DNA of 64,000 nt from contig JAKOVQ010000010.1 in the NCBI GenBank assembly GCA_029781975.1, forward strand, positions 234,375 to 298,374, written 5' to 3'. The stretch is from Acidobacteriota bacterium. Lineage in GTDB: Bacteria > Acidobacteriota > Thermoanaerobaculia > UBA5066. Below, piece after piece: positions 1 through 64,000 of this stretch; the first letter of the stretch is position 1, and each line of letters begins with the position of its first letter. Below the pieces are notes generated by a model. It saw only the letters and a list, made by a program, of their open reading frames with translations, had not been told where the DNA came from and ran no database searches. The translations under genes and the position numbers were made by a program.

Positions 1-3000
1 CGAGGTAGGAGTAGGTGTAGGTCTCGCCCGACTCGGTGTAGGTCGAGGTCCGGTCCTCGGTGTCCCAGGTGGTGGCCGAGAGGGTCCGGCCCCAGCCGTC
101 GGTCACCCTCGCGAGGAGCGAGCGGTTGTACCTCCCGGGGACGTACTCGTACTGGCGGACCCGGCCGGCGGGGTCGGTGACACGGAAGAGCCGGTCCTGA
201 CCATCGTACTCGTAGAGCACTGTCCTCCCGCTCGAGTCGGAGAGCGAGGTCAGCTTGCCGTTCGTCCAGGTGAGGTCGACGGACTTCCCGGTGTCGTCCG
301 AAAGGCGGGTGAGGTGACCGGAGGTGTCGTGCCGGTGCGTCTGGACGTTGCCGTTCTCGTCGCAGACGGAGGCGAGGAGGCCATCGATTCCGAAGTGGAG
401 GAAGGCGCCTGCGCCGCGCTCGAGGTAGAGGTCGAAGGTCCCGTCGGCGTTTCGGACGAGGGTGTCGCTCCGGCCGGCTGGCGGGGCCCAGGTCCGCGTG
501 ACGGAATCGTAGGTGTAGGTTGCCGTCTCCCCGTCCGGCATCAGGACGTTTGCGTGGAGGGGCGAGGAGTCGCCGGAGTAGGTGAGCCGCGCCTCCGAGC
601 TGCTCGTCCACCCGCCGCCGAGAGCACCGTCGGGCGCTGGGGAGGAGAGATACGTCCGTCCCACCGAGAGAGGGAGGCCGGAGGTCGGGACGGTCAGGTC
701 GGTCTCGGCCCCCGTGTAGACGCCGGTCCGGACGAAGCAGGGGGAGCCGGTGCAGTTGGAGCACTCCCGGGGCCCGCAGCGGTTGTCGGCGTTGGCGGGG
801 GCCTCGACGTTCACGATGGAGAACGCTCCCTCGAATTCCCCGCCGGCCGGGTCGACGTCGGTGACGTAGTCGGACTCACGACGGACCCGGTAGGCGGAGC
901 CGACAGACTCCACACGGATGTAGTAGGAGCCACGGGCCTGAGGTGCCGCGGTGAGCGAGATGCCGAGATAGCCGCGGCCGGCACCGGCGTTGACGGTCGC
1001 CTCGGCCACGCCGCCGCTGCTCGCGACGGGAGCGGTGGCACAAGGTTCCCCCGACTCCCAGTGGTCGAACCGCGGACAGGTCTGGACGAGGAACGCCCCG
1101 TCGGTCACCGGCTGGAGCGACCCGTCCCTGATGAGTGACAGCCGGAAGGTCGCCGGCCCCGTCGTCTCGAGCGCCTGCTCGGTGATCTCCCGGTCGACCA
1201 CCCAGTGATCGCCGACCTTCCTCCAGAACCGCGACTTCAGGGGGATTGGCTCGGGACCGGGAGCGACGCCGGAGAGCAGGGTCCCGACCTCGGTAAGGAG
1301 GACGAGCCGAGCGGGGTCCCCCGCCGTCGACTTCTGAAGCCACTCGCCCGAGGCCCCCGGCCAGGTCCGGATCGGGAACCGTCCGTCCGTCACCCCAGCG
1401 GTCCCGTCGGGTCGGATCTGGTCGTAGTCCGAATACCTGGCCAGAACGTGGGTCGAGCTCCCCTGCATGTCGAGGGTGATCGTCTTCGTCACCGTGCCGG
1501 AGGACCACTCGGGGTCCGTCGGGTAGGCGACCGAGAGGGTCGAGGGGATCTGGCCCTGCGGGAAGGCCGGGTCGTTGTTCCACGACACCGAGAGGGTGTA
1601 CTGCTCGTAGTCCGGAGGCTGGTGGGTCTGGTCGGAGAAGCCGACGGAGAGGTTCGGGCCGGGTGAGGTGGCGGACGTCGCGGTATAGCCGTACGTCTCG
1701 TTCCCGAACTTGTCGGCCAGGTGGTAGGCGTTGCTGATCCGGTACGGGTTGGTGACCAGGCGGGCAGACCCGTCGCCGAGCGTCCCCGACGGAAAGGCGA
1801 GATACCCGGTCCAGAAGGGGAAGGCGTCGGGGCAGGCGGCGCCGGTCTGGTCGAAGCAGGCGAAGTGGTCGGGCTTGCCGGGTTCGGGGCGGACGGGGTA
1901 CGTGACGTCGAGGATCCGGTCCCAGGTCTCCGCTCCCGAGGCATCGGGCGCGGAGAGGACGATATCGAGCACTTCTGCATCTCCCCAGACCGCCTTCACG
2001 GCTCCCGGAACCTGCGCATTCGCCTCGAAGCCGGCGAGCTCCGCGTACTCCCCCAGGTGGTACTCGAACTCCTCGTTCGGGTCGGTCACGTGTCCCTGGG
2101 CGTCCTGGTCGTGCCAGAGGAAGCTGACGCTGGAGCATTCGATCCGTGAGCCGTCCGGGTCGAGGATGATCTTGCCGGCCTTGGGACCCCCGACGGCCAT
2201 CTGGACGAGGACGGGGTGGCTCGGAACGTTGCCCGTCGCGTCCTTGACCGTGAGCCGCATCCGGATCGTCTTGTCGACCCGGTGACCCTCGATCCCCTTC
2301 TCGGTATCGCGGACGCCAGGAGGAGTCGATTCGCCCGGCTTTGAAGTAAGGTCCTCGAGGGTCAGAGCGAACGGCGCGTGGACCTCGGCCTGCGCGACCC
2401 CTGCGTTGCTGAACGTCCCGCTCTGGCAGCCCGAGATCCTCCCGAGGGCCCCGACCCTGAGGCTTTGCGAGGTCGGCTCCTGGAGCGGGACGGCGGTTCG
2501 GGCGTCGAGCCTTCGCGTTCTGGATCCTGCCGGCTCGCCACCGCGGAGGTTGGGGGTTCGGGTCGGCCGGGTCACCCGGCGCGACGACTGGAGCCCGACG
2601 AGGTCGCCGAAGAAGGTGCGGACGGACAGCGGCCAGCGGCCGGCAGGGGCAAACGCCGGGATCGCTGCCGCTGCCCTCATCGCGGGGGCGGTGGCCGTGA
2701 AGCTGGAAAGGAGGGAGTCCGAGTAGTCCGGCGTCAGGCTCGCCTTGCCTGCCGTCGTGAAGCTCGCTGTCACGGACGCGCTCCCGTCGGGGCCGCTGGT
2801 GACCGTGCTGCCGGAGGGGAAGCTGAGGAGTCCCGCGTCCTCCGGTGCCGTCGAACCGTGGAAGGTGACTGCGGCCCCGGAGAGGGGGTAGCCGCGTGGG
2901 TCGAGCATGATCGCCGTGGACGTCAGCGGAACGCCGAGCGGCAGGGTGTTGCCGTTACCCGCAAGCGGCACGGCCCGGGCGTCGGGATCAGCCGCCGCTG

Positions 3001-6000
3001 GCGCCAGGTCGAACGTCAGCCGGTAGTCGCCCTGCCCTCGGGTGGTCTCGGCCGCGAGGATCCAGAGCCCGCCCTCGGGAAGGACCGCAGCTTCCAGGCC
3101 CGCGTTCTTGTCGGTCCCCGAGTCGTCCTCCTTCCGCAGGTTCGCGTAGATGAAGCCGTCGGGCGCGATCAGCTCGATCTGCGGATCGAGGCTGGACGGG
3201 TCTTCCCACGGTCGGGACTCGTCGATTCGCTCGAGCCTGGCGGTGACTGCGCTGCCGGCCGGGGCGACGAAGAAGAAGAGGTTGTAGTCGCCGAGGGTGC
3301 CATCGGGGTCACCGTTCGGGAGGAATGACCCCGTGATGGTCTGTCCGGGAAGGATTCGAAGGGCCGCGTGGTGCTCCTCCGGGGTCAGCGGCGTCAGGCT
3401 CCGCTGCCGTCCCTCGATCCCGAGCCAGGTCCAGGACGTCTGCCGCCCCGCCTGGTCCACCACCCTGGCAGCGTAGTAGCCGCCGCCGAGTCCTGCGTCG
3501 AGGGCGAATCGGACTGCGCTCCCGCTCGGCTCGAGCGTCGCTGTCGCGCTCCGGGTGGGGCACTGGCCCAAACCGAGGTCGCAGAGCGGGGTGGAGACGT
3601 CGTCGAGCCGGTATACGGGACCCGCCAGGGTCACCGAGAAGCTGGTCCCGGCGGGATTCTCGAGATACGCGAAGACGTTCGCGTCCCCGGGGAGCGCCGT
3701 GGCTGGCGAGATTCCCAGAAGGGCCATCGGCGGCGGGGCCTGGATGTAGACGAGGTCCCACGCCTCGGTCCAGCTGGACCCCTTGAGATACCTAGCGGTG
3801 ATCTTCACCTCGGTCGAGGGAGCCGGGTACCCGCCCGTGATGGGGAACGACGCGCTCGTGGCCCCTGGCGCGAAGGCGACAGACGGGGGGACGATCGCGG
3901 CGACGGGGTCGGCGCTCACCAGGAGGATGGTCGCTCCGCCGGGCGGGGCCGGTCCGGTCGCGGTGATCGTCCCCGTGGTCGTCGCGAACGACGTCACGAC
4001 CTTGGGCGAGATGGCGAGCTGGGCGAGGTCGAACGCCCCTTCCGGAGCGAGGTTGACGCCGAAGAGGAAGGGGGAGTCGACGCCGATGCTGATGAGAACG
4101 TTCGAGGCCGTCTGGGAGACGTAACCGGCCTTCACGAAGGTGATCGTGTAGCGTCCCTCCGTCAGTCTCAGCGAGAAGCCGCCGCCGGATCCGGTCACCA
4201 CGCTCGTGCCGGATTCGACCGCCGTCACGGTGACCCCCTGGAGACCGAGACCGGTCGAGGCGTCCCCCACCGTGCCGTAGACGCTGCCGTAGCCGAAGAG
4301 GGCCATCCGGCCCGCGTCCGCCGTCTCGCCCCCGAACACCGAGACGGGGGACGATGTCAGGGTGTCGTAGTAGGGGGACTTGGACGCGGTGACCGTGTAA
4401 GTCCCTTGGGGAACCGTCACCCGAAAGAACCCCGAGGAGTCGGTTGTGAGGCGCTCACCGGACTGGTCGACGACGACAGTAGCCGACGCGAGACCGGTCG
4501 TCGGCTGCCTCCCGGCTATCACGACCCGCCCGATGAGGGAGCCGGTGGCGGCCAGTTCGATGTTCCCGAGGTCGAGATCCTGGCCGACTTGAGCAGCGGT
4601 GTCGAGAGAAATGTAGGGCCAGCCGTTCTTCGTAGCCGTGCAGGATCTGTACGGGCCGGGCAGGTCCCGGACGGCGAATCGGCCGTCGGCGTCCGTGACC
4701 GTCGAAGAGCTCATCGTGTAAACGGTGACACCAGGGATCGGGGTCGCGCCGACGGAACTGGTGACTCTCCCGGTCAGGGTCGAGAGCGGCTCGAGAGTTA
4801 GAACCACTCCTGAGGCGGCTTCGCCAGGCGCCAGGAGCACCCGGTTGGAGGAATCCGCTCCGAGAGCTCTCGGCTGCCAACCGTCGAGGGAGACGGTGAC
4901 GGAGACGATGCCTGGCGGCACGGCAAGGTTGAAGGCGCCGGCTGAGTCGGTCAATGCGGTCCCCCCCGTCCCGTCAGCCACGACGCTCGCCCCGACAATC
5001 GGGGCGTCCCCGTACTCGTTGAGGACCCTTCCGGATATCGTCGCGATCGGCTGGGTGAGGGTGAGCGCGGGGGCGGAGACCGCCCCGCCGGCCGTCACGA
5101 CGAGCCGATCGACACCCGCACTCGCCCAGCCGCCCATTTCAGCTGCGACCGAGTACGTCCCCGCCGGCAGGCTGAGGGTGTACTGGCCCTGTCCGTTCGT
5201 CAGTGTCGAAGTGCCGCCAGGGACCGCCAGGACCCGAGCGCCCGACGCGGGAGTGGCGCCGCCGTAGACGACCCCGGAGACCGATCCCGGCGCGGTGGAC
5301 AGCGCGGTCAACGGGACGAAGCCAGCGTTCGAGACTCCGCCGACGACGACCGGGATGGGCGACGTCTCGGCCGTCTGCCAGTTCTCCTTCAGGACCCTGA
5401 CGGCGTGGCTTCCGGCCGGCACCGAGAGGAGGAACTCACCGTATCGATCCGTCCGGGTGGAGAGGCCGGAGCCCGGGACGAGGACCTCGGCATCTTCTAC
5501 GGGCGAGCCCGTCGCCGCGTCCCTCACCAGGCCGACGACCTTCCCGCCCTGCGTGAGGGCGATCGCCCCCGTGCTCACGGTGCCCGTCTCGAGCACCGTG
5601 AACGGTGCGCTGCTCGCCGAAACCCAGCCCGGACTTGTAACCGAGACGGCGTAAGTCCCAGGGGGAACTCCCACGAACCCGAATCCGCCGCTGGAGATGC
5701 TCGTGGGCGGAACGGCGGAACTGGAGAGTGTCGCCGTGCCCGAGCCCAGACGCGTGTCGCTGGCGGCGCTCACGATGCTGCCGACGACGTCGTAGTCGGG
5801 GTTGGGTGGATCGAGATAGACGAGAATCGTACCGATCGAGACCGACTCGCCAGCCGTTACGGTCACGGGTCCTTGTGAGGTGGGTCTCTCGGGATAGCGC
5901 CACGCCTTGAGGGTCCAGGCCCCGACAGGCGCAGTGAGGGTGAAGTTGCCGCTGCCCCCTGTCAGCGTGCACCAGCCTGTTTCGTTTATACAGACCGAGC

Positions 6001-7684
6001 AACCGCTGGCGTAGCGAGTCACGGTCCCCGTCACCGTTCCCGTGGGAACGAGCCGGAGGGTACCGACGTCCGTCGTTCCCAACGCCGAGACGGTCACCGG
6101 GTACGCCGGCTGGCTCGCCAGGAAACCAGTCCCGACCGCTCGGACCGTGAGCCATGACGCCGGGTCGACGGAAAGGGAGAAGGCGCCGTTGGAATCGGTG
6201 GCCGCCGACATCCGGACGACGAGAGCCTGGTCGAGGAGCTGCACCGTCGCGCCCGGGGCCGGCAGCCCCGTGGCGTCATCCACGACCGTTCCGACGATCG
6301 TCCCTGCGAAGGCCCCACTCGGCTCGAGGAGAACCGTCCCGACGTCGGTTGCCTGTCCCTCCACGATCAGCCGGGGCCAGGCCGTCTCGGTCGAGTAGTC
6401 AGCCTGCGCGACCTCGATGACGTAGCCTAGGAATCCGGACGGGATGTTCGTCAAAGTGAAAGACCCGTCCGCACTGGACGTGGTGCTACGCGAGGGGCTG
6501 TAGAGGGTGACCGATGCGCCCGCAAGGGGGACGCCTCCCACCGAGCTGGCCACCCTCCCGGTGACCCTTCCGTACATCGGCAGGTGGAGGGGACCCGTGT
6601 CCGTCGTCTCACCGGTCGTCACAGAGTAGTTGCCCGTGGTCGTCGTGATGAAGCCGGACTTCGAGAGCGTCAGAGTCATCGTCCCGGCCGCTACCGTCAG
6701 GTTGAAAGCTCCGGCGGAGTCGGTCGTCGTGCTGTTGCTCGTTCCGGTCACCTTGACTGTTGCGCCCTGGACGGGTCCCACGGAGGCACCGCCGACGACG
6801 GTGCCGCGAATGAGGCCGGCCTGCGTCAGCGAGATCGTCCCGGCGTTCGCCGTCTGGCCGCCGGTCACCGCGATCGAGCCCGACGTCGCGGTCAGCCATC
6901 CGGGTGCGCTGACGGTCAGGGTGACCGAACCGGAGTTTGAAGCCACCGTGAACGCTCCCGAAGCATCCGTGGTCGTCTGGCTCGTGGTCCCGGTCACCTT
7001 CACCGTGGCGCCCGGAATGGGCGCGCCTCCACCGGAGCCCGCGACCAGTCCCGTGATCGCCCCCTGGCTCGTCGCGATGTTCCCGGTAGCCGTCGACTGA
7101 CCCGCGTTGACGGCCCACGGCGCCGTGGAGGTCGTCAACCAGCCCGACTTCGTGATCGTCAGCGAGTAGCTCCCCGCCGGCAGGGAAAGGGTGAACGTCC
7201 CCGAGGAGTTCGTCGTCGCCGTCGTGGAGGTGCCGCTTGCCGCCACTGTCGCGCTCGAGACGCCAGAGCCGCCGACCGCGTTCACGACCTTCCCGGTGAG
7301 GGTCCCGTACGGGACGAGGCCGATCAGCGGGGCAGTGACAGTGCCGGACGCCGGGACCACCAGTGACGGGGTCGTCTGGGTGACGTACCCCGTCTTGCTG
7401 GCATTCAGCGTGACGGTTCCCGCGGCGACGCTCGAGATCGTGTAGACGCCGGAGGAGTTCGTCGTCGCCTGCTTCCCCGATTGCTGGTTCACCTTCACGG
7501 TGACGCCCGACACGGCCGCGCTTGTGACGGAGTTCTTGACGGTTCCAGTCACGGATCCGGCGTCGGCGTGCCAGCTCGCGGAAGCCAGGGCGAAGAGCAG
7601 CAGCAGGACTTTCGGGAAACCGGTCCAAACTCGCGCGCCGTTGGGGGATCCGTTCCGGATCAGAACCTTCTGTCTTGGCGACAC
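1..7684 (-). CDS. Giant secreted RHS/YD-repeat protein. It is partial: the start is at 7684, a GTG, and the C-terminus lies beyond the left window edge. The N-terminus has about 14 tandem carboxypeptidase-regulatory-like (CarbopepD_reg) repeats, followed by a PPC-like domain. RHS repeats begin near nt 700.
   Basis: Found by reverse-complementing and translating from GTG (7682-7684) by eye; AGGAG lies 7 nt upstream, at the complement of 7690-7694. The reading frame stays open to position 1. It is absent from the ORF track because there is no stop in the window. The N-terminal signal peptide is MSPRQKVLIRNGSPNGARVWTGFPKVLLLLFALASASWHADA. Repeats of about 85 aa carry the signature G.V.G.V…P..GA.V.V…TD..G.F.L…LPAGTYTLT.SK.GY, for example GSVTGTVKNSVTSAAVSGVTVKV…SKTGYVTQT. 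A PPC-like stretch reads GDYNLFFFVAPAGSAVTARLERI…GDYRLTFDL. YD repeats read TDLTVPTSGLPLSVGRTYLSS, LYEYDGQDRLFRVTDPAGRVRQYEYVPGRYNRSLLARVTDGWGRT and TYTESGETYTYSY. Confidence 0.7.
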   Translation of the reverse strand, partial: MSPRQKVLIRNGSPNGARVWTGFPKVLLLLFALASASWHADAGSVTGTVKNSVTSAAVSGVTVKVNQQSGKQATTNSSGVYTISSVAAGTVTLNASKTGYVTQTTPSLVVPASGTVTAPLIGLVPYGTLTGKVVNAVGGSGVSSATVAASGTSTTATTNSSGTFTLSLPAGSYSLTITKSGWLTTSTAPWAVNAGQSTATGNIATSQGAITGLVAGSGGGAPIPGATVKVTGTTSQTTTDASGAFTVASNSGSVTLTVSAPGWLTATSGSIAVTGGQTANAGTISLTQAGLIRGTVVGGASVGPVQGATVKVTGTSNSTTTDSAGAFNLTVAAGTMTLTLSKSGFITTTTGNYSVTTGETTDTGPLHLPMYGRVTGRVASSVGGVPLAGASVTLYSPSRSTTSSADGSFTLTNIPSGFLGYVIEVAQADYSTETAWPRLIVEGQATDVGTVLLEPSGAFAGTIVGTVVDDATGLPAPGATVQLLDQALVVRMSAATDSNGAFSLSVDPASWLTVRAVGTGFLASQPAYPVTVSALGTTDVGTLRLVPTGTVTGTVTRYASGCSVCINETGWCTLTGGSGNFTLTAPVGAWTLKAWRYPERPTSQGPVTVTAGESVSIGTILVYLDPPNPDYDVVGSIVSAASDTRLGSGTATLSSSAVPPTSISSGGFGFVGVPPGTYAVSVTSPGWVSASSAPFTVLETGTVSTGAIALTQGGKVVGLVRDAATGSPVEDAEVLVPGSGLSTRTDRYGEFLLSVPAGSHAVRVLKENWQTAETSPIPVVVGGVSNAGFVPLTALSTAPGSVSGVVYGGATPASGARVLAVPGGTSTLTNGQGQYTLSLPAGTYSVAAEMGGWASAGVDRLVVTAGGAVSAPALTLTQPIATISGRVLNEYGDAPIVGASVVADGTGGTALTDSAGAFNLAVPPGIVSVTVSLDGWQPRALGADSSNRVLLAPGEAASGVVLTLEPLSTLTGRVTSSVGATPIPGVTVYTMSSSTVTDADGRFAVRDLPGPYRSCTATKNGWPYISLDTAAQVGQDLDLGNIELAATGSLIGRVVIAGRQPTTGLASATVVVDQSGERLTTDSSGFFRVTVPQGTYTVTASKSPYYDTLTSSPVSVFGGETADAGRMALFGYGSVYGTVGDASTGLGLQGVTVTAVESGTSVVTGSGGGFSLRLTEGRYTITFVKAGYVSQTASNVLISIGVDSPFLFGVNLAPEGAFDLAQLAISPKVVTSFATTTGTITATGPAPPGGATILLVSADPVAAIVPPSVAFAPGATSASFPITGGYPAPSTEVKITARYLKGSSWTEAWDLVYIQAPPPMALLGISPATALPGDANVFAYLENPAGTSFSVTLAGPVYRLDDVSTPLCDLGLGQCPTRSATATLEPSGSAVRFALDAGLGGGYYAARVVDQAGRQTSWTWLGIEGRQRSLTPLTPEEHHAALRILPGQTITGSFLPNGDPDGTLGDYNLFFFVAPAGSAVTARLERIDESRPWEDPSSLDPQIELIAPDGFIYANLRKEDDSGTDKNAGLEAAVLPEGGLWILAAETTRGQGDYRLTFDLAPAAADPDARAVPLAGNGNTLPLGVPLTSTAIMLDPRGYPLSGAAVTFHGSTAPEDAGLLSFPSGSTVTSGPDGSASVTASFTTAGKASLTPDYSDSLLSSFTATAPAMRAAAAIPAFAPAGRWPLSVRTFFGDLVGLQSSRRVTRPTRTPNLRGGEPAGSRTRRLDARTAVPLQEPTSQSLRVGALGRISGCQSGTFSNAGVAQAEVHAPFALTLEDLTSKPGESTPPGVRDTEKGIEGHRVDKTIRMRLTVKDATGNVPSHPVLVQMAVGGPKAGKIILDPDGSRIECSSVSFLWHDQDAQGHVTDPNEEFEYHLGEYAELAGFEANAQVPGAVKAVWGDAEVLDIVLSAPDASGAETWDRILDVTYPVRPEPGKPDHFACFDQTGAACPDAFPFWTGYLAFPSGTLGDGSARLVTNPYRISNAYHLADKFGNETYGYTATSATSPGPNLSVGFSDQTHQPPDYEQYTLSVSWNNDPAFPQGQIPSTLSVAYPTDPEWSSGTVTKTITLDMQGSSTHVLARYSDYDQIRPDGTAGVTDGRFPIRTWPGASGEWLQKSTAGDPARLVLLTEVGTLLSGVAPGPEPIPLKSRFWRKVGDHWVVDREITEQALETTGPATFRLSLIRDGSLQPVTDGAFLVQTCPRFDHWESGEPCATAPVASSGGVAEATVNAGAGRGYLGISLTAAPQARGSYYIRVESVGSAYRVRRESDYVTDVDPAGGEFEGAFSIVNVEAPANADNRCGPRECSNCTGSPCFVRTGVYTGAETDLTVPTSGLPLSVGRTYLSSPAPDGALGGGWTSSSEARLTYSGDSSPLHANVLMPDGETATYTYDSVTRTWAPPAGRSDTLVRNADGTFDLYLERGAGAFLHFGIDGLLASVCDENGNVQTHRHDTSGHLTRLSDDTGKSVDLTWTNGKLTSLSDSSGRTVLYEYDGQDRLFRVTDPAGRVRQYEYVPGRYNRSLLARVTDGWGRTLSATTWDTEDRTSTYTESGETYTYSYL

Positions 7685-7995
7685 AATCTCACTCCTGTCG
7701 TGAACCTCGGCCTCTTCTTCATGGCCGCACCGGCGGCGCGTAGTCACGATTGGGGCGCGAGCCGAGGTCGAATCCGCTTCCTCAACCTATAAGTGGCCGG
7801 AAACCGCGAAAACTCAGACAGGCGATCGAGAGAATTCCGAAGAAAGTTGCCCGGCGGAAGGGCGACGCGGTCGCAACGTCCGGGCGAGGCCATTGGCCCG
7901 TGGGCACGCCCGGGCTCCGACGGGGGCCGGAGCGGGCAGGAATACGGCGAGCCTTCTCGCCGTTACGGAACGGGTTAGCCTTGCGCGAGGAGTCG

Positions 7996-10710
7996 ATGAA
8001 CGAAGCTCCCCTTCCCTGGCACGCCCGTCCGGCGGCCGATGTCCTTTCGTCCCTGGAGTCCCTCCCTGCCGGCCTCGACCCGGCCGAGGCGGGCCGGAGG
8101 CTCGCCCGCTTCGGGCCCAACGTCCTCCCCAAGGGGGAGGTCGAGGGGCCGCTCTCCCTCCTCTGGCGCCAGGTCAACAACCCGCTCATCTGGGTCCTGA
8201 TCGCCTCGTCGGGGCTGGCCCTGGCGCTCGGGAAGGGGGTCGACGCCGCGGTCGTCCTCGGCGTCGTCGTCCTGAACGCCGTGATCGGCTTCCTGCAGGA
8301 GTGGAAGGCGGGCCAGGCGCTCGCCGCGCTGGAAGGGCTCGTCCCAGACCTCGCCACCGTCGTCCGCTCCGGGGAGCGGCGCACCGTCCCGGCCGCCGAG
8401 CTCGTCCCCGGCGACGTCGTCGCCCTCCAGTCGGGCGACAAGGTCCCCGCCGACCTCCGCCTCGTCTCGCTCCGCAACCTCCAGGTAACCGAGGCGGCCC
8501 TCACCGGCGAATCGCTCCCTTCCGCGAAGGGCCCCGACCCCCTCGAGGAGGACGCGCCCCTGGCCGACCGGAGGAACATGGCCTTCTCCGGCACCCTCGT
8601 GGCGTCGGGGACGGCCGAAGGGGTCGTCGTGGCCACGGGCGGCGCCACCGAGCTCGGCCGGATCTCCTCGCTCCTGGCGTCGACCACGGAGGTGGAGACG
8701 CCGCTCACCCGCTCGCTCGCGCGCGTGGGAAAGGGGCTGACCTGGGCCATCGTGGTCGTCTCGATCGTCCTCTTCGGCGTCGCCCTCCTCCGCGGCTTCC
8801 CGCTCGTCGACGCCGCGCTCGCGGCGATCACGCTGGCGGTCGCCGCCATCCCCGAGGGGCTCCCCGCGATCATCACCATCACGCTCGCGATCGGCGTCCA
8901 GCGGATGGCGCGGCGCCGCGCCGTGGTCCGGCACCTGCCGTCGGTCGAGACGCTCGGCTCCACCACCGTCATCTGCTCCGACAAGACCGGGACGCTGACG
9001 CGGAACGAGATGACGGTGACGCACGTCTGGACCGCGGCCGGGAGCTTCGAGCTGACGGGCGTCGGCTACGCGCCCGAGGGACGCCTCCTCCGCGACGGCC
9101 GGCCGCTCGACGCCGCGCCCGCCGACGTGGCGGACCTCCTCTCGGCTGGCGCGCTCTGCAACGACGCGAACCTGGAGCGAGTCGAGGGAACCTGGACCCT
9201 CCACGGCGACCCGACCGAGGGGGCGATCGTCGTCGCGGCCGAGAAGGCGGGGCTCGGCGTCGAGGCGCTGCGCGCCGGCTCGCCGAGGCGCGACGTCTTC
9301 CCCTTCGAGTCCGAGAACCAGTTCATGGCGACGTTCCACGAGACGCCGTCGGGACCGCTCCTCTTCGTGAAGGGGGCCCCGGAGGCCGTCTTCCGGATGG
9401 CGTCGGGCGGACCGGGCGGTACGCCGCTCGACGCCGGCGCCGTCGTCGCGGCGGCGCGCGGCCTGGCGCGCGAGGGGATGCGGGTCCTCGCGGTCGCCCG
9501 GAAGGCCGGCCGTCCCGCGGGCCCGGCGCTCGCCCGCGAGGACGTGGCGTCGGGGCTCGAGTTCCTCGGGCTGGTCGGGATGATCGACCCGCCGCGCCCG
9601 GAGGCGATCGAGGCGGTGGCGGCCTGCCACCGCGCCGGCATCACGGTGAAGATGATCACCGGCGACCACCCGGAGACCGCCGCGGCCATCGGGAGAGAGC
9701 TCGGGCTCCCGGCGGAAGGGGAGGCCGTCACCGGACGGATGCTCGCGAAGATGGACGCCGCCGCCCTCGCCGAGTCGGCGGCGACGCGGAACGTCTTCGC
9801 CCGGGTCGCCCCCGAGCACAAGCTGAAGCTCGTCGGCGCGCTCCAGGCCCGGGGAGAGGTCGTCGCGATGACCGGCGACGGCGTGAACGACGCCCCGGCC
9901 CTCAAGCAGTCCGACATCGGGGTGGCGATGGGGATCACGGGGACGGCGGCCTCGAAGGAGGCGGCCGACCTCGTCCTCACCGACGACAACTTCGCCTCGA
10001 TCGCCGCAGCGGTCGAGGAGGGGCGGCGGATCTGGGACAACCTCGTCAAGTCGCTCGCCTTCGTCCTGCCGACGAACATCGGCGAGGCGCTCCTGATCCT
10101 CGTCGCCGTCGCCGCCTTCCCGATCGAGGACGGCCAGCCGCTCCTCCCCGTTCTCCCGGTCCAGATCCTCTGGATCAACCTCGTCGCGACGGTGACGCTC
10201 GCCCTCCCGCTCGCCTTCGAGGCGCGCGAGCCCGACGTCATGAGCCGGCCGCCGCGGAAGCCGGGGACCCCGATCCTCGACGGCTTCCTCCTCCTCCGGA
10301 CGGTCGGAGTCGCCGTCCTGATGGCGGCGGCGTCGATCGGCCTCTTCCTCCACGAGCTGCGGCGGGACCTGGCGGCGGGGCACGAGCCGGGCGAGGCGCT
10401 CAGGGAGGCGCAGACGATGGCGGTGACGACCATCATCCTCTTCCAGGTCTTCTACCTCCTGAACTGCCGGTCGCTCAAGGACTCGATCCTGAAGATCGGC
10501 CTCTTCACGAACAACGCCGTCTGGGCGGGGATCGGGGCGCTCCTCGTCCTGCAGGCGGCGTTCGTCTACGCTCCTCCCCTCCAGCTCCTCTTCGGTTCCG
10601 CGCCGCTGGACGGCGCCGAGCTCGCCAAGTCCGCCCTGGCGGGCGCGGTGGTCCTCCCCGTCATCGTCGCGGAGAAGGTGATCCGCGCGCGGCGCGCGCG
10701 GGCGTCCTGA
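7996..10710 (+). CDS. Cation-transporting P-type ATPase, type II (Ca2+/Mg2+-like)
   Basis: ATG at 7996 with GAGGAG 6 nt upstream. Motifs present: TGES (TGESLP), the phosphorylation site CSDKTGTLT, MITGDHPETA, the hinge motif GDGVNDAPAL, and 10 predicted TM segments. The ORF track frame begins at 7750, but the N-terminal 82 aa are low-complexity and unlike a protein. Confidence 0.85.
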   Translation: MNEAPLPWHARPAADVLSSLESLPAGLDPAEAGRRLARFGPNVLPKGEVEGPLSLLWRQVNNPLIWVLIASSGLALALGKGVDAAVVLGVVVLNAVIGFLQEWKAGQALAALEGLVPDLATVVRSGERRTVPAAELVPGDVVALQSGDKVPADLRLVSLRNLQVTEAALTGESLPSAKGPDPLEEDAPLADRRNMAFSGTLVASGTAEGVVVATGGATELGRISSLLASTTEVETPLTRSLARVGKGLTWAIVVVSIVLFGVALLRGFPLVDAALAAITLAVAAIPEGLPAIITITLAIGVQRMARRRAVVRHLPSVETLGSTTVICSDKTGTLTRNEMTVTHVWTAAGSFELTGVGYAPEGRLLRDGRPLDAAPADVADLLSAGALCNDANLERVEGTWTLHGDPTEGAIVVAAEKAGLGVEALRAGSPRRDVFPFESENQFMATFHETPSGPLLFVKGAPEAVFRMASGGPGGTPLDAGAVVAAARGLAREGMRVLAVARKAGRPAGPALAREDVASGLEFLGLVGMIDPPRPEAIEAVAACHRAGITVKMITGDHPETAAAIGRELGLPAEGEAVTGRMLAKMDAAALAESAATRNVFARVAPEHKLKLVGALQARGEVVAMTGDGVNDAPALKQSDIGVAMGITGTAASKEAADLVLTDDNFASIAAAVEEGRRIWDNLVKSLAFVLPTNIGEALLILVAVAAFPIEDGQPLLPVLPVQILWINLVATVTLALPLAFEAREPDVMSRPPRKPGTPILDGFLLLRTVGVAVLMAAASIGLFLHELRRDLAAGHEPGEALREAQTMAVTTIILFQVFYLLNCRSLKDSILKIGLFTNNAVWAGIGALLVLQAAFVYAPPLQLLFGSAPLDGAELAKSALAGAVVLPVIVAEKVIRARRARAS

Positions 10711-10713
10711 ACT

Positions 10714-10740
10714 CCGCGGCGCGCGGCTCTTCTGTATCAT
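10714..10740 (+). terminator. Possible intrinsic terminator after the P-type ATPase: a GC hairpin (ccgcg gcg cgcgg) followed by a T-rich tract (ctcttctgtatcat)
   Basis: Read directly from the sequence 4 nt after the TGA at 10708-10710. The stem is short, 5 bp. Confidence 0.25.
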
Positions 10741-10750
10741 CCCCGGCTTC

Positions 10751-11926
10751 ATGGGCAGGTCGGTGCGCGTCCTCGTCGGGGCGGCGGTCTTCCTCGCGGC
10801 GGTTTCCGCCATCCACGTGAGGTACGCCCGTCGCGGCTTCGGGGGCGGTCCCGTGGAGAGCAGGGAGGCGGCCGCCCGGGGGGAGGAGCTCGTCGTCGGG
10901 CACCTCCCGGTCACGTGACACCTGACCTGCCCCGTCACCAGTTGGGTGACGACGCACTCCGGCTCGGGCTCGCAGTTCATCTCGAAGAGGTACACGAACT
11001 TCTCGGCCGTCGTGGAGGACATGACCGCCGGCAACCTGAAGGCCAGCTTCATCCTGGCCCCCCTCGCGATGGTGATGAACCGCAAGGGGGTGCCCGTGAA
11101 GATCGTCTACCTCGGCCACCGGGACGGCACGACGATGGTGGTGAGGACCGACTCGCCCTACCACACGTTCGCGGACCTGAAGGGGAAGCGGATCGCCATC
11201 CCGCACCGGTTCTCGAACCAGCGGATCCTCGTGGAGAAGCTGAAGGAGCGGTTCGGGTTCGGGCCGGACGACGTGACGCTCGTCGACTTCCCGCCGCCCG
11301 AGATGCCGGCCGCCCTGAAGACCGGCCAGATCGACGCCTACGTGGTGGGCGAGCCGTTCCCCGCGAAGGCCCAGATCGAGGGGTACGGCCGGGTCCTCTA
11401 CTTCACGAAGGACATCTGGCCGAACTTCATCTCCTGCGTCCTGGTCGTCCACGAGAGCCTCATCAAGGAGCACCGGGCGCTCGTCGAGGAGCTGGTCCGC
11501 GGGATCGCGAAGTCGGGGATGTGGATCGACGCGCCGGGCGAGGACCTCGCGAAGGGGGTGATGTGCGCGAGCGACGTCGTCCCGGGGACCCCCGGGCGCG
11601 ACCGCCTCACCCTGATCCCCGACGGCTTCGGGAAGACGCACCGGATGCAGGCCGCGGCCATCGCCGCGCGCCGCGAGTACTACAACCAGGACCCGGAGCT
11701 CCTGAAGTTCGTCCTGACGCAGCCGCCGGACCGCGTCAAGTACACGAACCTCCTCCCGGCGAAGAAGGACTTCGAGGAGATCCAGCGCTACGCCGAGAGG
11801 CTCGGCTACTTCTCCTTCCGGCCGGTGACGGCGGCCGACCCGTTCCGGTTCGAGGACTACTGCGACACGTCGTTCGCCGTCGAGGCGCAGGAGACCGCCG
11901 CCGCTCGGGCCGCGGCCGGACGCTGA
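10751..11926 (+). CDS. ABC-transporter substrate-binding protein of the NitT/TauT (NMT1/SsuA/NrtA-like) family. The reading frame is broken by an in-frame TGA at 10916-10918 (pseudogene, sequencing error or recoding). The track ORF 10946..11926 is the downstream part.
   Basis: ATG at 10751 opens MGRSVRVLVGAAVFLAAVSAIHV (a signal peptide) and continues …ELVVGHLPVT, which is the conserved start of mature NMT1-type SBPs. A TGA follows, and the same frame then runs on as HLTCPVTSWVTTHSGSGSQF…LKASFILAPLAM (compare NrtA …LDAAHMLAPMPI). 10751 and 10946 are both congruent to 2 mod 3, so they share a frame. Confidence 0.6.
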
Positions 11927-11936
11927 GCGGACCGTC

Positions 11937-12713
11937 GTGAACCGCCTCCGCCGCATCGCCCGCCCCCTCCTGGGGATGGCCGCGTTCCTCCTCGTCTGGC
12001 AGCTGGCGACGCTGGGGAACAAGCGGACCGACATCCCGGGGCCTTACCTGACCTGGATGGGCCTCTCCGAGATCCTCCACCAGGGGGTCCTCGCCCGGAA
12101 CGTCGTGGCGTCGGTCTTCCGCGTCTCGTGGGGCTTCGCGATCGCAACGGTCGCCGGCATCCCGCTCGGGATCCTCCTCGGCCGCCTCCCCGTCCTCCAC
12201 CAGCTCGTCAACCCGAACATCCAGCTCCTCCGGCCGATCTCCCCCATCGCCTGGCTCCCGATCGCGACGCTCCTCTTCGGGACCGTGAGGTGGATGGACC
12301 CGAGCGACCTGGCGGCCATCTTCCTGATCTTCCTCTCGTCCTTCTTCACGATCACGACCGCGACCGCCTCGGCCGTCGGCGCGGTGGAGCAGAAGTACCT
12401 CCGCTCGGCGGCGAACTTCGGCGTCACGGGGTTCGCCCTCGTCCGGAAGGTCCTCTTCCCGGCGGCCCTCCCCCAGATCCTCACCGGCCTGAGGCTCGCG
12501 CTCGGCGTGGCGTGGGTCGTCGTCGTCGCCGCCGAGATGCTCGGCGTCCAGTCGGGCCTCGGCTTCCAGGTGAACGACGCGCGGAACAACCTCCGCTACG
12601 ACCTCGTCGTGGCGGCGATGGTCGTCATCGGCTTCATCGGCCTCGGGCTCGACGCCGCCATGAGGGCCGTGGAGCGGGCCGAGCTCGCGCGCCGGGGGCT
12701 CCTCCGGTCATGA
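11937..12713 (+). CDS. ABC transporter permease (NitT/TauT family, SsuC-like)
   Basis: Six predicted TM segments and the EAA-like region (…VEQKYLRSAANFGVTGFALVRKVLFPAALPQI). GTG start immediately after the SBP gene. The stop forms an ATGA overlap with the ATPase gene. Confidence 0.8.
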   Translation: MNRLRRIARPLLGMAAFLLVWQLATLGNKRTDIPGPYLTWMGLSEILHQGVLARNVVASVFRVSWGFAIATVAGIPLGILLGRLPVLHQLVNPNIQLLRPISPIAWLPIATLLFGTVRWMDPSDLAAIFLIFLSSFFTITTATASAVGAVEQKYLRSAANFGVTGFALVRKVLFPAALPQILTGLRLALGVAWVVVVAAEMLGVQSGLGFQVNDARNNLRYDLVVAAMVVIGFIGLGLDAAMRAVERAELARRGLLRS

Positions 12714-13480
12714 GCGCAGCGGCCGTCGCATCCGCGAAGATCCGCGTCGCCGGAGTCTTCAAGTCGTTCCGGACGAAGAAGGAGACCGTGGACGTCCTCG
12801 AGGGGGTCGACCTCGACGTGCGGCCGCAGGAGTTCCTCGCCATCGTCGGCCCGTCGGGCTGCGGCAAGTCGACGCTCCTCAACTGTATCGCCGGCTTCGA
12901 GCAGCTGACGAAGGGCTCCATCGAGATCGACGGCGAGAGGGTGAGGAAGCCGTCGCGCAAGAGGGTCTTCGTCTTCCAGGAGACCGGCATCTTCCCGTGG
13001 CTCACCGTGAGGGACAACATCGGATTCGGCCTCGGCGACCTCGAGCCCGGCGCGCGGGACGAGGTCGTCGCCCGGTACGTCGCCCTCGTCGGCCTTCAGG
13101 GGTTCGAGAAGGCCTACCCCGCCGAGCTCTCGGGGGGGATGAAGCAGCGGGTGGAGTTCGCCCGCGCCCTGGCCGTCGAGTCCGACGTCCTCTACCTCGA
13201 CGAGCCGTTCGGGGCGCTCGACGCCTTCACGCGCCTCGAGATGCGGCGGGAGATCGCCCGGATCTGGAAGGCGACCGGCAAGACGTGCCTCCTCGTGACG
13301 CACGACGTGGAGGAGGCGGTGGAGCTGGCCGACCGAATCGCGGTGATGACGCGCCGCCCGGCCCGGATCGAGAGGATCCTCGAGAACCCCCTGCCGCGCC
13401 CCCGCGACCCGGACGACACGGGGTTCCGGGAGCTGAAGGACCAGATCTTCGACATCCTCGGCGTCGAGCGGCGCGTGTGA
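12710..13480 (+). CDS. ABC transporter ATP-binding protein (NitT/TauT family)
   Basis: Walker A GPSGCGKST, signature LSGGMKQR, Walker B LYLDEPFGALD, H-loop VTHD. The ATG at 12710 overlaps the permease stop (ATGA). The 5' part of the track ORF (from 12128) is low-complexity filler. Confidence 0.85.
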   Translation: MSAAAVASAKIRVAGVFKSFRTKKETVDVLEGVDLDVRPQEFLAIVGPSGCGKSTLLNCIAGFEQLTKGSIEIDGERVRKPSRKRVFVFQETGIFPWLTVRDNIGFGLGDLEPGARDEVVARYVALVGLQGFEKAYPAELSGGMKQRVEFARALAVESDVLYLDEPFGALDAFTRLEMRREIARIWKATGKTCLLVTHDVEEAVELADRIAVMTRRPARIERILENPLPRPRDPDDTGFRELKDQIFDILGVERRV

Positions 13481-15684
13481 CCGGGCGCCGGCGGCTGCTC
13501 CTCGTCGCGCTCGCCGCGCTCCTTTCGGCCGCGGGGGTCTGGCTCTACCGGAACGCCTCGCTCCCGCGCCTACGGGCTGAGTTCGTGCCGTGGATGAGGA
13601 AGCTCGAGCGGTGGCGCGACGCCGTGGAGCTCGCGCGGAACGCCGCCGCCAGACGGGAGGCCGCTCCGGGCGACCCGGCGGGAGAGGCCGCCCTGAGGGG
13701 GTGGGCCTGGGCCGGGCTCGAGCGGGTCGACGGGGTCTTCACCGACGTCGAGAAGCCGCGGCATCCGGGCGGAGGGATCGAGACCTCGGGTCGCGTCCTC
13801 TTCCTCGTCGACGGCTTCCGCCCCGGCGGGACCCGGGTCGAGCGGCAGGCGTGGGTCCGCGTCGAGTCGCCCGAGCCCGGGGGCGGCGGGGTACCCCGCG
13901 TCACCCTCGAGGGGGGCGTCACCGAGCGGGTCGAGCCTGAGCCCCGCTTCCACGAGGCCACCCGGGAGGCTGGCCTCGGGGCGCCACGGAACGACCCGCC
14001 CTTCAAGCTGACGAATCGCCTCATCGACGGGATCTGGCCCGGCTCCGGGGTCGCCGTCCTCGACTTCGACCGCGACGGCGACGAGGACCTCTTCGTCGCC
14101 GACGGCGTGAGATCGATCCTCTACGAGAACGACGGGGACGGCCACTTCGCCGACGTGACGGAGCGGGCGGGCCTCGCCCGCTCGGCGACGGAGGGGATCC
14201 GCGCGACGGGTGTGGCCGCCGGCGACCTCGACGGGGACGGGTACCCGGACCTCGTCGTCACCGACGCCTTCGGCCCGACGCGGCTCTTTCGGAACCGGCG
14301 CGACGGGACGTTCGAAGAGACGACGGCCGCCTCGGGCGTCGTGACGCGGGGCTCGACGCGGTCCGCCACGCTGGCAGACGTCGACGGCGACGGCGACCTC
14401 GACCTCTTCGTCTGCGTCACGGGCGACTACTACCGCCAGATGCCCGACCCGCCGTTCGACGCCAACGACGGCGGCCGGAACTATCTCTTCCTCAACGACG
14501 GCCACGGGCGCTTCGCCGACGCCACCGCCGCCTGGGGGCTCGGGAAGGCCACCCGCTGGTCACTCTCGGCCCTCTTCGCCGACGTCGACGGCGACGGGCG
14601 GCCCGACCTGGTCGTGACGAACGACTTCGGCCTGAAGAACCTCTACCGGAACGTCGACGGGAGGCGCTTCGTCGACGTGACCGCGAAGGCCGGCGTCGAG
14701 GACCGGGGCTACGGGATGTCGGCCGCCTGGGGGGACTTCGACGGCGACGGCCGGCTCGACCTCTACACCACCGGGACCTACACGCAGTGGGGGTTCTTGC
14801 ACGAGTACCCGGGGCTCCCGGTCCCGCTGCCGGGGCGCCTCTTCCTCCCCTTCGCGGTCTCGTGGATGGAGAAGATGTGCGCCGGGAACTCGCTCTTCCT
14901 CCAGCGGGGCGACGGGAGGTTCGAGGAGGCGACCGCGCGCTCGGGGGCCGCGAAGGCGGGGTGGTGCTGGAGCGCCGTCGCGGCCGACCTCGACGGCGAC
15001 GGCTGGCTCGACCTGGCGACGACGAACGGGATGTGGGGCGACGGCCGCGAGCACGACCGCGAGCTGGAGTTCTGGTGGGAGACGCTCGCCTACTGGGACG
15101 ACTACATCGCCGGGACGACGACGTTCGACCAGAAGCGGACGGCCGTCCAGGGGATCGAGCGAGACGCCCTCTTCGTGAACCGCGGCGCGGGGGCGCCGGC
15201 CGGCGGGACGCTCTTTGCGGAGCGCGCCTTTCTCGACGGCTTCGACCCGAAGACCAACGGCCGGGCCCTCGTCGCCTTCGACGCGAACGGCGACGGCGCG
15301 CTCGACCTCTACCTCCGCTCCGTCCAGGCGCCCGAGGCCCTCTACCTCGGCTCGCGGCGCCCGGGCGAGCACTACCTGAGGCTCCGGCTCGCCGGGACGA
15401 AGGGGAAGGACAACGCCGACGGCGTCGGCGCCCGGGTCACGGCGGCGCTGCCCGACGGCCGCGTCCTCGTCCGCGAGAACGGCAATGCCAGCGGCTTCCT
15501 GGCGTCGGCGAGCCCGATCGTCCACCTCGGCCTCGGCGGGGCGACGCGCGTCGCGCGGCTCACGGTCCGCTGGCCTTCGGGGTTCGTCCAGGAGCTCGGC
15601 CCGGTCGACGTCGTCGACCGGACGGTCACGGTGGACGAGGCGTCGGGGCTCGCCGCGCCGGTTTCCGCCGCGTCCTCGCGCTGA
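13477..15684 (+). CDS. CRTAC1-family protein (FG-GAP/VCBS repeats plus a C-terminal ASPIC/UnbV domain) with an N-terminal membrane anchor
   Basis: The GTG at 13477 overlaps the ATPase stop (GTGTGA). The N-terminus TGRRRLLLVALAALLSAAGVWLY is a signal anchor. Repeated D.DGDG..DL motifs (FG-GAP). The C-terminus GVGARVTAALPDGRVLVRENGNASGFLASASPIVHLGLGGATRVARLTVRWPSGFVQ is typical of UnbV_ASPIC. Confidence 0.7.
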   Translation: MTGRRRLLLVALAALLSAAGVWLYRNASLPRLRAEFVPWMRKLERWRDAVELARNAAARREAAPGDPAGEAALRGWAWAGLERVDGVFTDVEKPRHPGGGIETSGRVLFLVDGFRPGGTRVERQAWVRVESPEPGGGGVPRVTLEGGVTERVEPEPRFHEATREAGLGAPRNDPPFKLTNRLIDGIWPGSGVAVLDFDRDGDEDLFVADGVRSILYENDGDGHFADVTERAGLARSATEGIRATGVAAGDLDGDGYPDLVVTDAFGPTRLFRNRRDGTFEETTAASGVVTRGSTRSATLADVDGDGDLDLFVCVTGDYYRQMPDPPFDANDGGRNYLFLNDGHGRFADATAAWGLGKATRWSLSALFADVDGDGRPDLVVTNDFGLKNLYRNVDGRRFVDVTAKAGVEDRGYGMSAAWGDFDGDGRLDLYTTGTYTQWGFLHEYPGLPVPLPGRLFLPFAVSWMEKMCAGNSLFLQRGDGRFEEATARSGAAKAGWCWSAVAADLDGDGWLDLATTNGMWGDGREHDRELEFWWETLAYWDDYIAGTTTFDQKRTAVQGIERDALFVNRGAGAPAGGTLFAERAFLDGFDPKTNGRALVAFDANGDGALDLYLRSVQAPEALYLGSRRPGEHYLRLRLAGTKGKDNADGVGARVTAALPDGRVLVRENGNASGFLASASPIVHLGLGGATRVARLTVRWPSGFVQELGPVDVVDRTVTVDEASGLAAPVSAASSR

Positions 15685-15709
15685 GAACAGTTTTCATTAT
15701 TATCCGGGC

Positions 15710-17323
15710 ATGGCAGCCACGGAAGACGTCCAGGTCGCGACATCCACCTCCTCCGGCGCCGAGCCCACGGCTTACGACGTCGTGGTCCTCGGCGGCGCCC
15801 TCGCGGGCGCCTCGACGGCCATCCTCCTCAGAAGGCGGATGCCGGGCGTCCGCGTCCTCGTCGTCGAGAAGAGCGAGGCGTTCGACTGGAAGGTCGGGGA
15901 GTCGACGGTCGAGATCTCGGCCTACTTCCTCTCGCGCGTCCTCCGCCTCTACGACTACCTCTCGCGCGAGCAGCTGACGAAGCAGGGGTTCCGCTACTGG
16001 TTCCACAACGAGAAGGTCACCTCCCTGAGGGAGGCCTCGGAGGTCGGGCCGACGCAGCTCGCCCGTACCCCGGGCTTCCAGCTCGACCGCGCCCACCTCG
16101 ACGAGCACGTCCTCGGCGTCGCCGCGAAGGAAGGGGCCGAGGTCTGGCGGCCTGCGAAGGTCGTCGACGTCTCGCTCGAGGGGGAGGCCGGCAACTCGGT
16201 GACGGTCGAGAAGGGGGACGGGACCCGGGTCACCGTGAGGGCGAGGTGGGTCGTCGACGCCACGGGCCGGCAGGCGCTCCTGGCGCGCAAGCGGGGCGGG
16301 GTCCTCCCCGTGGAGGGGCACCCCACGGCGTCGATCTGGGTCCGCTTCCGCGGCGTGAAAGACCTCGACGGGGCGGAGCTCGCGAGCGACCCCGCCGACC
16401 CGTTCGTCCGCCCGGTCATCGCGGCCCGGCGCCTCGCCACGAACCACTTCACCGGCTACGGCTACTGGATCTGGTTCATCCCGCTCCGCGGCGGGGAGAC
16501 GAGCGTGGGCCTCGTCTGGGACACCCGCCTCGTCCAGCCGGAGGGGACGACCCCCCTCGACAAGCTGCGGCGGTTCCTCGACGCCAACCCCCTGACGCGC
16601 GAGATGCTCGAGCGCGCGACGCCGGTGGAGGGGGACTGCCGCTACTACGGGAACCTCCCCTACTTCGTCGACAGGTTCATCGGCCCGGGATGGGCCTGCG
16701 TCGGCGACGCGGGCGGCTTCATCGACCCCTTCTACTCGCCCGGGCTCGACCAGATGGGCTTCTCCGTCCACATGCGGGTGGAGCTGATCCGGAAGGCCCT
16801 GGCGGGCGCCCCGGCCGCGAAGATGGAGGAGGAGTACGCGCTCCACAACAAGCGGTACGACCGGTTCCTCCGCTACTTCTACGAGTCGATCTACCGCGAC
16901 AAGTACTACCTGATGGGCGACTACGACACGATGACGACGTCGTTCCTGATGGACACCGCCCTCTACTACCTCGTCGCGGTGCAGCCGATCTACCAGTGGT
17001 CGGCCGACCGCCTCGGCGTCCCGCCGTACTACCAGGACGGCGCGGAGGTCGGCCTCGTCCCGATCCGCTTCTACCAGCGGCGGCTGATCGCGATCGCGAA
17101 GCGGAAGCGGGAGCTCGGGATCTACGGCAACCACAACGCGGGGCGGCGGCCCGGCTTCGTCGGCTTCTCGCTCCGGAGCGCGGCGCTCGTGATGCTCGGC
17201 CACGGCCTCGCCCGCTGGGCCAAGGCCGAGGTGGCGAACGCCCTCTCGTACGTCGTCCGCCCTCGGCCCGTGACCGGCCCGGGCCCCGTCCTCCCGCCGC
17301 ACCTCGCCCCGACGGGGAGCTGA
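15710..17323 (+). CDS. Flavin-dependent halogenase (tryptophan-halogenase family)
   Basis: FAD-binding site DVVVLGGALAGAST; the halogenase hallmark WxWxIP appears as GYGYWIWFIPL; GDAGGFIDPFYSPGLD. ATG at 15710 after a short AT-rich spacer. Confidence 0.7.
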   Translation: MAATEDVQVATSTSSGAEPTAYDVVVLGGALAGASTAILLRRRMPGVRVLVVEKSEAFDWKVGESTVEISAYFLSRVLRLYDYLSREQLTKQGFRYWFHNEKVTSLREASEVGPTQLARTPGFQLDRAHLDEHVLGVAAKEGAEVWRPAKVVDVSLEGEAGNSVTVEKGDGTRVTVRARWVVDATGRQALLARKRGGVLPVEGHPTASIWVRFRGVKDLDGAELASDPADPFVRPVIAARRLATNHFTGYGYWIWFIPLRGGETSVGLVWDTRLVQPEGTTPLDKLRRFLDANPLTREMLERATPVEGDCRYYGNLPYFVDRFIGPGWACVGDAGGFIDPFYSPGLDQMGFSVHMRVELIRKALAGAPAAKMEEEYALHNKRYDRFLRYFYESIYRDKYYLMGDYDTMTTSFLMDTALYYLVAVQPIYQWSADRLGVPPYYQDGAEVGLVPIRFYQRRLIAIAKRKRELGIYGNHNAGRRPGFVGFSLRSAALVMLGHGLARWAKAEVANALSYVVRPRPVTGPGPVLPPHLAPTGS

Positions 17324-17331
17324 GCACGTCG

Positions 17332-18234
17332 ATGCCGGCACCCCTCCGCCCGCGCGCCGCCTCGACGGCCCTCACGCTCCTCGTCGCCTCCCTTGGCTTC
17401 CCTCTCCCCGCCCGCGCCGTCGACCCGACGCCCGTGGTAAGGAAGGCGGCCGAGGAGCAGCGCGAGACCGAACGGAAGGCGGGGCGCCTCGCCTACGAGA
17501 GGACCGAGGTCCAGGTGGAGCTCGGCTCCGACGGCACGCGGGAAAAGACGGAGCGGAAGCTCTTCACCGTCGTCTCGGACGGGCCGGACGTCGTCCTGCG
17601 CGAGCTGGTGGCGGTCGACGGACGCCCCGCGGCCGAGGACGAGAAGGAGCGCGCCCGCCGCGAGAACGAGAAGCGGCAGCGCCGGTGGGAGGAGTCGCGC
17701 GGGAATGGGGGCGACGACTCGGACGAGCTGATGTCGGGCCGCCTCCCGCTCCTCGACCTCCTCGGGAGGCTCCAGTTCCACTACGCCGGAGAGGTGGTCG
17801 TCGACGGCCGCCCCACCTACCTCGTGGAGTTCGAGCCGAAGCCGGGGCTCGTCTCGCACGGCATCCGCGACAGGGTCCTCAACAACTTCGCGGGGCGCGC
17901 CTGGATCGACGCGGCCGAGGGACAGGTCACCCGGATCGACGGCCACCTCACGAAGGAGGTGAAGGTCCTCGGCGGGGCGGCCCTCGACATCTCGAGCGTG
18001 AGGATCGTCTACGAGGGGCACGCCGCCCTCCCGGGCCTCTGGGCGCCGTGCCGGGAGGAGATCCGGATCTCCGCCCGCGCCGGCTTCTTCCTCGCGTTCA
18101 ACCGGGAGTTCCGGTTCGAGTTCGCCAACTACCGGCGGCTCGGCAGGGAGCCGACCGAGGCGGCGATGGCAGCGGCCTGGCCCTCTCAGGTCAGCGGCCG
18201 CTCCTCGGCGGAGGCTCGCGGGACCAGGAGGTGA
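17332..18234 (+). CDS. Hypothetical secreted protein (signal peptide; possibly a LolA/RseB-like fold)
   Basis: Signal peptide MPAPLRPRAASTALTLLVASLGFPLPARA. A Lys/Glu-rich region precedes a beta-rich C-terminus (YLVEFEPKPG…VRIVYEGHAALPGLW). It is closely linked to the halogenase, 8-nt gap. The fold call is speculative. Confidence 0.5.
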   Translation: MPAPLRPRAASTALTLLVASLGFPLPARAVDPTPVVRKAAEEQRETERKAGRLAYERTEVQVELGSDGTREKTERKLFTVVSDGPDVVLRELVAVDGRPAAEDEKERARRENEKRQRRWEESRGNGGDDSDELMSGRLPLLDLLGRLQFHYAGEVVVDGRPTYLVEFEPKPGLVSHGIRDRVLNNFAGRAWIDAAEGQVTRIDGHLTKEVKVLGGAALDISSVRIVYEGHAALPGLWAPCREEIRISARAGFFLAFNREFRFEFANYRRLGREPTEAAMAAAWPSQVSGRSSAEARGTRR

Positions 18235-18267
18235 GCGTTCGGGGGGCCGCGGCGCGCTGAGGCGCCG

Positions 18268-19845
18268 TCAGCCCGGCGAGCCGCTCGCCGCCAGGAGCGC
18301 CCGGACCGCGTCCTTCCTCACCTTCCCCATCGCGTTGCGCGGCAGGTCGCCGACGAAGGCGACCCGCCGCGGCTTCTTGTAGGGCGCGAGGCTCGCGCGG
18401 CAGAGGGAGACGAGGTCGGCCTCGAGCGCGGCTCGCGCCGCGTCCGACGTCGACGGGTCGCGAAGGACGACGGCCGCGGCGACGCATTCGCCCAGGTCGG
18501 CGTCGGGAAGGCCGACGACGGCGGCGTCCTCGACGGCGGGGTGGCCTCGGAGGACGTCCTCGACCTCGCGCGGGTAGACGTTGAAGCCGCCGGTGATGAT
18601 CAGGTCGTGCGCCCGGCCCGTCAGCGTGACGTAGCCGTCGGCGCTCCGCCAGCCGAGGTCCCCCGTCCGGAACCAGCCGTCGGGGTCGAACGCCTCGGCC
18701 GTCGCGTCGGGCCGGCGCCAGTAGCCGCGGAAGACGTTCGGGCCGCGGACCTCCACCTCTCCCACCTCCCCGTCGGGGAGCGGCGCGCGCGTCGCCCGGT
18801 CGACGATCCGCGCCTCCTGCCCCGGGAACGGCAACCCGACGGTCCCCGCGCGCCGCTCGCCGTCGTACGGGTTCGTCAGGTTCATCCCGGTCTCGGTCAT
18901 GCCGTACCGCTCGAGGATCCGCTGGCCGGCCGCCTCCTCGAACCGGCGGAAGGTTTCGGGAGAGAGCGGGGCCGAGCCCGAGACCCAGAGCCTGAGGCGC
19001 GGCAACGCGACGCCGCGCTCCCGCGCCTCGTCGAGGAGCCTCGCGTACATCGTCGGGACGCCGAAGAACATCGTCGGCGGCGGGAGGGCCCCGAGCGCCT
19101 CGAGGACCTCCGCGGCGTCGAAGCGGCGGCGGAGGTCGATCGCCCCGCCCGCGACGAGCGACCCGACGACGCCGACGCAGAGGCCGTGGACGTGGAAGAG
19201 GGGAAGGGTCAGGAGGAGGCGGTCCGCCTCCGTCCAGCGCCACGCCGCGACCACCGCCGCCGCGTTCGCGGTCAGGTTGGCGTGAGCGAGCATCGCCCCC
19301 TTCGACCGTCCCGTCGTCCCGGACGTGTAGGCGACGAGGGCGAGGTCGTCAGGGCGCGGCCCGCCGTCCGCGACCGCGGCTGACGTCGCGGCCGTTGCGG
19401 CCGTTGCTGCCCTTGCGGCCGTCGCGGCCGCTGCGCCCTCGCTCTCTTCCGCCACGCGCGGGTCGAGGATCGGGAGGAGGGGGGCGAGGCCCGCCGCTTC
19501 CGCCGCGGACGGGTCGGCCACGGCGAGGGCGGCGGCGGAGTCGGCGACGAGGTGGGTCAGCTCCCCCGCGCGGTACTGCGTGTTCAGGGGGACGACCGCC
19601 GCGCGGCGCGCGTGCGTTCCGAGGAACGCGGCGACGTACGACGGTCCGTTCGGGAGGAAGAGGGCGACCCGGTCGCCCGGGCCGACCCCGCGCTCGGCGA
19701 GGGCGGCCGCGAAGGCGAGCGCTCGGGCGCGGAGCGCACCGAACGTCAGGGTCGTCCCCTCGAACGAGAGGAACGGCGCCCCTTCGCGCGCGGCGCTCGC
19801 TCGCTCGAGAGCCTCCCAGGTCGAGGCGGGGCGGCTCCGGGTCAC
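18268..19845 (-). CDS. AMP-dependent synthetase/ligase (acyl/aryl-CoA ligase, class I adenylate-forming enzyme)
   Basis: AMP-binding P-loop YTSGTTGRSKG; YGMTETG; GWFRTGDLG; the invariant Lys in PRNAMGKVRK near the C-terminus. Confidence 0.85.
   Translation of the reverse strand: MTRSRPASTWEALERASAAREGAPFLSFEGTTLTFGALRARALAFAAALAERGVGPGDRVALFLPNGPSYVAAFLGTHARRAAVVPLNTQYRAGELTHLVADSAAALAVADPSAAEAAGLAPLLPILDPRVAEESEGAAAATAARAATAATAATSAAVADGGPRPDDLALVAYTSGTTGRSKGAMLAHANLTANAAAVVAAWRWTEADRLLLTLPLFHVHGLCVGVVGSLVAGGAIDLRRRFDAAEVLEALGALPPPTMFFGVPTMYARLLDEARERGVALPRLRLWVSGSAPLSPETFRRFEEAAGQRILERYGMTETGMNLTNPYDGERRAGTVGLPFPGQEARIVDRATRAPLPDGEVGEVEVRGPNVFRGYWRRPDATAEAFDPDGWFRTGDLGWRSADGYVTLTGRAHDLIITGGFNVYPREVEDVLRGHPAVEDAAVVGLPDADLGECVAAAVVLRDPSTSDAARAALEADLVSLCRASLAPYKKPRRVAFVGDLPRNAMGKVRKDAVRALLAASGSPG
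19388..19432. repeat. Imperfect 9-bp tandem repeat, about 5 copies (gcggccgtt / gctgccctt / gcggccgtc), inside the AMP-ligase CDS
   Basis: Seen at nucleotide level. It encodes an Ala/Thr-rich insertion, AAATAARAATAATAATSAA, immediately N-terminal to the AMP-binding P-loop. Confidence 0.6.
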
Positions 19846-19896
19846 CCTCCGATCATCCTGCGCCCGCGCCCGGGGAGCCAGGCGACGCGAAAGGCG

Positions 19897-21234
19897 TCAG
19901 CTCCCGCCCCGCCACCGCTTGAACCGGTCGAGGACGCCCGGAGGCTTCACCCGCCCGGCAGCGTCCCGCTCGTAGTCGACGATGCCGCGGAGGACCTCCT
20001 CCTCCGGCCAGAAGCCGAAGCGGTAGGTCCAGCGATCGTCCGGGGACGACGGCGGCAGGGAGTCGTACAGGCGGTAGTGCTGCCCGGAGAAGAGGAGCGC
20101 CATCCCGGGCTGCCACTCGGGCCTCTCCTCGGCCACCTCCAGGACGAGCGCCCATTCGGTCTCCTCGGCGTCGTCCTCCACCGCCACGTCGCCCGTCGGG
20201 AGGCGCCGGCGGCGGAGGTGCCCCGCGGCGCGCGGCCGCCGGAGCGCCCCGGCCAGCTCGGCCGCGCTGCCGAAGCGGCGGGACCGGTCCTTCTCGAGGC
20301 AGGTCTGGACGATCCGGTCGAGCCAGGCCGGGACCTCGCCGCGCAGCGAGCGGACGAGCGGCGGCGGCTCGTTCCGGTGCTTCATCGCCACCGCCATCGG
20401 CGTGTCGCCGCCGAACGGGGGCGAGCCGGTCAGGAGCTCGAAGAGGACGACGCCGAGCGAGTAGACGTCGCTCCTCGCGTCGACGCGCGCGCTCTCGAAT
20501 TGCTCGGGAGACATGTACTCGGGCGTCCCCAGCGTCACGCCGGTGGCCGTGATGGTGCCGCCGCCGACCCCGACCCGCCGGGCGATGCCGAAGTCGACGA
20601 GCTTCACCGAGCCGTCCCGCGCGAGCATCACGTTCTGGGGCTTCACGTCTCGGTGGACGATGCCGGCGGCGTGCGCCGCGCCGAGCGCGTCGGCAACCGT
20701 CGCCACGAGGGCCGCCGCCTCCGCGGGGGGCCACGGCCCGCGGCGCCGGATCTCCTCCTTGAGGTCGGTGCCGTCGACCAGGTCCGAGACGTAGTAGGCC
20801 TCCCCGTCCGAGGTCCCGAAGTCGTGGATGGACGGGATCCCGCCGTGGCGGATCCGGGCGAGGAGGCCCGCCTCGCGCTGGAACCTCTCGAGCCCCCCGG
20901 GCTCGTCGCGGATCGCCGCGTGGAGGACCTTCAGCGCCTTCGGCCGGCGGTCGTCCCCCTCGTCGCTCACGCGGTAGACCGTCCCCATCCCGCCGCGCCC
21001 CAGGAACGCCTCGACTCGGTAGCGCCCGGCAAAGAGCTCGCCCGCCGCCTTCCGGTCCCCGCCTGGTCGAGGAGGAGGCGGAGAGGCGGCATGACCCTCG
21101 CCGTAGGGAAGCGTCGGCGCCTCCTCGGTCGAGGCCGAGGAGATCCCGGCGGGGAGGCCGGGCCCTTCCCCGCAGAGGGGGCAGGCCCCCTCCCCCGGAT
21201 AACCCTCGAAGCCGCACGACGGGCAGGCGCTCAT
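19897..21234 (-). CDS. Hanks-type Ser/Thr protein kinase with an N-terminal Cys4 zinc ribbon
   Basis: CPSCG…CPLCG at the N-terminus. Kinase motifs GRGGMGTVY, ALKVL, HRDVKPQNVML, DFGIA, GTPEYMSPE. Confidence 0.85.
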   Translation of the reverse strand: MSACPSCGFEGYPGEGACPLCGEGPGLPAGISSASTEEAPTLPYGEGHAASPPPPRPGGDRKAAGELFAGRYRVEAFLGRGGMGTVYRVSDEGDDRRPKALKVLHAAIRDEPGGLERFQREAGLLARIRHGGIPSIHDFGTSDGEAYYVSDLVDGTDLKEEIRRRGPWPPAEAAALVATVADALGAAHAAGIVHRDVKPQNVMLARDGSVKLVDFGIARRVGVGGGTITATGVTLGTPEYMSPEQFESARVDARSDVYSLGVVLFELLTGSPPFGGDTPMAVAMKHRNEPPPLVRSLRGEVPAWLDRIVQTCLEKDRSRRFGSAAELAGALRRPRAAGHLRRRRLPTGDVAVEDDAEETEWALVLEVAEERPEWQPGMALLFSGQHYRLYDSLPPSSPDDRWTYRFGFWPEEEVLRGIVDYERDAAGRVKPPGVLDRFKRWRGGS

Positions 21235-21299
21235 CTTCTGTTACCGGGGAACCATTCTAGGCGCGGGGCGCGCAGGCCGGAGCTTACGATCCGCGAACG

Positions 21300-22091
21300 A
21301 TGCTCCTCTCCCGCTGGCGCTACTACCTCGGCTCGGTGCCGCTCCTCCTCGCCGGGAGCCGCCGGCCGATCGGGACCGGGGCGAGGCTCCTCGCGCCGGG
21401 CCGCCGCGCCCCGGTCCTCTGGGAGCTGCGCGAGGGGCCCGCGTTCGCGGTCCGGTCGGCGCTCGACGTCTGGGTGGTGAAGGAGACGTGGCTCGACCGC
21501 TTCTACGACCGGCACGGCGTCCCGGTCGAGGACGGCTGGAGCGTCCTCGACGTCGGCGCCGGGCTCGGCGACTACACGCTCCTCGCGGCCACCCGCTCGC
21601 CGCGCGGCCGAGTCGTCGCCTTCGAGCCCGACCCCGCCTCGTTCGCCCTCCTCGAGGCGAACGTCGCCCGCGCGGGCGCGGGCAACGTGACCCTCCACCG
21701 GGCCGCGCTCGGGGCTCCGGGGCAGACGCTGAGGCTGGAGGAGGGCGCGCGCGCCCCGGTCCGCGCCCGGACGGTCGAGGCGCCCGCGGCCGGCCCGGGC
21801 CCTTCGGTCCCGACCCTCTCCCTCGAGGAGGCGCTCGACGGGGCGGGGCTCGCGGCGTGCGACCTCGTCAAGCTCGACTGCGAGGGGGCGGAGGTCGGGA
21901 TCCTCCTCGCGGCCTCGACCGCGACGCTCCGCCGCGTCCGCCACTTCGTCCTCGAGACCCACGACCTCGGAGCGGGACCGGGCCCGCGGGAGCTCGCAGA
22001 GAGGCTCGCCGCCGACGGCTTCGAGGTGCGGAGGACCCCCAACCCGGCCTGGAGCTTCCTCGGCTGGCTCCATGCGCGCCGCCTCGACTGA
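21300..22091 (+). CDS. FkbM-family SAM-dependent methyltransferase
   Basis: SAM motif LDVGAGLGDYTL; FkbM signature LVKLDCEGAEVGIL. Confidence 0.7.
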   Translation: MLLSRWRYYLGSVPLLLAGSRRPIGTGARLLAPGRRAPVLWELREGPAFAVRSALDVWVVKETWLDRFYDRHGVPVEDGWSVLDVGAGLGDYTLLAATRSPRGRVVAFEPDPASFALLEANVARAGAGNVTLHRAALGAPGQTLRLEEGARAPVRARTVEAPAAGPGPSVPTLSLEEALDGAGLAACDLVKLDCEGAEVGILLAASTATLRRVRHFVLETHDLGAGPGPRELAERLAADGFEVRRTPNPAWSFLGWLHARRLD

Positions 22092-22109
22092 GGGGCCGCG
22101 TCGCGTTCC

Positions 22110-22802
22110 TCAGCGGCCGAGCTTCTTCTCCAGGCGCCGCGCCGCCTTCTTCGCGGCCTCCAGGATCCCCTCCCTCTCGGGCCCCGTCTCCTCGTCCTCG
22201 GAGCGCCTCAGGGTGGCGGTCCCGGTGACGTCCTCCGTCAGGCGCTGGCGCCCGGTGACCTCCTCCACCGCCCGGAGCGACGCGGTGCAGGAGACCGAGA
22301 CGTCGACGATGGTCCGCTGGTACGGGTACCCGTCAGGGGTCGTGTCCCTCATCGTGAAGGAGTGCGCCTTCACCTGACAGGGGGCGAGGTCGACCGAGAG
22401 GAGGTACTCCCCGGGCCACTCCGCGCGGAACGCCCGTGCGGCGGAGCCGTCGGGATCGGCCGCGAGGACGCCGAGCCGCGCTCCCGCGAGGCGCGCGTCG
22501 ACGATGGAGACCTTCTGCCTGTCGCTCGCCTCCGACTGGAGGTGGGAGATGAACGCGTCGAGGTCGTCCTCGTCGCCCTGGGCGTCGACGAGGACGACGC
22601 GGACGGGGCCGGAGGCGGCGCGGGTCGGCGCGGGCGCGGGCGTCGCAGGAGCGGGCGTCGCGGGAGCCGAGGTCGCGGCGGGCGGGGCCGTGGGAGCCGG
22701 GGTGGGGGGAGGGGTCGCCGCGAGGGCGGCGGAGCCGACGAGGGCGGCGAACGAGGTGAACCACGCCACGACGGCCAGCGGGGGTCGGCGGGTCGGCTTC
22801 AT
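22110..22802 (-). CDS. Hypothetical secreted protein with a Pro/Thr/Ala-rich linker
   Basis: Signal peptide MKPTRRPPLAVVAWFTSFAALVGSAALA, then ATPPPTPAPTAPPAATSAPATPAPATPAPAPT, then a globular C-terminus. No recognisable motif. Confidence 0.45.
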   Translation of the reverse strand: MKPTRRPPLAVVAWFTSFAALVGSAALAATPPPTPAPTAPPAATSAPATPAPATPAPAPTRAASGPVRVVLVDAQGDEDDLDAFISHLQSEASDRQKVSIVDARLAGARLGVLAADPDGSAARAFRAEWPGEYLLSVDLAPCQVKAHSFTMRDTTPDGYPYQRTIVDVSVSCTASLRAVEEVTGRQRLTEDVTGTATLRRSEDEETGPEREGILEAAKKAARRLEKKLGR

Positions 22803-22851
22803 GCCGGCGAGCGTACCGGAATCCGCCCGACCGGGTCCCGTCCGGGGAGGC

Positions 22852-23985
22852 TCACCGGGCTCTCTCGCCGTGCGCCCCCCAGCGCGGCGACGGGAAGCCC
22901 TCGCCGAGGAGCTCCCCCGACGCGCCGAACCTCACGACGTAGGTGAACGGGTCGATCGCCCCCGCGAGGTGCCCGAACCTCAGGTCGCGCAGCTCCACCG
23001 TGACCCCTCCGTCGGGACGGGGCTCGGAGCGGGCCGCCGGGAAGCGCGCGAACCGTCCGAAGACCCCCTTCTCCCCCTCCACGAGGGCCCGCATCGAGAG
23101 GGGGCCGTCGGCCTTCGCGACGTCCTGCGGCCGGAGGGCGTCGGGCGAGGCGAAGAGGCCGTCGAGGTGGCGGAGGGCCGCGAGCGGCCCGGCCTCGCCG
23201 GAGGTCAGCCGGGAGAGGGAGTCGACGCCCCCCGCGACGCGCGGCGGAGAGGCCGTCCGGGAGAGGTCGACGAAGGCGGAGCGGACCCGCGCGCCGTCGT
23301 CCGAGAGGAGGAGCCAGCGGAACGGCGAGAGGGGCTGGGGGATGGCGGCCCGCGCCACGGCCCCCGGGAGCGCGATCGTCTCCCCCACGGCGAGGGCCCG
23401 GCCGTGCTGGACTCCGCAGAACGCGATGTATGCCGTGGCCGCCAGCGCGCCGGCCGTCGCGGCGAGGCGGGCGGAGCGCGGCCCCTGGCGGCGCCCCGCG
23501 GCTCGCGTGGCGAGGAGGCCGAGCGCGAGGAGGCCCGACAGGACGAGGTCGACGATGAAGACCCAGTCCAGGGAGTACCGCTCCCACGAGAGCGGCGAAA
23601 AGAACATCGTCCCCCACGACGTGATCCAGTCGAGGAGGACGTGGGACGCCAGCCCGACCGCCGAGACGAGCGAGAGACGGAGGAACGCCGCCCTTCGCCC
23701 TGGCGGCCCGCTCCCCCCCCGGGCGACGCCCCACGTCGCGACCACGCCGATCAGGAGCGCCCAGAGCGGCAGGAGGACGAACGAGTGCGAGAGCCCCCGG
23801 TGGTGGGTGATGTAGAAGTCCGCCGAGAAGGGGGAGAGGAGGGCGTCGAGGTCGGGCGCCATCGCCGCCGCGAAGCCGGTCCAGGCCTCGCGGCGGCGGA
23901 GCGCCGCCGCGAGCCCCTCGTCCCGGGGGGGCGGGAGCGCGCGCGCCAGGAGGGCGCCGGCCAGGCCGTGGGTGAGGGTATCCAT
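22852..23985 (-). CDS. Membrane-bound metal-dependent hydrolase (DUF457/YdjM-like) with a C-terminal extension
   Basis: The N-terminus MDTLTHGLAGALLARAL is typical of DUF457; several TM segments. The start was taken at the ATG at 23985, the complement of cat at 23983-23985. The longer track ORF, starting at 24540, adds a low-complexity GVG-rich sequence. Confidence 0.6.
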   Translation of the reverse strand: MDTLTHGLAGALLARALPPPRDEGLAAALRRREAWTGFAAAMAPDLDALLSPFSADFYITHHRGLSHSFVLLPLWALLIGVVATWGVARGGSGPPGRRAAFLRLSLVSAVGLASHVLLDWITSWGTMFFSPLSWERYSLDWVFIVDLVLSGLLALGLLATRAAGRRQGPRSARLAATAGALAATAYIAFCGVQHGRALAVGETIALPGAVARAAIPQPLSPFRWLLLSDDGARVRSAFVDLSRTASPPRVAGGVDSLSRLTSGEAGPLAALRHLDGLFASPDALRPQDVAKADGPLSMRALVEGEKGVFGRFARFPAARSEPRPDGGVTVELRDLRFGHLAGAIDPFTYVVRFGASGELLGEGFPSPRWGAHGERAR

Positions 23986-24022
23986 CGTCTCCCGGTCGCG
24001 GACGATACGCCCGGCTATCCTC

Positions 24023-26053
24023 ATGCGGATGCCGACACCGCTCCGATTCGCCGCCGGCCCCTTCGCCCTCGCCCTCCTCGCCGTCGTCGGCCTGGCCGGC
24101 GCTCGGGTCGCGCGCGGAGAAGAGCCGGCGGCGCCCGCGCCTTCGGGCGCGCCGACGGAGACGCCCGCGCCGACGCCCACCCCGACGCCGACCCCGGCAC
24201 CGACGCCAGCTTCGATACCGGCCCAGACGCCGACTCCGGCCCCGCCCGCGACGCCCGTCCCGCCCGTGCCGGCCCTGACGCCCGTGACCGCCGAAGTCGT
24301 CGCGGTCGCGACCCGGCTCGGCAGGGAGACCGAGGCGACGACGGTGAGGACCATCACGCGGGCCGAGATCGAGCACCTCCCCGTCCGGTCGGTCCCCGAG
24401 CTCCTCGCCACGCTGCCCGGCCTCGACGTGAGGCGCCGAGGCGCCGGGGGGGTCCAGGCCGACGTCGGGATCCGCGGCGCCGACTTCAACGGGACGCTCG
24501 TCCTCGTCGACGGCGAGCCGATGAACGACCCGCAGACCAACCACCACGCCTTCGACCTCGACGTCCCGCTCGACGCCGTCGAGCGGGTCGAGGTCCTATC
24601 CGGCGCTTCGTCGGCGCTCTACGGGACGGACGCGGTCGGCGGGGTCGTGAACATCGTGACCCGCGGAGCGAACCTCGGCCGCGCGCGGGCGCAGCTGGAG
24701 GGGCGGTACGCCCACGGGACCCAGTCGCGCGACGAGGGGGGGCTCCGGATCGCCTCGAAGCTGGGCGACGTCTTCACCGTCGCGGCCGACGCGTGGCGCG
24801 CCGAGTCGAGCGGCTTCCGCGACGACACCGAGTACGCGAACGACTCGCTCCACGCCACCCTGCGCGCCGACACGGGGGCAGGCCCGATCACCCTCTCGGC
24901 GGGGAGCGCGACGCGCGACTTCGGCGCCTACGCGTTCTACGGCACGCTCTACCCCGACCAGAAGGAGAAGACGCGGGTGAGGACCGCCCGCCTCGCGGCC
25001 GAGCTCCGCGCCGGGGCGTGGACCCTCGCCCCGTCGGTCTCCCTCCGCGACCACCACGACGACTTCGTCCTCGACCGGGCGAACCCGTCCTTCTACCGGA
25101 ACGTCACCGACACGAGCACCCTCACGGCCCGGGCGGTCGCCTCGCGTCCCCTCCTCGGCGGGACGCTCGCGTTCGGGGTCGAGGGGGGGAGCGACAGCGT
25201 CGACTCCACCGGCCTCGGAAGCCACGACCGCTCGCACGCGGCGCTCTTCTTCGAGGCGGGAGGGGCGTTCGCCCCGTCCCGGCCGGAGAAGGGGGGCTTC
25301 CGCGTGGGGCTGCGGGGAGATCGCTGGGACGACTACGGCTCCCGCCTCTCGCCGATGGCGGCGCTGTGGGCCTCGCCCGCCCGCGGGCTGAGGCTCCGCG
25401 CCTCCGTCGGGACCGCCTTCCGGGTCCCCACCTACACCGAGCTCTACTACCGGGACCCCCAGAGCGTCGGCAACCCGGACCTCTCCCCGGAGAGGGCGGT
25501 CAACATCGAGGGGGGCGTCACGTTCGACGCCGGCCCCGTCCGCCTCGACGCGGCGCTCTTCAAGCGCAGGGGACGCGACCTGATCGACTTCGTCCGCTCC
25601 TCGCCGTCGGAGCCGGCCGTCGCGCGGAACGTGAGGCAGGCGGACGTCTGGGGGATCGAGGCGACCGCCGAGCTCCTGCCCGAGCGGCTGGCCCGGACGC
25701 CGCTGACGCGCCTCGCGCTGGGCGCCACCTACCTCTTCCCCGACCTCGGCGGCCTCGAGGGGCTCACCGGCCGGTACGTCCTCGACCCGCCGCACGTCAA
25801 GTGGGACCTCCTGGCGGGAGGACGCCTCGTGCCGCGCCTCAACGCCCTCGCGCGCCTCTCGTACCTCTCGCGTCCGAGCTGGAGCGATTCCGTCGTCCTC
25901 CTCGACGCGAGGCTCGGGTTCGACCTCCTGGAGGGGAACGTCCTCGAGACGTACGTCGAAGGAGAGAACCTCGGCGGCGTCACGTACGAGGAGCGGCCCG
26001 GCGTCCCGCTCCCGGGCCGGACCGTCGCCGGCGGCTTCCGCTTCACCTGGTAG
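24023..26053 (+). CDS. TonB-dependent outer-membrane receptor with a Pro/Thr-rich N-terminal linker
   Basis: Signal peptide MRMPTPLRFAAGPFALALLAVVGLAGARVARG. A PT-rich tract TPAPTPTPTPTPAPTP… precedes plug-domain motifs (ITRAEIEHLPVRSVPELLATLPGLDV, GVGGVVNIVTR). The C-terminus ends in an aromatic residue: …GGFRFTW. Confidence 0.8.
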   Translation: MRMPTPLRFAAGPFALALLAVVGLAGARVARGEEPAAPAPSGAPTETPAPTPTPTPTPAPTPASIPAQTPTPAPPATPVPPVPALTPVTAEVVAVATRLGRETEATTVRTITRAEIEHLPVRSVPELLATLPGLDVRRRGAGGVQADVGIRGADFNGTLVLVDGEPMNDPQTNHHAFDLDVPLDAVERVEVLSGASSALYGTDAVGGVVNIVTRGANLGRARAQLEGRYAHGTQSRDEGGLRIASKLGDVFTVAADAWRAESSGFRDDTEYANDSLHATLRADTGAGPITLSAGSATRDFGAYAFYGTLYPDQKEKTRVRTARLAAELRAGAWTLAPSVSLRDHHDDFVLDRANPSFYRNVTDTSTLTARAVASRPLLGGTLAFGVEGGSDSVDSTGLGSHDRSHAALFFEAGGAFAPSRPEKGGFRVGLRGDRWDDYGSRLSPMAALWASPARGLRLRASVGTAFRVPTYTELYYRDPQSVGNPDLSPERAVNIEGGVTFDAGPVRLDAALFKRRGRDLIDFVRSSPSEPAVARNVRQADVWGIEATAELLPERLARTPLTRLALGATYLFPDLGGLEGLTGRYVLDPPHVKWDLLAGGRLVPRLNALARLSYLSRPSWSDSVVLLDARLGFDLLEGNVLETYVEGENLGGVTYEERPGVPLPGRTVAGGFRFTW

Positions 26054-26133
26054 GTCGGACCCCCGAGCATCCGGGACCTTTCCAACCCGCCCGCGGATCC
26101 CTACACTCCGAGCGGGGGGACTGTCGGGGCTCG

Positions 26134-26826
26134 ATGCACAAGATCCTGCTGGTCGACGACGCGAGGCACTTCCTCGACCTGGAGGCGTCCTTCCTCCAGC
26201 GCGCCGAGTGCCGGATCCTGACGGCGTCGACGGGGCTCGAGGCGGTCCGCGTCGCCCGCGCCGACCGCCCCGACCTGATCGTCCTCGACATCGAGATGCC
26301 CGAGATGAACGGGATCCAGGCCTGCCGGATCCTCAAGGGGGACGCGGCGACCCAGGCGATCCCGATCGTGATCCTCACCTCCATGCAGATGGAGGACGAA
26401 GCCCGCAGGGCCGGGGCGGACCACTTCCTGAGGAAGCCGATCGACGAGCCGCGCTTCCTCGCGGAGGTGCGGAAGTTCCTCCCGATCGTCGAGCGGAGCG
26501 ACCCGCGGGTCCCCGCCTCGCTCGCCCTCGCCACCTGGCGAGGGGGAGAGCCGGGGGAGGCGCACCTCGTCAACCTCTCGCGGACGGGCTTCTACGCCAC
26601 CAGCCCCGCTCCGCCCCCGGTCGGGTCGCGGCTCGAGGTCTCGTTCACGCTCCCGGGGGGGAACCCCGGCAAGCTCATCTCGGCCGAGGTCCTGGTGGTG
26701 AGGGTCGGCGCCGACGGGGCCGGCTTCGCCGCGCGCTTCTTCCGGATCTCCTCGGGCGCCCGCCTCTTCGTCGACGAGTTCGTCGAGAAGGGGATCCCCT
26801 CGGTCCGCCCGGCGCCGGTCCCCTGA
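26134..26826 (+). CDS. Response regulator: CheY-like receiver domain fused to a C-terminal PilZ-like domain
   Basis: MHKILLVDDARHFLDLE…DLIVLDIEMPEMNG (the phospho-acceptor Asp in LIVLD)…ILTS…FLRKP. The C-terminus …HLVNLSRTGFYATSP…GSRLEVSF…GADGAGFAARF resembles PilZ. This is the tail of the spurious track ORF 22504..26826. Confidence 0.65.
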   Translation: MHKILLVDDARHFLDLEASFLQRAECRILTASTGLEAVRVARADRPDLIVLDIEMPEMNGIQACRILKGDAATQAIPIVILTSMQMEDEARRAGADHFLRKPIDEPRFLAEVRKFLPIVERSDPRVPASLALATWRGGEPGEAHLVNLSRTGFYATSPAPPPVGSRLEVSFTLPGGNPGKLISAEVLVVRVGADGAGFAARFFRISSGARLFVDEFVEKGIPSVRPAPVP

Positions 26827-26844
26827 GTCCCCCGGCTCGCCGCG

Positions 26845-27285
26845 TCAGCGGCGCGGCGCGCCCCCCCCGAGGTCGATGAGCCGGATCCCGGCCCGCTCGG
26901 CGTACTCGAGGATCCGCGGCTCGCGGTAGAACTCGCCGAACGAGATCGCCGAGAGCCCCGCGTTCGCGATCAGCTTGAAGCAGGGCCAGCAGGGGGAGGC
27001 GGTCGTGTAGATCTCGCCCCCCTCGATCCTCACCCCGTTCATCGCGGCCTGGAGGATGGCGTTCGCCTCGGCGTGGACCGTGGCGATGCAGTGCCCCTCC
27101 TCCATCAGGCAGCCGACCTCGTCGCAGTGGGGAAGCCCCCGGAGCGACCCGTTGTAGCCGGTGGAGAGGATCCGGCGGTCCCTGACGATCACCGCCCCGA
27201 CGTGCTTCCGCGGGCAGGTGGAGCGGCTCGCCACCTCGGCGGCGATGTTCATGAAGTAGCGGTTCCAGTCGACGCGCTCGGCCAC
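26845..27285 (-). CDS. dCMP/CMP deaminase (zinc-binding, ComEB-like)
   Basis: Zinc-binding motifs HAEANAI and PCWPC. The N-terminus VDWNRYFMNIAAEVASRSTCPRKHVGAVIV is typical of dCMP deaminases. The start was placed at the GTG at 27285 with GGAG 5 nt upstream. The upstream part of the track ORF is low-complexity. Confidence 0.7.
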   Translation of the reverse strand: MAERVDWNRYFMNIAAEVASRSTCPRKHVGAVIVRDRRILSTGYNGSLRGLPHCDEVGCLMEEGHCIATVHAEANAILQAAMNGVRIEGGEIYTTASPCWPCFKLIANAGLSAISFGEFYREPRILEYAERAGIRLIDLGGGAPRR

Positions 27286-27358
27286 GGCTCCATTATCGGG
27301 GGAGGGGCTGCCTCCGCCGAGGGCGATTCCGGGGGGCCGCCCCGTGTACCATCGACGC

Positions 27359-28573
27359 ATGCCCCAGAGATCCGCCGTGGTCACCGGCCTGGGGGCGGTG
27401 ACCTCCCTCGGCAACGACCTCGCGAGCTCCTGGGCCGGCCTGGTGGCCGGCCGGTGCGGGATCGGGCCCATCACGGTCTTCGACCCCACGGGCTTCCGGA
27501 CGAACCTCGCCGCGGAGGTCCGCGCGCTCCCCGACGCCTGGATCGACGGCCGCCTCAGGCGCCGCCTCTCCCGGAGCGACGTCCTGGGGCTGACGGCGGC
27601 CCGCGAGGCGCTCGCCGGCTCCGGGATCGACCTCTCCGCCGAGGACCCGGCCCGGATCGCCGTCGTCCTGGGAGGGGGCGTCTCGGGGCTCCTCGACGCC
27701 GAGAACTACTACCGCGACCTCCTCTCGAAGGGCTTCCGGCGTGCCCGGCCGACGAGGGCCCTGAACCACCCCCCCGACCAGACGACCGACCGGATCGGCG
27801 AGCTCTGGGGCTTCTGCGGCCCGCGGGCCACCATCACGACCGCCTGCTCCTCCTCCGCCACCGCGATCGGCTACGCGGCCGACCTGATCCGCCACGGCAT
27901 CGCCGACGTCGTCGTCACCGGCGGCGCCGACTCGCTGGGGCGCCTCACCCACGGCGGCTTCAACGCCCTGCGCGCCGTCGACCCCGACCCCTGCCGGCCG
28001 TTCGACCGGAACCGGAAGGGGCTGACGATCGGCGAGGCGGCCGGGATCCTCGTCCTCGAGGAGGAGGAGCGCGCGCACAAGCGCGGCGCCCCGGTCCGCG
28101 CCCGGTTCCTCGGGTACGGCGTCACCGCCGACGCCCACCACATGACCCAGCCGGAGCCGAGCGGCGTCGCCGGCGCGCGGACGATCACCGCCTGCCTGAA
28201 GGCGGCCCGCCTCTCCCCGGAGGACGTCGACTACGTCAACGCCCACGGGACAGCCACCCAGCAGAACGACTCGGCCGAGACCGCGTCGATCAAGCTCGCG
28301 CTCGGCGAGAGGGCCCACCGCGTCCCGGTCTCCTCCTCGAAATCCATGCTCGGCCACTGCCTCTGCTCGGCCGGCGGGATCGAGGCGGTCGTCACCGTCC
28401 TCACCGTCGAGACGGGGATCCTCCCCCCGACGATCCACTACGAGGAGCCCGACCCCGAGTGCGACCTCGACTACGTCCCGAACACCGCCCGCGAGGCGCG
28501 CGTCCGCGTGGCCCTCTCGAACTCCTTCGCCTTCGGCGGGAACTCCACCGTCGTCGCGTTCGGAAGGGCCTGA
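27359..28573 (+). CDS. Beta-ketoacyl synthase (KS-alpha, FabF-like) with the Cys-His-His triad
   Basis: Active-site Cys in TITTACSSSATAIGYAAD; His in HHMTQPEP and VNAHGTAT; GHCLCSAGGIE; N-terminus AVVTGLGAVTSLG. ATG at 27359. Confidence 0.85.
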   Translation: MPQRSAVVTGLGAVTSLGNDLASSWAGLVAGRCGIGPITVFDPTGFRTNLAAEVRALPDAWIDGRLRRRLSRSDVLGLTAAREALAGSGIDLSAEDPARIAVVLGGGVSGLLDAENYYRDLLSKGFRRARPTRALNHPPDQTTDRIGELWGFCGPRATITTACSSSATAIGYAADLIRHGIADVVVTGGADSLGRLTHGGFNALRAVDPDPCRPFDRNRKGLTIGEAAGILVLEEEERAHKRGAPVRARFLGYGVTADAHHMTQPEPSGVAGARTITACLKAARLSPEDVDYVNAHGTATQQNDSAETASIKLALGERAHRVPVSSSKSMLGHCLCSAGGIEAVVTVLTVETGILPPTIHYEEPDPECDLDYVPNTAREARVRVALSNSFAFGGNSTVVAFGRA

Positions 28574-28598
28574 CGATGCGCGTCGCCCAGGAGCGCCG

Positions 28599-29726
28599 GT
28601 GAAGGCGCCCGTCGTCACCGGGGTCGGGGCCGTCACCCCGCTGGGGCGCGACATCCGGACGACGCGCGACCGCCTCGCCGCCGGGGCGTGCGCCATCGCC
28701 GACGTCGAGGCGCCGGAGGTCCCCGTCCGGCCGCTCCGCTCCCCCGCGGCCCGGATCGGGACCTTCACGACGGAGCCGGAGATGCCCCGCTCGAAGGCCC
28801 GCCGCCTCGACCGCGGCAGCCAGTACGCCGTCGTCGCCATCCGCCAGTGCCTCGCCGACGCCGGCTACGACGTGAAGGGGCGCGAGGACGACATGGGGAT
28901 CCTCCTCGGCTCGGGCTCCGCCGGAGCCGGCCCGCTCACCGACCTCGAGCGCCAGATGGCGGTCGAGTCGCCCGAGGCGGCCTCCCCGTTCCTCTTCCCG
29001 TACACCGTCGCCAACGCGCCGGCCTCGCTCGCGGCGATCGAGCTCGGCGTCCGCGGCCCGAACGTCACCATCACGCAGAAGGACCCGGCGGGGCTGAACG
29101 CCGTCTTCTACGCCCGGATGCTCCTGGCCGACGGGCGCGCCAGCGCCCTCGTGGCCGGCGGGGCCGACGAGTGGAACCTCACCTACCACCTCGCCTACGA
29201 GCGGCTCCACGCCACCCGGACTCAGAGCACGCCGGGGTACGCCCTCTCGGAGGGATGCGCGGTCCTCCTCCTCGAGGACGAAGACTCCGCGCGCGAGCGG
29301 GGCGCCCGGGTCCTCGCCCGCCTCGCCTCGATCGTCTCCACCGGCCGCCCCGTCTCTCCCCACCGGCGACGGACGCGAGCGACCGACGTGGCCGAGACGC
29401 TCGGCGAGGCGCTCGTCGACGCGGGGATCGAGCCGGACGCCGTCGGGCGCTTCGACCCGCGGCGCGTCGGGCTCCTCCACCTCTCGGCGAACGGCGTCCC
29501 CTGGATGGACGAGGCGGAGCGCAAGGCGGTCGAGCTGCTCTTCGGCCCGCACCCGCCGCCCCTCCGGACCATCAAGCACCAGATCGGCGAGAACCCGGTC
29601 GTCGGCGCGCTCCAGCTCGCCCTCTCCGCCCTGGCGCTGGGAGAGGACCCCTCGCTCGGCGCCGCCGTCGTCAACGTCCTCGGCGCGGGCGGCAACCAGA
29701 TCACCGCCGTCCTGACGGCGCCGTGA
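28599..29726 (+). CDS. KS-beta / chain-length-factor-like ketosynthase paralog, with the active-site Cys replaced by Gln
   Basis: A KS-like fold (VVTGVGAVTPLG…), but the position equivalent to the catalytic Cys reads VTITQKDPAGLNA (Gln). It lies 25 nt downstream of the KS gene, in the typical KS/CLF tandem arrangement. Confidence 0.7.
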   Translation: MKAPVVTGVGAVTPLGRDIRTTRDRLAAGACAIADVEAPEVPVRPLRSPAARIGTFTTEPEMPRSKARRLDRGSQYAVVAIRQCLADAGYDVKGREDDMGILLGSGSAGAGPLTDLERQMAVESPEAASPFLFPYTVANAPASLAAIELGVRGPNVTITQKDPAGLNAVFYARMLLADGRASALVAGGADEWNLTYHLAYERLHATRTQSTPGYALSEGCAVLLLEDEDSARERGARVLARLASIVSTGRPVSPHRRRTRATDVAETLGEALVDAGIEPDAVGRFDPRRVGLLHLSANGVPWMDEAERKAVELLFGPHPPPLRTIKHQIGENPVVGALQLALSALALGEDPSLGAAVVNVLGAGGNQITAVLTAP

Positions 29727-29782
29727 CGGCGTGACCATGCCGTGACCATGCCGTGACCACGCCGTGACCACGCCGTGACGAC
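29720..29782. repeat. Tandem 11-bp repeat array, 5-6 copies of gccgtgaccay, in the intergenic space between the CLF-like and thioesterase genes
   Basis: The array reads gccgtgacg-gcgtgaccat-gccgtgaccat-gccgtgaccac-gccgtgaccac-gccgtgacgac. The CLF stop TGA (29724-29726) lies inside the first unit. Every unit contains GTGA. Confidence 0.8.
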
Positions 29783-29816
29783 GCCATCCCTTCCGGCGAA
29801 GCCGCGCCCCTTCCGG

Positions 29817-30245
29817 ATGGAGGTCGACGTCCGCTTCCCGGAGGTCGACTCCTACGGCGTCGTCTGGCACGGCCACTACGTCCTCTACTTCGAGATCGTG
29901 AGGGACGCCCTCTGCACGGCCGGCGGCTTCTCCCCCTCCCAGGGGCTCGCCCTCGGCTACAAGGTCCCGATCACACGGTTCGAGGCCCAGGTGAGGCGCC
30001 CCGCCCTCCTCGACGACCGGCTCGAGCTCTCGTGCGTCCTCCGCCCCCCCGAGACCGCCAAGCTCGAGATGGAGTACGAGGTCCGCCGCGCGGCGACGCG
30101 CGAGCTCCTGGCGACCGGCTTCACCCAGCAGGTCTTCCTCAACCCGCAGGGCGAGCTGATGCTGACCTTCCCGATGCAGGTCCGCGGCCTCGTGGAGCGG
30201 GTCCTCGCCTTCCACCGGGGCGAGGCCGAGCTCGGCCGCGGCTGA
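29817..30245 (+). CDS. Hotdog-fold acyl-CoA/ACP thioesterase (4HBT/YbgC family)
   Basis: MEVDVRFPEVDSYGVVWHGHYVLYFE is the classic 4HBT N-terminus, with catalytic Asp and His context. The track ORF starts at the GTG at 29775, inside the repeat array. ATG at 29817 was preferred. Confidence 0.7.
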   Translation: MEVDVRFPEVDSYGVVWHGHYVLYFEIVRDALCTAGGFSPSQGLALGYKVPITRFEAQVRRPALLDDRLELSCVLRPPETAKLEMEYEVRRAATRELLATGFTQQVFLNPQGELMLTFPMQVRGLVERVLAFHRGEAELGRG

Positions 30246-30249
30246 CCGC

Positions 30250-30867
30250 TCAGCCCGCCTTCCGCGCCGTCGCCAGGAAGATCGGGTAGTCGCGATCGCC
30301 CTTCCGGGTGACGGTCGCCGTCTCGACGGCCACGTCGACGAACCCCGCAGCCCTCAGGAGCGCGGCGATACCGTCCCGCTCGAACCCGAGGTGGACGACG
30401 CCGGCCGGGTCCTCGTGGAACGTCCCGTCCTCCGTGTCGAGGTCGGCGAGGGCGACGCGGCCGCCGGGGCGCAGGTGCTCGCGGAACGCCGCGAAGAGCG
30501 GCGCCAGCTCCTTCACGTGGTGGAGCGCCATGCTGCTGACGACGAGGTCGTAGCTCCCCGGCACCGCGAAGGGAGCGTCGGCGGGAAGGAGGACGGCGCT
30601 CACCCCCTCGAGCCCCTGCTCACGAACCTTCGTCCGGAAGACGTCGAGCATCCCGGACGACGTGTCGACCCCCGTGACGCTCCTGACGAGCGGCCCGAGC
30701 GCGAGCGAGACGAGGCCGGTGCCGCAGCCGAAGTCGAGGACGTCGATGTCGGCCGGAAGGCCGCACCGCGCCACCATCGCCTCCGCGACCGCCCGCGCCA
30801 TCTTCACCCGGCGCCCCTCGCCGTCCCACGTCGCCGCCGCCTGGTCGAACCGCTCGGTTCCCGACAT
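30250..30867 (-). CDS. Class I SAM-dependent methyltransferase
   Basis: SAM motif VLDFGCGTGLVSLAL; acidic loop VVSSMALHH; RPGGRVALADL. The ATG at 30867 lies 2 nt after the stop of the upstream VOC gene. Confidence 0.75.
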   Translation of the reverse strand: MSGTERFDQAAATWDGEGRRVKMARAVAEAMVARCGLPADIDVLDFGCGTGLVSLALGPLVRSVTGVDTSSGMLDVFRTKVREQGLEGVSAVLLPADAPFAVPGSYDLVVSSMALHHVKELAPLFAAFREHLRPGGRVALADLDTEDGTFHEDPAGVVHLGFERDGIAALLRAAGFVDVAVETATVTRKGDRDYPIFLATARKAG

Positions 30868-30869
30868 CG

Positions 30870-31274
30870 TCACGCCCCGGGCGGCGTCGGGACCGGCGCC
30901 GGCGGCTGCCAGAGCTCGACCCGGTTCCCCTCCGGGTCCATCACCCACCCGAACGCCCCGAATTCCGACCGCTCGACCTTCTCGTCCACCGCGCACCCCT
31001 CGGCGCGGAGCGCCGCGAGGACCGCGTCGAGGTCGTCGACCCGGTAGTTCACCATGAACGGAGCCGGGCTCGGGTCGAAGTAGGTCGACGACGCCGCGAA
31101 GATGGTCCAGACGGTCATCCCGTCGGGCTCCGGCCGCTCCGGCGTCTGCCAGCGGAACGCCGTCCCTCCCCACTCCTCCACCGCGATCCCGAGGTGGTCG
31201 CGGTACCACGCCCGGAGCGCCTCGGGGTCGCGCGCCTTGAAGAAGATCCCGCCGATTCCCGTCACTCGCGTCAT
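30870..31274 (-). CDS. VOC-family protein (glyoxalase/bleomycin-resistance fold)
   Basis: MTRVTGIGGIFFKARDPEALRAWYRDHLGI…GWVMDPEGNRVELWQ is the typical VOC beta-alpha-beta-beta-beta signature. The ATG at 31274 was verified as cat at 31272-31274. Confidence 0.65.
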   Translation of the reverse strand: MTRVTGIGGIFFKARDPEALRAWYRDHLGIAVEEWGGTAFRWQTPERPEPDGMTVWTIFAASSTYFDPSPAPFMVNYRVDDLDAVLAALRAEGCAVDEKVERSEFGAFGWVMDPEGNRVELWQPPAPVPTPPGA

Positions 31275-31481
31275 GGCCGCCTCCCTGGGGCGGACGATAG
31301 CCCAGCCCGCCCCTCCGTCGCGCTGCGGCGCGATCGGTCCCCGTCTCCTGCCGACCCGCGGTGCCGCCCCCCAGGGGGACGGTTCACGCGCCGGACCGGG
31401 TATCCTCCCCGCGCAGCAGACCGAATCCGACCCCGGTTTCGTGACGGCTCCGGCCCGCCGTCCGGCGAGGAGCTCCGACCG

Positions 31482-32015
31482 ATGCCCGACGCGAAAGCCG
31501 ACCCCGCCCCCGACCTCGCGTTCCTCGAAGGGACCCCCGTCTTCGGCGCCCTCGAGCGCCCCGCCCTCGAGCTGGTCGCCGAGCACCTCGAGCGGCGGCT
31601 CCTCCCGCCGGGCCGGCTGGTCGTGGCGGAAGGCGAGGGGGCGCGGGAGATGTACGTTCTGGAGAACGGCGCCGTGGAGGTCCTCGTCCACCGCGCCCCC
31701 GGCGACGGCGACGACCTCGTCGTCGCGAAGCTCGGCCGGGGCGACTGCTTCGGCGAGATGGCGCTCCTCGACGTCCAGCCCCGGTCTGCCACCGTCAGGA
31801 CACTCGACGAGACCTCGCTCCTCGTCCTCCGCTACCGGGAGCTCCTCGAGATCCGGCGGCGGGACCCGGAGGCGTTCCTCCTCCTCGTCCTCAACCTCGC
31901 CCGCGAGGTGTCGCGCCGGCTCCGCGGCTGCGAGCGGCACCTCCTCGACCTCCTCCACCGGCTCCCCGAGGGGAGCGCCGTCGCGCAGGAGGTCTTCGGG
32001 TCGAGGCGGGCCTGA
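31482..32015 (+). CDS. Cyclic-nucleotide-binding domain protein (Crp/Fnr-type cNMP-binding domain, no obvious HTH)
   Basis: GDCFGEMALL…RSATVRTL is the cNMP-binding signature. ATG at 31482 with a GAGGAG-like RBS. Confidence 0.7.
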   Translation: MPDAKADPAPDLAFLEGTPVFGALERPALELVAEHLERRLLPPGRLVVAEGEGAREMYVLENGAVEVLVHRAPGDGDDLVVAKLGRGDCFGEMALLDVQPRSATVRTLDETSLLVLRYRELLEIRRRDPEAFLLLVLNLAREVSRRLRGCERHLLDLLHRLPEGSAVAQEVFGSRRA

Positions 32016-32066
32016 CGCCGGACCAGCGGCCGGGTCGAGGCTGCCTCACCCGATCTCGAACGGCAG

Positions 32067-32576
32067 TCAGCCCGGCCGGCGCTCCACGTGCTCGCGGAGC
32101 GCCGTCATCAGGCCGCCCCACCAGAGCCCCATCATCCGGCTGAAGTCGGCGCCGGCGAGGCCGTGCCGGACCGGGTGGCCCTCCCTCAGCGCGGCGAAGC
32201 CGCGGTGACGGACCGTCACCAGCGTCCCGTCGCGCGACGGTGCGAAGAGGACGGTGACGAAGGTCTTCTCGCCCGGCGCGAAGTTGACGACGCGCCACTC
32301 CATCTCGAGACGCGCGGGGGGCTCCCAGACCGTGACCCGCCCCACCTCGAAGGTGTGCGAGCCGCTCCCCGTCTCGAACGTCTCGAAGAGCCGCCCCGAC
32401 GGGCCGGTCTCGAAGCAGAGCCTCCCCGCCCGGCGCCCGGCGATCCGGTAGCGCGGCCCCGTCCGCCACCAGAGGTCGATCTCGGTCGTGAAGACGTCCC
32501 ACGCGACGTCGGGAGGGACGGCGACGAAGACCGTGGCCGAGGCGGAGTCGCCCGGCCCCGGAGCCGGCCCGCTCAT
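32067..32576 (-). CDS. SRPBCC-family protein (AHSA1/polyketide-cyclase-like)
   Basis: MSGPAPGPGDSASATVFVAVPPDVAWDVFTTEIDLWW…EMEWRV is the typical AHSA1/SRPBCC N-terminus. The start overlaps the ArsR stop (ATGA). Confidence 0.65.
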   Translation of the reverse strand: MSGPAPGPGDSASATVFVAVPPDVAWDVFTTEIDLWWRTGPRYRIAGRRAGRLCFETGPSGRLFETFETGSGSHTFEVGRVTVWEPPARLEMEWRVVNFAPGEKTFVTVLFAPSRDGTLVTVRHRGFAALREGHPVRHGLAGADFSRMMGLWWGGLMTALREHVERRPG

Positions 32577-32911
32577 CGCCTCCCCTTCCCGCGGGCTCGC
32601 TCGGCGTGCCGCTTGAACGCGGCGAGCTCGACCGTCCAGAACGCCTCGACCTCCGCGAGCCAGCCCTTCAGGCCGGCGAACGGCTCGGGGCGGAGGCGGT
32701 AGACCCTGACGCGGGCGTCCTCGCCCGTGTGCTCCTCGTCCACCAGCCCCGCCGTCCGGAGGACGCGCAGGTGGCGGCTCATCGCCGGGGCGGAGAGCCC
32801 CAGCTCGCCCGCCAGCTCGCCGGCCCGGCGCGGCCGCCGCCGGAGGAGGTCGACGGCGGCGCGGCGCGCCGGGTCGGCCAGGGCCTGGAGGGTCCGGTCG
32901 AGGTCGCTCAC
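32573..32911 (-). CDS. ArsR/SmtB-family transcriptional regulator
   Basis: LQALADPARRAAVDLLRRRPRRAGELAGELGLSAPAMSRHLRVLRTAGLV is a winged-helix ArsR HTH. The start was taken at the GTG at 32911 (GAAGG upstream). The ATG at 32977 is the alternative. Confidence 0.7.
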   Translation of the reverse strand: MSDLDRTLQALADPARRAAVDLLRRRPRRAGELAGELGLSAPAMSRHLRVLRTAGLVDEEHTGEDARVRVYRLRPEPFAGLKGWLAEVEAFWTVELAAFKRHAERARGKGRR

Positions 32912-33369
32912 GCCTTCGGCTGCGGGGACCGGAGCCGCTGGCAGAACCACCAGTGGTGCCCCTCGAGGTCCTCGCACTCGTAGCAGCGGTCGCTCCAGTA
33001 GTCCTCGCCGTAGTCGTGGGTCTCCGGCCCGGCGCAGACCTTCGCCCCCGCCGCCCGCGCCCGCGCGCAGTGAGCCTCCACGTCGTCGACGAAGACCATG
33101 ACGCTCTGCGTGTTGGCGCCGTCCAGCTCCCCCGGGCTCCGGCGGTAGGGGAACCTCTCCTCGTCCTTCCTCGCGTCACCCACGATCACGAGCCCGTCGC
33201 CGTAGACGAGCTCGCTGTGCTCGATCCGCCCCCCCTCCCCCTCGACCTTGAGGCGGACCTCGAAGCCGAAGGCGTCGCAGAGGAAGTCGATCGCCCGCGG
33301 GGCGTCGACGTAGTAGAGAGCCTGGGAGATCCGCGGCCAGCCCGGAGGGGAGGGGTTCGTCGGCTTCAT
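32908..33369 (-). CDS. VOC-family/glyoxalase-like protein (PhnB-like)
   Basis: ALYYVDAPRAIDFLCDAFGFEV…GDGLVIVGDA…MVFVDDVEAHCARARAAGAKV…EDLEGHHWWF. It is the first gene of a minus-strand operon VOC–ArsR–SRPBCC with overlapping stop/start codons. Confidence 0.65.
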   Translation of the reverse strand: MKPTNPSPPGWPRISQALYYVDAPRAIDFLCDAFGFEVRLKVEGEGGRIEHSELVYGDGLVIVGDARKDEERFPYRRSPGELDGANTQSVMVFVDDVEAHCARARAAGAKVCAGPETHDYGEDYWSDRCYECEDLEGHHWWFCQRLRSPQPKA

Positions 33370-33430
33370 GGTCGCCCCTTTCTTACCACTCGGGAGAATA
33401 GTTAACTAGATTTGAAAATATTGGGCCGCC
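33370..33430 (-). promoter_or_regulatory. AT-rich upstream region of the VOC–ArsR–SRPBCC operon. It is the likely promoter and also the ArsR operator region.
   Basis: cttaccactcgggagaatagttaactagatttgaaaatattgg is strongly AT-enriched relative to the roughly 70% GC background. It lies immediately upstream of the ATG at 33369. Confidence 0.35.
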
Positions 33431-33540
33431 GCCGGCCGCCTGTCAAGGGGAGCCGGGCGCCAAGCGCCGCCTCGCAGCGGCACGACGGCTTCCGCGGTCC
33501 CGGTCCCGGTCCCGGGCGCGCGCCCCGGCCCCCGCCGCCC

Positions 33541-34920
33541 CTAGGCCCCGGCGCCCCCCTTGGGGAACGTCGCGACGGCGCGCGTCGGCTGGCCGTCGCC
33601 GGAGAGGAGCGCCAGCGTCCCGCCGTGCCCCTTCACGATCCGGTCGGCGATCGGGAGGCCCAGGCCGGTCCCGGCGTCCTTCGTGGAGACGAAGAGGCGG
33701 AAGACGTCCGCGGCCTTCGTCGGCGGGACGCCGGGCCCCTTGTCCTCCACCGTCAGCTTCCAGCACCGGCCGCCGTCCTCCACGGCCACGGAGACCTCAC
33801 GGGCGGTCGCCCCCTCGCTCTCGACGGCGTCGAGCGCGTTGACGACGAGGTTGAGGACGACCTGCTTGACCCGGGCCACGTCGAGCCGTGCCGGCGCGCC
33901 GCCGGGGTGGGGCCGGTAGGCGAGCTGGATGTTCCGCTTGGCCGCTTCGGGGAGCAGGAACGCGACCGCCTCCCCCGCCGGCTCGTTCAGGTCGGCCGGA
34001 ACGGGCGAGAGGGGCGACGGGCGGGCGTACGAGAGGAAGTCGGTCAGGAGGCGGGCCAGGCGCCCGGTCTCCTGCCGCGCCGCCTGCGTCAGGTCGGCGG
34101 CGGCAGCGATCGTCGCGGGACCCGCGGTGGCCTGCTGGAGCTGCTCCTCGAGGAGCTCGAGGTTGAGGCTCATGGCGTTCAGCGGGTTGCGGATCTCGTG
34201 GGCCAGGCCGGTCGCCACCTCGCCCAGCTCCGCGCGCCGCTCGGCCTCGACGCGCGCCTCCTCGACGGCGCGCGTCCGCCGGACGAGGAGCATGACGGCC
34301 GTCGACGCGGCCGCGATGCCGAGGAGCGAGGCGAGGGCGGCGGCGAACGTCCGGACGTAGAGCTTCTTCCGGAGGACCTCCACCCGCCCCTCGAGCTCCT
34401 TCTGCGAGAGCCCCACCTTCAGGACGCCGAAGTCGGCGATCGGGACCTCGACGGCGTAGGGGTCCGAGATCTTCGAGGTCGACTCCCAGCTGCTCTCCGG
34501 GGGCTGGAGCGGGCTGGTGTCGAGCTCGGGCCCGCGCCGTCCCTCCGGGGCCACGCCTCCCTCCGGCTGGGGCTTCTGCAGGACGCCCGTGTAGGCGTAG
34601 ACGAGCTTCCCCTTGCTGTCGTAGACGCGGACCTCCGAGAGGACCTGCCGCTCCTTCAGCGTGGAGCCGACGAAGAGGTCGGTCTCCTTCTGCCTCCGCT
34701 TCAGGGTGTAGAGGTCCCCCCCGGCCCGCTCGACCAGGCCCTTGGCGATCCGCTCGGCGTCCCACCTCGAGTAGAGGAGCGCCTCGTCGACCACGTCCTT
34801 CGAGAGCGCCTTGAAGAGGAGGTGCCCGAAGAGGAAGACCGACCCGGCCGTCAGGAGGCCGAGGAGCGAGAGCGTGATCGTGAGGTTCCGGCGAAAGCGC
34901 CGGGTTTCGGGGTCCGACAC
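33541..34920 (-). CDS. Sensor histidine kinase (2 TM segments, a periplasmic loop, HisKA and HATPase_c domains)
   Basis: H-box LAHEIRNPLNAM; N-box VVLNLVVNALDA; G-boxes DKGPGV and GTGLGLPIA. TM segments at the N-terminus and near aa 190. Confidence 0.85.
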   Translation of the reverse strand: MSDPETRRFRRNLTITLSLLGLLTAGSVFLFGHLLFKALSKDVVDEALLYSRWDAERIAKGLVERAGGDLYTLKRRQKETDLFVGSTLKERQVLSEVRVYDSKGKLVYAYTGVLQKPQPEGGVAPEGRRGPELDTSPLQPPESSWESTSKISDPYAVEVPIADFGVLKVGLSQKELEGRVEVLRKKLYVRTFAAALASLLGIAAASTAVMLLVRRTRAVEEARVEAERRAELGEVATGLAHEIRNPLNAMSLNLELLEEQLQQATAGPATIAAAADLTQAARQETGRLARLLTDFLSYARPSPLSPVPADLNEPAGEAVAFLLPEAAKRNIQLAYRPHPGGAPARLDVARVKQVVLNLVVNALDAVESEGATAREVSVAVEDGGRCWKLTVEDKGPGVPPTKAADVFRLFVSTKDAGTGLGLPIADRIVKGHGGTLALLSGDGQPTRAVATFPKGGAGA

Positions 34921-34967
34921 CGACGGGAGTGTAAGGCGGCGGGCAATCGGGCTATCCTCCGCCGCCG

Positions 34968-35522
34968 ATGCCCGCGACTCCCGGCCCCGCCCCCTCCGCG
35001 CGAAAAGGCCTCCGGCCCGAGAGCGCCTTCCTCCTGAAGTTCCTCGGCCTGATGGCCCTCTTCTTCCTCGCCGTCGCCCCGAAGCCGATGAACGACGCGC
35101 TCGTCGAGCCGTTCACGTCCCTCGTCGCCCGGGCGGGCGGGACGGCCTGCCGGCTCTTCGGCGAGCCGACGGAGATGCGCGGCACCGCGATCGTCTCTCC
35201 CCGCTTCTCGGTCAACATCCGGAACGGCTGCAACGGCCTCGAGACGATGTTCATCTTCGGCGCGGCGGTCCTCGCCTTCCCGGCCCCGTGGAAGGTGCGG
35301 CTCCTCGGCCTCCTGGGCGGCTTCGCCGGGATCCAGCTGATCAACCTCGTGAGGATCGTGTCGCTCTTCTACATCGGGATCCACTTCCCGAAGCTCTTCG
35401 AGGAATCCCACATCGTCGTCTGGCAGGTGATCGTCGTCCTCGGCGGGGTGGCGCTCTTCCTGCTCTGGGCGGGGCGCTTTGCTCTCCCGGCTCGATCCAA
35501 GAATCCGGTCGCTGCTCCTTAG
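34968..35522 (+). CDS. Small polytopic membrane protein with exosortase/archaeosortase-like catalytic motifs (Cys, Arg, His)
   Basis: FSVNIRNGCNGLETMFIF gives Cys in a C-x-G context; IQLINLVRIVSLF gives the N..R(I/V) motif; ESHIVVWQVIVVLGGVALF gives H…G…F. The order and spacing resemble the exosortase catalytic core. The family assignment is tentative. Confidence 0.4.
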   Translation: MPATPGPAPSARKGLRPESAFLLKFLGLMALFFLAVAPKPMNDALVEPFTSLVARAGGTACRLFGEPTEMRGTAIVSPRFSVNIRNGCNGLETMFIFGAAVLAFPAPWKVRLLGLLGGFAGIQLINLVRIVSLFYIGIHFPKLFEESHIVVWQVIVVLGGVALFLLWAGRFALPARSKNPVAAP

Positions 35523-36072
35523 GCTCCCGCTGGCCGCGGCCGCCGCGCTCCTGGCGTGGTACGCGGCCCTGGAGGGGGCCTGGGGCACGCTGGTGGCAGG
35601 GGTGACGGAGCCCCTCGTCCGGCTCTTCGAGCGGACGCCCGTCACCCGGCTGACCCTCGAGGGGACGCTCCTCGTCGTCTCGCGGAGCGACCTCTCGAGC
35701 GACTCGGCCCTCCCGTCGTTCGCCCTCGCGCCGATCACGGTGAACCTGGTCCTCCTCCTGGCGCTCCTCTGGGCGACGCCACGGACGCTCCGGGCCGAGG
35801 GGCTCTGGAGGATCGCGGCGGCGCTCGGGGCGCTTCTGGCGAGCCACGTCCTCCACCTCATCCTGACGGTGGAGACGCTCTACGCGACGAGCCTCGGGCC
35901 CTGGAGCGTCGCCGCCTACCCGAGGTGGCAGCGCGAGGTCCTGGCGACGGGACGCTACTTCTTCGACATCGCGCTGAAGTACGCGCTCCCGTTCGTCCTC
36001 TGGGCCCTCACGCTGGACCTCGCGCCCTTCGAGGAGCGAACGGCGAGGGCGCCGAGGCGCCGGAAGCGCTGA
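35479..36072 (+). CDS. Hypothetical polytopic membrane protein. The ORF overlaps the previous gene by 44 nt, so the start is uncertain or there is a frameshift.
   Basis: 4-5 hydrophobic segments (LLRLPLAAAAALLAWYAAL…, ITVNLVLLLALLWA…, LGALLASHVLHLIL…, ALKYALPFVLWALTL). No motif recognised. Confidence 0.4.
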   Translation: MLSRLDPRIRSLLLRLPLAAAAALLAWYAALEGAWGTLVAGVTEPLVRLFERTPVTRLTLEGTLLVVSRSDLSSDSALPSFALAPITVNLVLLLALLWATPRTLRAEGLWRIAAALGALLASHVLHLILTVETLYATSLGPWSVAAYPRWQREVLATGRYFFDIALKYALPFVLWALTLDLAPFEERTARAPRRRKR

Positions 36073-36124
36073 CCTTCCGCCCGCTCTCGCGCCCCCTCTC
36101 GCGCCGGCCGGGACCTCCCCGGGC

Positions 36125-38053
36125 TCAGTCGTCGTGCTTCTTGAGGTAGCGGTAGTCCTTGATGTCGTACTCCTTCATCTTCGCGATCAGGCTGCCGCGC
36201 GAGATGTTCAGGAGCCGTGCGCCGAGGGACTGGTTCCCGCGGACCTTGCGCATGACGCGCTCGATGACCTGGCGCTCGACCTTCTCGACGATCTCCTTGA
36301 GGTCGTCGCTCTCGGCCAGCGCCACCTCGAGCCGCTCCTCCCCGAACTTCGGGTCGAGGTCCTTGAGCTTCACGGGGCCCGCGCCGAGGGTCGCGGCGAG
36401 GCGGCGGCACTCGTTCTCCAGCTCCCTCACGTTCCCGGGGTAGCTCGCCGCGAGGAGGGCGTTCATCGCCTCGACGTCGAAGGCCGACGCGGGGGGGCCG
36501 CCGTGGCGGACGGCGAAGGCGTCGAGGAGGGCCGGGAGGTCCTCCTTCCGGTCGCGCAGGGGGGGGAGGCGGACGGTGAGAGTCGCCAGCTCGTAGTAGA
36601 GGTCCTCGCGGAAGGTCCCCTCCTCCATCGCCCGCGTCAGCGGCCGGGAGGTCGTCCCGATGACCCGGACGTCGACCGACGCCGACCGCCCGCCGGGTCC
36701 CACCACCTCGCGCGTCTTCAGGAGGCGGTAGAGGAGCGCCTGCGTGGGGGCGGGGAGGTCGCCCACCTCCTCGATGAGGAGCGTCCCGCCGTCCGCCTCG
36801 AAGAGGCGGCCCGTCCGCCTCCGCCGGTCGGCGGGGCCCGGGCTCCCGAGGAGGTCGTCCTCGAGCGCCGCGGCGGTGGAGGCGGTGGCGGCGATCCTCA
36901 CGAGCGGCCGGGGCCTCCTCGGGGAGAGGGCGTGGAGGGTCTCGGCCGCCAGCGTCTTCCCCGTCCCGACGTCGCCGATCACGAGGACCGAGGCGCGCGT
37001 GGCGGCGATCCGCTGCAGGGACGCCCGGAGGTTCTCCATCGGGAGCGAGTTCCCGACGACCGCCGAGAGCGGCTCCTCGAGGACGACGCTCTGCGGCAGG
37101 GGCTGCGGCGCCACGCCCCGCTCGCCGAACGGGGCCTCGGCCCGCTCGGCGTGGACGAGCCCGGCGGCGGAGGCGAGGCCGAGCGCGAAGTCGTTCATCC
37201 CCGCGTCGGCGGCGAGCTCGTTCGGGAGGACGAGGAGGCCGACCACCTCGGCCAGCGGCCGTGTGACCGGGTAGACGCGGATCCGCGTCCCCGCCTCGAA
37301 CGCGTCGACGGGCGCGCCCGACTCCATCACCTCGTCCACCGTCTTGCGCGACAGCTTCGGGAGGGTCCCCTTCCAGATGGCCGCCACCGCCTCGCCGGCG
37401 CTGGCCTCGGCGATCGAGAGGAACGCCACGCTGTGGACGGGCGTCGAGGAGGAGAGGTAGGAGGCCACGTCCTGGAGGCGCTCCTCGAGCGCGGACCCGC
37501 CCCGGAGCCTCGCGAAGACCTCCGGCCAGACCTCGCCGGGCCGGAACGCCGGGCCGGCCGCCGGACGCGGGTACGAAGGGGGCGCCTCGTACCGCGGCGC
37601 GGGGCGGGCCGGCGGCTGGGCCGGAGGCTCCGGAGCGCGCGGCGCGGCCGGCGCGGGGGCGGCCGGTGCCTGGGGGCTCGGCGCGAGGGCCGCGGCGGCC
37701 ATCGAGAAGGCGTCCCGTCCCCGGGCCGGAGGGGCGGAGATCCTGTTCGGGTTCGGAGCAGGGCCGTTCAGGAGAGTGATCGTCGCCTCGCCAATCGAGA
37801 TCCGGTCCCCCGCCGACAGCGAAGCGGACTTGACGATCGACCCGTTCAGCAGCACGTCGGAGCCGGGAGCCGAACCGAGTACGTCCAGCCGAAGCTCGTC
37901 TCCGGTCACCGAGATCCGTGCGTGCCGTCCCAGGACACCGCGCGCCCTCACGACCAGGTCGTTACCCGACGAGGCGCCGATGTGGATGACGTCCCGGTGG
38001 ACCTTTCGGACCTCCGACTCGCCGCCGGGCTTGCGGACCTCGAAGCTCAACAT
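36125..38053 (-). CDS. Sigma-54-type AAA+ transcriptional activator with an N-terminal FHA domain and a C-terminal Fis-type HTH. The GAFTGA loop is degenerate.
   Basis: FHA domain: IHIGASSGNDLVV…GRHARI…NGS. Walker A in VLVIGDVGTGKT; Walker B LLIEEVGDL; arginine finger region GNVREL. The C-terminal HTH reads RGNQSLGARLLNISRGSLIAKMKEY. Where GAFTGA should be, the protein reads GSPGPADRRRRTG. GGAGG lies 8 nt upstream of the ATG at 38053. Confidence 0.75.
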   Translation of the reverse strand: MLSFEVRKPGGESEVRKVHRDVIHIGASSGNDLVVRARGVLGRHARISVTGDELRLDVLGSAPGSDVLLNGSIVKSASLSAGDRISIGEATITLLNGPAPNPNRISAPPARGRDAFSMAAAALAPSPQAPAAPAPAAPRAPEPPAQPPARPAPRYEAPPSYPRPAAGPAFRPGEVWPEVFARLRGGSALEERLQDVASYLSSSTPVHSVAFLSIAEASAGEAVAAIWKGTLPKLSRKTVDEVMESGAPVDAFEAGTRIRVYPVTRPLAEVVGLLVLPNELAADAGMNDFALGLASAAGLVHAERAEAPFGERGVAPQPLPQSVVLEEPLSAVVGNSLPMENLRASLQRIAATRASVLVIGDVGTGKTLAAETLHALSPRRPRPLVRIAATASTAAALEDDLLGSPGPADRRRRTGRLFEADGGTLLIEEVGDLPAPTQALLYRLLKTREVVGPGGRSASVDVRVIGTTSRPLTRAMEEGTFREDLYYELATLTVRLPPLRDRKEDLPALLDAFAVRHGGPPASAFDVEAMNALLAASYPGNVRELENECRRLAATLGAGPVKLKDLDPKFGEERLEVALAESDDLKEIVEKVERQVIERVMRKVRGNQSLGARLLNISRGSLIAKMKEYDIKDYRYLKKHDD

Positions 38054-38181
38054 GTCTCTGGCCTCCGTTTCCCGTGAGGGAACACCTACGGACGCACAGA
38101 CAGTACCACGTCCGGACGACGCTGTACTCGCCGAGGCGACAGGATCTGAACGCCGGCCTAAGATACCTTCGAGGGCATCTG

Positions 38182-39147
38182 GTGCCGGGATTCCTGATCG
38201 AGGCCGTCCCCTTCTCCGCGACGAGCGACCAGGACCTGGCCGCCCTCCTGGGGACCCTCCGGGCCGCGCTCGACCCCGACGCGTTCGAGATGTCCTTCTT
38301 CTTTCCGCCGACCGGCCGCTGGTACCGGCGCCGCGTGGTGGGCCTCCGGGACTCGGGCCTGAGGCCCCTTCCCCTCTCGGGGCCGTCGCCCCCCCCGGAC
38401 GACGGCTCGGCGCTCGTGGTCCCGTTCGGCGGGCCCGGGGACACGGAAGGGACGCTCCAGCTGATCCGGCGCCGCCCGCGGCCCTGGACCGGCGCGGAGC
38501 GGACGCGGTTCGAGCTGATCCGGCCGCTCGTGGAGCAGCTCGTCGGGACGATCGCCCGCCGCCAGGCCGATCGCTGCGCCCGCCGCCGGCTCTTCGCCGC
38601 CGCGGAGGAGACCGACGCCCCCGTCCTCGCCTTCGACGCGACAGGGACGATCCTCTACGCGAACGGCGCGGCCGACGACCTCATCTCCCTGCAGACCGAG
38701 CAGGGGCTGGCGGTCCTCTCGGGCGGCCGCCGGCAGGCCCCCCTCCTCTCGCACCTCATCCAGCTGGCGCGGACCGACCCGGCGCCGCGACGCGAGCGCC
38801 TGGCCCTCTCGAACGGCCGCTCGCTCGAGGCGCGGGTCGTCGAGGTCCCGCCGGAGGGGCCCGAGCCCTCCTGCCGGCTCGTCGTCCTGCAGGAGCGCGC
38901 GGCCCTCACGATCGACGACGTCCGCCCCCAGCTCCTCGCGCGCGGCGTGTCGGGGCGCGAGGCCGACGTCGTCGCCGGGGTCCTCAAGGGGCTCCGGAAC
39001 GCCGAGATCGCGACCGAGCTCTTCATCAGCGAGTACACCGTGAAGGACCACCTCAAGCACGTCTTCGCCAAGCTCGGCGTCGCCTCGCGCGGGGCCCTCC
39101 TTCGGGAGCTCTACGCCGCCCCCGCCGAGGAGCCGGCGCCCGGCTGA
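38182..39147 (+). CDS. LuxR-family transcriptional regulator with a PAS-like sensor region
   Basis: The C-terminal HTH is the LuxR signature: SGREADVVAGVLKGLRNAEIATELFISEYTVKDHLKHVFAKLG. Upstream, FDATGTILYANGAADDLISL is PAS-like. The start is uncertain. The track ORF begins at 38074, only 20 nt from the divergent gene. I chose the GTG at 38182, which has GAGGG upstream. Confidence 0.55.
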   Translation: MPGFLIEAVPFSATSDQDLAALLGTLRAALDPDAFEMSFFFPPTGRWYRRRVVGLRDSGLRPLPLSGPSPPPDDGSALVVPFGGPGDTEGTLQLIRRRPRPWTGAERTRFELIRPLVEQLVGTIARRQADRCARRRLFAAAEETDAPVLAFDATGTILYANGAADDLISLQTEQGLAVLSGGRRQAPLLSHLIQLARTDPAPRRERLALSNGRSLEARVVEVPPEGPEPSCRLVVLQERAALTIDDVRPQLLARGVSGREADVVAGVLKGLRNAEIATELFISEYTVKDHLKHVFAKLGVASRGALLRELYAAPAEEPAPG

Positions 39148-39235
39148 GGGGCCGGACGGCCGAGCCCGGCCCGCGGACGCCTCGCGACGGACAGGACCGC
39201 CCCGGTCGTGGTAGGGTCGCCCGCCTGACGCCGCC

Positions 39236-42200
39236 ATGTTTCGACTCAAGAAGCTCGAGATCCACGGTTTCAAGTCCTTCGTCGACCGCACCTCCCTGAC
39301 CCTTCCGTCCCGCATCACGGCCATCGTCGGCCCGAACGGCTCCGGCAAGTCGAACATCTGCGACGCCGTCATGTGGGTGCTGGGCGAGCAGTCGGCCCGC
39401 GTCCTTCGCGGGACGACGATGGAGGACGTCATCTTCAACGGCTCCGCCCGGCGAAAGCCCCTCGGCCTCGCCGAGGTCTCCCTGACGCTCGAGGCGCGCG
39501 GGGACGGCCAGTGGGCCGACACGGGGGGCGAGGTCGTCATCACGCGGCGCGTGACCCGCGACGGCGAGGGCGAGTACCTCCTGAACGGCCGCCGCTCCCG
39601 CCTGAAGGACGTCCAGGACCTCCTCCTCGGGACCGGCCTCGGCGTCCGCGCCTACGCGATCATCGAGCAGCAGAAGATCGAGCTGATCCTCTCGAGCAAG
39701 CCGCAGGACCGGCGGCGGCTCGTCGAGGAGGCGGCCGGGATCTCGAAGTACAAGCTCAGGAAGCGGCAGGCCGAGGTGAAGCTCGAGGAGACCCGCGCCA
39801 ACCTCCTCCGCCTGACCGACATCGTCGCCGAGATCGAGAGGACCTGCACCTCCCTCAAGCGGCAGGCCGGCCGCGCCGCCCGCTGGAGGGAGCAGGCCGA
39901 CGCGCTCGCGGCGCTGAAGAAGCGCCTCCTCCGGCTGAAGGGGGAGCGGCTCGCGGAGGCCGTGGCCGCCGCGGAGGCGGCGCTCGCGACGGCGACCGAC
40001 GCCGAGGGACGCGCCCTGGCCGAGGCCGGCCGGCTCGACGCCGCCTTCGAGGAGGCGCGCCACCGCTCGGACGTCGACGAGCGCGCGCGTCGCGAGCGCG
40101 TCGACGCCTTCGCCGCCGCGCGCGAGGCGCTCCTCTCCGCGGAGGCGGAGGCCGCCGCCGCCGCGCGCGAGGCCGAGGAGAGCGACGCCCGCCGAGAGCT
40201 CCTCGAGGCCCAGCGCCGCGAGGCGGAGGCCGACCACCTGCGCGAGGTGGAGGAGGCGACCCGCGGGGAGGAGGCCCTTCAGGAGGCCGTCGCGGCCCTC
40301 GAGGAGGCCGAGGAGCGCGCCCGCGGCACGGCCGAGGCGCTCGCCGCCGCGGCCCGCACCGAGCAGGAGCGGTCGCAGCGCCGCGAGGCGCAGCGGCGCG
40401 AGCTGCTGACGGCGGCCGCGCGCGCCACCGAGGCGACGAACCGCGAGCGCGAGGCCGCGCTCCTCGCCGACCGGCTCGGCTTCGCCCTCGCGAAGCTCGA
40501 GGAGCGGCGCGGCCGCGCCAGCGAGTCGCTCGAGGAGCGGCGTCGCGTGGAGGGCGAGGCCGCCGCCGCGGACGCGGCGACGTCCGAGGCGCTGGACGAG
40601 GCCCGCAGGCGCCTGGAGGAGGCCGGCACCGGCCGCCGCGACGCGCAGGAGCGGCTCGCCTCCCTGAACGGCGAGAAGGAGGCCGCCCAGAAGGCGTTCC
40701 ACGCCCTCGACCGGCGGATCGCGGCCCTCGAGACGCTCCTTGCGGCCCGCGAGTCGGGCGGGGAGGCCGCCCGGAAGGCCCTCGAGGCCGCCGGCGTCTC
40801 TCCCGCCGGCGTCCTCGCCGACTCCTTCGACGCCCGCGAGGGGTTCGAGAGCGCGCTCGACGCCGCCCTCGGCGGCGCCCTCGAGGCGCCCGTCGTCAGG
40901 GACCGGTCCGACCTCGACCGCGTCCTGGCGGCGGTCCGGACCGCTCACCTCGGGACGGCTCGCTTCGTCCACCCGATCCCCGACACGCCGTTCCCCCTCC
41001 GCCCGAAGGACGACCGCGTCCTGGGCGTGGCCCGCGAGCTCCTCAGGCCCCGCCCGGGCGAGGAGGAGCTCGCCTCGGCGCTCCCCGACGCCGTCGTCGT
41101 CCGGACGGTGGACGAGGCGCTCGCCCTCGCCCCTCACCTCCCGGAGCGGACCATCGCCACCGTCGACGGCGTCGTCGTCCGCGGCTCCACGGTCGAGGCG
41201 TCGGGGACGGAGCTCCCGGGGGAGGGGCTCTTCACCGTCCGCCGCGACCTCAAGCAGCTGACGGCCGAGCGCGAGGGGCTCGTGGAGCGGCTCGCCGCGC
41301 TCGACGCCGGGATCGCCGACACCGGGACGGCCGCCGGGGAGCTGGCTGCCGCCGTGGAGCGCGAGGTCGCCGCGAGCCGGCGCGCCGAGCGCGCCCACTC
41401 CGAGGCGGAGGCGCGCCTCGCCTCCGCCCGGCAGGAGACGGCCCGGGCCGAGCGCGAGCTCTTCACGCTCGGCGAGGAGGAGACGGCCCTCCGCGCCGAC
41501 CTCGCGCGCGTAGGGCAGGAGCGGGCGGCCGCCCTCGAGACCGCGGCCCAGCGGACCGCCGAGATGGCGACCGTGGAGAAGGGGATCGCCGACCTCGAGG
41601 CCGAGGTGGAGGCGGCCCGGGCCGCCCGCCTCGCGGCCGCCGAGGCGGACGCCGCCGCGCGCGGGACGCGGGACGTCCTGCGCGAGCGGAAGCGGTCGGC
41701 CGCGGGCGCCTTCGAATCCCATCGCGCCCGCGCCGACGCGGCGGCGCGGCGCCTCGCCGAGACGGCCGAGGCGATGAAGGGCCAGGACGGCCGCAAGGAA
41801 GCCGCCCTCGCCGCCGGGGAGGAGGCGCGCGCGCGGTGCGCGACCCTCGCCGCCGCGGTCGCCGGCGCGGAGGCCGCCCGCGACGCCGCCGCGCGGACCG
41901 CCGAGGAGGGTCGGGCTCTCCTCGAGACGCTCGACCGGCAGGCCCACGAGGCGCGCGAGGCGCTCGACGCGGCCCGGAGGGGGCGGTTCGAGGCCGAGCT
42001 GACGCTCGAGAAGCGGCGCGGCGACGCCGAGCACCTCTCCGAGAGCTGCCGCGCGGAGTTCGGCTGCCTCCCCGCCGACCTCCCCGAGGTGGCCCGGGAG
42101 GAGGGGGAGCCGGCGCCCGACGACGAGGCGCTCGCCGCCCTCTCCGAGGAGGTCGTCCAGAAGACCGTGGCGCTCGAGCGGCTCGGCCCGGTCAACCACG

Positions 42201-42775
42201 CCGCCCTGGAGGAGTTCGACGCCGAGAGCCAGCGCCTGCGGGAGATGTCGACGCAGAAGCTCGACCTCGAGAAGTCGCTCGACCAGATCCTCGAGACGAT
42301 CCGGACGATCAACGCCACGTCGTCCGAGCGGTTCCAGGAGGCGTTCGCCGCCATCAACGCCGGCTTCGACGTCGTCTTCCAGCGCCTCTTCCGCGGCGGG
42401 ACCGCGTCGATGCAGCTCCTCGACGAGAACGACCCGCTCGACTCGGGGATCGAGATCATGGCCCAGCCCCCCGGCAAGAGGAACCAGACGATCGCGCTCC
42501 TCTCCGGGGGCGAGAAGGCGCTGACCGCGGTGGCCCTCCTCGTCTCGATCTTCAAGTACAGGCCGTCGCCGTTCTGCATCCTCGACGAGGTCGACGCGCC
42601 GCTCGACGAGGCGAACATCGACCGCTTCACCGGCCTCCTCTCGGAGCTCTCCGAGGAGACGCAGTTCGTCCTCATCACCCACTCGAAGCGGACGATGGAG
42701 ACCGCCCAGGCCCTCTACGGAGTGACCCAGGAGGAGCCGGGCGTCTCCAAGATCGTCAGCGTCCGCTTCGACTGA
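39236..42775 (+). CDS. smc: Chromosome segregation protein SMC
   Basis: Walker A in MFRLKKLEIHGFKSF…IVGPNGSGKSNICDAV; long coiled-coil arms with Ala/Glu/Arg-rich heptads; signature motif LSGGEKALTAVALL; Walker B ILDEVDAPLDEAN. 1179 aa. Confidence 0.9.
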   Translation: MFRLKKLEIHGFKSFVDRTSLTLPSRITAIVGPNGSGKSNICDAVMWVLGEQSARVLRGTTMEDVIFNGSARRKPLGLAEVSLTLEARGDGQWADTGGEVVITRRVTRDGEGEYLLNGRRSRLKDVQDLLLGTGLGVRAYAIIEQQKIELILSSKPQDRRRLVEEAAGISKYKLRKRQAEVKLEETRANLLRLTDIVAEIERTCTSLKRQAGRAARWREQADALAALKKRLLRLKGERLAEAVAAAEAALATATDAEGRALAEAGRLDAAFEEARHRSDVDERARRERVDAFAAAREALLSAEAEAAAAAREAEESDARRELLEAQRREAEADHLREVEEATRGEEALQEAVAALEEAEERARGTAEALAAAARTEQERSQRREAQRRELLTAAARATEATNREREAALLADRLGFALAKLEERRGRASESLEERRRVEGEAAAADAATSEALDEARRRLEEAGTGRRDAQERLASLNGEKEAAQKAFHALDRRIAALETLLAARESGGEAARKALEAAGVSPAGVLADSFDAREGFESALDAALGGALEAPVVRDRSDLDRVLAAVRTAHLGTARFVHPIPDTPFPLRPKDDRVLGVARELLRPRPGEEELASALPDAVVVRTVDEALALAPHLPERTIATVDGVVVRGSTVEASGTELPGEGLFTVRRDLKQLTAEREGLVERLAALDAGIADTGTAAGELAAAVEREVAASRRAERAHSEAEARLASARQETARAERELFTLGEEETALRADLARVGQERAAALETAAQRTAEMATVEKGIADLEAEVEAARAARLAAAEADAAARGTRDVLRERKRSAAGAFESHRARADAAARRLAETAEAMKGQDGRKEAALAAGEEARARCATLAAAVAGAEAARDAAARTAEEGRALLETLDRQAHEAREALDAARRGRFEAELTLEKRRGDAEHLSESCRAEFGCLPADLPEVAREEGEPAPDDEALAALSEEVVQKTVALERLGPVNHAALEEFDAESQRLREMSTQKLDLEKSLDQILETIRTINATSSERFQEAFAAINAGFDVVFQRLFRGGTASMQLLDENDPLDSGIEIMAQPPGKRNQTIALLSGGEKALTAVALLVSIFKYRPSPFCILDEVDAPLDEANIDRFTGLLSELSEETQFVLITHSKRTMETAQALYGVTQEEPGVSKIVSVRFD

Positions 42776-43631
42776 GCCGCCGCAGGTCTCGGGTCCCGGC
42801 GAGCGGGACGACGTTCGCCGGTCCCGCCTCGGGGCCGATCCGGGAGGAGCTGGCAGGAGCCGGCGACCGGTGCGCGAGGAGCCAGTCGTAGATCGCCCGG
42901 TCGCCGTAAGCGCGCGTCCAGGCGTCGTGCCCCTCCTCGAGACGGATCTCGAGGCGGACCTCGCCGCCGCACCCCTCGAGCTCCCGCGCGACGCGCGAGG
43001 CCCGGCGCCACGGGATCCTCTCGTCGCCCCGGTTGTGGATGATCCAGACCGGGACGCTCCGGAGCCGGCAGGGATTCGAGGGACCGCGGTCGATCGAGAC
43101 GGCGACCACCGCCGCGATCCGGCCCGGCCTCGCGGCCGCCAGGTCGAGCGCGGCGGACCCGCCCGCGCTCAGCCCCGTCGCGTAGACCCGGCTCGGGTCG
43201 ACGGGGAGCGTCGCGAGGAGGTGGTCGAGGAGCGCGTCGAGGGCGGGGAGGGACCATTCTTCCGGGAAGGGGCACTGGGGGGCAACGACGAGGAAGGGGA
43301 ACTCGTTCCGGTCCTTCAGGAGCCACGGCAGCCCCTCCCGCTCGACGTCTTTCAGGTCGTTCCCCCGCTCACCCGCTCCGTGGAGGAAGAGGATGAGCGG
43401 CCACCGCACCGTCGTCCCCTCGGCAGACTTCGGGACGAACTGGAGATACCGGATCGTCCGCCAGCGATGCCCCGGGAGCCGCAGCGCCTCCTCCACCTCG
43501 CGGGACGGGAGGGGGGCAGCGCGAGGGGGAGGCGCACAGGCCGAGAGGAGGACTCCCAGGGCAAGGAGCGCCGGGGGGCCGGACCGGCGACGGTTCACGC
43601 CCCGATGGTAGCAACGAATCGGTGAAGCCAA
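42756..43631 (-). CDS. Alpha/beta-hydrolase-fold esterase (phospholipase/carboxylesterase or PHB-depolymerase-like), a lipoprotein
   Basis: Lipobox-like LLALGVLLSAC; oxyanion-hole motif LFLHGAGE; nucleophile elbow GLSAGG; a C-terminal His. The 3' end overlaps the smc stop by 20 nt. Confidence 0.6.
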   Translation of the reverse strand: MASPIRCYHRGVNRRRSGPPALLALGVLLSACAPPPRAAPLPSREVEEALRLPGHRWRTIRYLQFVPKSAEGTTVRWPLILFLHGAGERGNDLKDVEREGLPWLLKDRNEFPFLVVAPQCPFPEEWSLPALDALLDHLLATLPVDPSRVYATGLSAGGSAALDLAAARPGRIAAVVAVSIDRGPSNPCRLRSVPVWIIHNRGDERIPWRRASRVARELEGCGGEVRLEIRLEEGHDAWTRAYGDRAIYDWLLAHRSPAPASSSRIGPEAGPANVVPLAGTRDLRRLSRSGR

Positions 43632-43671
43632 CCGTTAAACCCATTAGGCACAGCTGTTTCGATGTATCAGT

Positions 43672-43702
43672 AGAAATCTTAGCGCATTATGCTAAGATTT
43701 CT
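43672..43702. promoter_or_regulatory. Perfect 12-bp inverted repeat AGAAATCTTAGC-(7 nt)-GCTAAGATTTCT in the AT-rich divergent intergenic region upstream of lon. It is a candidate repressor operator.
   Basis: Read directly: agaaatcttagc gcattat gctaagatttct. Each arm is the exact reverse complement of the other. It sits in a 70-nt AT-rich spacer between the esterase gene (minus) and lon (plus), 45 nt before the lon start codon I prefer. Confidence 0.5.
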
Positions 43703-43746
43703 CCGTGAGCCGGAATATTGGTCTTTCCTCCGGCGTTGGAGCTTCC

Positions 43747-46239
<2,493 letters not shown>

Positions 46240-46251
46240 CGGGCTCCCGGT

Positions 46252-46280
46252 CCGGCCGCCCGCCCCGCGCGGGCGGCCGG
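46252..46280. terminator. GC-rich hairpin (11-bp stem ccggccgcccg / cgggcggccgg, 7-nt loop) between the convergent lon and acyl-CoA dehydrogenase genes. It may be a bidirectional terminator, but there is no U-tract.
   Basis: The arms are perfect reverse complements. It lies between the lon stop (46237-46239) and the ACAD stop (46292-46294). Confidence 0.35.
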
Positions 46281-46291
46281 GACGCGCCCCG

Positions 46292-47992
46292 CTACGGGTT
46301 CATCGCGTAGGTGTCGCGGAGCGAGAGGACCTTCTCCTCCCACACCCGCCTCGTCCGCGCCTCGTCCACCGCGGGCTTGCGGATCGCCTTCAGGCAGAGC
46401 TCCATCTGCCGGGCCGTCGTCGACGGCTTGTCGTGGAGCTGGAGCGCGTACCGCGAGAAGTCGCGGACGAGGAAGTCGAAGACCTGGTCCACGGTGTCGC
46501 GGTCGACGCCGAGGAGCTCGGCGTTCTCCAGGACGAGCTGCCCGTAGACGACCAGCGTGAAGAGCTCGCCGACCGAAAGGAGGAGGTCGACGTCCTTCTG
46601 CTGCTCGTCGGTCGGGGACGCCGTCGCGAGGAGCTCCTGGAAGAGGGCCGTCTGCTCGCGGAAGAGCGCCACGTTCGGGACGTCGCCGAAGCGCGCGTAG
46701 ACCGGCCGGAAATCGTGGAAGCGGATCTTCCCGAGGCCGCTCGCCGGCCCCTGCCGGAAGAGGAACGCGTCGTGAGCGGGGTCGGTCCGGCTCGGGACGT
46801 CGGGGTACGGCGCCGGGCGGAAGAAGTAGTTCGGAAGGAACTTCACGATGAGGGCGATGTTGACGTGGACCGTCCCCTCGAGCTTCGGCAGCGCCCGGAT
46901 GTCGCGCGCCGCCATCTCGAAGTACATGTCCTTCTCGAACCCCTTGGCGGCGATCACGTCCCAGAGGAGGTCGATCACCTTCTCCCCCTCGGTCGTCACC
47001 TTCATCTTCACGACCGGGTTGTAGAGGAGGTAGCGCCGGTCCTCGAGCGACGCCGAACGGAAGTAGTCGGAGGCCCTCAGCGCGAAGAGCTTCATCGCCA
47101 CGAGCCGCGCCCACCCTTCCGTGAACATCCGCTTCACGTGCGCGAAGTCGGTGACCGACATCCCGTAGAGCCGCCGCGCCGCCGCGTGGTTCAGCGCCTC
47201 GTGAAAGGCGTGGGCGCAGATGCCGATGGACGCCCAGCCGAGGTTGTACTTGCCGACGTTGACGGTGTTGAGCGAGGCGTCCCACGCGTCCCGTCCCCGG
47301 AGGAGGATCCCCCCCTCGGTGACGACGAGGTCGTTCAGGGCGAACTCGGCGACGTACGACTGGCTCGCCACGACGTTCTTCACCAGCTCGTAGCCGGGCT
47401 GCTTCGGGTCGGTGGCGAAGAAGACGTACTCGTCGCTCCCGGCCACCTTGCCGAAGACCGAGACCATCGCCGCCTCGTTCCCGTTGCCGATGTAGTACTT
47501 GCTCCCCCGCGCCCGGTACGTCCCGTCCGGCTGCGGGTGGAGCATCGTCCCGGTCGAGTAGATGTCGGCCCCGTGCTCCTTCTCCGAGAGGCCGAACGCG
47601 AAGATCCCGCCGTCGGAAAGGTGCGCGGCGGCCTTCCGCTTCAGCGCCTCGCTCGGGCTCATCCAGATCGGGCCCAGGCCGAGGATCGAGACCTGCCACG
47701 TGTACCAGTAGCAGAGGCCGTAGAAGCCGAGCACCTCGTTGAGGGCGCAGTTGCGGTAGGTGTCCCAGCGGCTGTCGGGCCCGCCGTACTCGGGCGGCGT
47801 CAGGAAGTCGGCGAAGACCCGCTCCTTCCGCACGAAGTCGAGGAAGTCCGCGTACCAGACTCGGTTCAGGTCGTCCTCGCGCAGGCGGGCCTTCCCCTTC
47901 GCCTCGAAGAACGCGATCGTCCTCTCGACGACCTCCCGCGAGCGGGGGTCGAGGGCGTAGGCGGTCGGCCGCTTGGGATTCAGGACGTTCAT
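46292..47992 (-). CDS. Acyl-CoA dehydrogenase family protein (long-form, about 566 aa)
   Basis: ACAD-like motifs FGLSEKEHGAD and YYIGNGNEAAMVSVF; the catalytic-base region near YNPVVKMKV…E; the overall ACAD three-domain length. Confidence 0.65.
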   Translation of the reverse strand: MNVLNPKRPTAYALDPRSREVVERTIAFFEAKGKARLREDDLNRVWYADFLDFVRKERVFADFLTPPEYGGPDSRWDTYRNCALNEVLGFYGLCYWYTWQVSILGLGPIWMSPSEALKRKAAAHLSDGGIFAFGLSEKEHGADIYSTGTMLHPQPDGTYRARGSKYYIGNGNEAAMVSVFGKVAGSDEYVFFATDPKQPGYELVKNVVASQSYVAEFALNDLVVTEGGILLRGRDAWDASLNTVNVGKYNLGWASIGICAHAFHEALNHAAARRLYGMSVTDFAHVKRMFTEGWARLVAMKLFALRASDYFRSASLEDRRYLLYNPVVKMKVTTEGEKVIDLLWDVIAAKGFEKDMYFEMAARDIRALPKLEGTVHVNIALIVKFLPNYFFRPAPYPDVPSRTDPAHDAFLFRQGPASGLGKIRFHDFRPVYARFGDVPNVALFREQTALFQELLATASPTDEQQKDVDLLLSVGELFTLVVYGQLVLENAELLGVDRDTVDQVFDFLVRDFSRYALQLHDKPSTTARQMELCLKAIRKPAVDEARTRRVWEEKVLSLRDTYAMNP

Positions 47993-48096
47993 GTGATCCT
48001 CCTCACCGGGAGGCCGATTATCCGACGGGACGCCGCAACGCAGCGCGCCCGATAATCGTCCAAGCTCCCCGAGCCCCTCTCCCGACGGAGGTCCCG

Positions 48097-51000
48097 ATGA
48101 AGATGCGTCTCCCGTCGCTCCGCCCCCGCCTCGCCGCCTCGTTCGCGCTTGCGTCCCTGCTCGCCGCCGGCGCCTCGCGGGCCGCGACGGTCACCTGGAC
48201 CGGCGGCGCGTCCGGGGCGTGGGAGACCCCGGGGAGCTGGAGCGCGGGCCGCGTGCCGGGCGCTGGCGACGACGTGGTCATCGACGGCGCGGTGACCGTC
48301 GTGACCCAGGAGGCGGCCACGGCCGGGACCCTGACGATCGGACACCAGGGGGGGGCCGCGAGGCCGTCGCTCGTCGTGGCGTCCACCCTCGACGTCGGAG
48401 CGGCGACCCTCTGGAGCGGGAGCCTGATCGTCGCCGCCGGGCCGGTCCGCGCGACGGCGGGCGTCTTCGTCCGCGGAGGGATCTACTCCAGCGCGGGACC
48501 CCTCGTCGGGAACCTCGACAACGACGGCGGCTGGGTCAACCCGAACGGCCTCTCGGTCTTCACCGTCTCCGGGAGCTACCGCCAGAGCGCCCGGTCGGGG
48601 CTGGTCGTCCTGGCGAACGGGACGGTCCCGGGCGTCTCCCTGGGACAGCTGGCGGTCTCCGGGTCCGCGATCCTCGACGGCTTCGTCCTCGTGGGACCGT
48701 ACGACACGTACCAGCCGGCCGCCGGCGACTCGTTCCGCGTCCTGGCCTACGGGGCGCGGAGCGGGCGATTCTCGTACGTCCAGGTCGGGGCGTTCGCCTC
48801 GGCCGTCTGCTTCCGGCAGAGCTACGGCTCCGGCGCGCTGACGCTGACCTCGACGACGGCGTCGCTTCCGGCGCCGGTCCTCACCTCGTTCCCGACCGCC
48901 CCCGTCACCGCGGGGAGCCGCTTCACCCTGGCCTGGAGCCCGGTCTTCGGCACGGCACGCGAGGGACGCTACGAAGTCCTCGCCTCGGCGAAGGCCGACT
49001 GCAGCGCGCCCCGCACGTTCACCACGACCGACCCCTCCCTCACGGTCCCGACCGAGGCCGGACAGGACGCCTCCTATTGCATCGCCGTCCGCGCGGTCTC
49101 GAGCGACGGTTGCGCGAGCGACGCCTCCCCGCCCGTCGTCGTCCAGGTGAAGGCGGCGCTCCCCTCCTTCGAGGTCGTGAAGCCCCAGCGCCCGCTCGCC
49201 GTGGCGAACCAGGGCCAGCCAGCGACGGCGACGTCGAGCGTCGCCTTCCGTAACGTCGGCGCGAGCCCCGGCTCCCTCCAGCTGGCGGCGCAGGGCGGCT
49301 TCTTCTCCGTGGCCCCGGCGGAATTCCCGGACGTCGCGCCAGGCCAGACCGTCGTCGCGACGCTCTCCTTCTCGGGGGCGTCGACCGTCCAGCCCGGCAT
49401 CCGGCTCGGGAGGCTCGTCGGCGCCTGGCAGGTCCAGGGCCAGCCGAGGGGGACGGCCACCCCGGTCCTCCTGGCGGTCCTTCCGGGGACGCCGCTCGCC
49501 AGCTCCGGATCGCGCCCCGAGCCGGTCGGCACGAACGAGATCCACTTCCGCACCTACGGCCCCGGATCCCCGACCCCGCGGCAGGCCACCATCCGGAACA
49601 CCGGGAGCAAGGCCTTGCGGCTGACGCCGGCGATCGGCCCGGGTGGAGCATGGCTCTCCGTGAGCGGCGACTTCACGACCCCTCTCGCGCCGGGCGAGGA
49701 GCGGGCCTTCACCCTCTCCGTCGACCGGACCCTGCGCTCCTCGGCGGACGGCCCCCCGCCGCTCGTCACCCTCCTCCGCTTCCAGAACGCGGACGGCACC
49801 GCGGACGACACGACCGACTTCCAGGTCTTCGACGAGGAGCTCCCGACCCCGGCGTCGGGGAGCGGCCGCCCCGCGCTCGCTCCCGGCGAGACCTCGCTCG
49901 TCTTCGGCTCCTCGGTGAGCGCCCAGGGAGCCGGGGCGACCTTCGTCTCCGACGGCTGGATCCGCAACGGCGGCTCCGACCCCGCCCCCCTCACCGTCTA
50001 CTACAGCCCCGACGGCGCCGCCGACGCCGACTCGCTGAAGAGCTCGTTCCTACTCCCGGCCTACACGACCGTCCGCCTCTCCGACTTCGTCCAGGGGCTC
50101 TTCGAGCGGAGCGGCAGCGGCCACGTGGAGGTCCGCTCGCCGGCGCTCGCCTCGCTCTCGGTGCGGACCACCGTCGACTCGCTCGTCACGAAGGGGGGGA
50201 TCGCCGTCCGCTACGGCGCCGAGATCCCGGTCGTGACAGCCGGCCAGGGGGTGGGATCGGACGAGGCGCCCGGCGCGTCGCTCTTCGTCACCGGGATCCG
50301 CGGCGGAGCGGGAGCGCCCTTCCGGACGAACGTGATCCTCGCCGAGACGTCGGGACGGGGCGCGACGGTCCTCCTCCGGCTCCGGGACGCGGCGGGGAGC
50401 GTCGTCTCCGAGGTCCAGAAGAGCGTCGCCGCCCACTCCAAGCTCCAGGTCAACGCGACCGACACGACCCTCTTCCCGTCCGCGGCCGCCTACGACCACG
50501 GTAGCCTCGAGGTCGTCCGCGTCGCCGGGACGGGGACCGTGGCCGCCTTCGCCACCGTGATCGACAACGCCTCCCAGGCGTACACGACGCGCCTCGGCCG
50601 CTTCCTCCCGTCGGCGACCGCGCCGAGCTCGGTGGCGATCGCCGCGCCCGGCCTCCGCGCGGGGACCCCGGCAGACGCGCCGCTCCTCGCCGCCTCGGCC
50701 ACCACGCTTCGCGCCGTCCTCCCCGCGGCCGCGCGCACCGAGGGGGTCAACGACTCCTTCTTCACCACCTCGGTCAGCCTGACGAACGGCTCCGCGGAGG
50801 CCGCCAGCGTCCAGCTGACCTACCGCCCAGACGTCGGAGACCCGGTCGGCCCGCTCCCGCTCACCGTCGCCGCGCGTGCGACCGTGACGCTCGACGACGT
50901 CGTGGGGACCTTCTTCCACCTCGCGACCGACACTGCCGGCACCGTCCTCTTCGAGGGGGACGACCTCGCGCGCCTCACCGTCGCCTCCGACACCTCGACG

Positions 51001-51480
51001 CCGATCGACCGGAGCCACCCGGAGAAGGGCGTCTCCCTCTCCACCCTCGCCTGGTACTCCGACTCCTCCCCCGAGGTCTTCGGCGCGCCCGAGTCGGGCG
51101 CCTCCGCGAACGTCGTCTCCCACCCCGGCCTCGAGGAGAGCGCGCAGTTCCGGACCAACCTCGTCCTCGCCGAGGTGACGGGCCAGCCCGCGACGGTTCG
51201 CGTCCGGATTACCGCCAAGGGCTCCGGCGGCGCCCCGCTCGCCGACCGCGAGGTCTCTCTCCCGCCGTTCGGCCGGGTCCAGATCAACCGCTTCCTCCGC
51301 GACCTGACCGGCCAGCCCGACGCCGAGCTCGTCGACGTCGAGACCTCGGTCGAGGCCGAGTCCGGCACGGGGCGCGTCGTCGTCCTCGCGACGAAGATCG
51401 CGAACGATCCCTCCTCCAAGCGCTCCGACATCTACGTCTTCCGCCCGACGGGGGAGGCCCAGGGGGCGATCGGGTTCTGA
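48097..51480 (+). CDS. Large secreted hypothetical protein (1127 aa, beta-rich, possible adhesin or surface protein)
   Basis: Signal peptide MKMRLPSLRPRLAASFALASLLAAGASRA. It is Gly/Ser/Thr/Val-rich with repeated beta-strand-like segments. No catalytic motif recognised. Confidence 0.55.
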   Translation: MKMRLPSLRPRLAASFALASLLAAGASRAATVTWTGGASGAWETPGSWSAGRVPGAGDDVVIDGAVTVVTQEAATAGTLTIGHQGGAARPSLVVASTLDVGAATLWSGSLIVAAGPVRATAGVFVRGGIYSSAGPLVGNLDNDGGWVNPNGLSVFTVSGSYRQSARSGLVVLANGTVPGVSLGQLAVSGSAILDGFVLVGPYDTYQPAAGDSFRVLAYGARSGRFSYVQVGAFASAVCFRQSYGSGALTLTSTTASLPAPVLTSFPTAPVTAGSRFTLAWSPVFGTAREGRYEVLASAKADCSAPRTFTTTDPSLTVPTEAGQDASYCIAVRAVSSDGCASDASPPVVVQVKAALPSFEVVKPQRPLAVANQGQPATATSSVAFRNVGASPGSLQLAAQGGFFSVAPAEFPDVAPGQTVVATLSFSGASTVQPGIRLGRLVGAWQVQGQPRGTATPVLLAVLPGTPLASSGSRPEPVGTNEIHFRTYGPGSPTPRQATIRNTGSKALRLTPAIGPGGAWLSVSGDFTTPLAPGEERAFTLSVDRTLRSSADGPPPLVTLLRFQNADGTADDTTDFQVFDEELPTPASGSGRPALAPGETSLVFGSSVSAQGAGATFVSDGWIRNGGSDPAPLTVYYSPDGAADADSLKSSFLLPAYTTVRLSDFVQGLFERSGSGHVEVRSPALASLSVRTTVDSLVTKGGIAVRYGAEIPVVTAGQGVGSDEAPGASLFVTGIRGGAGAPFRTNVILAETSGRGATVLLRLRDAAGSVVSEVQKSVAAHSKLQVNATDTTLFPSAAAYDHGSLEVVRVAGTGTVAAFATVIDNASQAYTTRLGRFLPSATAPSSVAIAAPGLRAGTPADAPLLAASATTLRAVLPAAARTEGVNDSFFTTSVSLTNGSAEAASVQLTYRPDVGDPVGPLPLTVAARATVTLDDVVGTFFHLATDTAGTVLFEGDDLARLTVASDTSTPIDRSHPEKGVSLSTLAWYSDSSPEVFGAPESGASANVVSHPGLEESAQFRTNLVLAEVTGQPATVRVRITAKGSGGAPLADREVSLPPFGRVQINRFLRDLTGQPDAELVDVETSVEAESGTGRVVVLATKIANDPSSKRSDIYVFRPTGEAQGAIGF

Positions 51481-51486
51481 GGGGCC

Positions 51487-53787
51487 TCAGCGGCGGCGGA
51501 TCCGGGCGAGGGCCGCGGCCACGAGGAGGCCCGCGACGCTGACCGCCGCGCCGGCCGGGACCAGGGGGTTCCGGTAGACGAGCGAGACCCGGTGCCGGCC
51601 CGGAGGGACGAGCAGCGCGCCGAGGGAGAGGTCGGTCAGCAGGTACGGCGTGCGCGCCCCGTCCACGCGCGCCCCCCACCCGGCGTCCCACGTCTGGTTC
51701 ACGGCCACGAGCGCGGGGAGCGGCCCGTCGACGGCGACGTCGAGCTCCAGGTCGTCCGGCCGCCACGACGAGACCGTCACGCTCCCCCGCGACGGAGCGG
51801 GGGGCACCGCCGCCGCCCCCTCCTGCCCCGCTTCGAGACATGCCGCGCCCGCCGCGGCGGGGCCGAGGCCGAGGACGGCCTCCCGCCAGCCGGGGACTCC
51901 GGTCACGGCGACGGCGCGATCGACGCAGAACGCGAGCGGCCGGGACCCCACCACCTGGGAGAGCTCCAGGAGGGTGTCCAGCGGCAGCCGCTCGGCGACG
52001 CGGGGATCGCGGGGCGCCCCCGGCCGGAACCTCAGGACCGCACCGATCCCTCGTCGCGCCAGGACCGGACCGGCGAGCTCCGGGTGATCCCGCAGCAGGT
52101 TCGACACCGCGTTGGTCGCCCGCGCGCTCCAGGCCAGCTCGGTCAGGTCGTAGTCGCGGTCGAGCGCGGTCCTCAGTCCCCACTGCGCGGGACCGGGCGG
52201 GATGGCCAGGCCGGGGAGCCCGCCGAGGGTGGGGTGGTAGGAGGCGAGGTGGAAGAGGGCCCGATCGAAGCCACCTCCGAGGAGGGGACGGAGCCGCCCC
52301 GGCGGCGTCGCCAGGGCTGCCACGGGCCTCGACGGAACGAGGACGGGTCCGGCGAGGACGAGGTCGACGAGCGTCACGCCCGCCGGGATCCACGCCCCCA
52401 GCCACGCGGCGCGAGATCGGCAGGCCGCCAGGAGAACGGCCGCGCACCCCGCCACGAGCGCCGCACGGAGGAGGCGCGGGACCAGGACGGCGCCCATCGG
52501 ACCGCCGATCGCGTGGACCGACGCGCCGGCGAGGAGACAGAGCCCGGCGAGCGCCGCCGCCGCTGCGGCGAGCCGCCCCGGCGACGGTCTCTCGCGGATC
52601 AGCGCCTCCAGCCCGAGGCAGGCCGAGACCACGAGCGCGACGACGAGAAGGAGGAGGGCCTTCTCCGGATACCTCAGGGACGAGAGTCCCGGCAGCCGGC
52701 GGAGGAGCGGCCAGACCGGGAGGTGGGTCCCCATCCCGACGACCAACCCCAGGACGCCGGTGGGGAGCCAGACCCGGCGGGCGGGACCCTTCCGGGACCA
52801 CGCGAAGAGCGCGAGAGCGGCGACCAGGAGCCCCGGGTAGAGGGAGTTGAGGAAGGGGCCGTCCCGGCCGGGGTAGAGCGCCGCGGCGAGCCGGATCGCG
52901 GCCGCCCCCCCTCCGGGAACGAGCCCCGGGACGGCCACCTCCCAAAGGCGCTCCGCCGGGAAGGACCAGAGCCCGGCGACCTCCGCGCTGATCCCCCCGG
53001 CCCGGGACGTCTTGCGCGCGTGGTCGAGGCCGGGCAGCAGGACCGCGGCGCCGATCGCGAGCCCCAGCAGGAGGCCGAGGACCAGCCCGCGGGCCGCCGC
53101 GAGCGTCCGCAGCCGCGGCGGCGTCCGCGACGGGAGACTCCCGCCGTCCGCCCCGATCAGGAGGCCGTGCGCGGCGGCGGCCGCGAGGAGGGGCGCGGAG
53201 AGGAGCAGCGTGGACGGCTCGCCCGCCAGCGCGACGAGGCCAAACGTCACGCCGAGGCCGGCCACGTCGCCCGTGCCCCCGCCCGCTCCGAGCCGGACGG
53301 CGAACGCCAGGACCGCCGGAAGGACCGAGACGGCGAGGAGGATCGGCAGCAGGCACGTCGTCGAGAGGAGGTAGCCCCCGAAACCCCACGAGAGCGCGGC
53401 CAGGAGGGCGGCCGGGGCGGACGCGCCGACCGACCGGCAGAGGAAGAGCATCGGGAACGGCGCGAGGACGACCGGGAGGATCGCCTGGAGCCGGAACGCC
53501 CAGTCGAAGCGGAGGAGGAGGAAGAGCGCCGTGAGCGGGTGGAACAGCTCGTGCTCCGGGTTCGCGGCGAAGGGCTGCCCGGAGGCGAGGAAGGGATTCC
53601 AGAGCGGAGGCCACGCGCTCGCGCGCGTCAGCGGCGCGACGAGCGACTTGGCCGGCCAGTAGTAGGCGGAGAGGTCGCCCGCGGACGGGACCCGCCCCGA
53701 GAAGAGGAGGTCCCGGAAGAGGAAGGCGGCTCCGATCCCGACCGCGGCGAGCGCTACGGCGCTTGCGCCGCGCCTTTCGACCTGCAC
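51487..53787 (-). CDS. YfhO-like polytopic membrane protein (putative glycosyltransferase-type membrane protein)
   Basis: At least 12 hydrophobic segments in the N-terminal 450 aa, then a soluble C-terminal domain and a final TM segment (VSVAGLLVAAALARI). The architecture matches the YfhO family. The call rests on architecture only. Confidence 0.45.
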   Translation of the reverse strand: MQVERRGASAVALAAVGIGAAFLFRDLLFSGRVPSAGDLSAYYWPAKSLVAPLTRASAWPPLWNPFLASGQPFAANPEHELFHPLTALFLLLRFDWAFRLQAILPVVLAPFPMLFLCRSVGASAPAALLAALSWGFGGYLLSTTCLLPILLAVSVLPAVLAFAVRLGAGGGTGDVAGLGVTFGLVALAGEPSTLLLSAPLLAAAAAHGLLIGADGGSLPSRTPPRLRTLAAARGLVLGLLLGLAIGAAVLLPGLDHARKTSRAGGISAEVAGLWSFPAERLWEVAVPGLVPGGGAAAIRLAAALYPGRDGPFLNSLYPGLLVAALALFAWSRKGPARRVWLPTGVLGLVVGMGTHLPVWPLLRRLPGLSSLRYPEKALLLLVVALVVSACLGLEALIRERPSPGRLAAAAAALAGLCLLAGASVHAIGGPMGAVLVPRLLRAALVAGCAAVLLAACRSRAAWLGAWIPAGVTLVDLVLAGPVLVPSRPVAALATPPGRLRPLLGGGFDRALFHLASYHPTLGGLPGLAIPPGPAQWGLRTALDRDYDLTELAWSARATNAVSNLLRDHPELAGPVLARRGIGAVLRFRPGAPRDPRVAERLPLDTLLELSQVVGSRPLAFCVDRAVAVTGVPGWREAVLGLGPAAAGAACLEAGQEGAAAVPPAPSRGSVTVSSWRPDDLELDVAVDGPLPALVAVNQTWDAGWGARVDGARTPYLLTDLSLGALLVPPGRHRVSLVYRNPLVPAGAAVSVAGLLVAAALARIRRR

Positions 53788-53893
53788 GAGGAGGCGAGTC
53801 TAGGGGGACGGGCCGAGGCGTGTCGAGGGCAGGGGCGACACCAGGCCCGCCCTGGAGTTATGCTGCCTTGGATCGACTGTACGGGGAATCGCC

Positions 53894-54484
53894 ATGAGGG
53901 ACCCCGAGGCGCCTGAATCACTGGCCGGCCTGGCGGAGCGGATCCGCCGTGGTGAGGGTGCGGCCGACGAGGAGCTCTTTCGCCGGTTCCACGAGAAGGT
54001 CTTCGTCATGGCGCTGGTCCGCACGCGAGACCGCGAGGCGGCACGCGACGTCGCGCAGGAGACGATGCTCGCCGTTCTCACGGGGGTCCGACAGGGTCGG
54101 CTTCTCGAGCCCGAAAAGCTCGCCGGGTACGTCTGCGGCACCGCCCGTAACCTCGTCCACGAGCACCTTCGGGCCAACCGGCCCCGCCCGGGTCTCACCG
54201 GAGCGGACCCGCCCGTGGTCCGCGGCGCCGACGAAGAGCTGGAGGAGGCCGAGCGGAGCTTCCTCGTCCACCGGGTCCTCCGGAGCCTCACCTCCCCGGA
54301 CCGAGCCGTCCTCGTCCTTACGCTCGTCGACGGGCTCGCCCCCGCCGAGATCGCCGGGCGCCTCGGCCTGCAGCCCGAGGCCGTCCGCCAACGGAAGTCG
54401 CGCGCGCTCCGGCGCGCGCGCGCCCTCCTCGAGCAGCTGTCACGTCCGACGCGCGAACGCCACCTTGCTGTGAGGGGAACGTGA
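53894..54484 (+). CDS. ECF-subfamily RNA polymerase sigma-70 factor
   Basis: Region 2: FHEKVFVMALVRTRDREAARDVAQETMLAV. Region 4 HTH: LTSPDRAVLVLTLVDGLAPAEIAGRLGLQPEAVRQRKSRAL. Confidence 0.85.
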   Translation: MRDPEAPESLAGLAERIRRGEGAADEELFRRFHEKVFVMALVRTRDREAARDVAQETMLAVLTGVRQGRLLEPEKLAGYVCGTARNLVHEHLRANRPRPGLTGADPPVVRGADEELEEAERSFLVHRVLRSLTSPDRAVLVLTLVDGLAPAEIAGRLGLQPEAVRQRKSRALRRARALLEQLSRPTRERHLAVRGT

Positions 54485-55275
54485 CGACCTGCTCCGAGCG
54501 TTGGCCGGCGGAGACCGCCGAGCGCTACCTCCAGGGACGCCTGGAGGAGGCCGAGGCCTCGGCCTACGAGGAGCATTTCTTCGCGTGCGAGGACTGCTTC
54601 GCCACGCTGCGGGACCTCCGGGCCCTGCGGGAGGCCCTCGCCCGGAGCCGGCGGGACGTCGAGGCGGCCCCGTGGCTCGGCCGCCGGCTCGCGTGGGCGT
54701 CCGTCGCCGCGGCCGTCCTCGTCCTCGGCTCCTCCGGCGCGTTCTGGCTCCTCCGGCGGACCCCCTCCGTCCCCTCCGCTGCACCACCGGCTCCGGTGGC
54801 CGTCGCCTCGCCGGTGATCCCGGACGCAACGCAGCTCGCCGAGCTCGCCCGGGTCGACCCGCCGCGGTACGAGCCGCTCCGCCTTCGAGGCCACGAGGAC
54901 GCCGCGGCCGTGCGATTCCGGAAGGCGATGGAGCCGTACGCCCGAGGGACGTGGGCCGCGGCGCTCCCCCTCCTCACCGAGGCGTCGCGGCTCGACCCGA
55001 AGGACGCGAGGTCGGCCTTCTACGAGGGCGCCTGCGCCCTCCTCGTGGGCCGGGCGGAGCAAGGGATCGATTCGTTCCGCCGGGTGGTCGCCCTCGGGGA
55101 AACGCCCTACCTCGAGGAGGCTCGTTTCTACCTGGCCAAGGCTTACCTGGGCGCCGGGGACCTCCAGGCAGCCCGGGGGGAGCTGAACGAGGTCGTCAGG
55201 CTCGAGGGAGACCGCCGGGACGAGGCCCGCCGGCTCCTCGAGCGGCTCGACGCGATCGGGGCACCGGCCCGATGA
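54481..55275 (+). CDS. Anti-sigma factor (ZAS-like HxxxCxxC zinc motif, one TM segment, periplasmic TPR-like domain)
   Basis: The GTG at 54481 overlaps the sigma-factor stop (GTGA). Zinc motif EEHFFACEDCF; TM segment LAWASVAAAVLVLGSSGAFWLL; C-terminal TPR-like repeats (AFYEGACALLVGRAEQGIDSF…ARFYLAKAYLGAGDLQAA). Confidence 0.75.
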   Translation: MTTCSERWPAETAERYLQGRLEEAEASAYEEHFFACEDCFATLRDLRALREALARSRRDVEAAPWLGRRLAWASVAAAVLVLGSSGAFWLLRRTPSVPSAAPPAPVAVASPVIPDATQLAELARVDPPRYEPLRLRGHEDAAAVRFRKAMEPYARGTWAAALPLLTEASRLDPKDARSAFYEGACALLVGRAEQGIDSFRRVVALGETPYLEEARFYLAKAYLGAGDLQAARGELNEVVRLEGDRRDEARRLLERLDAIGAPAR

Positions 55276-55297
55276 GCCCCGCGGGGAGGAGTCCGCC

Positions 55298-58200
55298 ATG
55301 AACCGTTACGTCTCTGCCCGGGTCGTCGCCCTCGCCCTGGCGCTCGCCGTGGGTGGGGGTTTCTCTCTTGCCGCGTCCGATCGGATCCTCTCCCCCGCTC
55401 CGGCCGGGACCTTCACTCTGGAGGCCGTTCGCGATCTGATCCGCTCCGGCAAGTACGCAGAGGCCGAGAAGGCGGCTCGCGCTCTCTTGGCCGCCGCCGA
55501 GAAGACCGGCGGCTGCGAGTCCCTCGAGGCCGCCGAGGCCATGGACCTCCTCGTCGATGCGCTCACGCGGGGAGGGAAGGCGGGGAGCGTGGAGACCCTC
55601 GCCCTCGCCGAGGAGGCCGTCGCCACCAAGGAGAAGGCGCTGGGCCTGGACGACGTCCGGGTCGGGAATTCGCTGCTCCTCGAGGCGAGTGTGCTGCGGC
55701 GACGGGGCCGGCACGCCGAGGCGCGCGGCCTCCTCGAGCGCGGGCTGGCGATCACGACGGCCGAGCTCGGTCCGGACGCCCGGCGCGCCGTTCCCTTCCA
55801 CAACAACCTTGCGACGGAGCTCCAGGAGAGCGATCCCGCTGCAGCCGAGCGCCACGGCCGCGAGGGACTCCGGATCGTCGAGGCCGTCGACGGACCCGAG
55901 AGCGAAGCCGCGGCCGACATCCGCGCGAACCTCGCGAACATCGCTGCGGACCGAGGCGAAATGGCAAGAGCCGAAGGCGAGTACGGGCGAGCGCTCCTCA
56001 TTTACGAGAAAGGCCTTGGGCCGCGGCACCCGAAGGTGGCAACGCTATACCACAATCTCGGGTACCTGCACTTCGAGATGGGAGACCATGAGCGGGCCCG
56101 AGCGGAGCTCGAGAAGGCCCTCGAGATTCGCGAACAGACGATCGGACGGGCACACCCCCAGACGGTCATGACGCTCGGGAATCTCGTCATAGTCGAGAGC
56201 TCCCTCGGCCTCCCAGTCGATGCCCGCTGGGAAGAGCTGGTTGCGCTCGCCGACCAGGTCTTCGGAAGAGAGCACGAGATGCCGGCCGGCGTCCGGGCGA
56301 ACTACGCCACTGCCATCTCGGAACGCGACCCCGTCAGGGCGAGGAAGCTCGTCGAGGAAGCCTTCGCGGTCTTCTCCAGGACGCTTGGCCCGACCCACCC
56401 ACGCTCCCTTTCCACCCTCTCCACCCTCGGAAAGGTCACTCTCCGTTCCGGCGACCTGCCGGCTGCTGAGCGGTACCTCGAGCAGGCTGTCCACGACGTC
56501 GACAAGAATCCCGGTACGCCTCCTTTCATCGTCAGGGGTGCCCTGCAGGGGCTCGCGTCGTGCAAGGCCGAGGAGGGCCGGCTCGTGGAAGCCCGTGTCC
56601 TTCACGAACGCGCCGTGTCCCACGCCGAGAAGGCATACGGGTCCGAGAGCCCGTACCTGGCGGCCGCCCTGGCGGAATTCGGTACCTTTCTCCAGTCGGC
56701 CGGAGACCTCCCGGCCGCCGAGACCGTCGAGGCGCGCGCCCTGGCGATCCGCGAAAGGGCTCTCGGCCCCCAGCATCCCCGGGTCGGGGAGACACTCGTC
56801 GCCGTCGCCGATCTGAAGGCCCAGCGGGGCGACGTCGAGGAGGCCATGCCCCTCTTCGAAAGAGGGATCGCCATCGCGGAAGAGACCCATGCATCAGACG
56901 ATCCGCGGCTCGCAAACGGGTACAGGGCCTATGCCTCCTGCCTCCTGAAGCGCGGCGATGCGCGACGCGCTCTCGACGCCGCACTCCGGGCCGAGTCGAT
57001 CTCGACCCAGCACCTCCGGAAAACAGTCGCCGCCCTCCCCGAGCGGCAGGCCCTCGCCGTCGTCGCGAAGAACCCGTCGGCTCTGGACCTCGCCGTCTCG
57101 GCCGCCGTCGAGCTCCGGGACCTCGAGGCGTCGGCCCGCGTCCTCGACGCGGTCGTCCGCAGCCGTGCGCTCGTCCTCGACGAGATGGCTCGTCGCCACC
57201 GCTCGCTCCGCGAGGCGCACGACCCTGGCCTCGAGCCGCTCTTCGCGGAGTACGCCGCGGCGAGGTCCCGCCTCGCCAACCTCGCGGTCCAGGGGGAGGA
57301 CGAGCGGTCTCCCGAGAGGTCGCGGAGGCGGCTCCGCGAGGCCCAGGAGGCGAAGGACGCCGCCGAGCGAACGCTCGCCGAGCGGAGCGCCGCCTTCCGC
57401 GAGGGGAAGGCCGTCGCAGCAGCGGGCCTCGCGGAGGTCCGTGGCTCCCTCCCGGCCGACGCGGCGCTCGTCTCCTTCGTCCGCTACACCCGGCACCCCG
57501 GAAGCGTTCGGCCGGGGCGCAAGGCGAAGCCGGCTCTCGCCGTCGACTCCTACGCCGCCTTCGTCCTCCGGCGAAGTGGCGCCGCTCCCGCATTGATCGC
57601 GCTCGGCCCCACGAAGGGGATCGATGCGCAGGTCGCTCTCGTCCGGAAGGCTGTCGCGGAGGGAGGGACGGCTCCGGCAGGGAGCGTGAGGTTCGCCGAG
57701 GTGGTATACCGCCGCGCCGCCGCCGCGCTGCGGGACCAGGTCTGGAAGCCGCTCGTGCGCTCCCTCGGATCCTCCCGCCAGGTCTTCCTCGTGCCGGACG
57801 GTTCGCTCCAGCTCGTCAACTTCGCGGCGCTTCCGGACGGGGGGAGGAGCTACCTCGTCGAGACCGGCCCGCTCCTCCGCTACCTGTCCGCGGAGCGTGA
57901 CCTCGCCCGCGCCGGGGGAACGACCGGGCGTGGTCTCCTCGCGGCGGGAGCGCCGGATTTCGACGACCAGCCCCCGGCGAGAACCGAGCGGAACGCGGCG
58001 CTGGAGCCGAGCCCGTCGGTCGGCGTCACCACCGCCGTCTACCGCGGAGCGCTCCCCTCGTGCGCGAGCTTCGGAGCGATGCACTTCGAGGCCCTCCCGT
58101 CGGCGGCTCGGGAGATCGAAGAGGTGGCCGAAGCGTGGGAGGCCTCGCGGCTCCGTCTCCGTGGACTCCCTCCGGCGAACGGTAGGACCGGAATCGAGCC

Positions 58201-58795
58201 GGTCGTCCTCGCGGGCGCGTCAGCGGGAGAGACCGCGGTCAAGAGAGGCGCTCCCGGCCGTCGCATCCTCCACCTTGCGACCCACGGCTTTTTTCTCGGC
58301 GACTGCTCCTCTCCTGCCGGTGGCCGCAACGTCTCGACGGCGACGGGCCGCTCCGTCTTCGTGGACAACCCGCTCCTCCTCTCCGGCCTGGCCCTCGCCG
58401 GGGCGAACCGGCGGGCGTCGGCCCGACCCGACACGGACGACGGGATCCTGACCGCCGAGGAGATCGCGGCGCTCGACCTCACCGGCGTCGGGTGGGCGGT
58501 CCTCTCCGCCTGCGAGACGGGTCTCGGCGAGCTCCGTGCGGGCGAGGGGCTCTTCGGCCTCCGCCGGGCGTTCCAGGTCGCCGGGGCCCGGACCCTGATC
58601 ACGAGCCTCTGGGCCATCGAGGACGAAGCGAGCCGGGGCTTCATGAAGGCGCTCTACGAGAAGCACCTCGTCGACGGGCTCCCAACCGCCGAGGCGGTCC
58701 GCGCCGCCAGCCTCGAGGTGCTCCGGCAACGCCGCGCCGCGGGTCGAGGCACGCACCCGTTCTTCTGGGCCGGCTTCGTGGCGGCCGGGGAGTAG
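55298..58795 (+). CDS. Secreted TPR-repeat protein with a C-terminal CHAT (caspase-like) protease domain
   Basis: Signal peptide MNRYVSARVVALALALAVGGGFSLAAS. At least 10 TPR units in the N-terminal 550 aa (…ATLYHNLGYLHFEMGDHERARAELEKALEI…). The CHAT His-Cys dyad is present: ILHLATHGFFL and WAVLSACETGLGE. Confidence 0.75.
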   Translation: MNRYVSARVVALALALAVGGGFSLAASDRILSPAPAGTFTLEAVRDLIRSGKYAEAEKAARALLAAAEKTGGCESLEAAEAMDLLVDALTRGGKAGSVETLALAEEAVATKEKALGLDDVRVGNSLLLEASVLRRRGRHAEARGLLERGLAITTAELGPDARRAVPFHNNLATELQESDPAAAERHGREGLRIVEAVDGPESEAAADIRANLANIAADRGEMARAEGEYGRALLIYEKGLGPRHPKVATLYHNLGYLHFEMGDHERARAELEKALEIREQTIGRAHPQTVMTLGNLVIVESSLGLPVDARWEELVALADQVFGREHEMPAGVRANYATAISERDPVRARKLVEEAFAVFSRTLGPTHPRSLSTLSTLGKVTLRSGDLPAAERYLEQAVHDVDKNPGTPPFIVRGALQGLASCKAEEGRLVEARVLHERAVSHAEKAYGSESPYLAAALAEFGTFLQSAGDLPAAETVEARALAIRERALGPQHPRVGETLVAVADLKAQRGDVEEAMPLFERGIAIAEETHASDDPRLANGYRAYASCLLKRGDARRALDAALRAESISTQHLRKTVAALPERQALAVVAKNPSALDLAVSAAVELRDLEASARVLDAVVRSRALVLDEMARRHRSLREAHDPGLEPLFAEYAAARSRLANLAVQGEDERSPERSRRRLREAQEAKDAAERTLAERSAAFREGKAVAAAGLAEVRGSLPADAALVSFVRYTRHPGSVRPGRKAKPALAVDSYAAFVLRRSGAAPALIALGPTKGIDAQVALVRKAVAEGGTAPAGSVRFAEVVYRRAAAALRDQVWKPLVRSLGSSRQVFLVPDGSLQLVNFAALPDGGRSYLVETGPLLRYLSAERDLARAGGTTGRGLLAAGAPDFDDQPPARTERNAALEPSPSVGVTTAVYRGALPSCASFGAMHFEALPSAAREIEEVAEAWEASRLRLRGLPPANGRTGIEPVVLAGASAGETAVKRGAPGRRILHLATHGFFLGDCSSPAGGRNVSTATGRSVFVDNPLLLSGLALAGANRRASARPDTDDGILTAEEIAALDLTGVGWAVLSACETGLGELRAGEGLFGLRRAFQVAGARTLITSLWAIEDEASRGFMKALYEKHLVDGLPTAEAVRAASLEVLRQRRAAGRGTHPFFWAGFVAAGE

Positions 58796-58828
58796 ATTCG
58801 ACCGTCAAAGTATGATAATCATGCACGC
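58796..58828 (+). promoter_or_regulatory. AT-rich putative promoter with a -10-like TATGATAAT, immediately upstream of the DUF4143 ATPase gene
   Basis: gagtagattcgaccgtcaaagtatgataatcatgcacgc: a local GC drop. It contains the small inverted repeat ATGAT-A-ATCAT. Confidence 0.3.
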
Positions 58829-60073
58829 ATGGCATCAACTGCACCACCCGGCATCCTCCCTCGTGCCGCTGTCACCGCCGTCGAGCGGGCGATGGGCGTC
58901 TCGCCCGTCGTCGTCTTGCTGGGCGCCCGCCAGACGGGGAAGACGACGCTCCTCCGGTCGATGCCTTCCCTTGCGGCTCGGCCGTACCTGACGCTGGACG
59001 ACTTCGACCTGCGGACGCAGGCCGCGAGCGAGCCCGAAGCCGTGGTCGCCCGGGCCCCGGCCCTGATCCTCGACGAGGTCCAGCGAGCGCGCGAGCTCCT
59101 CGTGGCGGTCAAGCGTGCGGTGGACGAAGAGCGCGCGCGGACACCCGGCCGCTTCGTCCTGACCGGATCGGCGAACCTCCTGATGATGGAGCGGATCTCG
59201 GAGACCCTCGCGGGACGCGCCGTCTACGTCACCCTTTGGCCGTTCACGCGACGCGAGAGGCTGGGGCTCGGGACCGCCGGGACGTGGGACCGGCTCCTTT
59301 CCTCTCCGTTCAAGCGCTGGCGGAGCATCCTGGACGCCGAGTCGGGACCCCGGGAGGACTGGCGCGAGGTCGCGTCGCTGGGGGGCCTTCCGGTCCCCTC
59401 CCACAGGCTCGCCAGCGCGGAGGAGCGAGCCCTCTGGTTCTCGGGCTACGTCCAGACCTACCTCGAGCGCGACCTCCAGGCGCTCCGCGCCGTCGAGAGC
59501 CTCGCGGACTTCCGACGCCTGATGCGCGCCGCGTGCCTCAGGATCGGCAACGTCGTCAACCAGACCGAGATGGGACGCGACGTCGGGATCTCGCAGCCCC
59601 AGGTGCACCGCTTCCTGAACCTGATGGAGGCGAGCTACCAGGCGGTCCGGCTCCCGGCCTTCTCGGTCAACCGGACGCGCCGCCTGATCAAGTCCCCGAA
59701 GCTCTACTGGAGCGACACGGCGCTCGCGCTCTTCCTCGCGGGCGAGACCGAACCTCGCGGGGCCCACCTGGAGAATCTCGTCCTCCACGACCTCCTCGCC
59801 TTCCGGGACCTCGAGCCGCGGAAGCCCGAGCTCCTCTACTGGCGAACGGTCACGGGGCTCGAGGTGGACTTCGTCGTGGAGAGCGGCGGGAGGACCCTGC
59901 CGATCGAGGTGAAGGCGTCGTCCCGGGTCCGCCCGGCCGACGCGAAGGGCCTGGAGGCGTTCCTCGACGAGTACGCCGACCTCGCCGACGGCGGTCTCCT
60001 GCTTCACGACGGGCCCGAGACGTTCCCCCTCACGAAGCGGGTCCTCGCGGCGCCCTGGTGGAAGGTGATCTGA
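58829..60073 (+). CDS. AAA-family ATPase with a C-terminal DUF4143-like domain
   Basis: Walker A LLGARQTGKTT; Walker B ALILDEVQRA; sensor TGSAN. The C-terminal half …LLYWRTVTGLEVDFVVESGGRTLPIEVKAS is restriction-endonuclease-like, as in DUF4143. Confidence 0.7.
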   Translation: MASTAPPGILPRAAVTAVERAMGVSPVVVLLGARQTGKTTLLRSMPSLAARPYLTLDDFDLRTQAASEPEAVVARAPALILDEVQRARELLVAVKRAVDEERARTPGRFVLTGSANLLMMERISETLAGRAVYVTLWPFTRRERLGLGTAGTWDRLLSSPFKRWRSILDAESGPREDWREVASLGGLPVPSHRLASAEERALWFSGYVQTYLERDLQALRAVESLADFRRLMRAACLRIGNVVNQTEMGRDVGISQPQVHRFLNLMEASYQAVRLPAFSVNRTRRLIKSPKLYWSDTALALFLAGETEPRGAHLENLVLHDLLAFRDLEPRKPELLYWRTVTGLEVDFVVESGGRTLPIEVKASSRVRPADAKGLEAFLDEYADLADGGLLLHDGPETFPLTKRVLAAPWWKVI

Positions 60074-60225
60074 CGGGGGCGAGCCGACCGACCGGACTCT
60101 CGAATTCTCTCGCCACCGGGCCATGCGAGCGACGAACTGACCCCGGCATGCGACGAGCCTGACGCTCTCCCGGTTCATTCAAGCCGGATTCGGACGTCGC
60201 CCAGGAAAGGGTAGCGATCCGACCA

Positions 60226-62877
60226 TCACCTGGAGACGAGGCGCGCGAACCCGATGGACGTGGCGCTGTCTTGTGTGCCCTTGCGCTGGTAGCTCACCGA
60301 GGGCCTTCCTTGCGGGTCCATCCGGAGGTCCGTGCTGCCGCACGACGCGAGGTTGGGTTCGATGACCTCGATCGTCCACTGACCGTCGGGCTGCCGCCGC
60401 GCCAGCTCCAGCGCGTGGTAGTTGTGGCACATCGCAACAATCGGCGCGCCCGTAGGGTCGAACGCCAGGCTTTGGAGGTCGGATCCATAGGCCACAGGGA
60501 CGATCACCTCTGAGTCCCACTTCGAGCCATCCCATCGGATCAGACTCGGATCCGACGCCTTCGCCTTGCCGCCGGGACAGTGTGAGATGGCGGGATGGCC
60601 CGCGGCATCGAGCGCGAACGAAAGCCCTTTTCCCCAGCCCCAGCCTCGTTCCACCACCTGGGTCTCCCAAACCGAGCCGGTTCGGCGTGCGAGCCTGATC
60701 TCGAAGTCGTAGTCCGATCCTTCTACCCATTTCCTGTAGGCGACGACCGGACTACCCGCCCCGTCGTAGGCGAGTGAGAAGTAGTCGATGGCGTACTGGG
60801 TGCCTGCCTGGTCGATCCGCTGGACCTTCCACGCCGATCCGTCCCGTTCGACGAACCTCAGCTCCTTGGACCCCTGCGACGAGCTGTAGCAGAACGACGG
60901 CCTGCCGTCCGGTCCGAAGGCGAGCTTCGGCGCATAGAAGACAGGTCCCTCCTCGATCGTGCTGGTCTCCCATGCCGACCCTGTCCAGTGAGAGAACCTG
61001 ATGGACTCATTGGGACTGGTCGCGACGCTATAGGTTCGAACGGCAACGGAAGGACTCGCGTCGACAGGGTCGAATTCCAGGTCGACTTCCATGCCGTCCG
61101 AAAGGACTTTCTCCAGTGCCCACGCAGAGCTACCCGGAACGCCGCGGGCCAGCATGGCCTCTACGGTCGAACTCGGGGGGGGCGTGATCCTGTGCCTGTA
61201 GGCGATCGCAGGCTTACCCTGAGCGTCGTACGCGAGGGAGGGCGCGTACAGGTCGCTGCCCGGGACGACCGAGATCTCCCAGCCCAGCGGACCCGAAGCC
61301 ACGCCCGGCACCATCGGCACGTAGGCCCCGTCCCCCGTCCTCGCCCCCGGGCCACCTCCGTCATTGACGACAGCATAGGCAATCCAGGGAGCTGAGCCCG
61401 CCACGTGGGTCACGTGGACCCAGCCGTTTGAGACCCCCTTGCTACCCAGGAACCCCGAGAACTGCTTCCAGGCTCCCGGCTCTAGGACTGTCGTCTCCGG
61501 ATCGCCCCTCGCGATTCCGCCCGCGTTACCGTCGTGAGCCTGGAGCTGCAGCGTGACCGAGCCCGATCCGTCCGTTCCCGCGTTCACGACGGCCACGTTC
61601 GTCCGGTTCTGGGCGTCCGCCCGGAGGCCATAGAGGAACACCTCGGCCCTGGCCTCCTGACCCGAGTAGATCCCCGGCGTGAAGAGACCGAACTGGCCGC
61701 CGGCCGGGGAGAGCGCCGCCGTCCTCGCCCCGGCGAAGACGTTCGCCAGCCCAGTTCCGGAGACGCCCACGCGCAGCGTCCCGGCATAGCTGGCCGCACG
61801 TCGGTCGCCCACCGTGACTCCGTGCCCCCGGAGGTAGTCGATCGCGTTCGGGATCAGCAGCTGAGTCATCGGGGCGAGGGTGATGGCCCACTCGCCACCC
61901 GAGCCGAGCTCGGGCGCGAGGTTCTCGACGTAGCTCAGTGTCAGCTTCGCCGGCACGTCGGCCCGGTTCGTCACGATCAGCTCGCTGGAGAAGCCCGATG
62001 TCGTCTCCACGAGCACCGGCACTGTCAGGGAGCTCCCCAGAAGGTCTCCGGCGACCGGGAAGACGAACGAGCCGTCGCTGGTCCCGTTGTCGTTGATGAC
62101 CCCGTACGCCCCGAACGACCCTGAGCCTCCGGTCTTCTCGATCGTCACCCAGCCGTTGGCGATCCCGGTCCCGTCGAAAACCGCGCTCAGCTGGGTCCAC
62201 CCGAGGCTCGGGATCTCGAGGGAGTCGGCCTTGACGACCGGCGAGCCGGTCCCGTCGCCCGAGAAGGCCGTGACCCGCACCGTCACCATCTCGGACGATG
62301 GGTTGTAGATCGCCACGTTCGAGCGATCCGCCTCCGTTGCCCGGAGGCCATAAAGCGTCGCGCTCGTCGTGAAGCCGCTCGTCGGGGGAACGCCCGGATA
62401 GGCCAGGCCAGCAGCGCCGATGGGCTGGGGCGACGCAGTCGCCGTCGTCGTCCGGACGGTGGCCGCGGCCACGTCTGACCCGGAGAGACCGGCGAACGTC
62501 ACCCGGAGCGTGCCGCCACGGCCGGGGCCCTCCGGGATCGGCACCCCCCGGTCCCGGAGGTAGGCGATGGCATCGGGGACGACCTTCTGCTCGCCCGCGA
62601 GGAGGGTATCGGTGGCCGTCCCGTCCCCGCCGCCGAAGGCCGCCGTGTAGCGGAGCTCCAGGGTCGCGAGGGTGTTCCCCCGGTTCGTCAGGATCAGCTC
62701 GGACGTATAGAACGAGCCCCCCGCCCCGCCGCTCGACAGGACGATCGGGAGGACGAGGGACAAGCTAGAAGCGGAATCTGCGGCCGCCGGGACGGTCAGG
62801 CTCAGGCTGGCCGCCACGGCAAGAACGGCTGCGGCCAATAGCGGTGCCGAAACGAGGGAGCGGCTCGACATCCTCAT
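60226..62877 (-). CDS. Secreted hypothetical protein with an internal duplication of about 200 aa and a C-terminal repeat-rich (propeller-like) region
   Basis: Signal peptide MRMSSRSLVSAPLLAAAVLAVAASLSLTVPAAAD. Duplicated modules: SFYTSELILTNRGNTLATLELRYTAAFGGG…AIAYLRDRGV versus FSSELIVTNRADVPAKLTLSYVENLAPELG…AIDYLRGHGV. The C-terminus carries W/Y-rich repeats. Confidence 0.55.
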   Translation of the reverse strand: MRMSSRSLVSAPLLAAAVLAVAASLSLTVPAAADSASSLSLVLPIVLSSGGAGGSFYTSELILTNRGNTLATLELRYTAAFGGGDGTATDTLLAGEQKVVPDAIAYLRDRGVPIPEGPGRGGTLRVTFAGLSGSDVAAATVRTTTATASPQPIGAAGLAYPGVPPTSGFTTSATLYGLRATEADRSNVAIYNPSSEMVTVRVTAFSGDGTGSPVVKADSLEIPSLGWTQLSAVFDGTGIANGWVTIEKTGGSGSFGAYGVINDNGTSDGSFVFPVAGDLLGSSLTVPVLVETTSGFSSELIVTNRADVPAKLTLSYVENLAPELGSGGEWAITLAPMTQLLIPNAIDYLRGHGVTVGDRRAASYAGTLRVGVSGTGLANVFAGARTAALSPAGGQFGLFTPGIYSGQEARAEVFLYGLRADAQNRTNVAVVNAGTDGSGSVTLQLQAHDGNAGGIARGDPETTVLEPGAWKQFSGFLGSKGVSNGWVHVTHVAGSAPWIAYAVVNDGGGPGARTGDGAYVPMVPGVASGPLGWEISVVPGSDLYAPSLAYDAQGKPAIAYRHRITPPPSSTVEAMLARGVPGSSAWALEKVLSDGMEVDLEFDPVDASPSVAVRTYSVATSPNESIRFSHWTGSAWETSTIEEGPVFYAPKLAFGPDGRPSFCYSSSQGSKELRFVERDGSAWKVQRIDQAGTQYAIDYFSLAYDGAGSPVVAYRKWVEGSDYDFEIRLARRTGSVWETQVVERGWGWGKGLSFALDAAGHPAISHCPGGKAKASDPSLIRWDGSKWDSEVIVPVAYGSDLQSLAFDPTGAPIVAMCHNYHALELARRQPDGQWTIEVIEPNLASCGSTDLRMDPQGRPSVSYQRKGTQDSATSIGFARLVSR

Positions 62878-62980
62878 CTCGTGTTCCCTCCCGGACGATC
62901 CCCGCCCCCTCCGGACTGTCCCGTGAACAATCTGGGGGCGGGGGGTGGCAGCGTCAAGGCCATTCGGCAGCGGAAGGCCG

Positions 62981-64000
62981 TCACTGAGTCGGGTTCCAGT
63001 CGGGATACGTCGGCGTGGCCTTGGAAACCGTCGGTGCGATTGGAGAATCCGGGATGGCGAAAGGATAGACGGCCGAGACGAAGATGCCTTCCGAGGAATA
63101 CGGGAAGACGAGGGTGAAGTCGTCTCCGGACCAGCGCGCCTTCTTCAGGTTGCAGGGTGCGGCACATGTGCTCAGCGCCTCGGCGTTGAGAACGGGGTTC
63201 TCCCCTTCTGGTGCGTCGAGATCCACGTCGACGAGCCAAAGGTCGTTGTTCGGAAGCACCTGCGTCGCAATGAAGGAATCTCTGTGGTGTGCCCAGGAGG
63301 GATAAATGATGTTCAATCCCGCGTCGGTTCTCCAGCCGGGGAGGAGCAGGGATCGCGGGTTTTCCAGACGCGGCGGCGTGTCGTCGACGAAGTCGAACAC
63401 CACGAACTCGTCCTGCTGTTCGTCCCCGTTGTCATACCGCCTTACGGCCGAGAAATGCGTTCCGTCCCCGGTCCATGCCGGGTAGTGCCAGGAGTCCGTG
63501 GCCTGAATCCACTCGCTCGTGAGATTGAAAGGGCCCGAGACGACGGCCGGGGCGAAGGTGAGGTCGATCTTCACCACGAAGATGTCAGACCCGGAGCCGG
63601 GCGTGCTGACGTCCCAGTACGCATACCAGTAGCCTCCTGCCCCGGGTCTCCACGAGCCAGGAACGATCCGAAAGCCCGAATCGTTCGGGGAGACGCCACT
63701 GATCTTCGTCAGCCCGGTGCCATCCTTCCTGATGAGCCAGAGCCCCCAACTGCCATCTCTGTTGCTGTGGAACGCGATCCACTCACCGTCGGGGGCCCAT
63801 CGCGGCATGGTGTGCTCCACGTTCTTCGCACCAGCCAGGAGGAGCGTCTTCTGGGAGCCGTCAGCCTGCATCAGCATCAGGTCTCCCCTCGACTGACTCA
63901 GGAACCACTGTTCGTAGACGATGGGGCAGCTGGTGCACGTCGGCGGTGGCGTAGGCGCCGGCGGCTTCGGGGCCCCCTCCACCACCGCCGGCAGGAGCCC
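62981..64000 (-). CDS. Hypothetical protein with PD40/TolB-like beta-propeller repeats. Partial: the N-terminus lies beyond the right window edge.
   Basis: MPRWAPDGEWIAFHSNRDGSWGLWLIRKDGTGL is a PD40 repeat. The reading frame is still open at 64000 (…GLLPAVVEGAPKPP…). The track start at 63985 is simply the first GTG inside the window. Confidence 0.5.
   Translation of the reverse strand, partial: GLLPAVVEGAPKPPAPTPPPTCTSCPIVYEQWFLSQSRGDLMLMQADGSQKTLLLAGAKNVEHTMPRWAPDGEWIAFHSNRDGSWGLWLIRKDGTGLTKISGVSPNDSGFRIVPGSWRPGAGGYWYAYWDVSTPGSGSDIFVVKIDLTFAPAVVSGPFNLTSEWIQATDSWHYPAWTGDGTHFSAVRRYDNGDEQQDEFVVFDFVDDTPPRLENPRSLLLPGWRTDAGLNIIYPSWAHHRDSFIATQVLPNNDLWLVDVDLDAPEGENPVLNAEALSTCAAPCNLKKARWSGDDFTLVFPYSSEGIFVSAVYPFAIPDSPIAPTVSKATPTYPDWNPTQ

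What the first reader, a model, noticed from the sequence alone, without database searches (positions are those of the whole stretch)
1..7684. Giant secreted protein fusing about 14 tandem carboxypeptidase-regulatory-like domains, a PPC domain and RHS/YD repeats (probable polymorphic toxin). It is missing from the ORF track.
I found the gene only by reverse-complementing the minus strand and translating it by eye. It starts at GTG 7684 with an AGGAG RBS and a clean signal peptide, and the frame stays open for more than 2,560 codons to the window edge.

The architecture is unusual for an RHS toxin: signal peptide, a long array of CarbopepD_reg-type repeats, a PPC-like domain, a region of about 900 aa with no recognisable motif, and then canonical YD repeats beginning with TDLTVPTSGLPLSVGRTYLSS.

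The toxin tip, and any immunity gene, would lie just outside the window to the left. The array of beta-sandwich repeats may act as a long stalk that displays a contact-dependent toxin.
Basis: partly seen in the sequence, partly recalled or inferred. Interest (0 to 1): 0.8.

Follow-up and report, generated by a model that had tools for sequence, protein, structure and literature searches.

The report
Giant secreted RHS toxin on swappable scaffold
The window holds the first three quarters of a real gene for a roughly 3,500-residue exported bacterial protein: a long rod of beta-sandwich domains carrying an RHS toxin cage, a known kind of weapon, here grafted onto a rare Acidobacteria-specific scaffold that in relatives carries other, unrelated end-pieces.

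Summary
Minus strand 7684→2 is one open frame of 2,561 codons with GC3 0.86. It has an AGGAG-GTG start and a Sec-type signal peptide. Exactly 14 CarboxypepD_reg domains follow, then a PPC-like domain (supported by fold, not by the Pfam HMM), DUF6531 and the first RHS repeats.

The gene is "missing from the ORF track" only because ORFs that run off the window are not listed.

The "featureless 900 aa" is a conserved 970-aa all-beta module. It has 85 representatives at E≤1e-30 among 1.84 billion proteins; the family members whose source is named are Thermoanaerobaculia or Holophagales, apart from one bin labelled Actinomycetes. Relatives share the module but carry at least five unrelated C-terminal tails. 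P0053 and P0055 are 90% identical up to the module end and unrelated after it.

The window's tail is the common Sec-dependent Acidobacterial RHS cassette. A 44%-identical relative, P0273, ends with PLGWVDPLGL, a 155-aa C-terminal domain and a 64-aa downstream ORF.

The window's own toxin tip and immunity gene could not be retrieved. About 930–960 aa lie left of the window.

RHS proteins with beta-sandwich arrays are already described. The verdict is a new variant of a known kind, of moderate interest.

The parts
7692..7696 (-). Shine-Dalgarno AGGAG, 7 nt upstream of the start codon
   Evidence: Read directly from the sequence.
7565..7684 (-). GTG start (7684-7682) and Sec-type signal peptide, aa 1-40. 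Cleavage is likely after ASA36 or WHA40. There is no lipobox Cys.
   Evidence: Hydropathy peak at aa 23-30, with basic residues R18 and K25 before it. Inferred; no dedicated predictor was run.
4061..7552 (-). 14 contiguous, diverged CarboxypepD_reg (transthyretin-like beta-sandwich) domains, aa 45-1208: the presumed rod or stalk
   Evidence: PF13620 E 1.4e-123, 14 stretches. A self-HMM finds 14 units. No DNA-level tandem repeat.
3716..4060 (-). Unannotated Ig-like domain (aa ~1209-1323). It is also found singly or in tandem arrays in many unrelated surface proteins and subtilases.
   Evidence: BLAST HSPs to P0008-P0051 over aa 1208-1300. No Pfam hit.
3401..3715 (-). Module domain 1: IPT/TIG-like beta-sandwich with an invariant Cys pair (C1368/C1375)
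2975..3403 (-). Module domain 2: PPC / collagen-binding-domain-like beta-jelly-roll (aa ~1428-1570)
2723..2974 (-). Module domain 3: Big_1 (intimin/invasin-type) Ig-like domain
2381..2704 (-). Poorly conserved, basic, predicted-disordered linker (aa ~1661-1768)
   Evidence: pLDDT 23-38. Non-conserved columns in A3.
806..2380 (-). Module C-terminal half (aa 1769-2293): about six beta-sandwich-like domains with conserved Cys pairs. It ends at the conserved 'GAFxIxxV', which is the cassette junction.
   Evidence: AF2 all-beta, pLDDT 55-85. Only generic multi-beta-sandwich matches. Conserved in 9-12 relatives. Junction defined.
746..805 (-). Cys-rich junction motif RCGPRECSNCTGSPCFV, shared with the N-termini of stand-alone Acidobacterial RHS proteins
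   Evidence: Alignment to P0178, P0098 and others, and to L010 and P0273.
515..745 (-). DUF6531 domain (aa 2314-2390), the plug-type domain that precedes RHS shells
   Evidence: PF20148 E 2.7e-10.
2..514 (-). First RHS/YD repeats of the shell, cut by the window edge. An estimated 930-960 aa are missing.
   Evidence: PF05593 and TIGR01643. PDB Rhs cores, 8qjb 8.5e-18. Length estimate.

Best explanation
Window 2-7684 (minus strand) encodes the N-terminal ~73% of a ~3,500-residue, Sec-exported, extracytoplasmic polymorphic-toxin protein. The host is a diderm Acidobacteriota bacterium, probably Thermoanaerobaculia.

Shown here:
- A signal-peptide-like N-terminus.
- A rod of 14 CarboxypepD_reg domains plus one Ig-like domain.
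- A conserved 970-aa all-beta module: IPT/TIG-like, PPC/collagen-binding-like and Big_1-like domains, a disordered linker, then about six more beta-sandwiches with conserved Cys pairs.
- A Cys-rich junction, a DUF6531 plug and the start of an RHS/YD shell.

Shown by comparison:
- The scaffold is the constant part of a rare family whose C-terminal 600-1,200 aa is an exchangeable cassette. The cassette is either the RHS cage or one of at least four unrelated tails, two of which carry invariant HExxH motifs.
- The RHS cassette is the same one found in hundreds of stand-alone ~1,240-aa Sec-signal RHS proteins of this phylum, which have mutually unrelated C-terminal tips.

Inferred from established Rhs/Tc/teneurin-like structures:
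- The shell encloses a ~100-150-aa toxin, freed by the RHS-core aspartyl autoprotease (PxxxxDPxGL).
- A small immunity gene follows the toxin gene.
- The stalk and module hold the cage away from the producer, and the PPC-like and Ig-like domains probably bind a target-cell or matrix ligand.

How the protein crosses or attaches to the outer membrane is unknown.
For: Real gene:
- Open frame and codon bias.
- Colinear homologues: P0001 is 54% identical over aa 43-2072. P0194 is 52% identical over aa 40-2332.

Domains.

Extracytoplasmic location: signal peptide and invariant Cys pairs. Diderm host: a TonB-dependent receptor is encoded in the window.

Cassette swapping:
- P0053 and P0055 are ~90% identical for ~1,000 columns, then drop to noise.
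- The module tree is incongruent with tail class. WIN (RHS) is sister to L009 (D tail), and L010 (RHS) is distant.
- P0194 has an HEARH-type tail.

RHS-type members: L010, P0273 and P0239 share the same junction. P0273 has the core PLGWVDPLGL, a 155-aa C-terminal domain and a 64-aa downstream ORF.

Stand-alone cassette family: 669 hits at E<=1e-20, with Sec signal peptides and the same Cys motif. 59 of 73 have the core motif. Only 31 of 1,711 tip pairs are similar.

RHS shell homology to solved cages.

Literature on the shell mechanism and on beta-sandwich N-termini: PMC6425310, PMC13018210.
Against: - The window stops 250 aa into the RHS part. Its own RHS core, toxin and immunity gene were not seen.
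- No toxin function is demonstrated for any family member. The alternative tails and P0273's C-terminal domain have no Pfam or PDB match.
- No outer-membrane export or anchoring component was found in the 56 kb upstream. There is no lipobox and no recognised anchor domain.
- The AF2 model of the module's second half is only moderately confident.
- The signal peptide was judged by eye and hydropathy only.
Confidence: 0.7

Rival explanations
1. It is a non-toxic structural adhesin, S-layer-like or matrix protein. The stalk, PPC-like and Ig-like domains mediate attachment. The RHS shell serves as a scaffold or interaction domain, as in metazoan teneurins, and not as a toxin container.
For: All recognisable domains in the window are adhesin or S-layer-type beta-sandwiches. 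There is partial similarity to an anammox S-layer glycoprotein model, far below its cut-off. No toxin domain was seen. Teneurins show that RHS shells can be repurposed (PMC13018210).
Against: In bacteria RHS shells characteristically enclose toxins. The RHS-type relative P0273 keeps the autoproteolysis motif and a distinct C-terminal domain, followed by a small ORF. The stand-alone cassette family has hypervariable tips. Sharp cassette replacement on a conserved scaffold is the polymorphic-toxin signature.
Confidence: 0.12
2. The scaffold family is mainly a secreted hydrolase or nutrient-acquisition platform. PPC domains are typical of secreted proteases, and HExxH tails would be metalloproteases. 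The RHS version would be one odd fusion.
For: PPC/CBD-like fold. Invariant HExxH in two tail classes.
Against: HExxH is motif-level evidence only, with no Pfam or PDB support. At least four members carry the RHS cassette at the identical junction. RHS cages are not known as nutrient enzymes. The tails are swapped like toxin cassettes.
Confidence: 0.08
3. It is a bacterial teneurin-like protein (TLP) in the strict sense: FN-plug + NHL propeller + YD shell.
For: Same overall logic: adhesion domains, then TTR-like domains, an inserted region, a plug and a YD shell. TLPs are reported in Acidobacteriota (PMC13018210). PDB teneurin-like proteins 9ifo and 9pt5 match the RHS segment.
Against: There is no NHL hit, and no room for an NHL between DUF6531 (ends aa 2390) and the first YD repeats. 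Neither L010's 719-aa tail nor P0273 has an NHL. The best PDB matches are T6SS-type Rhs cores, not TLPs. The module profile does not match the TLP chains in the PDB.
Confidence: 0.03
4. It is a T6SS-delivered Rhs effector.
For: The closest solved relatives of the RHS segment are T6SS Rhs cores (8qjb, 8qjd, Tre23, Tse15).
Against: Sec-type signal peptide. No PAAR or VgrG-binding domain. No T6SS genes in 56 kb. A 2,300-aa beta-sandwich N-terminus is incompatible with known T6SS loading. The stand-alone cousins also carry Sec signals.
Confidence: 0.03
5. It is a pseudogene or an assembly chimera.
For: Family contigs often break at the module end. The product was absent from the word-indexed protein database.
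Against: 2,561 stop-free codons with coding GC3. It is colinear with P0001 and P0194. The same module-to-RHS junction appears in three independent assemblies. The database absence is better explained by the index lacking very long products: no hit above 2,321 aa appeared, although 4,000-5,000-aa relatives exist.
Confidence: 0.03

Closest known systems
Stand-alone Sec-signal DUF6531-RHS proteins of Acidobacteriota (~1,240 aa; e.g. P0098, P0086, P0116 'RHS repeat-associated core domain-containing protein [Thermoanaerobaculia]')
   Same: 40-46% identical to window aa ~2296-2561. They share the CxPxxCxxCxxSPC[YF]V junction motif, DUF6531 and the RHS shell. Most have a PxxxxDPxGL core and hypervariable ~116-aa tips.
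   Different: They have only a signal peptide and a ~45-aa Pro/Cys linker before the motif. The window protein replaces that with ~2,300 aa of stalk and module.
Bacterial teneurin-like proteins (TLPs; Jackson 2019 PMC6425310; Raoelijaona 2026 PMC13018210; PDB 9pt5, 9ifo)
   Same: Sec-dependent, single-chain proteins. They have N-terminal beta-sandwich adhesion arrays (CarboxypepD_reg-like domains are explicitly mentioned), TTR-like domains, an inserted region before the plug, a YD shell, a polymorphic C-terminal toxin and immunity genes. They occur in Acidobacteriota.
   Different: The window protein has no NHL propeller. Its module is not detectably related to TLP sequences in the PDB. Its scaffold also carries non-RHS tails.
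WapA of Bacillus subtilis (Sec-dependent, wall-associated RHS toxin; from my own knowledge)
   Same: Signal peptide, then a surface-association region, an RHS shell, and a polymorphic C-terminal toxin with an immunity gene.
   Different: WapA is from a Gram-positive host and has wall-binding repeats instead of CarboxypepD_reg domains and the module. It is much shorter.
T6SS Rhs effectors (PDB 8qjb, 8qjc, 8qjd, 7pq5 Tre23, 8uxt Tse15, 8cp6 Tse5)
   Same: These are the best sequence matches of the RHS segment among solved structures (E 8.5e-18 to 5e-8). They share the cage-plus-autoproteolysis principle.
   Different: They are delivered by T6SS through PAAR/VgrG and have no signal peptide and no giant beta-sandwich N-terminus.
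P0034: CarboxypepD_reg + TIG + 16 RHS repeats + Laminin_G_3 + RHS core + Ntox44 (2,282 aa, NCBI)
   Same: It shows that CarboxypepD_reg domains upstream of an RHS toxin already exist in the databases.
   Different: It has one CarboxypepD_reg domain, not 14, and lacks the 970-aa module.

Membership tests
RHS/YD-repeat polymorphic toxins | RHS/YD repeats forming the shell | tested here: met
   PF05593 E 7.1e-9 with 3 stretches; TIGR01643 E 2.4e-6. PDB Rhs cores down to 8.5e-18. Only the first ~170 aa of the shell lie in the window.
RHS/YD-repeat polymorphic toxins | N-terminal plug domain (DUF6531) before the shell | tested here: met
   PF20148 at aa 2314-2390, E 2.7e-10, above the gathering score.
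RHS/YD-repeat polymorphic toxins | RHS-associated core with the PxxxxDPxGL autoproteolysis motif | not testable with these tools
   It lies left of window position 1, and the contig could not be retrieved. It is present in the 44%-identical relative P0273 (PLGWVDPLGL) and in 59 of 73 stand-alone cousins.
RHS/YD-repeat polymorphic toxins | Variable C-terminal toxin domain followed by a small immunity gene | not testable with these tools
   It lies outside the window. In relatives, P0273 has a 155-aa C-terminal domain and a 64-aa ORF 52 nt downstream. Tips of the cassette family are mutually unrelated.
Polymorphic toxin systems (general) | Conserved N-terminal or central region with abrupt replacement of the C-terminal region between close relatives | tested here: met
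   P0053 and P0055 are ~90% identical, dropping to noise at the module end. Tail class is incongruent with the module tree. P0194 is 52% identical over 2,300 aa but has a different tail.
Bacterial teneurin-like proteins (TLP) | NHL beta-propeller between the FN-plug and the YD shell | tested here: not met
   No NHL hit. YD repeats begin directly after DUF6531. L010's tail and P0273 also lack an NHL.
Bacterial teneurin-like proteins (TLP) | TIP domain between the TTR and the FN-plug | tested here: inconclusive
   The 970-aa module occupies the equivalent position. Its profile finds nothing in the PDB, which includes TLP chains 9pt5 and 9ifo. No TIP model was available.
T6SS Rhs effectors | PAAR or VgrG-interaction N-terminus and linkage to T6SS genes; no signal peptide | tested here: not met
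   No PAAR in Pfam. Sec-type N-terminus. No T6SS genes in window 7.7-64 kb. The left flank is unseen.
CarboxypepD_reg (PF13620) | HMM match above the gathering score | tested here: met
   403.9 bits against a cut-off of 32.3, with 14 stretches.
PPC, bacterial pre-peptidase C-terminal domain (PF04151) | HMM match | tested here: not met
   No hit at E<=0.1 on the whole protein, or at E<=10 on the isolated segment. The family profile finds no PPC chain in the PDB by sequence.
PPC, bacterial pre-peptidase C-terminal domain (PF04151) | Beta-jelly-roll fold of collagenase CBD / PPC domains | tested here: met
Two-partner secretion / CdiA-type contact-dependent inhibition | N-terminal TPS (haemagglutination activity) domain and FHA repeats | tested here: not met
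   No such Pfam hits in the 2,561 aa.

The most novel reading that the evidence does not exclude
The 970-aa module plus its beta-sandwich stalk may define a previously undescribed, Acidobacteriota-specific effector-display platform that is Sec-dependent. On it, a whole RHS cage is only one of at least five interchangeable payload cassettes; the others include two HExxH types and a possible cell-wall hydrolase type. This would imply a delivery or export route across a diderm envelope that is neither T6SS, TPS/CdiA nor the lipoprotein-anchored TLP route. The PPC/Ig-like module would act as the common target-recognition or translocation device.
Probability: 0.3. Interest if true: 0.65.

Novelty: new variant of a known kind. 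Interest (0 to 1): 0.45.

Why it matters
Acidobacteriota are abundant soil and sediment bacteria, and their interbacterial weaponry is almost unstudied. This locus shows two things.

- RHS toxins in this phylum are typically Sec-exported. There is a large stand-alone family, and it is not linked to T6SS here.
- One lineage has mounted that cassette, interchangeably with unrelated tails, on a multi-thousand-residue scaffold with a conserved, unannotated 970-aa module.

If the module is a shared targeting or delivery device, it offers a handle on how giant effectors leave and act from a diderm cell without a dedicated injection system. It also offers a source of new effector and immunity families, because none of the tails matches Pfam or the PDB.

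In practical terms, such genes are systematically lost. They run off contigs, break assemblies at the variable junction, and appear to be absent from a word-indexed protein database.

Tried and rejected
Extending left of the window:
- The GTDB-representative scan and the metagenome scan found relatives but not the window's own contig.
- Exact look-ups show the genome is in the collection, as an NCBI contig of 372,993 bp and as Logan assemblies of SRR15686344. Only short Logan contigs could be fetched (L013, L014).
- An NCBI-only neighbour was 'not on record'.
- Four candidate starts of the adjacent P-type ATPase were not on record.
- The first database search with the window's C-terminal 1,361 aa gave no self-hit.

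Function of the module and tails by sequence:
- PDB profile searches of the module, the PPC segment, the L009 and L005 tails and both HExxH tail alignments found nothing significant.
- Pfam on the five tails and on the downstream ORFs found nothing.
- My motif-level idea that L009's tail is lytic-transglycosylase-like stays unsupported.

Other negative results:
- Foldseek on the whole module gave only generic beta-sandwich strings with TM ~0.1.
- No partner genes are shared between the flanks of family loci and the window.
- No Rfam family in the window, no sigma-70-like promoter or terminator at 7500-8100, and no DNA tandem repeat in 1-7800.

It was rerun with A2.

Readings considered and rejected: TLP membership (no NHL), T6SS effector, CdiA/TPS, and pseudogene.
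Full report
**1. The observation**

Translating window 1-7684 on the minus strand gives 2,561 codons without a stop. The window is 72.4% GC. By my arithmetic a stop is then expected about once per 60 codons, so an open frame of this length is not chance. Its GC1/2/3 of 0.62/0.58/0.86 is the coding pattern of the neighbouring genes.

The GTG at 7684 sits 7 nt after AGGAG (7692-7696). The frame is closed upstream at 7789, and the only other in-frame start (GTG 7747) has no RBS.

The N-terminus has a basic n-region, a hydrophobic core (aa 26-36) and ASA/WHA-type cleavage sites. It has no lipobox cysteine.

The ORF lister does not report ORFs that run off an end of the source (tool description). 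That fully explains why the gene was "missing from the ORF track".

**2. Domain content**

Pfam finds CarboxypepD_reg at E 1.4e-123 in 14 stretches, DUF6531 at aa 2314-2390 and RHS_repeat. NCBIfam adds the YD repeat model.

An HMM built from the protein itself places 14 contiguous units at aa 45-1208. They are old and diverged, with no DNA-level tandem repeat.

The last 270 aa match solved Rhs cages: 8qjb at 8.5e-18, Tre23, Tse15, Tse5, and the bacterial teneurin-like proteins 9ifo and 9pt5.

**3. The "featureless" 900 aa is a conserved module**

Residues 1324-2293 are shared at 36-64% identity with a small set of proteins. An exhaustive profile search of 1.84 billion representatives finds 294 at E≤1e-3 and 85 at E≤1e-30. 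Those family members whose source is named are Thermoanaerobaculia or Holophagales, apart from one bin labelled Actinomycetes.

- an IPT/TIG-like domain,
- the PPC-like domain,
- a Big_1 (intimin-type) domain,
- a ~100-aa disordered basic linker,
- about six further beta-sandwich-like domains, at moderate confidence.

No catalytic fold appears, and there is no PDB sequence relative. Three cysteine pairs are invariant or nearly so, which fits an oxidising, extracytoplasmic location.

**4. The scaffold is constant and the end is a cassette**

Complete or C-terminally intact relatives carry different tails after the same module end ('GAFxIxxV').

| Tail class | Members |
|---|---|
| RHS | window, L010, P0273, P0239 |
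| HETAHGFG type | L005, P0053 |
| HEARH type | P0002, P0056, P0194 |
| L009 type | L009 |
| P0055 type | P0055 |

- P0053 and P0055 are ~90% identical for ~1,000 alignment columns, then fall to noise exactly at the module end.
- Tail class is incongruent with the module tree. The window protein (RHS) groups with L009 (63%, other tail) and P0194 (52% over aa 40-2332, HEARH tail). The RHS-bearing L010 is only 41% identical.
- Three independent MAG contigs end within a few codons of this junction. This is what strain-level variation or repeated sequence does to assemblies.
- N-terminal stalks also vary: 5-26 CarboxypepD_reg domains, other Ig-like arrays, or a propeller.

**5. Origin of the RHS cassette**

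Searching with L010's longer RHS tail returned 669 proteins at E≤1e-20. Most are ~1,230-1,257-aa DUF6531+RHS proteins from Acidobacteriota on long contigs.

They begin with a Sec signal peptide, a short Pro/Cys linker and the same CxPxxCxxCxxSPC[YF]V motif that forms the window protein's junction. They are 40-46% identical to window aa ~2296-2561.

Among the full-length ones, 59 of 73 have a PxxxxDPxG[L] core. It is followed by a tip of median length 116 aa, and only 31 of 1,711 tip pairs are similar.

The distance from the motif to the protein end is ~1,190 aa. P0273 continues 961 aa past the point that corresponds to the window edge. The window protein is therefore predicted to be ~3,500 aa, with ~930-960 aa missing.

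P0273 is 44% identical across the junction. It ends with PLGWVDPLGL, a 155-aa C-terminal domain with no Pfam match, and a 64-aa acidic ORF 52 nt downstream.

**6. Context**

The upstream neighbour is a divergently transcribed P-type ATPase. An ABC transporter, an FG-GAP/ASPIC protein, a halogenase-like protein, a kinase, a TonB receptor, SMC, Lon and others follow. There is no T6SS, T2SS or TPS component in 56 kb. No flanking partner gene is shared among family loci. The left flank is unseen.

**7. Mechanism**

The shown, compared and inferred steps are set out under the best explanation. The export route across the outer membrane, the anchoring, the target and the toxin activity remain unknown.

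**8. Comparison with known systems**

Beta-sandwich arrays upstream of RHS shells are described for bacterial teneurin-like proteins, and carboxypeptidase regulatory-like domains are explicitly mentioned. These occur in Acidobacteria among other phyla (PMC6425310), and their polymorphic C-terminal toxins and immunity proteins have been shown experimentally (PMC13018210). P0034 is a complete CarboxypepD_reg+RHS+Ntox44 protein.

The window protein is not a TLP in the strict sense, because it has no NHL propeller. It is not a T6SS or CdiA-type effector either.

Three things are not described, as far as I could search:
- the 970-aa module;
- its use as a common scaffold for RHS and non-RHS cassettes;
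- the large Sec-signal stand-alone RHS family that donated the cassette.

**9. Limits**

The window's own RHS core, toxin and immunity gene were not seen. The genome is in the collection as a 372,993-bp NCBI contig, but it could not be fetched. No function is demonstrated for any tail. The signal peptide and the taxonomy of the window organism are inferences.

**Verdict**

It is a new variant of a known kind, of moderate interest (0.45).

Noticed in passing
L003 (ends 3181 of 3183), L004 (8772 of 8790), L007 (12943 of 12945): Three independent MAG contigs stop within a few codons of the module's C-terminal end. That is exactly where the tails are swapped, which suggests strain-level cassette heterogeneity or repeated sequence that breaks assemblies.
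   Followed up: partly
P0074-P0193; window 746-805 for the shared motif: There is a very large family of ~1,240-aa stand-alone RHS proteins in Acidobacteriota (669 hits at E<=1e-20). They have Sec signal peptides, a Pro/Cys-rich linker, a conserved CxPxxCxxCxxSPC[YF]V motif before DUF6531, and mutually unrelated ~116-aa tips. RHS toxins in this phylum therefore appear to be generally Sec-dependent.
   Followed up: partly
window 3716-4060 (aa ~1209-1323): An Ig-like domain with no Pfam model recurs singly or in long tandem arrays in P0003, P0058 and P0059. It also occurs at the C-termini of subtilases and FG-GAP/VCBS proteins.
   Followed up: no
No protein longer than 2,321 aa appears in any result of the word-indexed protein database. 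Yet L005, L009 and L010 (NCBI and JGI contigs) encode products of 4,048 to more than 5,043 aa, and the exhaustive representative library does hold proteins of 3,500-4,650 aa. Giant proteins seem to be missing from that index, which explains the absent self-hit.
   Followed up: partly
L005 versus P0053: The HETAHGFG-type tail is more conserved between these two proteins (51% identity) than their modules are (38%). This hints at lateral exchange of the tail or at stronger constraint on it.
   Followed up: no
window 48097-51480 (+), 51487-53787 (-), 60226-62877 (-): Three large ORFs (1,127, 766 and 883 aa) show coding-type GC3 but have no Pfam hit at 1e-5.
   Followed up: no
window 55298-58795 (+) and 58829-60073 (+): A 1,165-aa TPR + CHAT (caspase-like) protein is followed directly by an AAA_14/DUF4143 ATPase. 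This could be a signalling or defence-type pair.
   Followed up: no
L006 (JAKAED010000168.1): One family member sits in a bin labelled Actinomycetes, whereas all the other named members are Thermoanaerobaculia or Holophagales. Mis-binning or horizontal transfer could explain it.
   Followed up: no
L001 8294-10558: The complete HEARH-tailed family member P0002 lies about 2 kb from IS21-type transposase genes (IstB and a Mu-transposase C-terminal domain) and a weak VapB_antitoxin hit.
   Followed up: no
window 12997-15684 (+): An 895-aa FG-GAP/VCBS + ASPIC/UnbV (CRTAC1-like) protein is encoded near the giant gene. This is another probable extracellular beta-propeller protein.
   Followed up: no
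L009 13103-14395: A 430-aa ORF overlaps the stop codon of L009's 4,048-aa family member. It has no Pfam match and only a marginal FG-GAP signal. It is too large for a typical immunity protein, and its role is unknown.
   Followed up: partly

Follow-up and report, generated by a model that had tools for sequence, protein, structure and literature searches.

The in-frame TGA at positions 10916-10918 of the window, by which we mean the whole 64,000-nucleotide stretch of DNA analyzed here, most probably specifies selenocysteine (Sec), and positions 10751-11926 of the plus strand would then form one intact gene; judged from sequence comparisons, we put the probability of this reading at about 0.86. 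With the TGA read through as codon 56, the complete gene would encode a Sec-containing binding protein of the NitT/TauT type (NMT1_2) with 391 residues, in which the predicted Sec56 stands in the invariant motif LPVT-U-HLTCP. The initial annotation had listed stop-codon recoding as one of three explanations for the interrupted gene, next to a sequencing or assembly error and a recent pseudogene. Recoding as selenocysteine is now strongly supported by the alternation of TGA and Cys codons at this column, by covariation in the downstream hairpin, and by the way this hairpin differs between Sec and Cys forms of the gene.

The gene coordinates given in the initial annotation are correct: the frame opens at ATG 10751-10753, meets the TGA at 10916-10918 and runs on to the stop at 11924-11926, giving 392 codons with a single internal stop. 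GC3 is 0.95 upstream of the TGA and 0.99 downstream, and both sides are coding in the same frame. In a six-frame scan of the 64-kb window, this was the only TGA with coding-like sequence on both flanks, and no second recoded or selenoprotein gene was found. Because TGA terminates 26 of the 33 window genes as an ordinary stop, a reassignment of the genetic code (UGA read as Trp or Gly) was rejected. The listed open reading frame begins instead at GTG 10946-10948 (plus strand, Val66), a codon that lies within the 3' arm of the hairpin described below; this start is a gene-caller artefact that yields the short annotation of 326 aa, and the short homologs in databases all start at the "MT" that matches the same position. 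The predicted peptide spanning the Sec residue is LPVT-U-HLTCPVTSWVTK.

To place codon 56 in its family, we compared 79 homologous loci of different species. TGA is found at this column in 64 of them and TGC or TGT in the remaining 15, with no other codon; together with the window, the Sec set thus holds 65 sequences, the Cys set 15 loci and the family 80 members. Database protein matches are bimodal in coverage, spanning either about 80% or the full length of the readthrough product. The alignment of protein homologs across the TGA, which the initial annotation had proposed as a check, places Cys at the Sec56 column in all 20 full-length proteins, with similarity continuing through the site, and these full-length Cys homologs align end to end with the readthrough product. 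Hosts of these loci belong to Planctomycetota, Acidobacteriota, Thermoanaerobaculia and the myxobacterium Paraliomyxa; carriers of the TGA form include Engelhardtia mirabilis Pla133 (CP036287), Rohdeia mirabilis Pla163 (CP036290) and Paraliomyxa miuraensis. The TGA genes retain the upstream in-frame start and the hydrophobic helix, and purifying selection is seen on both flanks of the TGA. Two loci of sister subfamilies likewise carry TGA at the Sec56 column. In the tree, the root state was reconstructed as Sec with at least six Sec/Cys switches, so that Sec appears to be the ancestral state on these sequences, and one metagenome-assembled genome holds both a Sec copy and a Cys copy.

These data bear directly on the two explanations in which the TGA is spurious. 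Under the first, the true codon is a sense codon, such as TGC, altered by a sequencing or assembly error. Metagenome assemblies do carry single-base errors and TGC/TGT homologs exist; however, the Logan assembly of run SRR15686344, made independently, matches without a difference over 301 nt, TGA included, the column reads TGA in 64 further species, and the downstream hairpin co-occurs specifically with TGA. The independent assembly and the other species refute an error, whose probability is practically nil. Under the second, a nonsense mutation has recently inactivated the binding-protein gene, and a gene hit by such a fresh mutation would indeed be whole except for one in-frame stop codon. 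Yet the same "lesion" occurs in 64 species from at least three phyla, the protein is conserved on both flanks, the in-frame N-termini and the permease and ATPase genes are intact, Sec is reconstructed as ancestral with its several switches, and selection for an RNA structure acts on synonymous sites in the TGA loci only. We therefore regard the pseudogene as likewise refuted, with a negligible chance of being correct.

The putative bacterial SECIS element lies at 10933-10951 on the plus strand, with a 7-bp stem (10933-10939 paired with 10945-10951) and a 5-nt loop, AGUUG (10940-10944). The hairpin cgtcacc/agttg/ggtgacg noted at the outset is confirmed and starts at the 15th nucleotide after the TGA. 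Published bacterial SECIS criteria (PMC13188914 Fig. 2) ask for a loop of 3-9 nt, a stem of 4-16 bp, a G at loop position 1 or 2 (with G or U as the usual next base), a distance of 16-37 nt from UGA to loop, and a minimum free energy (MFE) of −7.5 kcal/mol or lower. When the fold was compared with these bacterial SECIS criteria, as had been suggested, the hairpin passed all four, with a UGA-to-loop distance of 21 nt, an MFE of −10.3 kcal/mol and a G followed by U at loop position 2. Taken alone, the hairpin is ordinary when set against shuffled sequences (z = −1.35; 22 of 200 shuffles fold as well), so the caution that hairpins are common in DNA of 70% GC holds for the single sequence; it no longer holds once covariation and the contrast between Sec and Cys loci are counted. 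The significance of the hairpin thus comes from comparative data and not from single-sequence folding.

Among the 65 Sec sequences, 95.8% of cells are paired and both sides have changed in four of the seven pairs; none of 500 shuffles reached this covariation score, and controls slid along the alignment were only 21-53% paired. An MFE of −7.5 kcal/mol or lower is found in 63 of the 65 Sec loci versus 2 of the 15 Cys loci (P = 8×10−10), with medians of −11.2 and −2.4 kcal/mol, respectively. In the other two Sec loci (L046 and L055), the amino acids encoded by both arms have changed, yet a new, shifted hairpin of 8 bp with a GUC or GUG loop is present. Synonymous sites are held fixed in Sec loci, whereas in Cys loci they vary freely. 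Similarly, the loop codon is AGT in 62 of 64 Sec loci, though AGT accounts for 1.2% of Ser codons and GC3 is 0.99. Some of the hairpin conservation is owed to the conserved peptide PVTSWVT, which the Cys forms also retain. The near-invariant hairpin of the family, GGUCACC-AGUUG-GGUGACC, agrees with the bacterial SECIS consensus (the bSECISearch model, as given in PMC13188914) in lying just 3' of the UGA within the coding region and in its small apical loop with G-U; it differs in that the AGUUG loop and the stem sequence are particular to this family, and SelB binding is here a prediction. This hairpin also offers a simple handle for finding more members.

Recoding could in principle proceed in other ways, with a near-cognate or suppressor tRNA (Trp, Cys, Gly or Arg) decoding the UGA and the hairpin as a generic stimulator, or with translation restarting at GTG 10946 so as to give a 55-aa membrane peptide and a cytoplasmic protein of 326 aa. 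The searches for Sec machinery are consistent with such schemes: no SelA, SelB or SelD domains were found by Pfam in the 34 open reading frames of the 64-kb window, no sel genes were found adjoining homologous loci, and ARAGORN detected no tRNA-Sec in the window, nor in any of 80 homologous loci. Moreover, hairpins 3' of stop codons can promote readthrough generally, and the GTG lies only 27 nt downstream. On the other hand, TGA is replaced at this column by Cys codons alone, as is characteristic of Sec/Cys exchange, the hairpin fits specific bSECIS constraints that include the G-U of the apical loop and the spacing, and TGA is the main ordinary stop in the genome; a restart product of 326 aa would be without the membrane anchor and strand beta1. 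Sec decoding has also been documented in some Planctomycetes (PMC4807772). We thus consider recoding without Sec very unlikely. In the selenocysteine reading, the mRNA hairpin, whose loop lies 21 nt past the UGA, would act as a SECIS by the established bacterial mechanism and bring SelB-GTP-Sec-tRNA(Sec) to the ribosome, so that Sec would be inserted in this organism without termination. The expected product is a binding protein of 391 residues that serves a NitT/TauT-type ABC importer and is held by its N-terminal membrane helix.

The protein matches Pfam NMT1_2 (PF13379) with E = 7×10−30 (105.1 bits against a gathering cutoff of 24.7), and its AlphaFold model (pLDDT 86.2) has the two-lobed fold of periplasmic binding proteins. 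Foldseek matched the model to 3UN6, the CmpC regulatory domain, TauA, SsuA, NrtA and ThiY, all with a probability of 1.00; the closest structure is the Zn-bound 3UN6 (Foldseek E = 4×10−24, TMt 0.88, rmsd 2.6 Å; hmmsearch E = 1.4×10−37). The TGA had been placed exactly at the junction of signal peptide and mature domain, which the structure model contradicts: it falls inside the mature domain, in the beta1-alpha1 loop after strand beta1. As for the signal peptide itself, the N-terminus is indeed hydrophobic, but it looks like a single membrane helix (residues 3-28; 10757-10834, plus strand) followed by a disordered linker (residues 29-41, pLDDT < 50). According to the model, this helix is probably a membrane anchor or signal anchor; the maximum hydropathy over 19 aa is 2.1 in the window protein and at least 1.6 in 63 of the 65 Sec loci.

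Several curated families were tried and rejected as assignments. The protein scores 112.8 bits against a cutoff of 163.5 for the SsuA family (TIGR01728), and TauA was likewise rejected on its curated cutoff. For SaoX (NF040735), the score is 58.1 bits against a cutoff of 300, and the nine-gene SAO locus (SaoL, SaoA, SaoP, SaoB, SaoE, SaoC, SaoT, SaoD) is absent around the gene. SaoB (NF040727) gave no NCBIfam match at E ≤ 0.01, and the motif here is U-H-L-T-C, not CU. The window permease was not assigned to SaoP (NF040733), scoring 144 bits against a cutoff of 295 and having no Cys and no in-frame TGA, whereas Sec or Cys at the gating position is expected of SaoP.

The statement that the gene heads an intact ABC operon proved right, as the permease and ATPase genes downstream are both intact. 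The permease (11937-12713, plus strand; Pfam BPD_transp_1, 1.6×10−23), which contains neither Cys nor Sec, starts 10 nt past the stop of the binding-protein gene, and the start of the gene for the ATP-binding protein (12710-13480, plus strand; Pfam ABC_tran, 9×10−34) overlaps the permease stop (ATGA). The permease adjoins the binding-protein gene in 83 of 88 homologous loci and the ATPase gene is present in 79 of the 88. Beyond these two, no conserved neighbors were found by de novo clustering of open reading frames, which is noisy owing to shadow frames in high-GC DNA, by tblastn of the window neighbors, or in the Pfam contexts of four homologs. Nearby in the window lie genes for a P-type ATPase and for FG-GAP and FAD proteins. 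Only the nearest relative (L001) shares the FG-GAP genes and the halogenase-like ones. Rfam had no match in the window, and in 22 loci it matched just two ordinary tRNAs; no riboswitch that would reveal a substrate turned up.

What Sec56 might do can be approached from the residues around it. U/C56, H57, C60, H123, R124, D125 and C229 are invariant in all 80 family members; the further polar residues N156, Q157, E201, R298, D327 and R328 are described as invariant as well. Cys60 (TGC, 10928-10930, plus strand), the partner of Sec56 in the U-x3-C motif, lies at the N-terminus of helix alpha1 (residues 59-69 in the model); it is also found in both Sec-bearing loci of the sister subfamilies and so accompanies Sec in all 67 Sec cases. 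In the model, Sec56 sits in the beta1-alpha1 loop, and this loop lines the ligand cleft in the present fold. At the same column, the Zn-bound 3UN6 has His, and sister subfamilies have Cys, Asp, His or Ser. Most likely, Sec56 and Cys60 would form, with the invariant His57, His123 and Cys229, a soft site of Se, S and N donors that holds a metal ion or directly captures the transported ligand. Free selenol and thiol groups are unusual in the oxidising periplasm. Sec56 is probably a contact to metal or ligand, and the narrower assignment as a metal ligand is a tentative one, held at somewhat less than even odds. Related NitT/TauT binding proteins have been modelled with a Cys2His metal site (PMC13592312).

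Alternatively, Sec56 and Cys60 could be a redox selenenylsulfide pair that captures a sulfur or selenium substrate covalently by chalcogen exchange, or the protein could be an enzyme built on the binding-protein fold, as is DszB. The constant company of Cys60 recalls the resolving cysteines of redox selenoproteins, its place at the N-terminus of a helix in the model would suit this role, and redox activity based on U/C pairs is shared by most known selenoproteins (PMC13188914). Furthermore, DszB, a Cys-dependent desulfinase, shares the fold by Foldseek, the NitT/TauT family often carries sulfur compounds, and the many invariant polar residues suggest a polar small-molecule ligand. Nevertheless, because Asp or His occupies the Sec column in sister subfamilies and His in 3UN6, coordination fits better than thiol chemistry; in addition, U-x3-C is not the usual redox spacing, and the conserved cassette is without a thioredoxin-like or reductase partner. 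A redox or enzymatic role thus seems rather unlikely, and metal coordination is the reading we favor somewhat more.

Neither NCBIfam nor the 2026 catalogue, which lists 119 selenoprotein families, contains the present Sec family, and no description of an NMT1_2 family of Sec binding proteins was found in a literature search. A "hypothetical" selenoprotein candidate of planctomycete P1 has its best match in Rhodopirellula sallentina, to a protein with Cys (PMC4807772 Table S9), and is neither linked to nor excluded from the family described here. We give slightly better than even odds to the broader proposal that this clade of NMT1_2 binding proteins, in Planctomycetota, Acidobacteriota, Thermoanaerobaculia and marine myxobacteria, is a large uncatalogued selenoprotein family. 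Under this proposal, Sec would be the ancestral and majority state of a ligand-contacting cleft residue (U-H-x2-C), and no fewer than three subfamilies would use it at this column. The clade would then be the first family of Sec-containing binding proteins from organisms other than strict anaerobes, would use Sec for binding or capture (of a soft metal, or of a sulfur or selenium compound) and not for redox catalysis, and its genes would be systematically truncated by public annotation. More speculatively, the transporter may scavenge a chalcogen or a thiophilic trace element, perhaps selenium itself.

The cost of truncation can be seen in WP_266223350.1 of Paraliomyxa, at 324 aa, and in the call of 326 aa in the window: the short products called by gene callers and RefSeq leave out the key residue together with the anchor helix and the first strand. 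Recognizing the family would put right the gene calls in dozens of species genomes as well as in many metagenome records, and would add a transport-related selenoprotein of non-redox appearance to lineages little studied for selenium (Planctomycetota, Acidobacteriota and Myxococcota). With at least six natural Sec/Cys switches and one genome bearing both forms, the family is a good system for asking what advantage Sec has over Cys in a binding site. The model also suggests that the beta1-alpha1 loop position may be a key contact to ligand or metal in 3UN6-like NitT/TauT binding proteins, including those of clade B CO-dehydrogenase operons.

Among proteins of the same fold, the zinc-bound 3UN6 of S. 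aureus and the 3UN6-like proteins beside clade B CO dehydrogenases (PMC6344411, PMC13592312) share the motifs LPxT-x, LGH, IPHRYS, EPF and C(C)VLV with the present family, and have a metal site observed or modelled in the cleft. By contrast, 3UN6 carries His in place of Sec and Leu in place of Cys60, shares about 22% identity and does not belong to the selenoproteins. NrtA and CmpA (PDB 2G29, 2I48), which bind nitrate and bicarbonate, as well as SsuA and TauA, have the same fold and belong to the NitT/TauT transporter family; NrtA and CmpA also have a similar C-terminal extension, and some homologs are named "bicarbonate-binding" in databases. However, these four proteins are only 13-20% identical and are without the U/C-H-x2-C motif, and nothing in the data supports nitrate, bicarbonate or sulfonate as the ligand.

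The initial annotation had remarked that no selenoprotein of this family is known. This holds for the NMT1_2 family and this Sec position in the catalogues and libraries checked, but not for ABC binding proteins broadly, as Sec has been reported in SaoB, in rare forms of SaoX and in BtuF (bioRxiv 10.1101/2022.07.06.499078; PMC13188914). BtuF, a cobalamin-binding protein with a CxxU motif (PMC13188914 Table 1), is also a predicted ABC binding-protein selenoprotein, but its fold class (cd01144) is unrelated and its motif and ligand differ. SaoX (the CD2365 family, NF040735), an NMT1-like extra binding protein of the SAO system, shows distant homology (58 bits, E = 7.5×10−16), a Cys-rich cleft and rare Sec forms; it differs in being a lipoprotein that always lies in the SAO operon, and its Sec (TU at 191-192) is elsewhere in the chain and is known from Negativibacillus massiliensis alone. 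SaoB of the SAO locus (NF040727; Haft & Gwadz 2022, bioRxiv 10.1101/2022.07.06.499078) is similarly the binding protein of an ABC importer; its Sec falls in the predicted ligand pocket, and homologs with Cys exist. Annotations usually split the gene wrongly into two open reading frames, and the Sec was proposed to contact the ligand by metal binding and not to play a classical redox role. Nevertheless, SaoB comes from another lineage of binding proteins (related to PDB 3VVE and 4ZV2), carries a CU dipeptide motif, and belongs to a nine-gene operon of anaerobes only, with a Sec-containing permease, whereas the present family is of NMT1_2 type, has the U-x3-C motif and a three-gene cassette with a Cys-free permease, and occurs in Planctomycetota, Acidobacteriota and Myxococcota.

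The reading frame of the binding-protein gene opens at ATG 10751 on the forward strand, reaches TGA 10916-10918 and continues in the same frame to TGA 11924-11926, as the initial annotation had placed it, giving 392 codons with this TGA as the single interruption. From the ATG to the TGA, 165 nt share the strong coding signature of the remainder of the gene (GC3 of 0.95 vs. 0.99 downstream; the window is 72% GC). A scan of all six frames for TGA codons with at least 40 coding-like codons on each flank returned exactly one in the window, at 10916-10918. Because TGA is the usual stop in 26 of the 33 predicted genes of the window, reassignment of the genetic code is ruled out.

In a protein search, the close homologs are bimodal: about half cover ~80% of the query and start at the same 'MT' shortly past the TGA, and the rest are full length. 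All 20 full-length homologs aligned carry Cys, the residue tentatively suggested at the outset, at the TGA column, within the invariant motif LPVT-C-HLTCPVTSW. We then read the codon at this column in the DNA of 80 homologous loci from one-genome-per-species collections and found TGA in 64, TGC in 8 and TGT in 7, with no other codon and one locus truncated. The TGA carriers include Planctomycetota (Engelhardtia mirabilis and Rohdeia mirabilis among these, each with a complete genome), Acidobacteriota, which are the nearest relatives of the window (74-78% identity), Thermoanaerobaculia and the myxobacterium Paraliomyxa miuraensis. The binding-protein genes of two loci labeled 'Candidatus Paceibacteria' (L061) and 'Pseudohongiellaceae' (L065) nest among Planctomycetota in the tree, and their contigs may be mis-binned.

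These data bear on two explanations offered initially, namely a sequencing or assembly error and a very recent pseudogene, and both are excluded. The 301 nt surrounding the site, TGA included, are the same in an independent Logan assembly (run SRR15686344), and the TGA recurs in 64 homologous loci, which excludes an error. A pseudogene is excluded by the maintenance of the TGA column across species and by the upstream frame, which is open in TGA carriers and in 63 of the 65 TGA sequences (64 loci and the window) holds both a hydrophobic helix and a start codon.

The hairpin cgtcacc-agttg-ggtgacg is present at 10933-10951 as reported, and the annotated start, GTG 10946, falls within its 3' arm. 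It had been called suggestive, with the reservation that hairpins are common in 70% GC DNA. The caution was fair, since the window hairpin by itself is ordinary for its composition (z = -1.35; an equally or more stable fold arises in 22 of 200 shuffles); it is the comparative data that decide for a SECIS element. The bacterial SECIS consensus comprises an apical loop of 3-9 nt with a G within the first two positions, usually with G or U next to it on the 3' side, a stem of 4-16 bp, a UGA-to-loop spacing of 16-37 nt and a minimum free energy of at most -7.5 kcal/mol (PMC13188914, Fig. 2). The window hairpin lies within this consensus throughout, with a loop AGUUG, a 7-bp stem, a UGA-to-loop spacing of 21 nt and -10.3 kcal/mol; a SECIS-like distance had been noted earlier. 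All seven stem pairs are kept in 48 of the 65 TGA sequences and at least six in 63, and 63 have the loop AGTTG, whereas none of the 15 Cys loci has all seven pairs and their loops vary. Among TGA sequences, base pairing holds in 95.8% of the cells, vs. 21-53% once the partner is shifted by 1-3 columns. Changes on both sides occur in four of the seven pairs (e.g., GUC/GUG to GUG/GUC in five loci), and the covariation score was reached by none of 500 shuffles. TGA loci have a median hairpin energy of -11.2 kcal/mol and Cys loci one of -2.4 kcal/mol (P = 8e-10, Mann-Whitney test); in the Cys loci the peptide is near-identical (PVTSWV[TS]) and synonymous codons drift. Of the 65 TGA loci, 64 have C at position +23, where all four bases (G, T, C, A) occur among the Cys loci. 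AGT serves as the loop Ser codon in 62 of 64 TGA loci, although the median GC3 of these loci is 0.91; AGT makes up just 1.2% of Ser codons within the window, and only 8 of the 392 codons of the gene end in A or T, the TGA and the loop AGT among them. In two TGA loci, L046 (6160-6200) and L055 (2851-2891), PVVDWTT replaces PVTSWVT, with residues changed on both arms, and the RNA folds into a shifted 8-bp hairpin with a 3-nt loop, GUC or GUG (-12.1 kcal/mol); the SECIS thus appears to have been rebuilt there, not lost. On this comparative evidence, the hairpin at 10933-10951 is a predicted SECIS element.

Neither selA, selB, selD nor tRNA-Sec was found within the 64-kb window or beside any homologous locus examined, so that Sec decoding in this organism is inferred from features of the gene itself; several Planctomycetes are documented to have Sec machinery (PMC4807772). 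Of the three explanations first proposed, recoding of the stop codon is the one that holds, given a column restricted to TGA and Cys codons and a conserved SECIS. We put the probability that TGA 10916-10918 is recoded as Sec (Sec56) at roughly 0.86.

In a neighbor-joining tree of 80 proteins, parsimony places Sec at the root with at least six Sec/Cys switches. One Phycisphaerales MAG bears the binding-protein cassette twice, as a Sec copy (TGA; L074, contig CAZBBB010000013.1) and a Cys copy (TGC; L080, contig CAZBBB010000014.1); the pair resembles the Sec/Cys isoform pairs of methanogens. HMMER, run exhaustively against 1.84 billion representatives, gave 211 clusters at E ≤ 1e-30, and several second-tier proteins are cut off at the same place as the window ORF. 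When DNA is read for two sister subfamilies that share 41-47% identity with the window protein, TGA again occupies the column (AYIPVT-TGA-HLACP in L086, TGA at 617-619; GFLPVT-TGA-HLTCP in L087, TGA at 57-59), and the RNA downstream is unlike that of the core family. A third sister locus, L088, has TGC.

The protein carries an NMT1_2 domain (Pfam, 105 bits); it scores under the curated NCBIfam cutoffs for SsuA_fam, TauA and SaoX, and does not match the SaoB model. The AlphaFold model (pLDDT 86.2, pTM 0.80) comprises a helix (residues 3-28), a disordered linker (29-41), strand beta1 (46-51), a loop with Sec56, and a helix (59-69) with Cys60 at its N-terminus. The TGA therefore lies inside the mature domain, directly past the first beta strand, and not at the boundary with the signal peptide as first described. 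The beta1-alpha1 loop lines the ligand cleft in the binding-protein fold. The best match is PDB 3UN6 (hmmsearch E 1.4e-37; Foldseek E 4e-24, TMt 0.88), the binding component of a S. aureus ABC importer crystallised with zinc, followed by CmpC/NrtC regulatory domains, TauA, SsuA, ThiY, NrtA, Thi5, PqqT and DszB. 3UN6 shares the LGH, IPHRYS, EPF and C(C)VLV motifs but differs at the Sec column, where the profile alignment places the His of its 'LPIT-H'.

The 80 family members are invariant at U/C56, H57, C60, H123, R124, D125 and C229. In sister subfamilies the Sec column holds Cys, Asp, His or Ser, mostly followed by His, and the interchange of Cys, Asp and His looks like that of a coordinating position. 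3UN6-like NitT/TauT binding proteins have been called metal-binding in papers on clade B CO dehydrogenase, one with an AlphaFold 3 model in which zinc or another metal is surrounded by two Cys together with one or two His (PMC6344411; PMC13592312). The role of Sec in the cleft, like the substrate, is a matter of hypotheses. Our preferred reading, held tentatively, is that Sec56 with Cys60 and nearby His/Cys residues may form a metal-related soft site in the cleft, which would bind a metal or hold a metal that binds the true substrate. A serious but less probable alternative is that a selenenylsulfide pair captures a sulfur or selenium compound covalently; Cys60 is present in all 67 Sec cases, and DszB indicates that the same fold can support Cys chemistry.

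As initially noted, the gene heads an intact ABC operon, with a permease that lacks Cys (11937-12713, forward) and an ATPase (12710-13480, forward) whose start overlaps the permease stop. This three-gene cassette is the sole conserved unit; the annotated contexts of four further homologs all differ, and no riboswitch or partner gene pointing to a substrate was found around the window and the homologous loci examined. The P-type ATPase, FG-GAP/UnbV and halogenase-like FAD neighbors are common only to the window and its closest relative, L001, as is the FG-GAP/UnbV-operon synteny. The P-type cation ATPase (Cation_ATPase_N/C, E1-E2; 7750-10710, forward) ends 40 nt before the binding-protein gene and is not conserved beside the cassette in any other locus; its longest ORF extends ~85 residues ahead of the first domain, which probably places the true start further downstream. 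Between the two genes lies a terminator-like element, a short hairpin rich in GC with a T-rich tract behind it (10714-10726, forward), and such sites are no more frequent in the region than in shuffled sequence. Directly 3' of the operon is an FG-GAP/ASPIC-UnbV repeat protein (13480-15684, forward); such proteins have been listed among the candidate selenoproteins of two planctomycete genomes (PMC4807772 Table S9), and the window gene has no in-frame TGA. The Trp-halogenase-like FAD-dependent protein downstream (15485-17323, forward) has no close homology to the FAD protein of L083, a 703-aa product (8723-10834) with FAD/halogenase-like and ABC_tran domains called after the permease, and the resemblance may be coincidence or a gene-calling fusion.

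Farther away, two adjacent ketoacyl-synthase genes, the second chain-length-factor-like and without a C-terminal KS domain match, are followed by a 4HBT thioesterase (27344-30245, forward), and the group resembles a small type II cluster of fatty-acid or polyketide-like character. Pfam, at E ≤ 1e-4, matches none of three long ORFs with strong coding signatures, of 1127 aa (48097-51480, forward), 766 aa (51487-53787, reverse) and 883 aa (60226-62877, reverse). A large TPR-CHAT protein of 1165 aa (55298-58795, forward) is immediately preceded by an ECF-type sigma factor and a TPR protein (53894-55275) and followed by an AAA_14/DUF4143 ATPase (58829-60073).

The literature search found no paper describing the U-x3-C binding-protein family, no model of NCBIfam release 20 captures the window protein, and the RefSeq entry for the Paraliomyxa homolog is truncated (324 aa). 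An unnamed 'hypothetical' selenoprotein candidate of a 2016 planctomycete study (PMC4807772) may belong to the same family. Among the 119 prokaryotic selenoprotein families listed by a review of May 2026, the only binding proteins are SaoB, SaoX and BtuF, and no NMT1/SsuA-type entry bears U-x3-C (PMC13188914). What appears new is thus the family, together with its Sec position and taxonomic setting; the recoding mechanism is standard. The first proposal of Sec in an ABC binding protein dates from 2022 and concerned SaoB and, in one species, SaoX, both encoded in a nine-gene operon confined to anaerobes (bioRxiv 10.1101/2022.07.06.499078). SaoB has a CU motif and an amino-acid-type fold, whereas the window protein has U-x3-C and is of the NMT1_2 type.

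Follow-up and report, generated by a model that had tools for sequence, protein, structure and literature searches.

Three adjacent plus-strand genes in a 64,000-nucleotide stretch of acidobacterial DNA (the window) encode an active ketosynthase (KS1), a ketosynthase-like protein without catalytic residues (KS2) and a hotdog thioesterase (TE). This trio is an uncharacterised lipid- or polyketide-building operon of one Acidobacteria class, and no stray antibiotic cluster. Judged from the sequences, KS1 and KS2 would form a heterodimer resembling a ketosynthase and its chain length factor (CLF), with a thioesterase that releases the product and with ACP and reductases borrowed in trans; we put the probability of this reading slightly above one half (about 0.55). 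The three genes are real and lie where an earlier sequence-only reading had placed them. They are listed here with a repeat and two genes located further downstream.

KS1: 27344 (GTG) or, the likelier start, 27359 (ATG) to 28573, plus strand; active FabF-like beta-ketoacyl synthase (Pfam, NCBIfam).
KS2, a KS' protein: 28599..29726, plus strand; ketosynthase fold, no catalytic residues (Pfam, AF2 model, Foldseek).
Tandem repeat: 29726..29785, plus strand; 5.5 copies of the 11-nt unit ACGCCGTGACC (Tandem Repeats Finder).
TE: 29775..30245, plus strand; 4HBT/YbgC-FadM-type hotdog thioesterase, start GTG 29775, alternative ATG 29817.
Exosortase H (XrtH): 34968..35522, plus strand; TIGR04177, tentative partner of the trio.
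XrtH-associated membrane protein: 35479..36072, plus strand; NF041730, Pfam XrtH_assoc, tentative partner of the trio.

KS1 matched both Pfam ketoacyl-synthase domains (E = 4e-38 and 2.5e-35), and its best match in the PDB was B. subtilis FabF (342 bits). Cys168 (TACSSS), His301 (NAHGTAT), Lys333 and His338 (MLGHCLC) were each aligned with the corresponding catalytic residues of this FabF. The full Cys-His-His triad that had been proposed for the first ketosynthase was present, with one correction: the second catalytic His sits in MLGHCLC and not in HHMTQ, which had been taken as a triad motif. KS1 passed the cut-off of the 'beta-ketoacyl-ACP synthase II' subfamily PRK07314 (410 versus 387 bits) and stayed below that of the FabF equivalog TIGR03150 (418 versus 493.75 bits), and its orthologues are named only 'family protein' by NCBI. 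In a neighbor-joining tree, KS1 grouped with the KS partners of KS' proteins, apart from three housekeeping FabFs. A clustering of both proteins with housekeeping FabF had been named beforehand as the finding that would speak against a specialised pair; it was not seen for KS1, while KS2 did score best against FabF.

KS2 begins 25 nt downstream of KS1 and is KS-like, as had been read from the sequence. It matched the Pfam KS N-terminal domain (E = 6e-26), with a degenerate C-terminal domain, and scored 138.6 bits against TIGR03150, below the cut-off of 493.75. The AlphaFold (AF2) model (pLDDT 88.7) was superposed by Foldseek on FabF structures with a TM of 0.83; both lobes of the 375-aa protein were modelled, and the C-terminal lobe is short of about 30 residues. 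Alignments by phmmer against FabF, between the KS2 and KS1 family profiles and by MAFFT placed Asp162 at the nucleophile Cys and Gln160 at Cys-2. The Gln that had been assigned to the nucleophile position as a CLF hallmark therefore lies two residues upstream of it, and the Cys that would have contradicted the assignment of KS2 as a partner protein is absent. At the site, Gln160-Lys161-Asp162 stands for Thr-Ala-Cys, Ser296 for His303 and Glu331 for His340, and Lys326 is kept. On these alignments KS2 is a catalytically dead, CLF-like partner with a ketosynthase fold. Lys161 and Asp162 were invariant in 119 KS2 homologues, and Gln160 was found in 116 of them. This invariance and the recurrence of the pattern Q-K-[D/E]/S/K/E in distant relatives hint that the 'dead' site may have a function of its own beyond a structural one; speculatively, the strictly conserved Q-K-[D/E]/Ser/Lys/Glu constellation of KS' proteins might serve as a novel site for catalysis or ACP gating. 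An invariant basic helix (K66-A-R68-R69-L-D71) was aligned with the FabF helix that docks ACP on the partner subunit. Segment 128-141 (SPFLFPYTVANAP), likewise invariant, had a pLDDT of <50 in the monomer model, which fits an interface loop that would become ordered only in the dimer.

TE passed the Pfam 4HBT_2 cut-off (37.4 versus 25.5) and scored below that of NCBIfam TIGR00051 (YbgC/FadM; 42.7 versus 68.7); its PDB relatives were 5v10, 6fdg and YbgC. Among 79 orthologues, Asp25, His32, Gly33 and Tyr35 were at least 95% conserved, and the catalytic-type N-terminal Asp25 was aligned with the Asp of YbgC-type proteins. The 4HBT_2 match and the conserved Asp25 support the earlier description of a 4HBT-type thioesterase after two ketosynthases. 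The GTG start at 29775 is homologous to the starts of the orthologues.

The three genes are closely spaced in related loci. KS1 and KS2 were separated by at most 30 nt in 59 of 70 loci, their stop and start codons overlapped in 25 loci, and KS2 and TE overlapped in 65 of 74. A KS gene followed by a CLF gene, often translationally coupled, is the typical arrangement of KS-CLF pairs (PMC9006962). In the window, the KS2-TE gap is filled by the 11-nt repeat. The stop of KS2 and the start of TE overlap as ATGA or GTGA in five related loci aligned with the window junction, and the repeat is evidently an amplification of an ancestral overlapping stop/start junction (..CCGTGA..). A scan of 26700-31500 for promoters and terminators gave no hit.

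Thermoanaerobaculia are Acidobacteria that abound in soil and sediment but have hardly been cultured, and to our knowledge next to nothing has been reported on their lipid biology. Synteny of a divergent dCMP deaminase gene followed by KS1, KS2 and TE was found in about 80 species-level Thermoanaerobaculia loci, with identities to the window proteins of 62-81% for KS1, 43-71% for KS2 and 44-70% for TE. The neighbourhood is housekeeping (dCMP deaminase, SMC, Lon). The module is thus inherited vertically throughout the class as an operon in this neighbourhood and is not an island-like biosynthetic gene cluster (BGC), and such conservation does not agree with the secondary-metabolite cluster that had been suggested. 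In some relatives, peptidases, an MFS transporter or surface proteins are inserted among the operon members, and no ACP, ketoreductase (KR) or dehydratase (DH) was found among these inserted genes.

We further examined the neighbourhood for partner genes. No ACP, KR or DH was detected among the window ORFs scanned with Pfam, and a scan for phosphopantetheine motifs in the window and in 80 related loci gave no ACP, in agreement with the earlier observation that none lies nearby. A PP-binding or cyclase gene was likewise absent from the window and the 80 loci, and neither AcpP nor an extra FabF was found in about 2 Mb of relatives' DNA, which samples only two genome regions. The operon does not adjoin acpP, fabG or fabD. 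An SDR gene upstream of the module in a distant subgroup (32 loci) was rejected as a module member; it showed only generic SDR similarity to KRs, and two genes lie between. Methyltransferase, VOC, Trp-halogenase-like, AMP-binding and FkbM genes were present as described, and their proposed roles were not retained. The methyltransferase and VOC genes lie on a 3.1 kb insertion specific to this genome and are missing from all 80 related loci, so they do not belong to a conserved cluster as its tailoring genes. The halogenase, AMP-ligase and FkbM genes, noted earlier as lying 8-12 kb upstream, are unlinked: a kinase, YdjM, a TonB receptor, a response regulator and a dCMP deaminase stand between them and the module, and they are non-syntenic.

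The nearest relatives of KS2 outside its own clade were the dead C-terminal halves of fused KS-KS' proteins, and standalone KS' proteins were also close. The fusions are about 800 aa long (88 of the 150 best profile hits had 740-880 aa). When 14 of them were split and aligned, Cys-His-His was found in every N half, and Cys was lacking in 13 of the C halves. Standalone KS' proteins with Gln at Cys-2 and Glu at the Cys position had at least 12 representatives; in five KS' context loci, KS always adjoined KS' and was upstream of it in four. Some fused and standalone relatives occur in complete type II PKS/FAS-like clusters (ACP, KR, DH, MAT and 4HBT thioesterase). We delimited the KS' family by Gln at Cys-2, an acidic residue at Cys, a retained Lys335, Glu at His340 and a position directly after an active KS, and KS2 has all of these features (Q/D/S/K/E). 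The Q-K-[D/E]/S/K/E family was found in several acidobacterial lineages and in Schekmanbacteria, and looser relatives are fused in Firmicutes and structurally solved in anammox bacteria. One Thermoanaerobaculia paralogue family (P0248) does carry Gln at the aligned nucleophile position. The KS/CLF-like architecture recognised earlier was upheld: a hotdog thioesterase follows an active KS and a KS-like partner without the Cys, and the relatives include dead KS' halves, one of them named 'chain length factor' by NCBI.

The KS-alpha/KS-beta pairs of type II PKSs (actinorhodin, 1TQY; AntD/AntE, 6SMO; ishigamide Iga11/Iga12, 6KXD) likewise have an active KS upstream of a Cys-less KS-fold partner, and KS1 scored 244 bits against the act KS and 238 against Iga11. 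The CLF partner is believed to give the pocket its shape and to serve in ACP docking (PMC9006962). Unlike these CLFs, KS2 has Asp instead of Gln at the nucleophile position, and it scored only 52-57 bits against them (act CLF 52, Iga12 57, AntE 54) compared to 115 for FabF; the suggested comparison with the actinorhodin CLF showed no special closeness. The trio also differs from type II PKS clusters in having no adjacent ACP, cyclase or KR, and it is a core, class-wide operon and not part of a BGC. From the minimal set of an aromatic type II PKS, only the KS-alpha triad was found; the KS-beta Gln, a dedicated ACP or cyclase and closeness to CLFs were not.

Fused KS-KS' proteins of Firmicutes ('KS chain length factor', e.g. 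Paenibacillus shirakamiensis WP_209860693) consist of an active KS as the N half and a C half that ranked with the best matches of the KS2 profile outside the family (200-260 bits), and the P. shirakamiensis cluster likewise holds a 4HBT_2 thioesterase. These fusions differ from the window pair in being single-chain and in the residue at the Cys position, which varies (Gly, Arg, Gln and others), and, unlike the window, their clusters carry their own ACP, KR, ApeP-like DH, MAT and PPTase. In the UBA4820 locus L089 (Acidobacteriota), the trio has the same order, with a KS 51% identical to KS1, a KS' 36% identical to KS2 and a TE 43% identical to that of the window. L089 and the Vicinamibacterales locus L088 share the dead-site pattern Q-K-E/S/K/E, with Glu for the Asp of KS2. 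Unlike the window, L089 has MAT-KR-ACP-hotdog directly upstream of the trio (MAT-KR-ACP-DH-KS-KS'-TE), and none of these genes reaches housekeeping cut-offs; an assignment as housekeeping fabD-fabG-acpP-fabF was rejected (NCBIfam MAT 152 versus 260.9, KR 268 versus 297.75, ACP of PRK09184 type). L088 differs from the window in being an APE-like lipid cluster with LolA, an LpxL-like acyltransferase and a glycosyltransferase, and aryl-polyene clusters also carry LolA-like, acyltransferase and glycosyltransferase genes. The window clade has lost, or never had, the MAT, KR, ACP and lipid-cluster neighbours of L089 and L088.

In a solved anammox (Brocadiaceae) complex (PDB 9S5H/9S5I), a KS with Cys-His-His forms a heteromer with a dead KS', which shows that such heteromers exist outside aromatic PKSs. 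KS1 scored 327 bits against the active chain of the complex. The KS' of 9S5H resembles KS2 in the retained Lys, the Glu at the second-His position and an FPNTVxNAPAS motif; it differs in having Asn/Val for Gln/Asp and in its full length of 412 aa, and KS2 matched it with only 65 bits over the N-terminal half. Literature searches found no paper describing 9S5H and nothing relevant on FabF heterodimers with cryo-EM or on heterodimeric ketosynthases in fatty acid synthesis. ApeC of the aryl-polyene synthase is a half-size protein with a single thiolase fold, and its cluster holds two ACPs, a KR (ApeQ), DHs (ApeI/ApeP) and a second KS (ApeR) (PMC8358021). In contrast, KS2 is full size with both lobes modelled, and the trio has only a hotdog thioesterase and no APE gene set; the proposed resemblance to an aryl-polyene core was not supported. 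Housekeeping FabF (KAS II) was the best PDB sequence and fold match for both KS1 and KS2, and KS1 keeps the whole catalytic apparatus. KS1 differs from housekeeping FabF in its score below the equivalog cut-off, its separate branch, its pairing with a dead paralogue and its location outside a fab cluster.

Fusion proteins, gene coupling and conserved interface motifs support the view that KS1 and KS2 probably form a heterodimer. KS1 would carry out the decarboxylative Claisen condensation of an acyl thioester with malonyl-ACP, and KS2, as a non-condensing structural partner, would complete the acyl pocket at the dimer interface and offer an ACP-docking surface. The hotdog thioesterase would release or edit the product, possibly a defined chain for use in the cell envelope, of fatty-acyl type or polyketide-like and partly reduced. 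No ACP, malonyl transferase, KR or DH accompanies the trio in about 80 Thermoanaerobaculia genomes, and the module would thus most likely use the ACP and reductive enzymes of housekeeping FAS II in trans.

The same lack of a dedicated ACP, KR and DH would also fit a heterodimeric FabF replacement, in which KS1/KS2 is the housekeeping elongating ketosynthase of Thermoanaerobaculia and TE a YbgC-like housekeeping acyl-CoA/ACP thioesterase. The class-wide operon beside dCMP deaminase, SMC and Lon, the high conservation of KS1 (62-81%) and its PRK07314 match are consistent with this, but the score below the FabF equivalog, the 'family protein' naming of the orthologues, the grouping of KS1 with KSs of dedicated non-housekeeping clusters and the distance from acpP, fabG and fabD make it unlikely. 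Alternatively, KS1/KS2 may add one malonyl unit to acyl-ACP or acyl-CoA, and TE may hydrolyse the unreduced 3-ketoacyl thioester to a beta-keto acid or methyl ketone, which would explain why KR and DH are not needed. FadM and plant MKS2 are thioesterases of the same fold that act on 3-ketoacyl thioesters, and only KS, KS' and a 4HBT/YbgC-FadM-type TE are conserved. We regard this pathway as quite improbable; TE specificity is not readable from sequence, and the UBA4820 trio is accompanied by a KR and by a hotdog protein resembling FabZ, which points to a reducing pathway in the wider family.

Least probable, and by our estimate very improbable, is a trimmed type II PKS or aryl-polyene cluster, in which the KS-beta would prime by Gln-dependent malonyl decarboxylation and the methyltransferase, VOC, halogenase and AMP-ligase genes would serve in tailoring. 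The KS, Cys-less KS and hotdog TE architecture would fit, P0248 has the Gln, and the Vicinamibacterales relative lies in an APE-like cluster. However, KS2 has Asp at this position and lacks both His residues, which ketosynthases require for malonyl decarboxylation as well. Its similarity to the act, Ant and Iga CLFs does not exceed that to FabF. The methyltransferase and VOC genes lie in an insertion peculiar to this genome, the other genes show no linkage to the module, and cyclase and ACP are absent.

A further reading extends the CLF-like heterodimer to exosortase H. XrtH passed the TIGR04177 cut-off (105 versus 86 bits), and its Cys88, Arg129 and His148 were invariant in A2. The XrtH-associated protein scored below the NF041730 cut-off (23 versus 35 bits) with a weak Pfam XrtH_assoc match, and was syntenic with XrtH in related loci. 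In one large sister subgroup of Thermoanaerobaculia, KS1, KS2, TE, XrtH and the XrtH-associated gene form a tightly coupled operon in which XrtH directly follows TE, and the TE-XrtH spacing did not exceed 30 nt in 33 of 34 loci. The window pair lies 4.7 kb downstream of the trio, past a lineage-specific insertion and a histidine kinase gene, and this order (TE-HK-XrtH) also occurs in the relatives L093 and L095. No IPTLxxWG- or PEP-CTERM-like protein tails were found in the window, and literature searches on XrtH and on exosortase with ketoacyl synthase gave nothing relevant. The trio might make a dedicated acyl chain for exosortase H, e.g. a lipid anchoring XrtH-processed surface proteins, by analogy with the proposed lipid anchoring of archaeosortase substrates; we consider this rather unlikely, and a function of the KS2 site of its own would be compatible with it.

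For genome mining, these results mean that the locus should not be counted as a natural-product BGC with neighbouring 'tailoring' genes. The Q-K-[D/E]/S/K/E signature marks a wide, uncharacterised family of ketosynthase partner proteins. If the link to XrtH is functional, it would offer a way into the long-standing open question of what the substrates of exosortases become attached to. A class-wide KS/KS' pair free of ACP, KR and DH would exemplify a CLF-like partner that cooperates with the enzymes of primary fatty acid synthesis, and not with a self-contained cluster.

Three plus-strand genes of the window (G+C approximately 73%), encoding a ketosynthase (KS1), a Cys-less ketosynthase-like partner (KS2, or KS') and a hotdog thioesterase (TE), were found where the sequence-only reading had placed them:

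27344 (GTG) or 27359 (ATG) to 28573, plus strand: KS1, matched by both Pfam ketoacyl-synthase domains
28599-29726, plus strand: KS2, 25 nt downstream of KS1, with a strong N-terminal and a faint C-terminal ketosynthase domain in Pfam
29775-30245, plus strand: TE, a 4HBT_2/YbgC-FadM-type hotdog protein

Alignment paired KS1 Cys168, His301, Lys333, and His338 with B. subtilis FabF residues. The Cys-His-His triad ascribed to KS1 was present, although the HHMTQ segment cited for it is no triad motif and the second catalytic His lies in MLGHCLC. TE residues Asp25, His32, Gly33, and Tyr35 were conserved at 95% or more in 79 orthologues. The AlphaFold model of KS2, with 38 homologues as input, had a pLDDT of 88.7 and a TM of 0.83 on FabF structures. 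The window derives from a Thermoanaerobaculia (Acidobacteriota) MAG; an exact copy of the KS2 protein was located on an NCBI/Logan contig, and KS2 homologues bore the names Thermoanaerobaculia or Holophagales.

Three comparisons addressed the nucleophile position of KS2: a phmmer alignment to FabF from S. aureus and P. aeruginosa, an hhalign comparison of the KS2 and KS1 family profiles, and a MAFFT alignment that included FabF, KS partners, and fusion proteins. All three aligned Asp162 with the nucleophile Cys, so that Gln160 falls two residues before it, separated by Lys161; the Gln previously assigned to the nucleophile position therefore belongs at position -2. A Cys at this position, named beforehand as evidence against a KS-beta assignment, was not found, the residue being Asp. 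Ser296 and Glu331 occupied the places of the first and second catalytic His, respectively, and FabF Lys335 was retained as Lys326. Among 119 KS2 homologues, Lys161 and Asp162 were invariant and Gln160 was kept in 116. The C-terminal lobe was shorter by approximately 30 residues in the hhalign alignment.

A locus scan using one genome per GTDB species yielded 80 loci, all from Thermoanaerobaculia or Acidobacteriota MAGs. Searches with the window proteins (tblastn) revealed that the order minus-strand dCMP deaminase, KS1, KS2, TE was kept in essentially all sufficiently long loci, with identities of 62-81% for KS1, 43-71% for KS2, and 44-70% for TE. KS1 and KS2 were separated by 30 nt or less in 59 of 70 loci (stop/start overlap in 25), and KS2 and TE by 30 nt or less in 68 of 74 (overlap in 65). 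Throughout the class Thermoanaerobaculia, the trio is kept as a core operon. Some relatives have extra genes within it, for peptidases, an MFS transporter, and surface proteins. Between KS2 and TE of the window, at 29726-29785, an 11-nt tandem repeat (ACGCCGTGACC, 5.5 copies) amplifies the ancestral overlapping KS2-stop/TE-start junction, resulting in a 48-nt gap that holds several out-of-frame GTGA units; the spacing is equal on a Logan contig.

The methyltransferase and VOC genes beside the trio had been proposed as tailoring genes, a role that their distribution does not bear out: they were absent from all 80 related loci, as were the cNMP-binding, AHSA1, ArsR, and second VOC genes. Because TE directly precedes a histidine kinase in close relatives (window counterpart at 33541-34920), the 3.1-kb segment at 30250-33369, containing the SAM methyltransferase, VOC, cNMP-binding, AHSA1/SRPBCC, ArsR, and second VOC genes, is a genome-specific insertion. 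The Trp-halogenase-like, AMP-binding, and FkbM genes noted upstream do exist, but a Ser/Thr kinase, YdjM, a TonB receptor, a response regulator-PilZ protein, and the deaminase lie between them and the trio, and they showed no synteny with it in relatives. No local tailoring genes accompany the trio. The sequence-only reading was also correct that no ACP, KR, or DH lies nearby: none was present among the scanned ORFs of the window, and a phosphopantetheine-motif scan of the window and the 80 loci gave no match.

Other parts of the window were also surveyed. The minus-strand ORF at 2-7747, cut by the window edge, encodes at least 2582 aa with 12 CarboxypepD_reg repeats, DUF6531, and an RHS repeat; the product resembles surface or toxin-like proteins. 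The region 10946-17323 holds a three-gene NMT1-type ABC transporter followed by an FG-GAP/ASPIC protein, the Trp-halogenase-like flavoprotein, and a 300-aa protein without a Pfam match; the halogenase-like gene, the sole member searched in related loci, matched one locus, away from KS genes. The YdjM-family ORF (22852-24540, minus strand) has a long N-terminal extension and overlaps a TonB-dependent receptor ORF (23972/24266-26053, plus strand) by some 270-570 nt, so that one of the two starts was probably called too early. Two large genes without Pfam matches occupy 48097-53787, encoding 1127 aa (plus strand) and 766 aa (minus strand); the latter product has a high content of Ala, Leu, and Gly and resembles a polytopic membrane protein. 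The AT skew of 0.36 at 52-54 kb is unusual. At 55298-60073 a gene for a TPR-CHAT protein (1165 aa) precedes one for an AAA_14/DUF4143 ATPase, and G+C drops to 0.67 from 60 kb onward; mobile or defence-like DNA is a possible explanation.

In a more distant Thermoanaerobaculia subgroup, exosortase H (XrtH) started within 30 nt of the TE stop in 33 of 34 scorable loci, 23 of them overlapping, and the XrtH-associated membrane protein came next, forming a tightly coupled five-gene operon. The window counterparts of these two genes lie at 34968-36072, 4.7 kb downstream, past the insertion and the histidine kinase, and the intermediate order TE, histidine kinase, XrtH was found on two metagenome contigs (L093 and L095). 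An XrtH-centred scan revealed no KS, KS', or TE nearby in 35 of the 56 loci with enough upstream sequence, and these 35 adjoined pyrimidine-biosynthesis or other unrelated genes, which weakens the link and makes it lineage-specific. A functional connection between the trio and XrtH would be possible, if quite unlikely. At its N-terminus the sigma-54 activator at 36125-38053 (minus strand) carries FHA/Yop-YscD in place of a receiver domain. Its top NCBIfam match, the PEP-CTERM-box response regulator, was below the cut-off, and relatives keep the gene beside either the XrtH pair or the histidine kinase.

A profile search with the KS2 family covered 1.84 billion cluster representatives. The KS2 family itself scored 646 and 385 bits, followed by fused and standalone KS' proteins. 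Fused KS-KS' proteins of 740-880 aa made up 88 of the top 150 matches, including proteins from Moorella (named "beta-ketoacyl synthase chain length factor") and Paenibacillus shirakamiensis. When 14 fusions were split and aligned, the N half carried Cys-His-His in all 14 and the C half lacked the Cys in 13. Both fusion contexts examined lay within complete type II PKS/FAS-like clusters. Standalone relatives were approximately 410 aa long, and many carried Gln/Glu/Ser/Lys/Glu at the five KS2 positions (-2, 0, first His site, Lys, and second His site, in this order). The contexts were as follows:

Paenibacillus fusion cluster: ACP, two SDR/KR genes, ApeP-like DH, MAT, PPTase, and 4HBT_2 thioesterase
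Second fusion cluster: ACPs, KR, MAT, further KS genes, and polyketide cyclase
MAG contig: dCMP deaminase, KS, KS', and TE arranged as in the window, with His/Ser at -2 and 0
Thermoanaerobaculia paralogue pair: Gln at position 0, without a thioesterase
Acidobacteriota UBA4820 contig: MAT-KR-ACP-FabZ-like hotdog-KS-KS'-TE
Vicinamibacterales contig: aryl-polyene-like lipid cluster around the KS' relative, also holding a YdjM gene
Schekmanbacteria contig: KS/KS' pair alone

The UBA4820 proteins shared 51% (KS), 36% (KS'), and 43% (TE) identity with those of the window. This cluster is a dedicated system rather than the cell's FAS, because its MAT, KR, and ACP, the last of PRK09184 type, each scored under housekeeping cut-offs. 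In PDB entry 9S5H/9S5I, from anammox bacteria (Brocadiaceae), an active KS is complexed with a dead KS'; KS1 scored 327 bits against the active chain, and the Lys, the Glu, and the FPNTVxNAPAS motif of the KS' family recur in the dead one. Chains B and C of this unpublished-looking structure are approximately 90% identical to Brocadia proteins.

Several observations argue, indirectly, for a KS1/KS2 heterodimer. KS-CLF (chain length factor) pairs typically show KS-then-partner gene order and coupling (PMC9006962), as does the trio, and natural KS-KS' fusions exist. In FabF, the helix aligned with the invariant basic K-A-R-R-L-D helix of KS2 serves to dock ACP on the partner subunit. Residues 128-141 of KS2 are invariant yet unplaced in the monomer model, as an interface loop would be.

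That the pair is a heterodimeric housekeeping FabF is unlikely; in a neighbour-joining tree of limited sampling and without support values, KS1 grouped with the KS partners of these KS' proteins (47-57% identity), apart from the FabFs of B. subtilis, E. coli, and T. thermophilus (38-43%). Synthesis of beta-keto acids or methyl ketones by a ketosynthase plus a thioesterase, for which both enzyme types are at hand, is very unlikely. The type II PKS or aryl-polyene core proposed earlier holds insofar as the module is KS/CLF-like and akin to type II PKS/FAS-like systems, but the trio belongs to neither the actinorhodin-type family nor ApeO/ApeC, and a tailored secondary-metabolite cluster is highly improbable given the missing local tailoring genes.

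We favour, with a probability of roughly 0.55, a CLF-like heterodimer in which KS1 would condense with KS2 as its partner and TE would release or edit the product. Because no carrier or reductive enzyme accompanies the trio in this class, it would draw on the housekeeping pool of the cell for ACP, FabG, FabZ, and possibly FabI.
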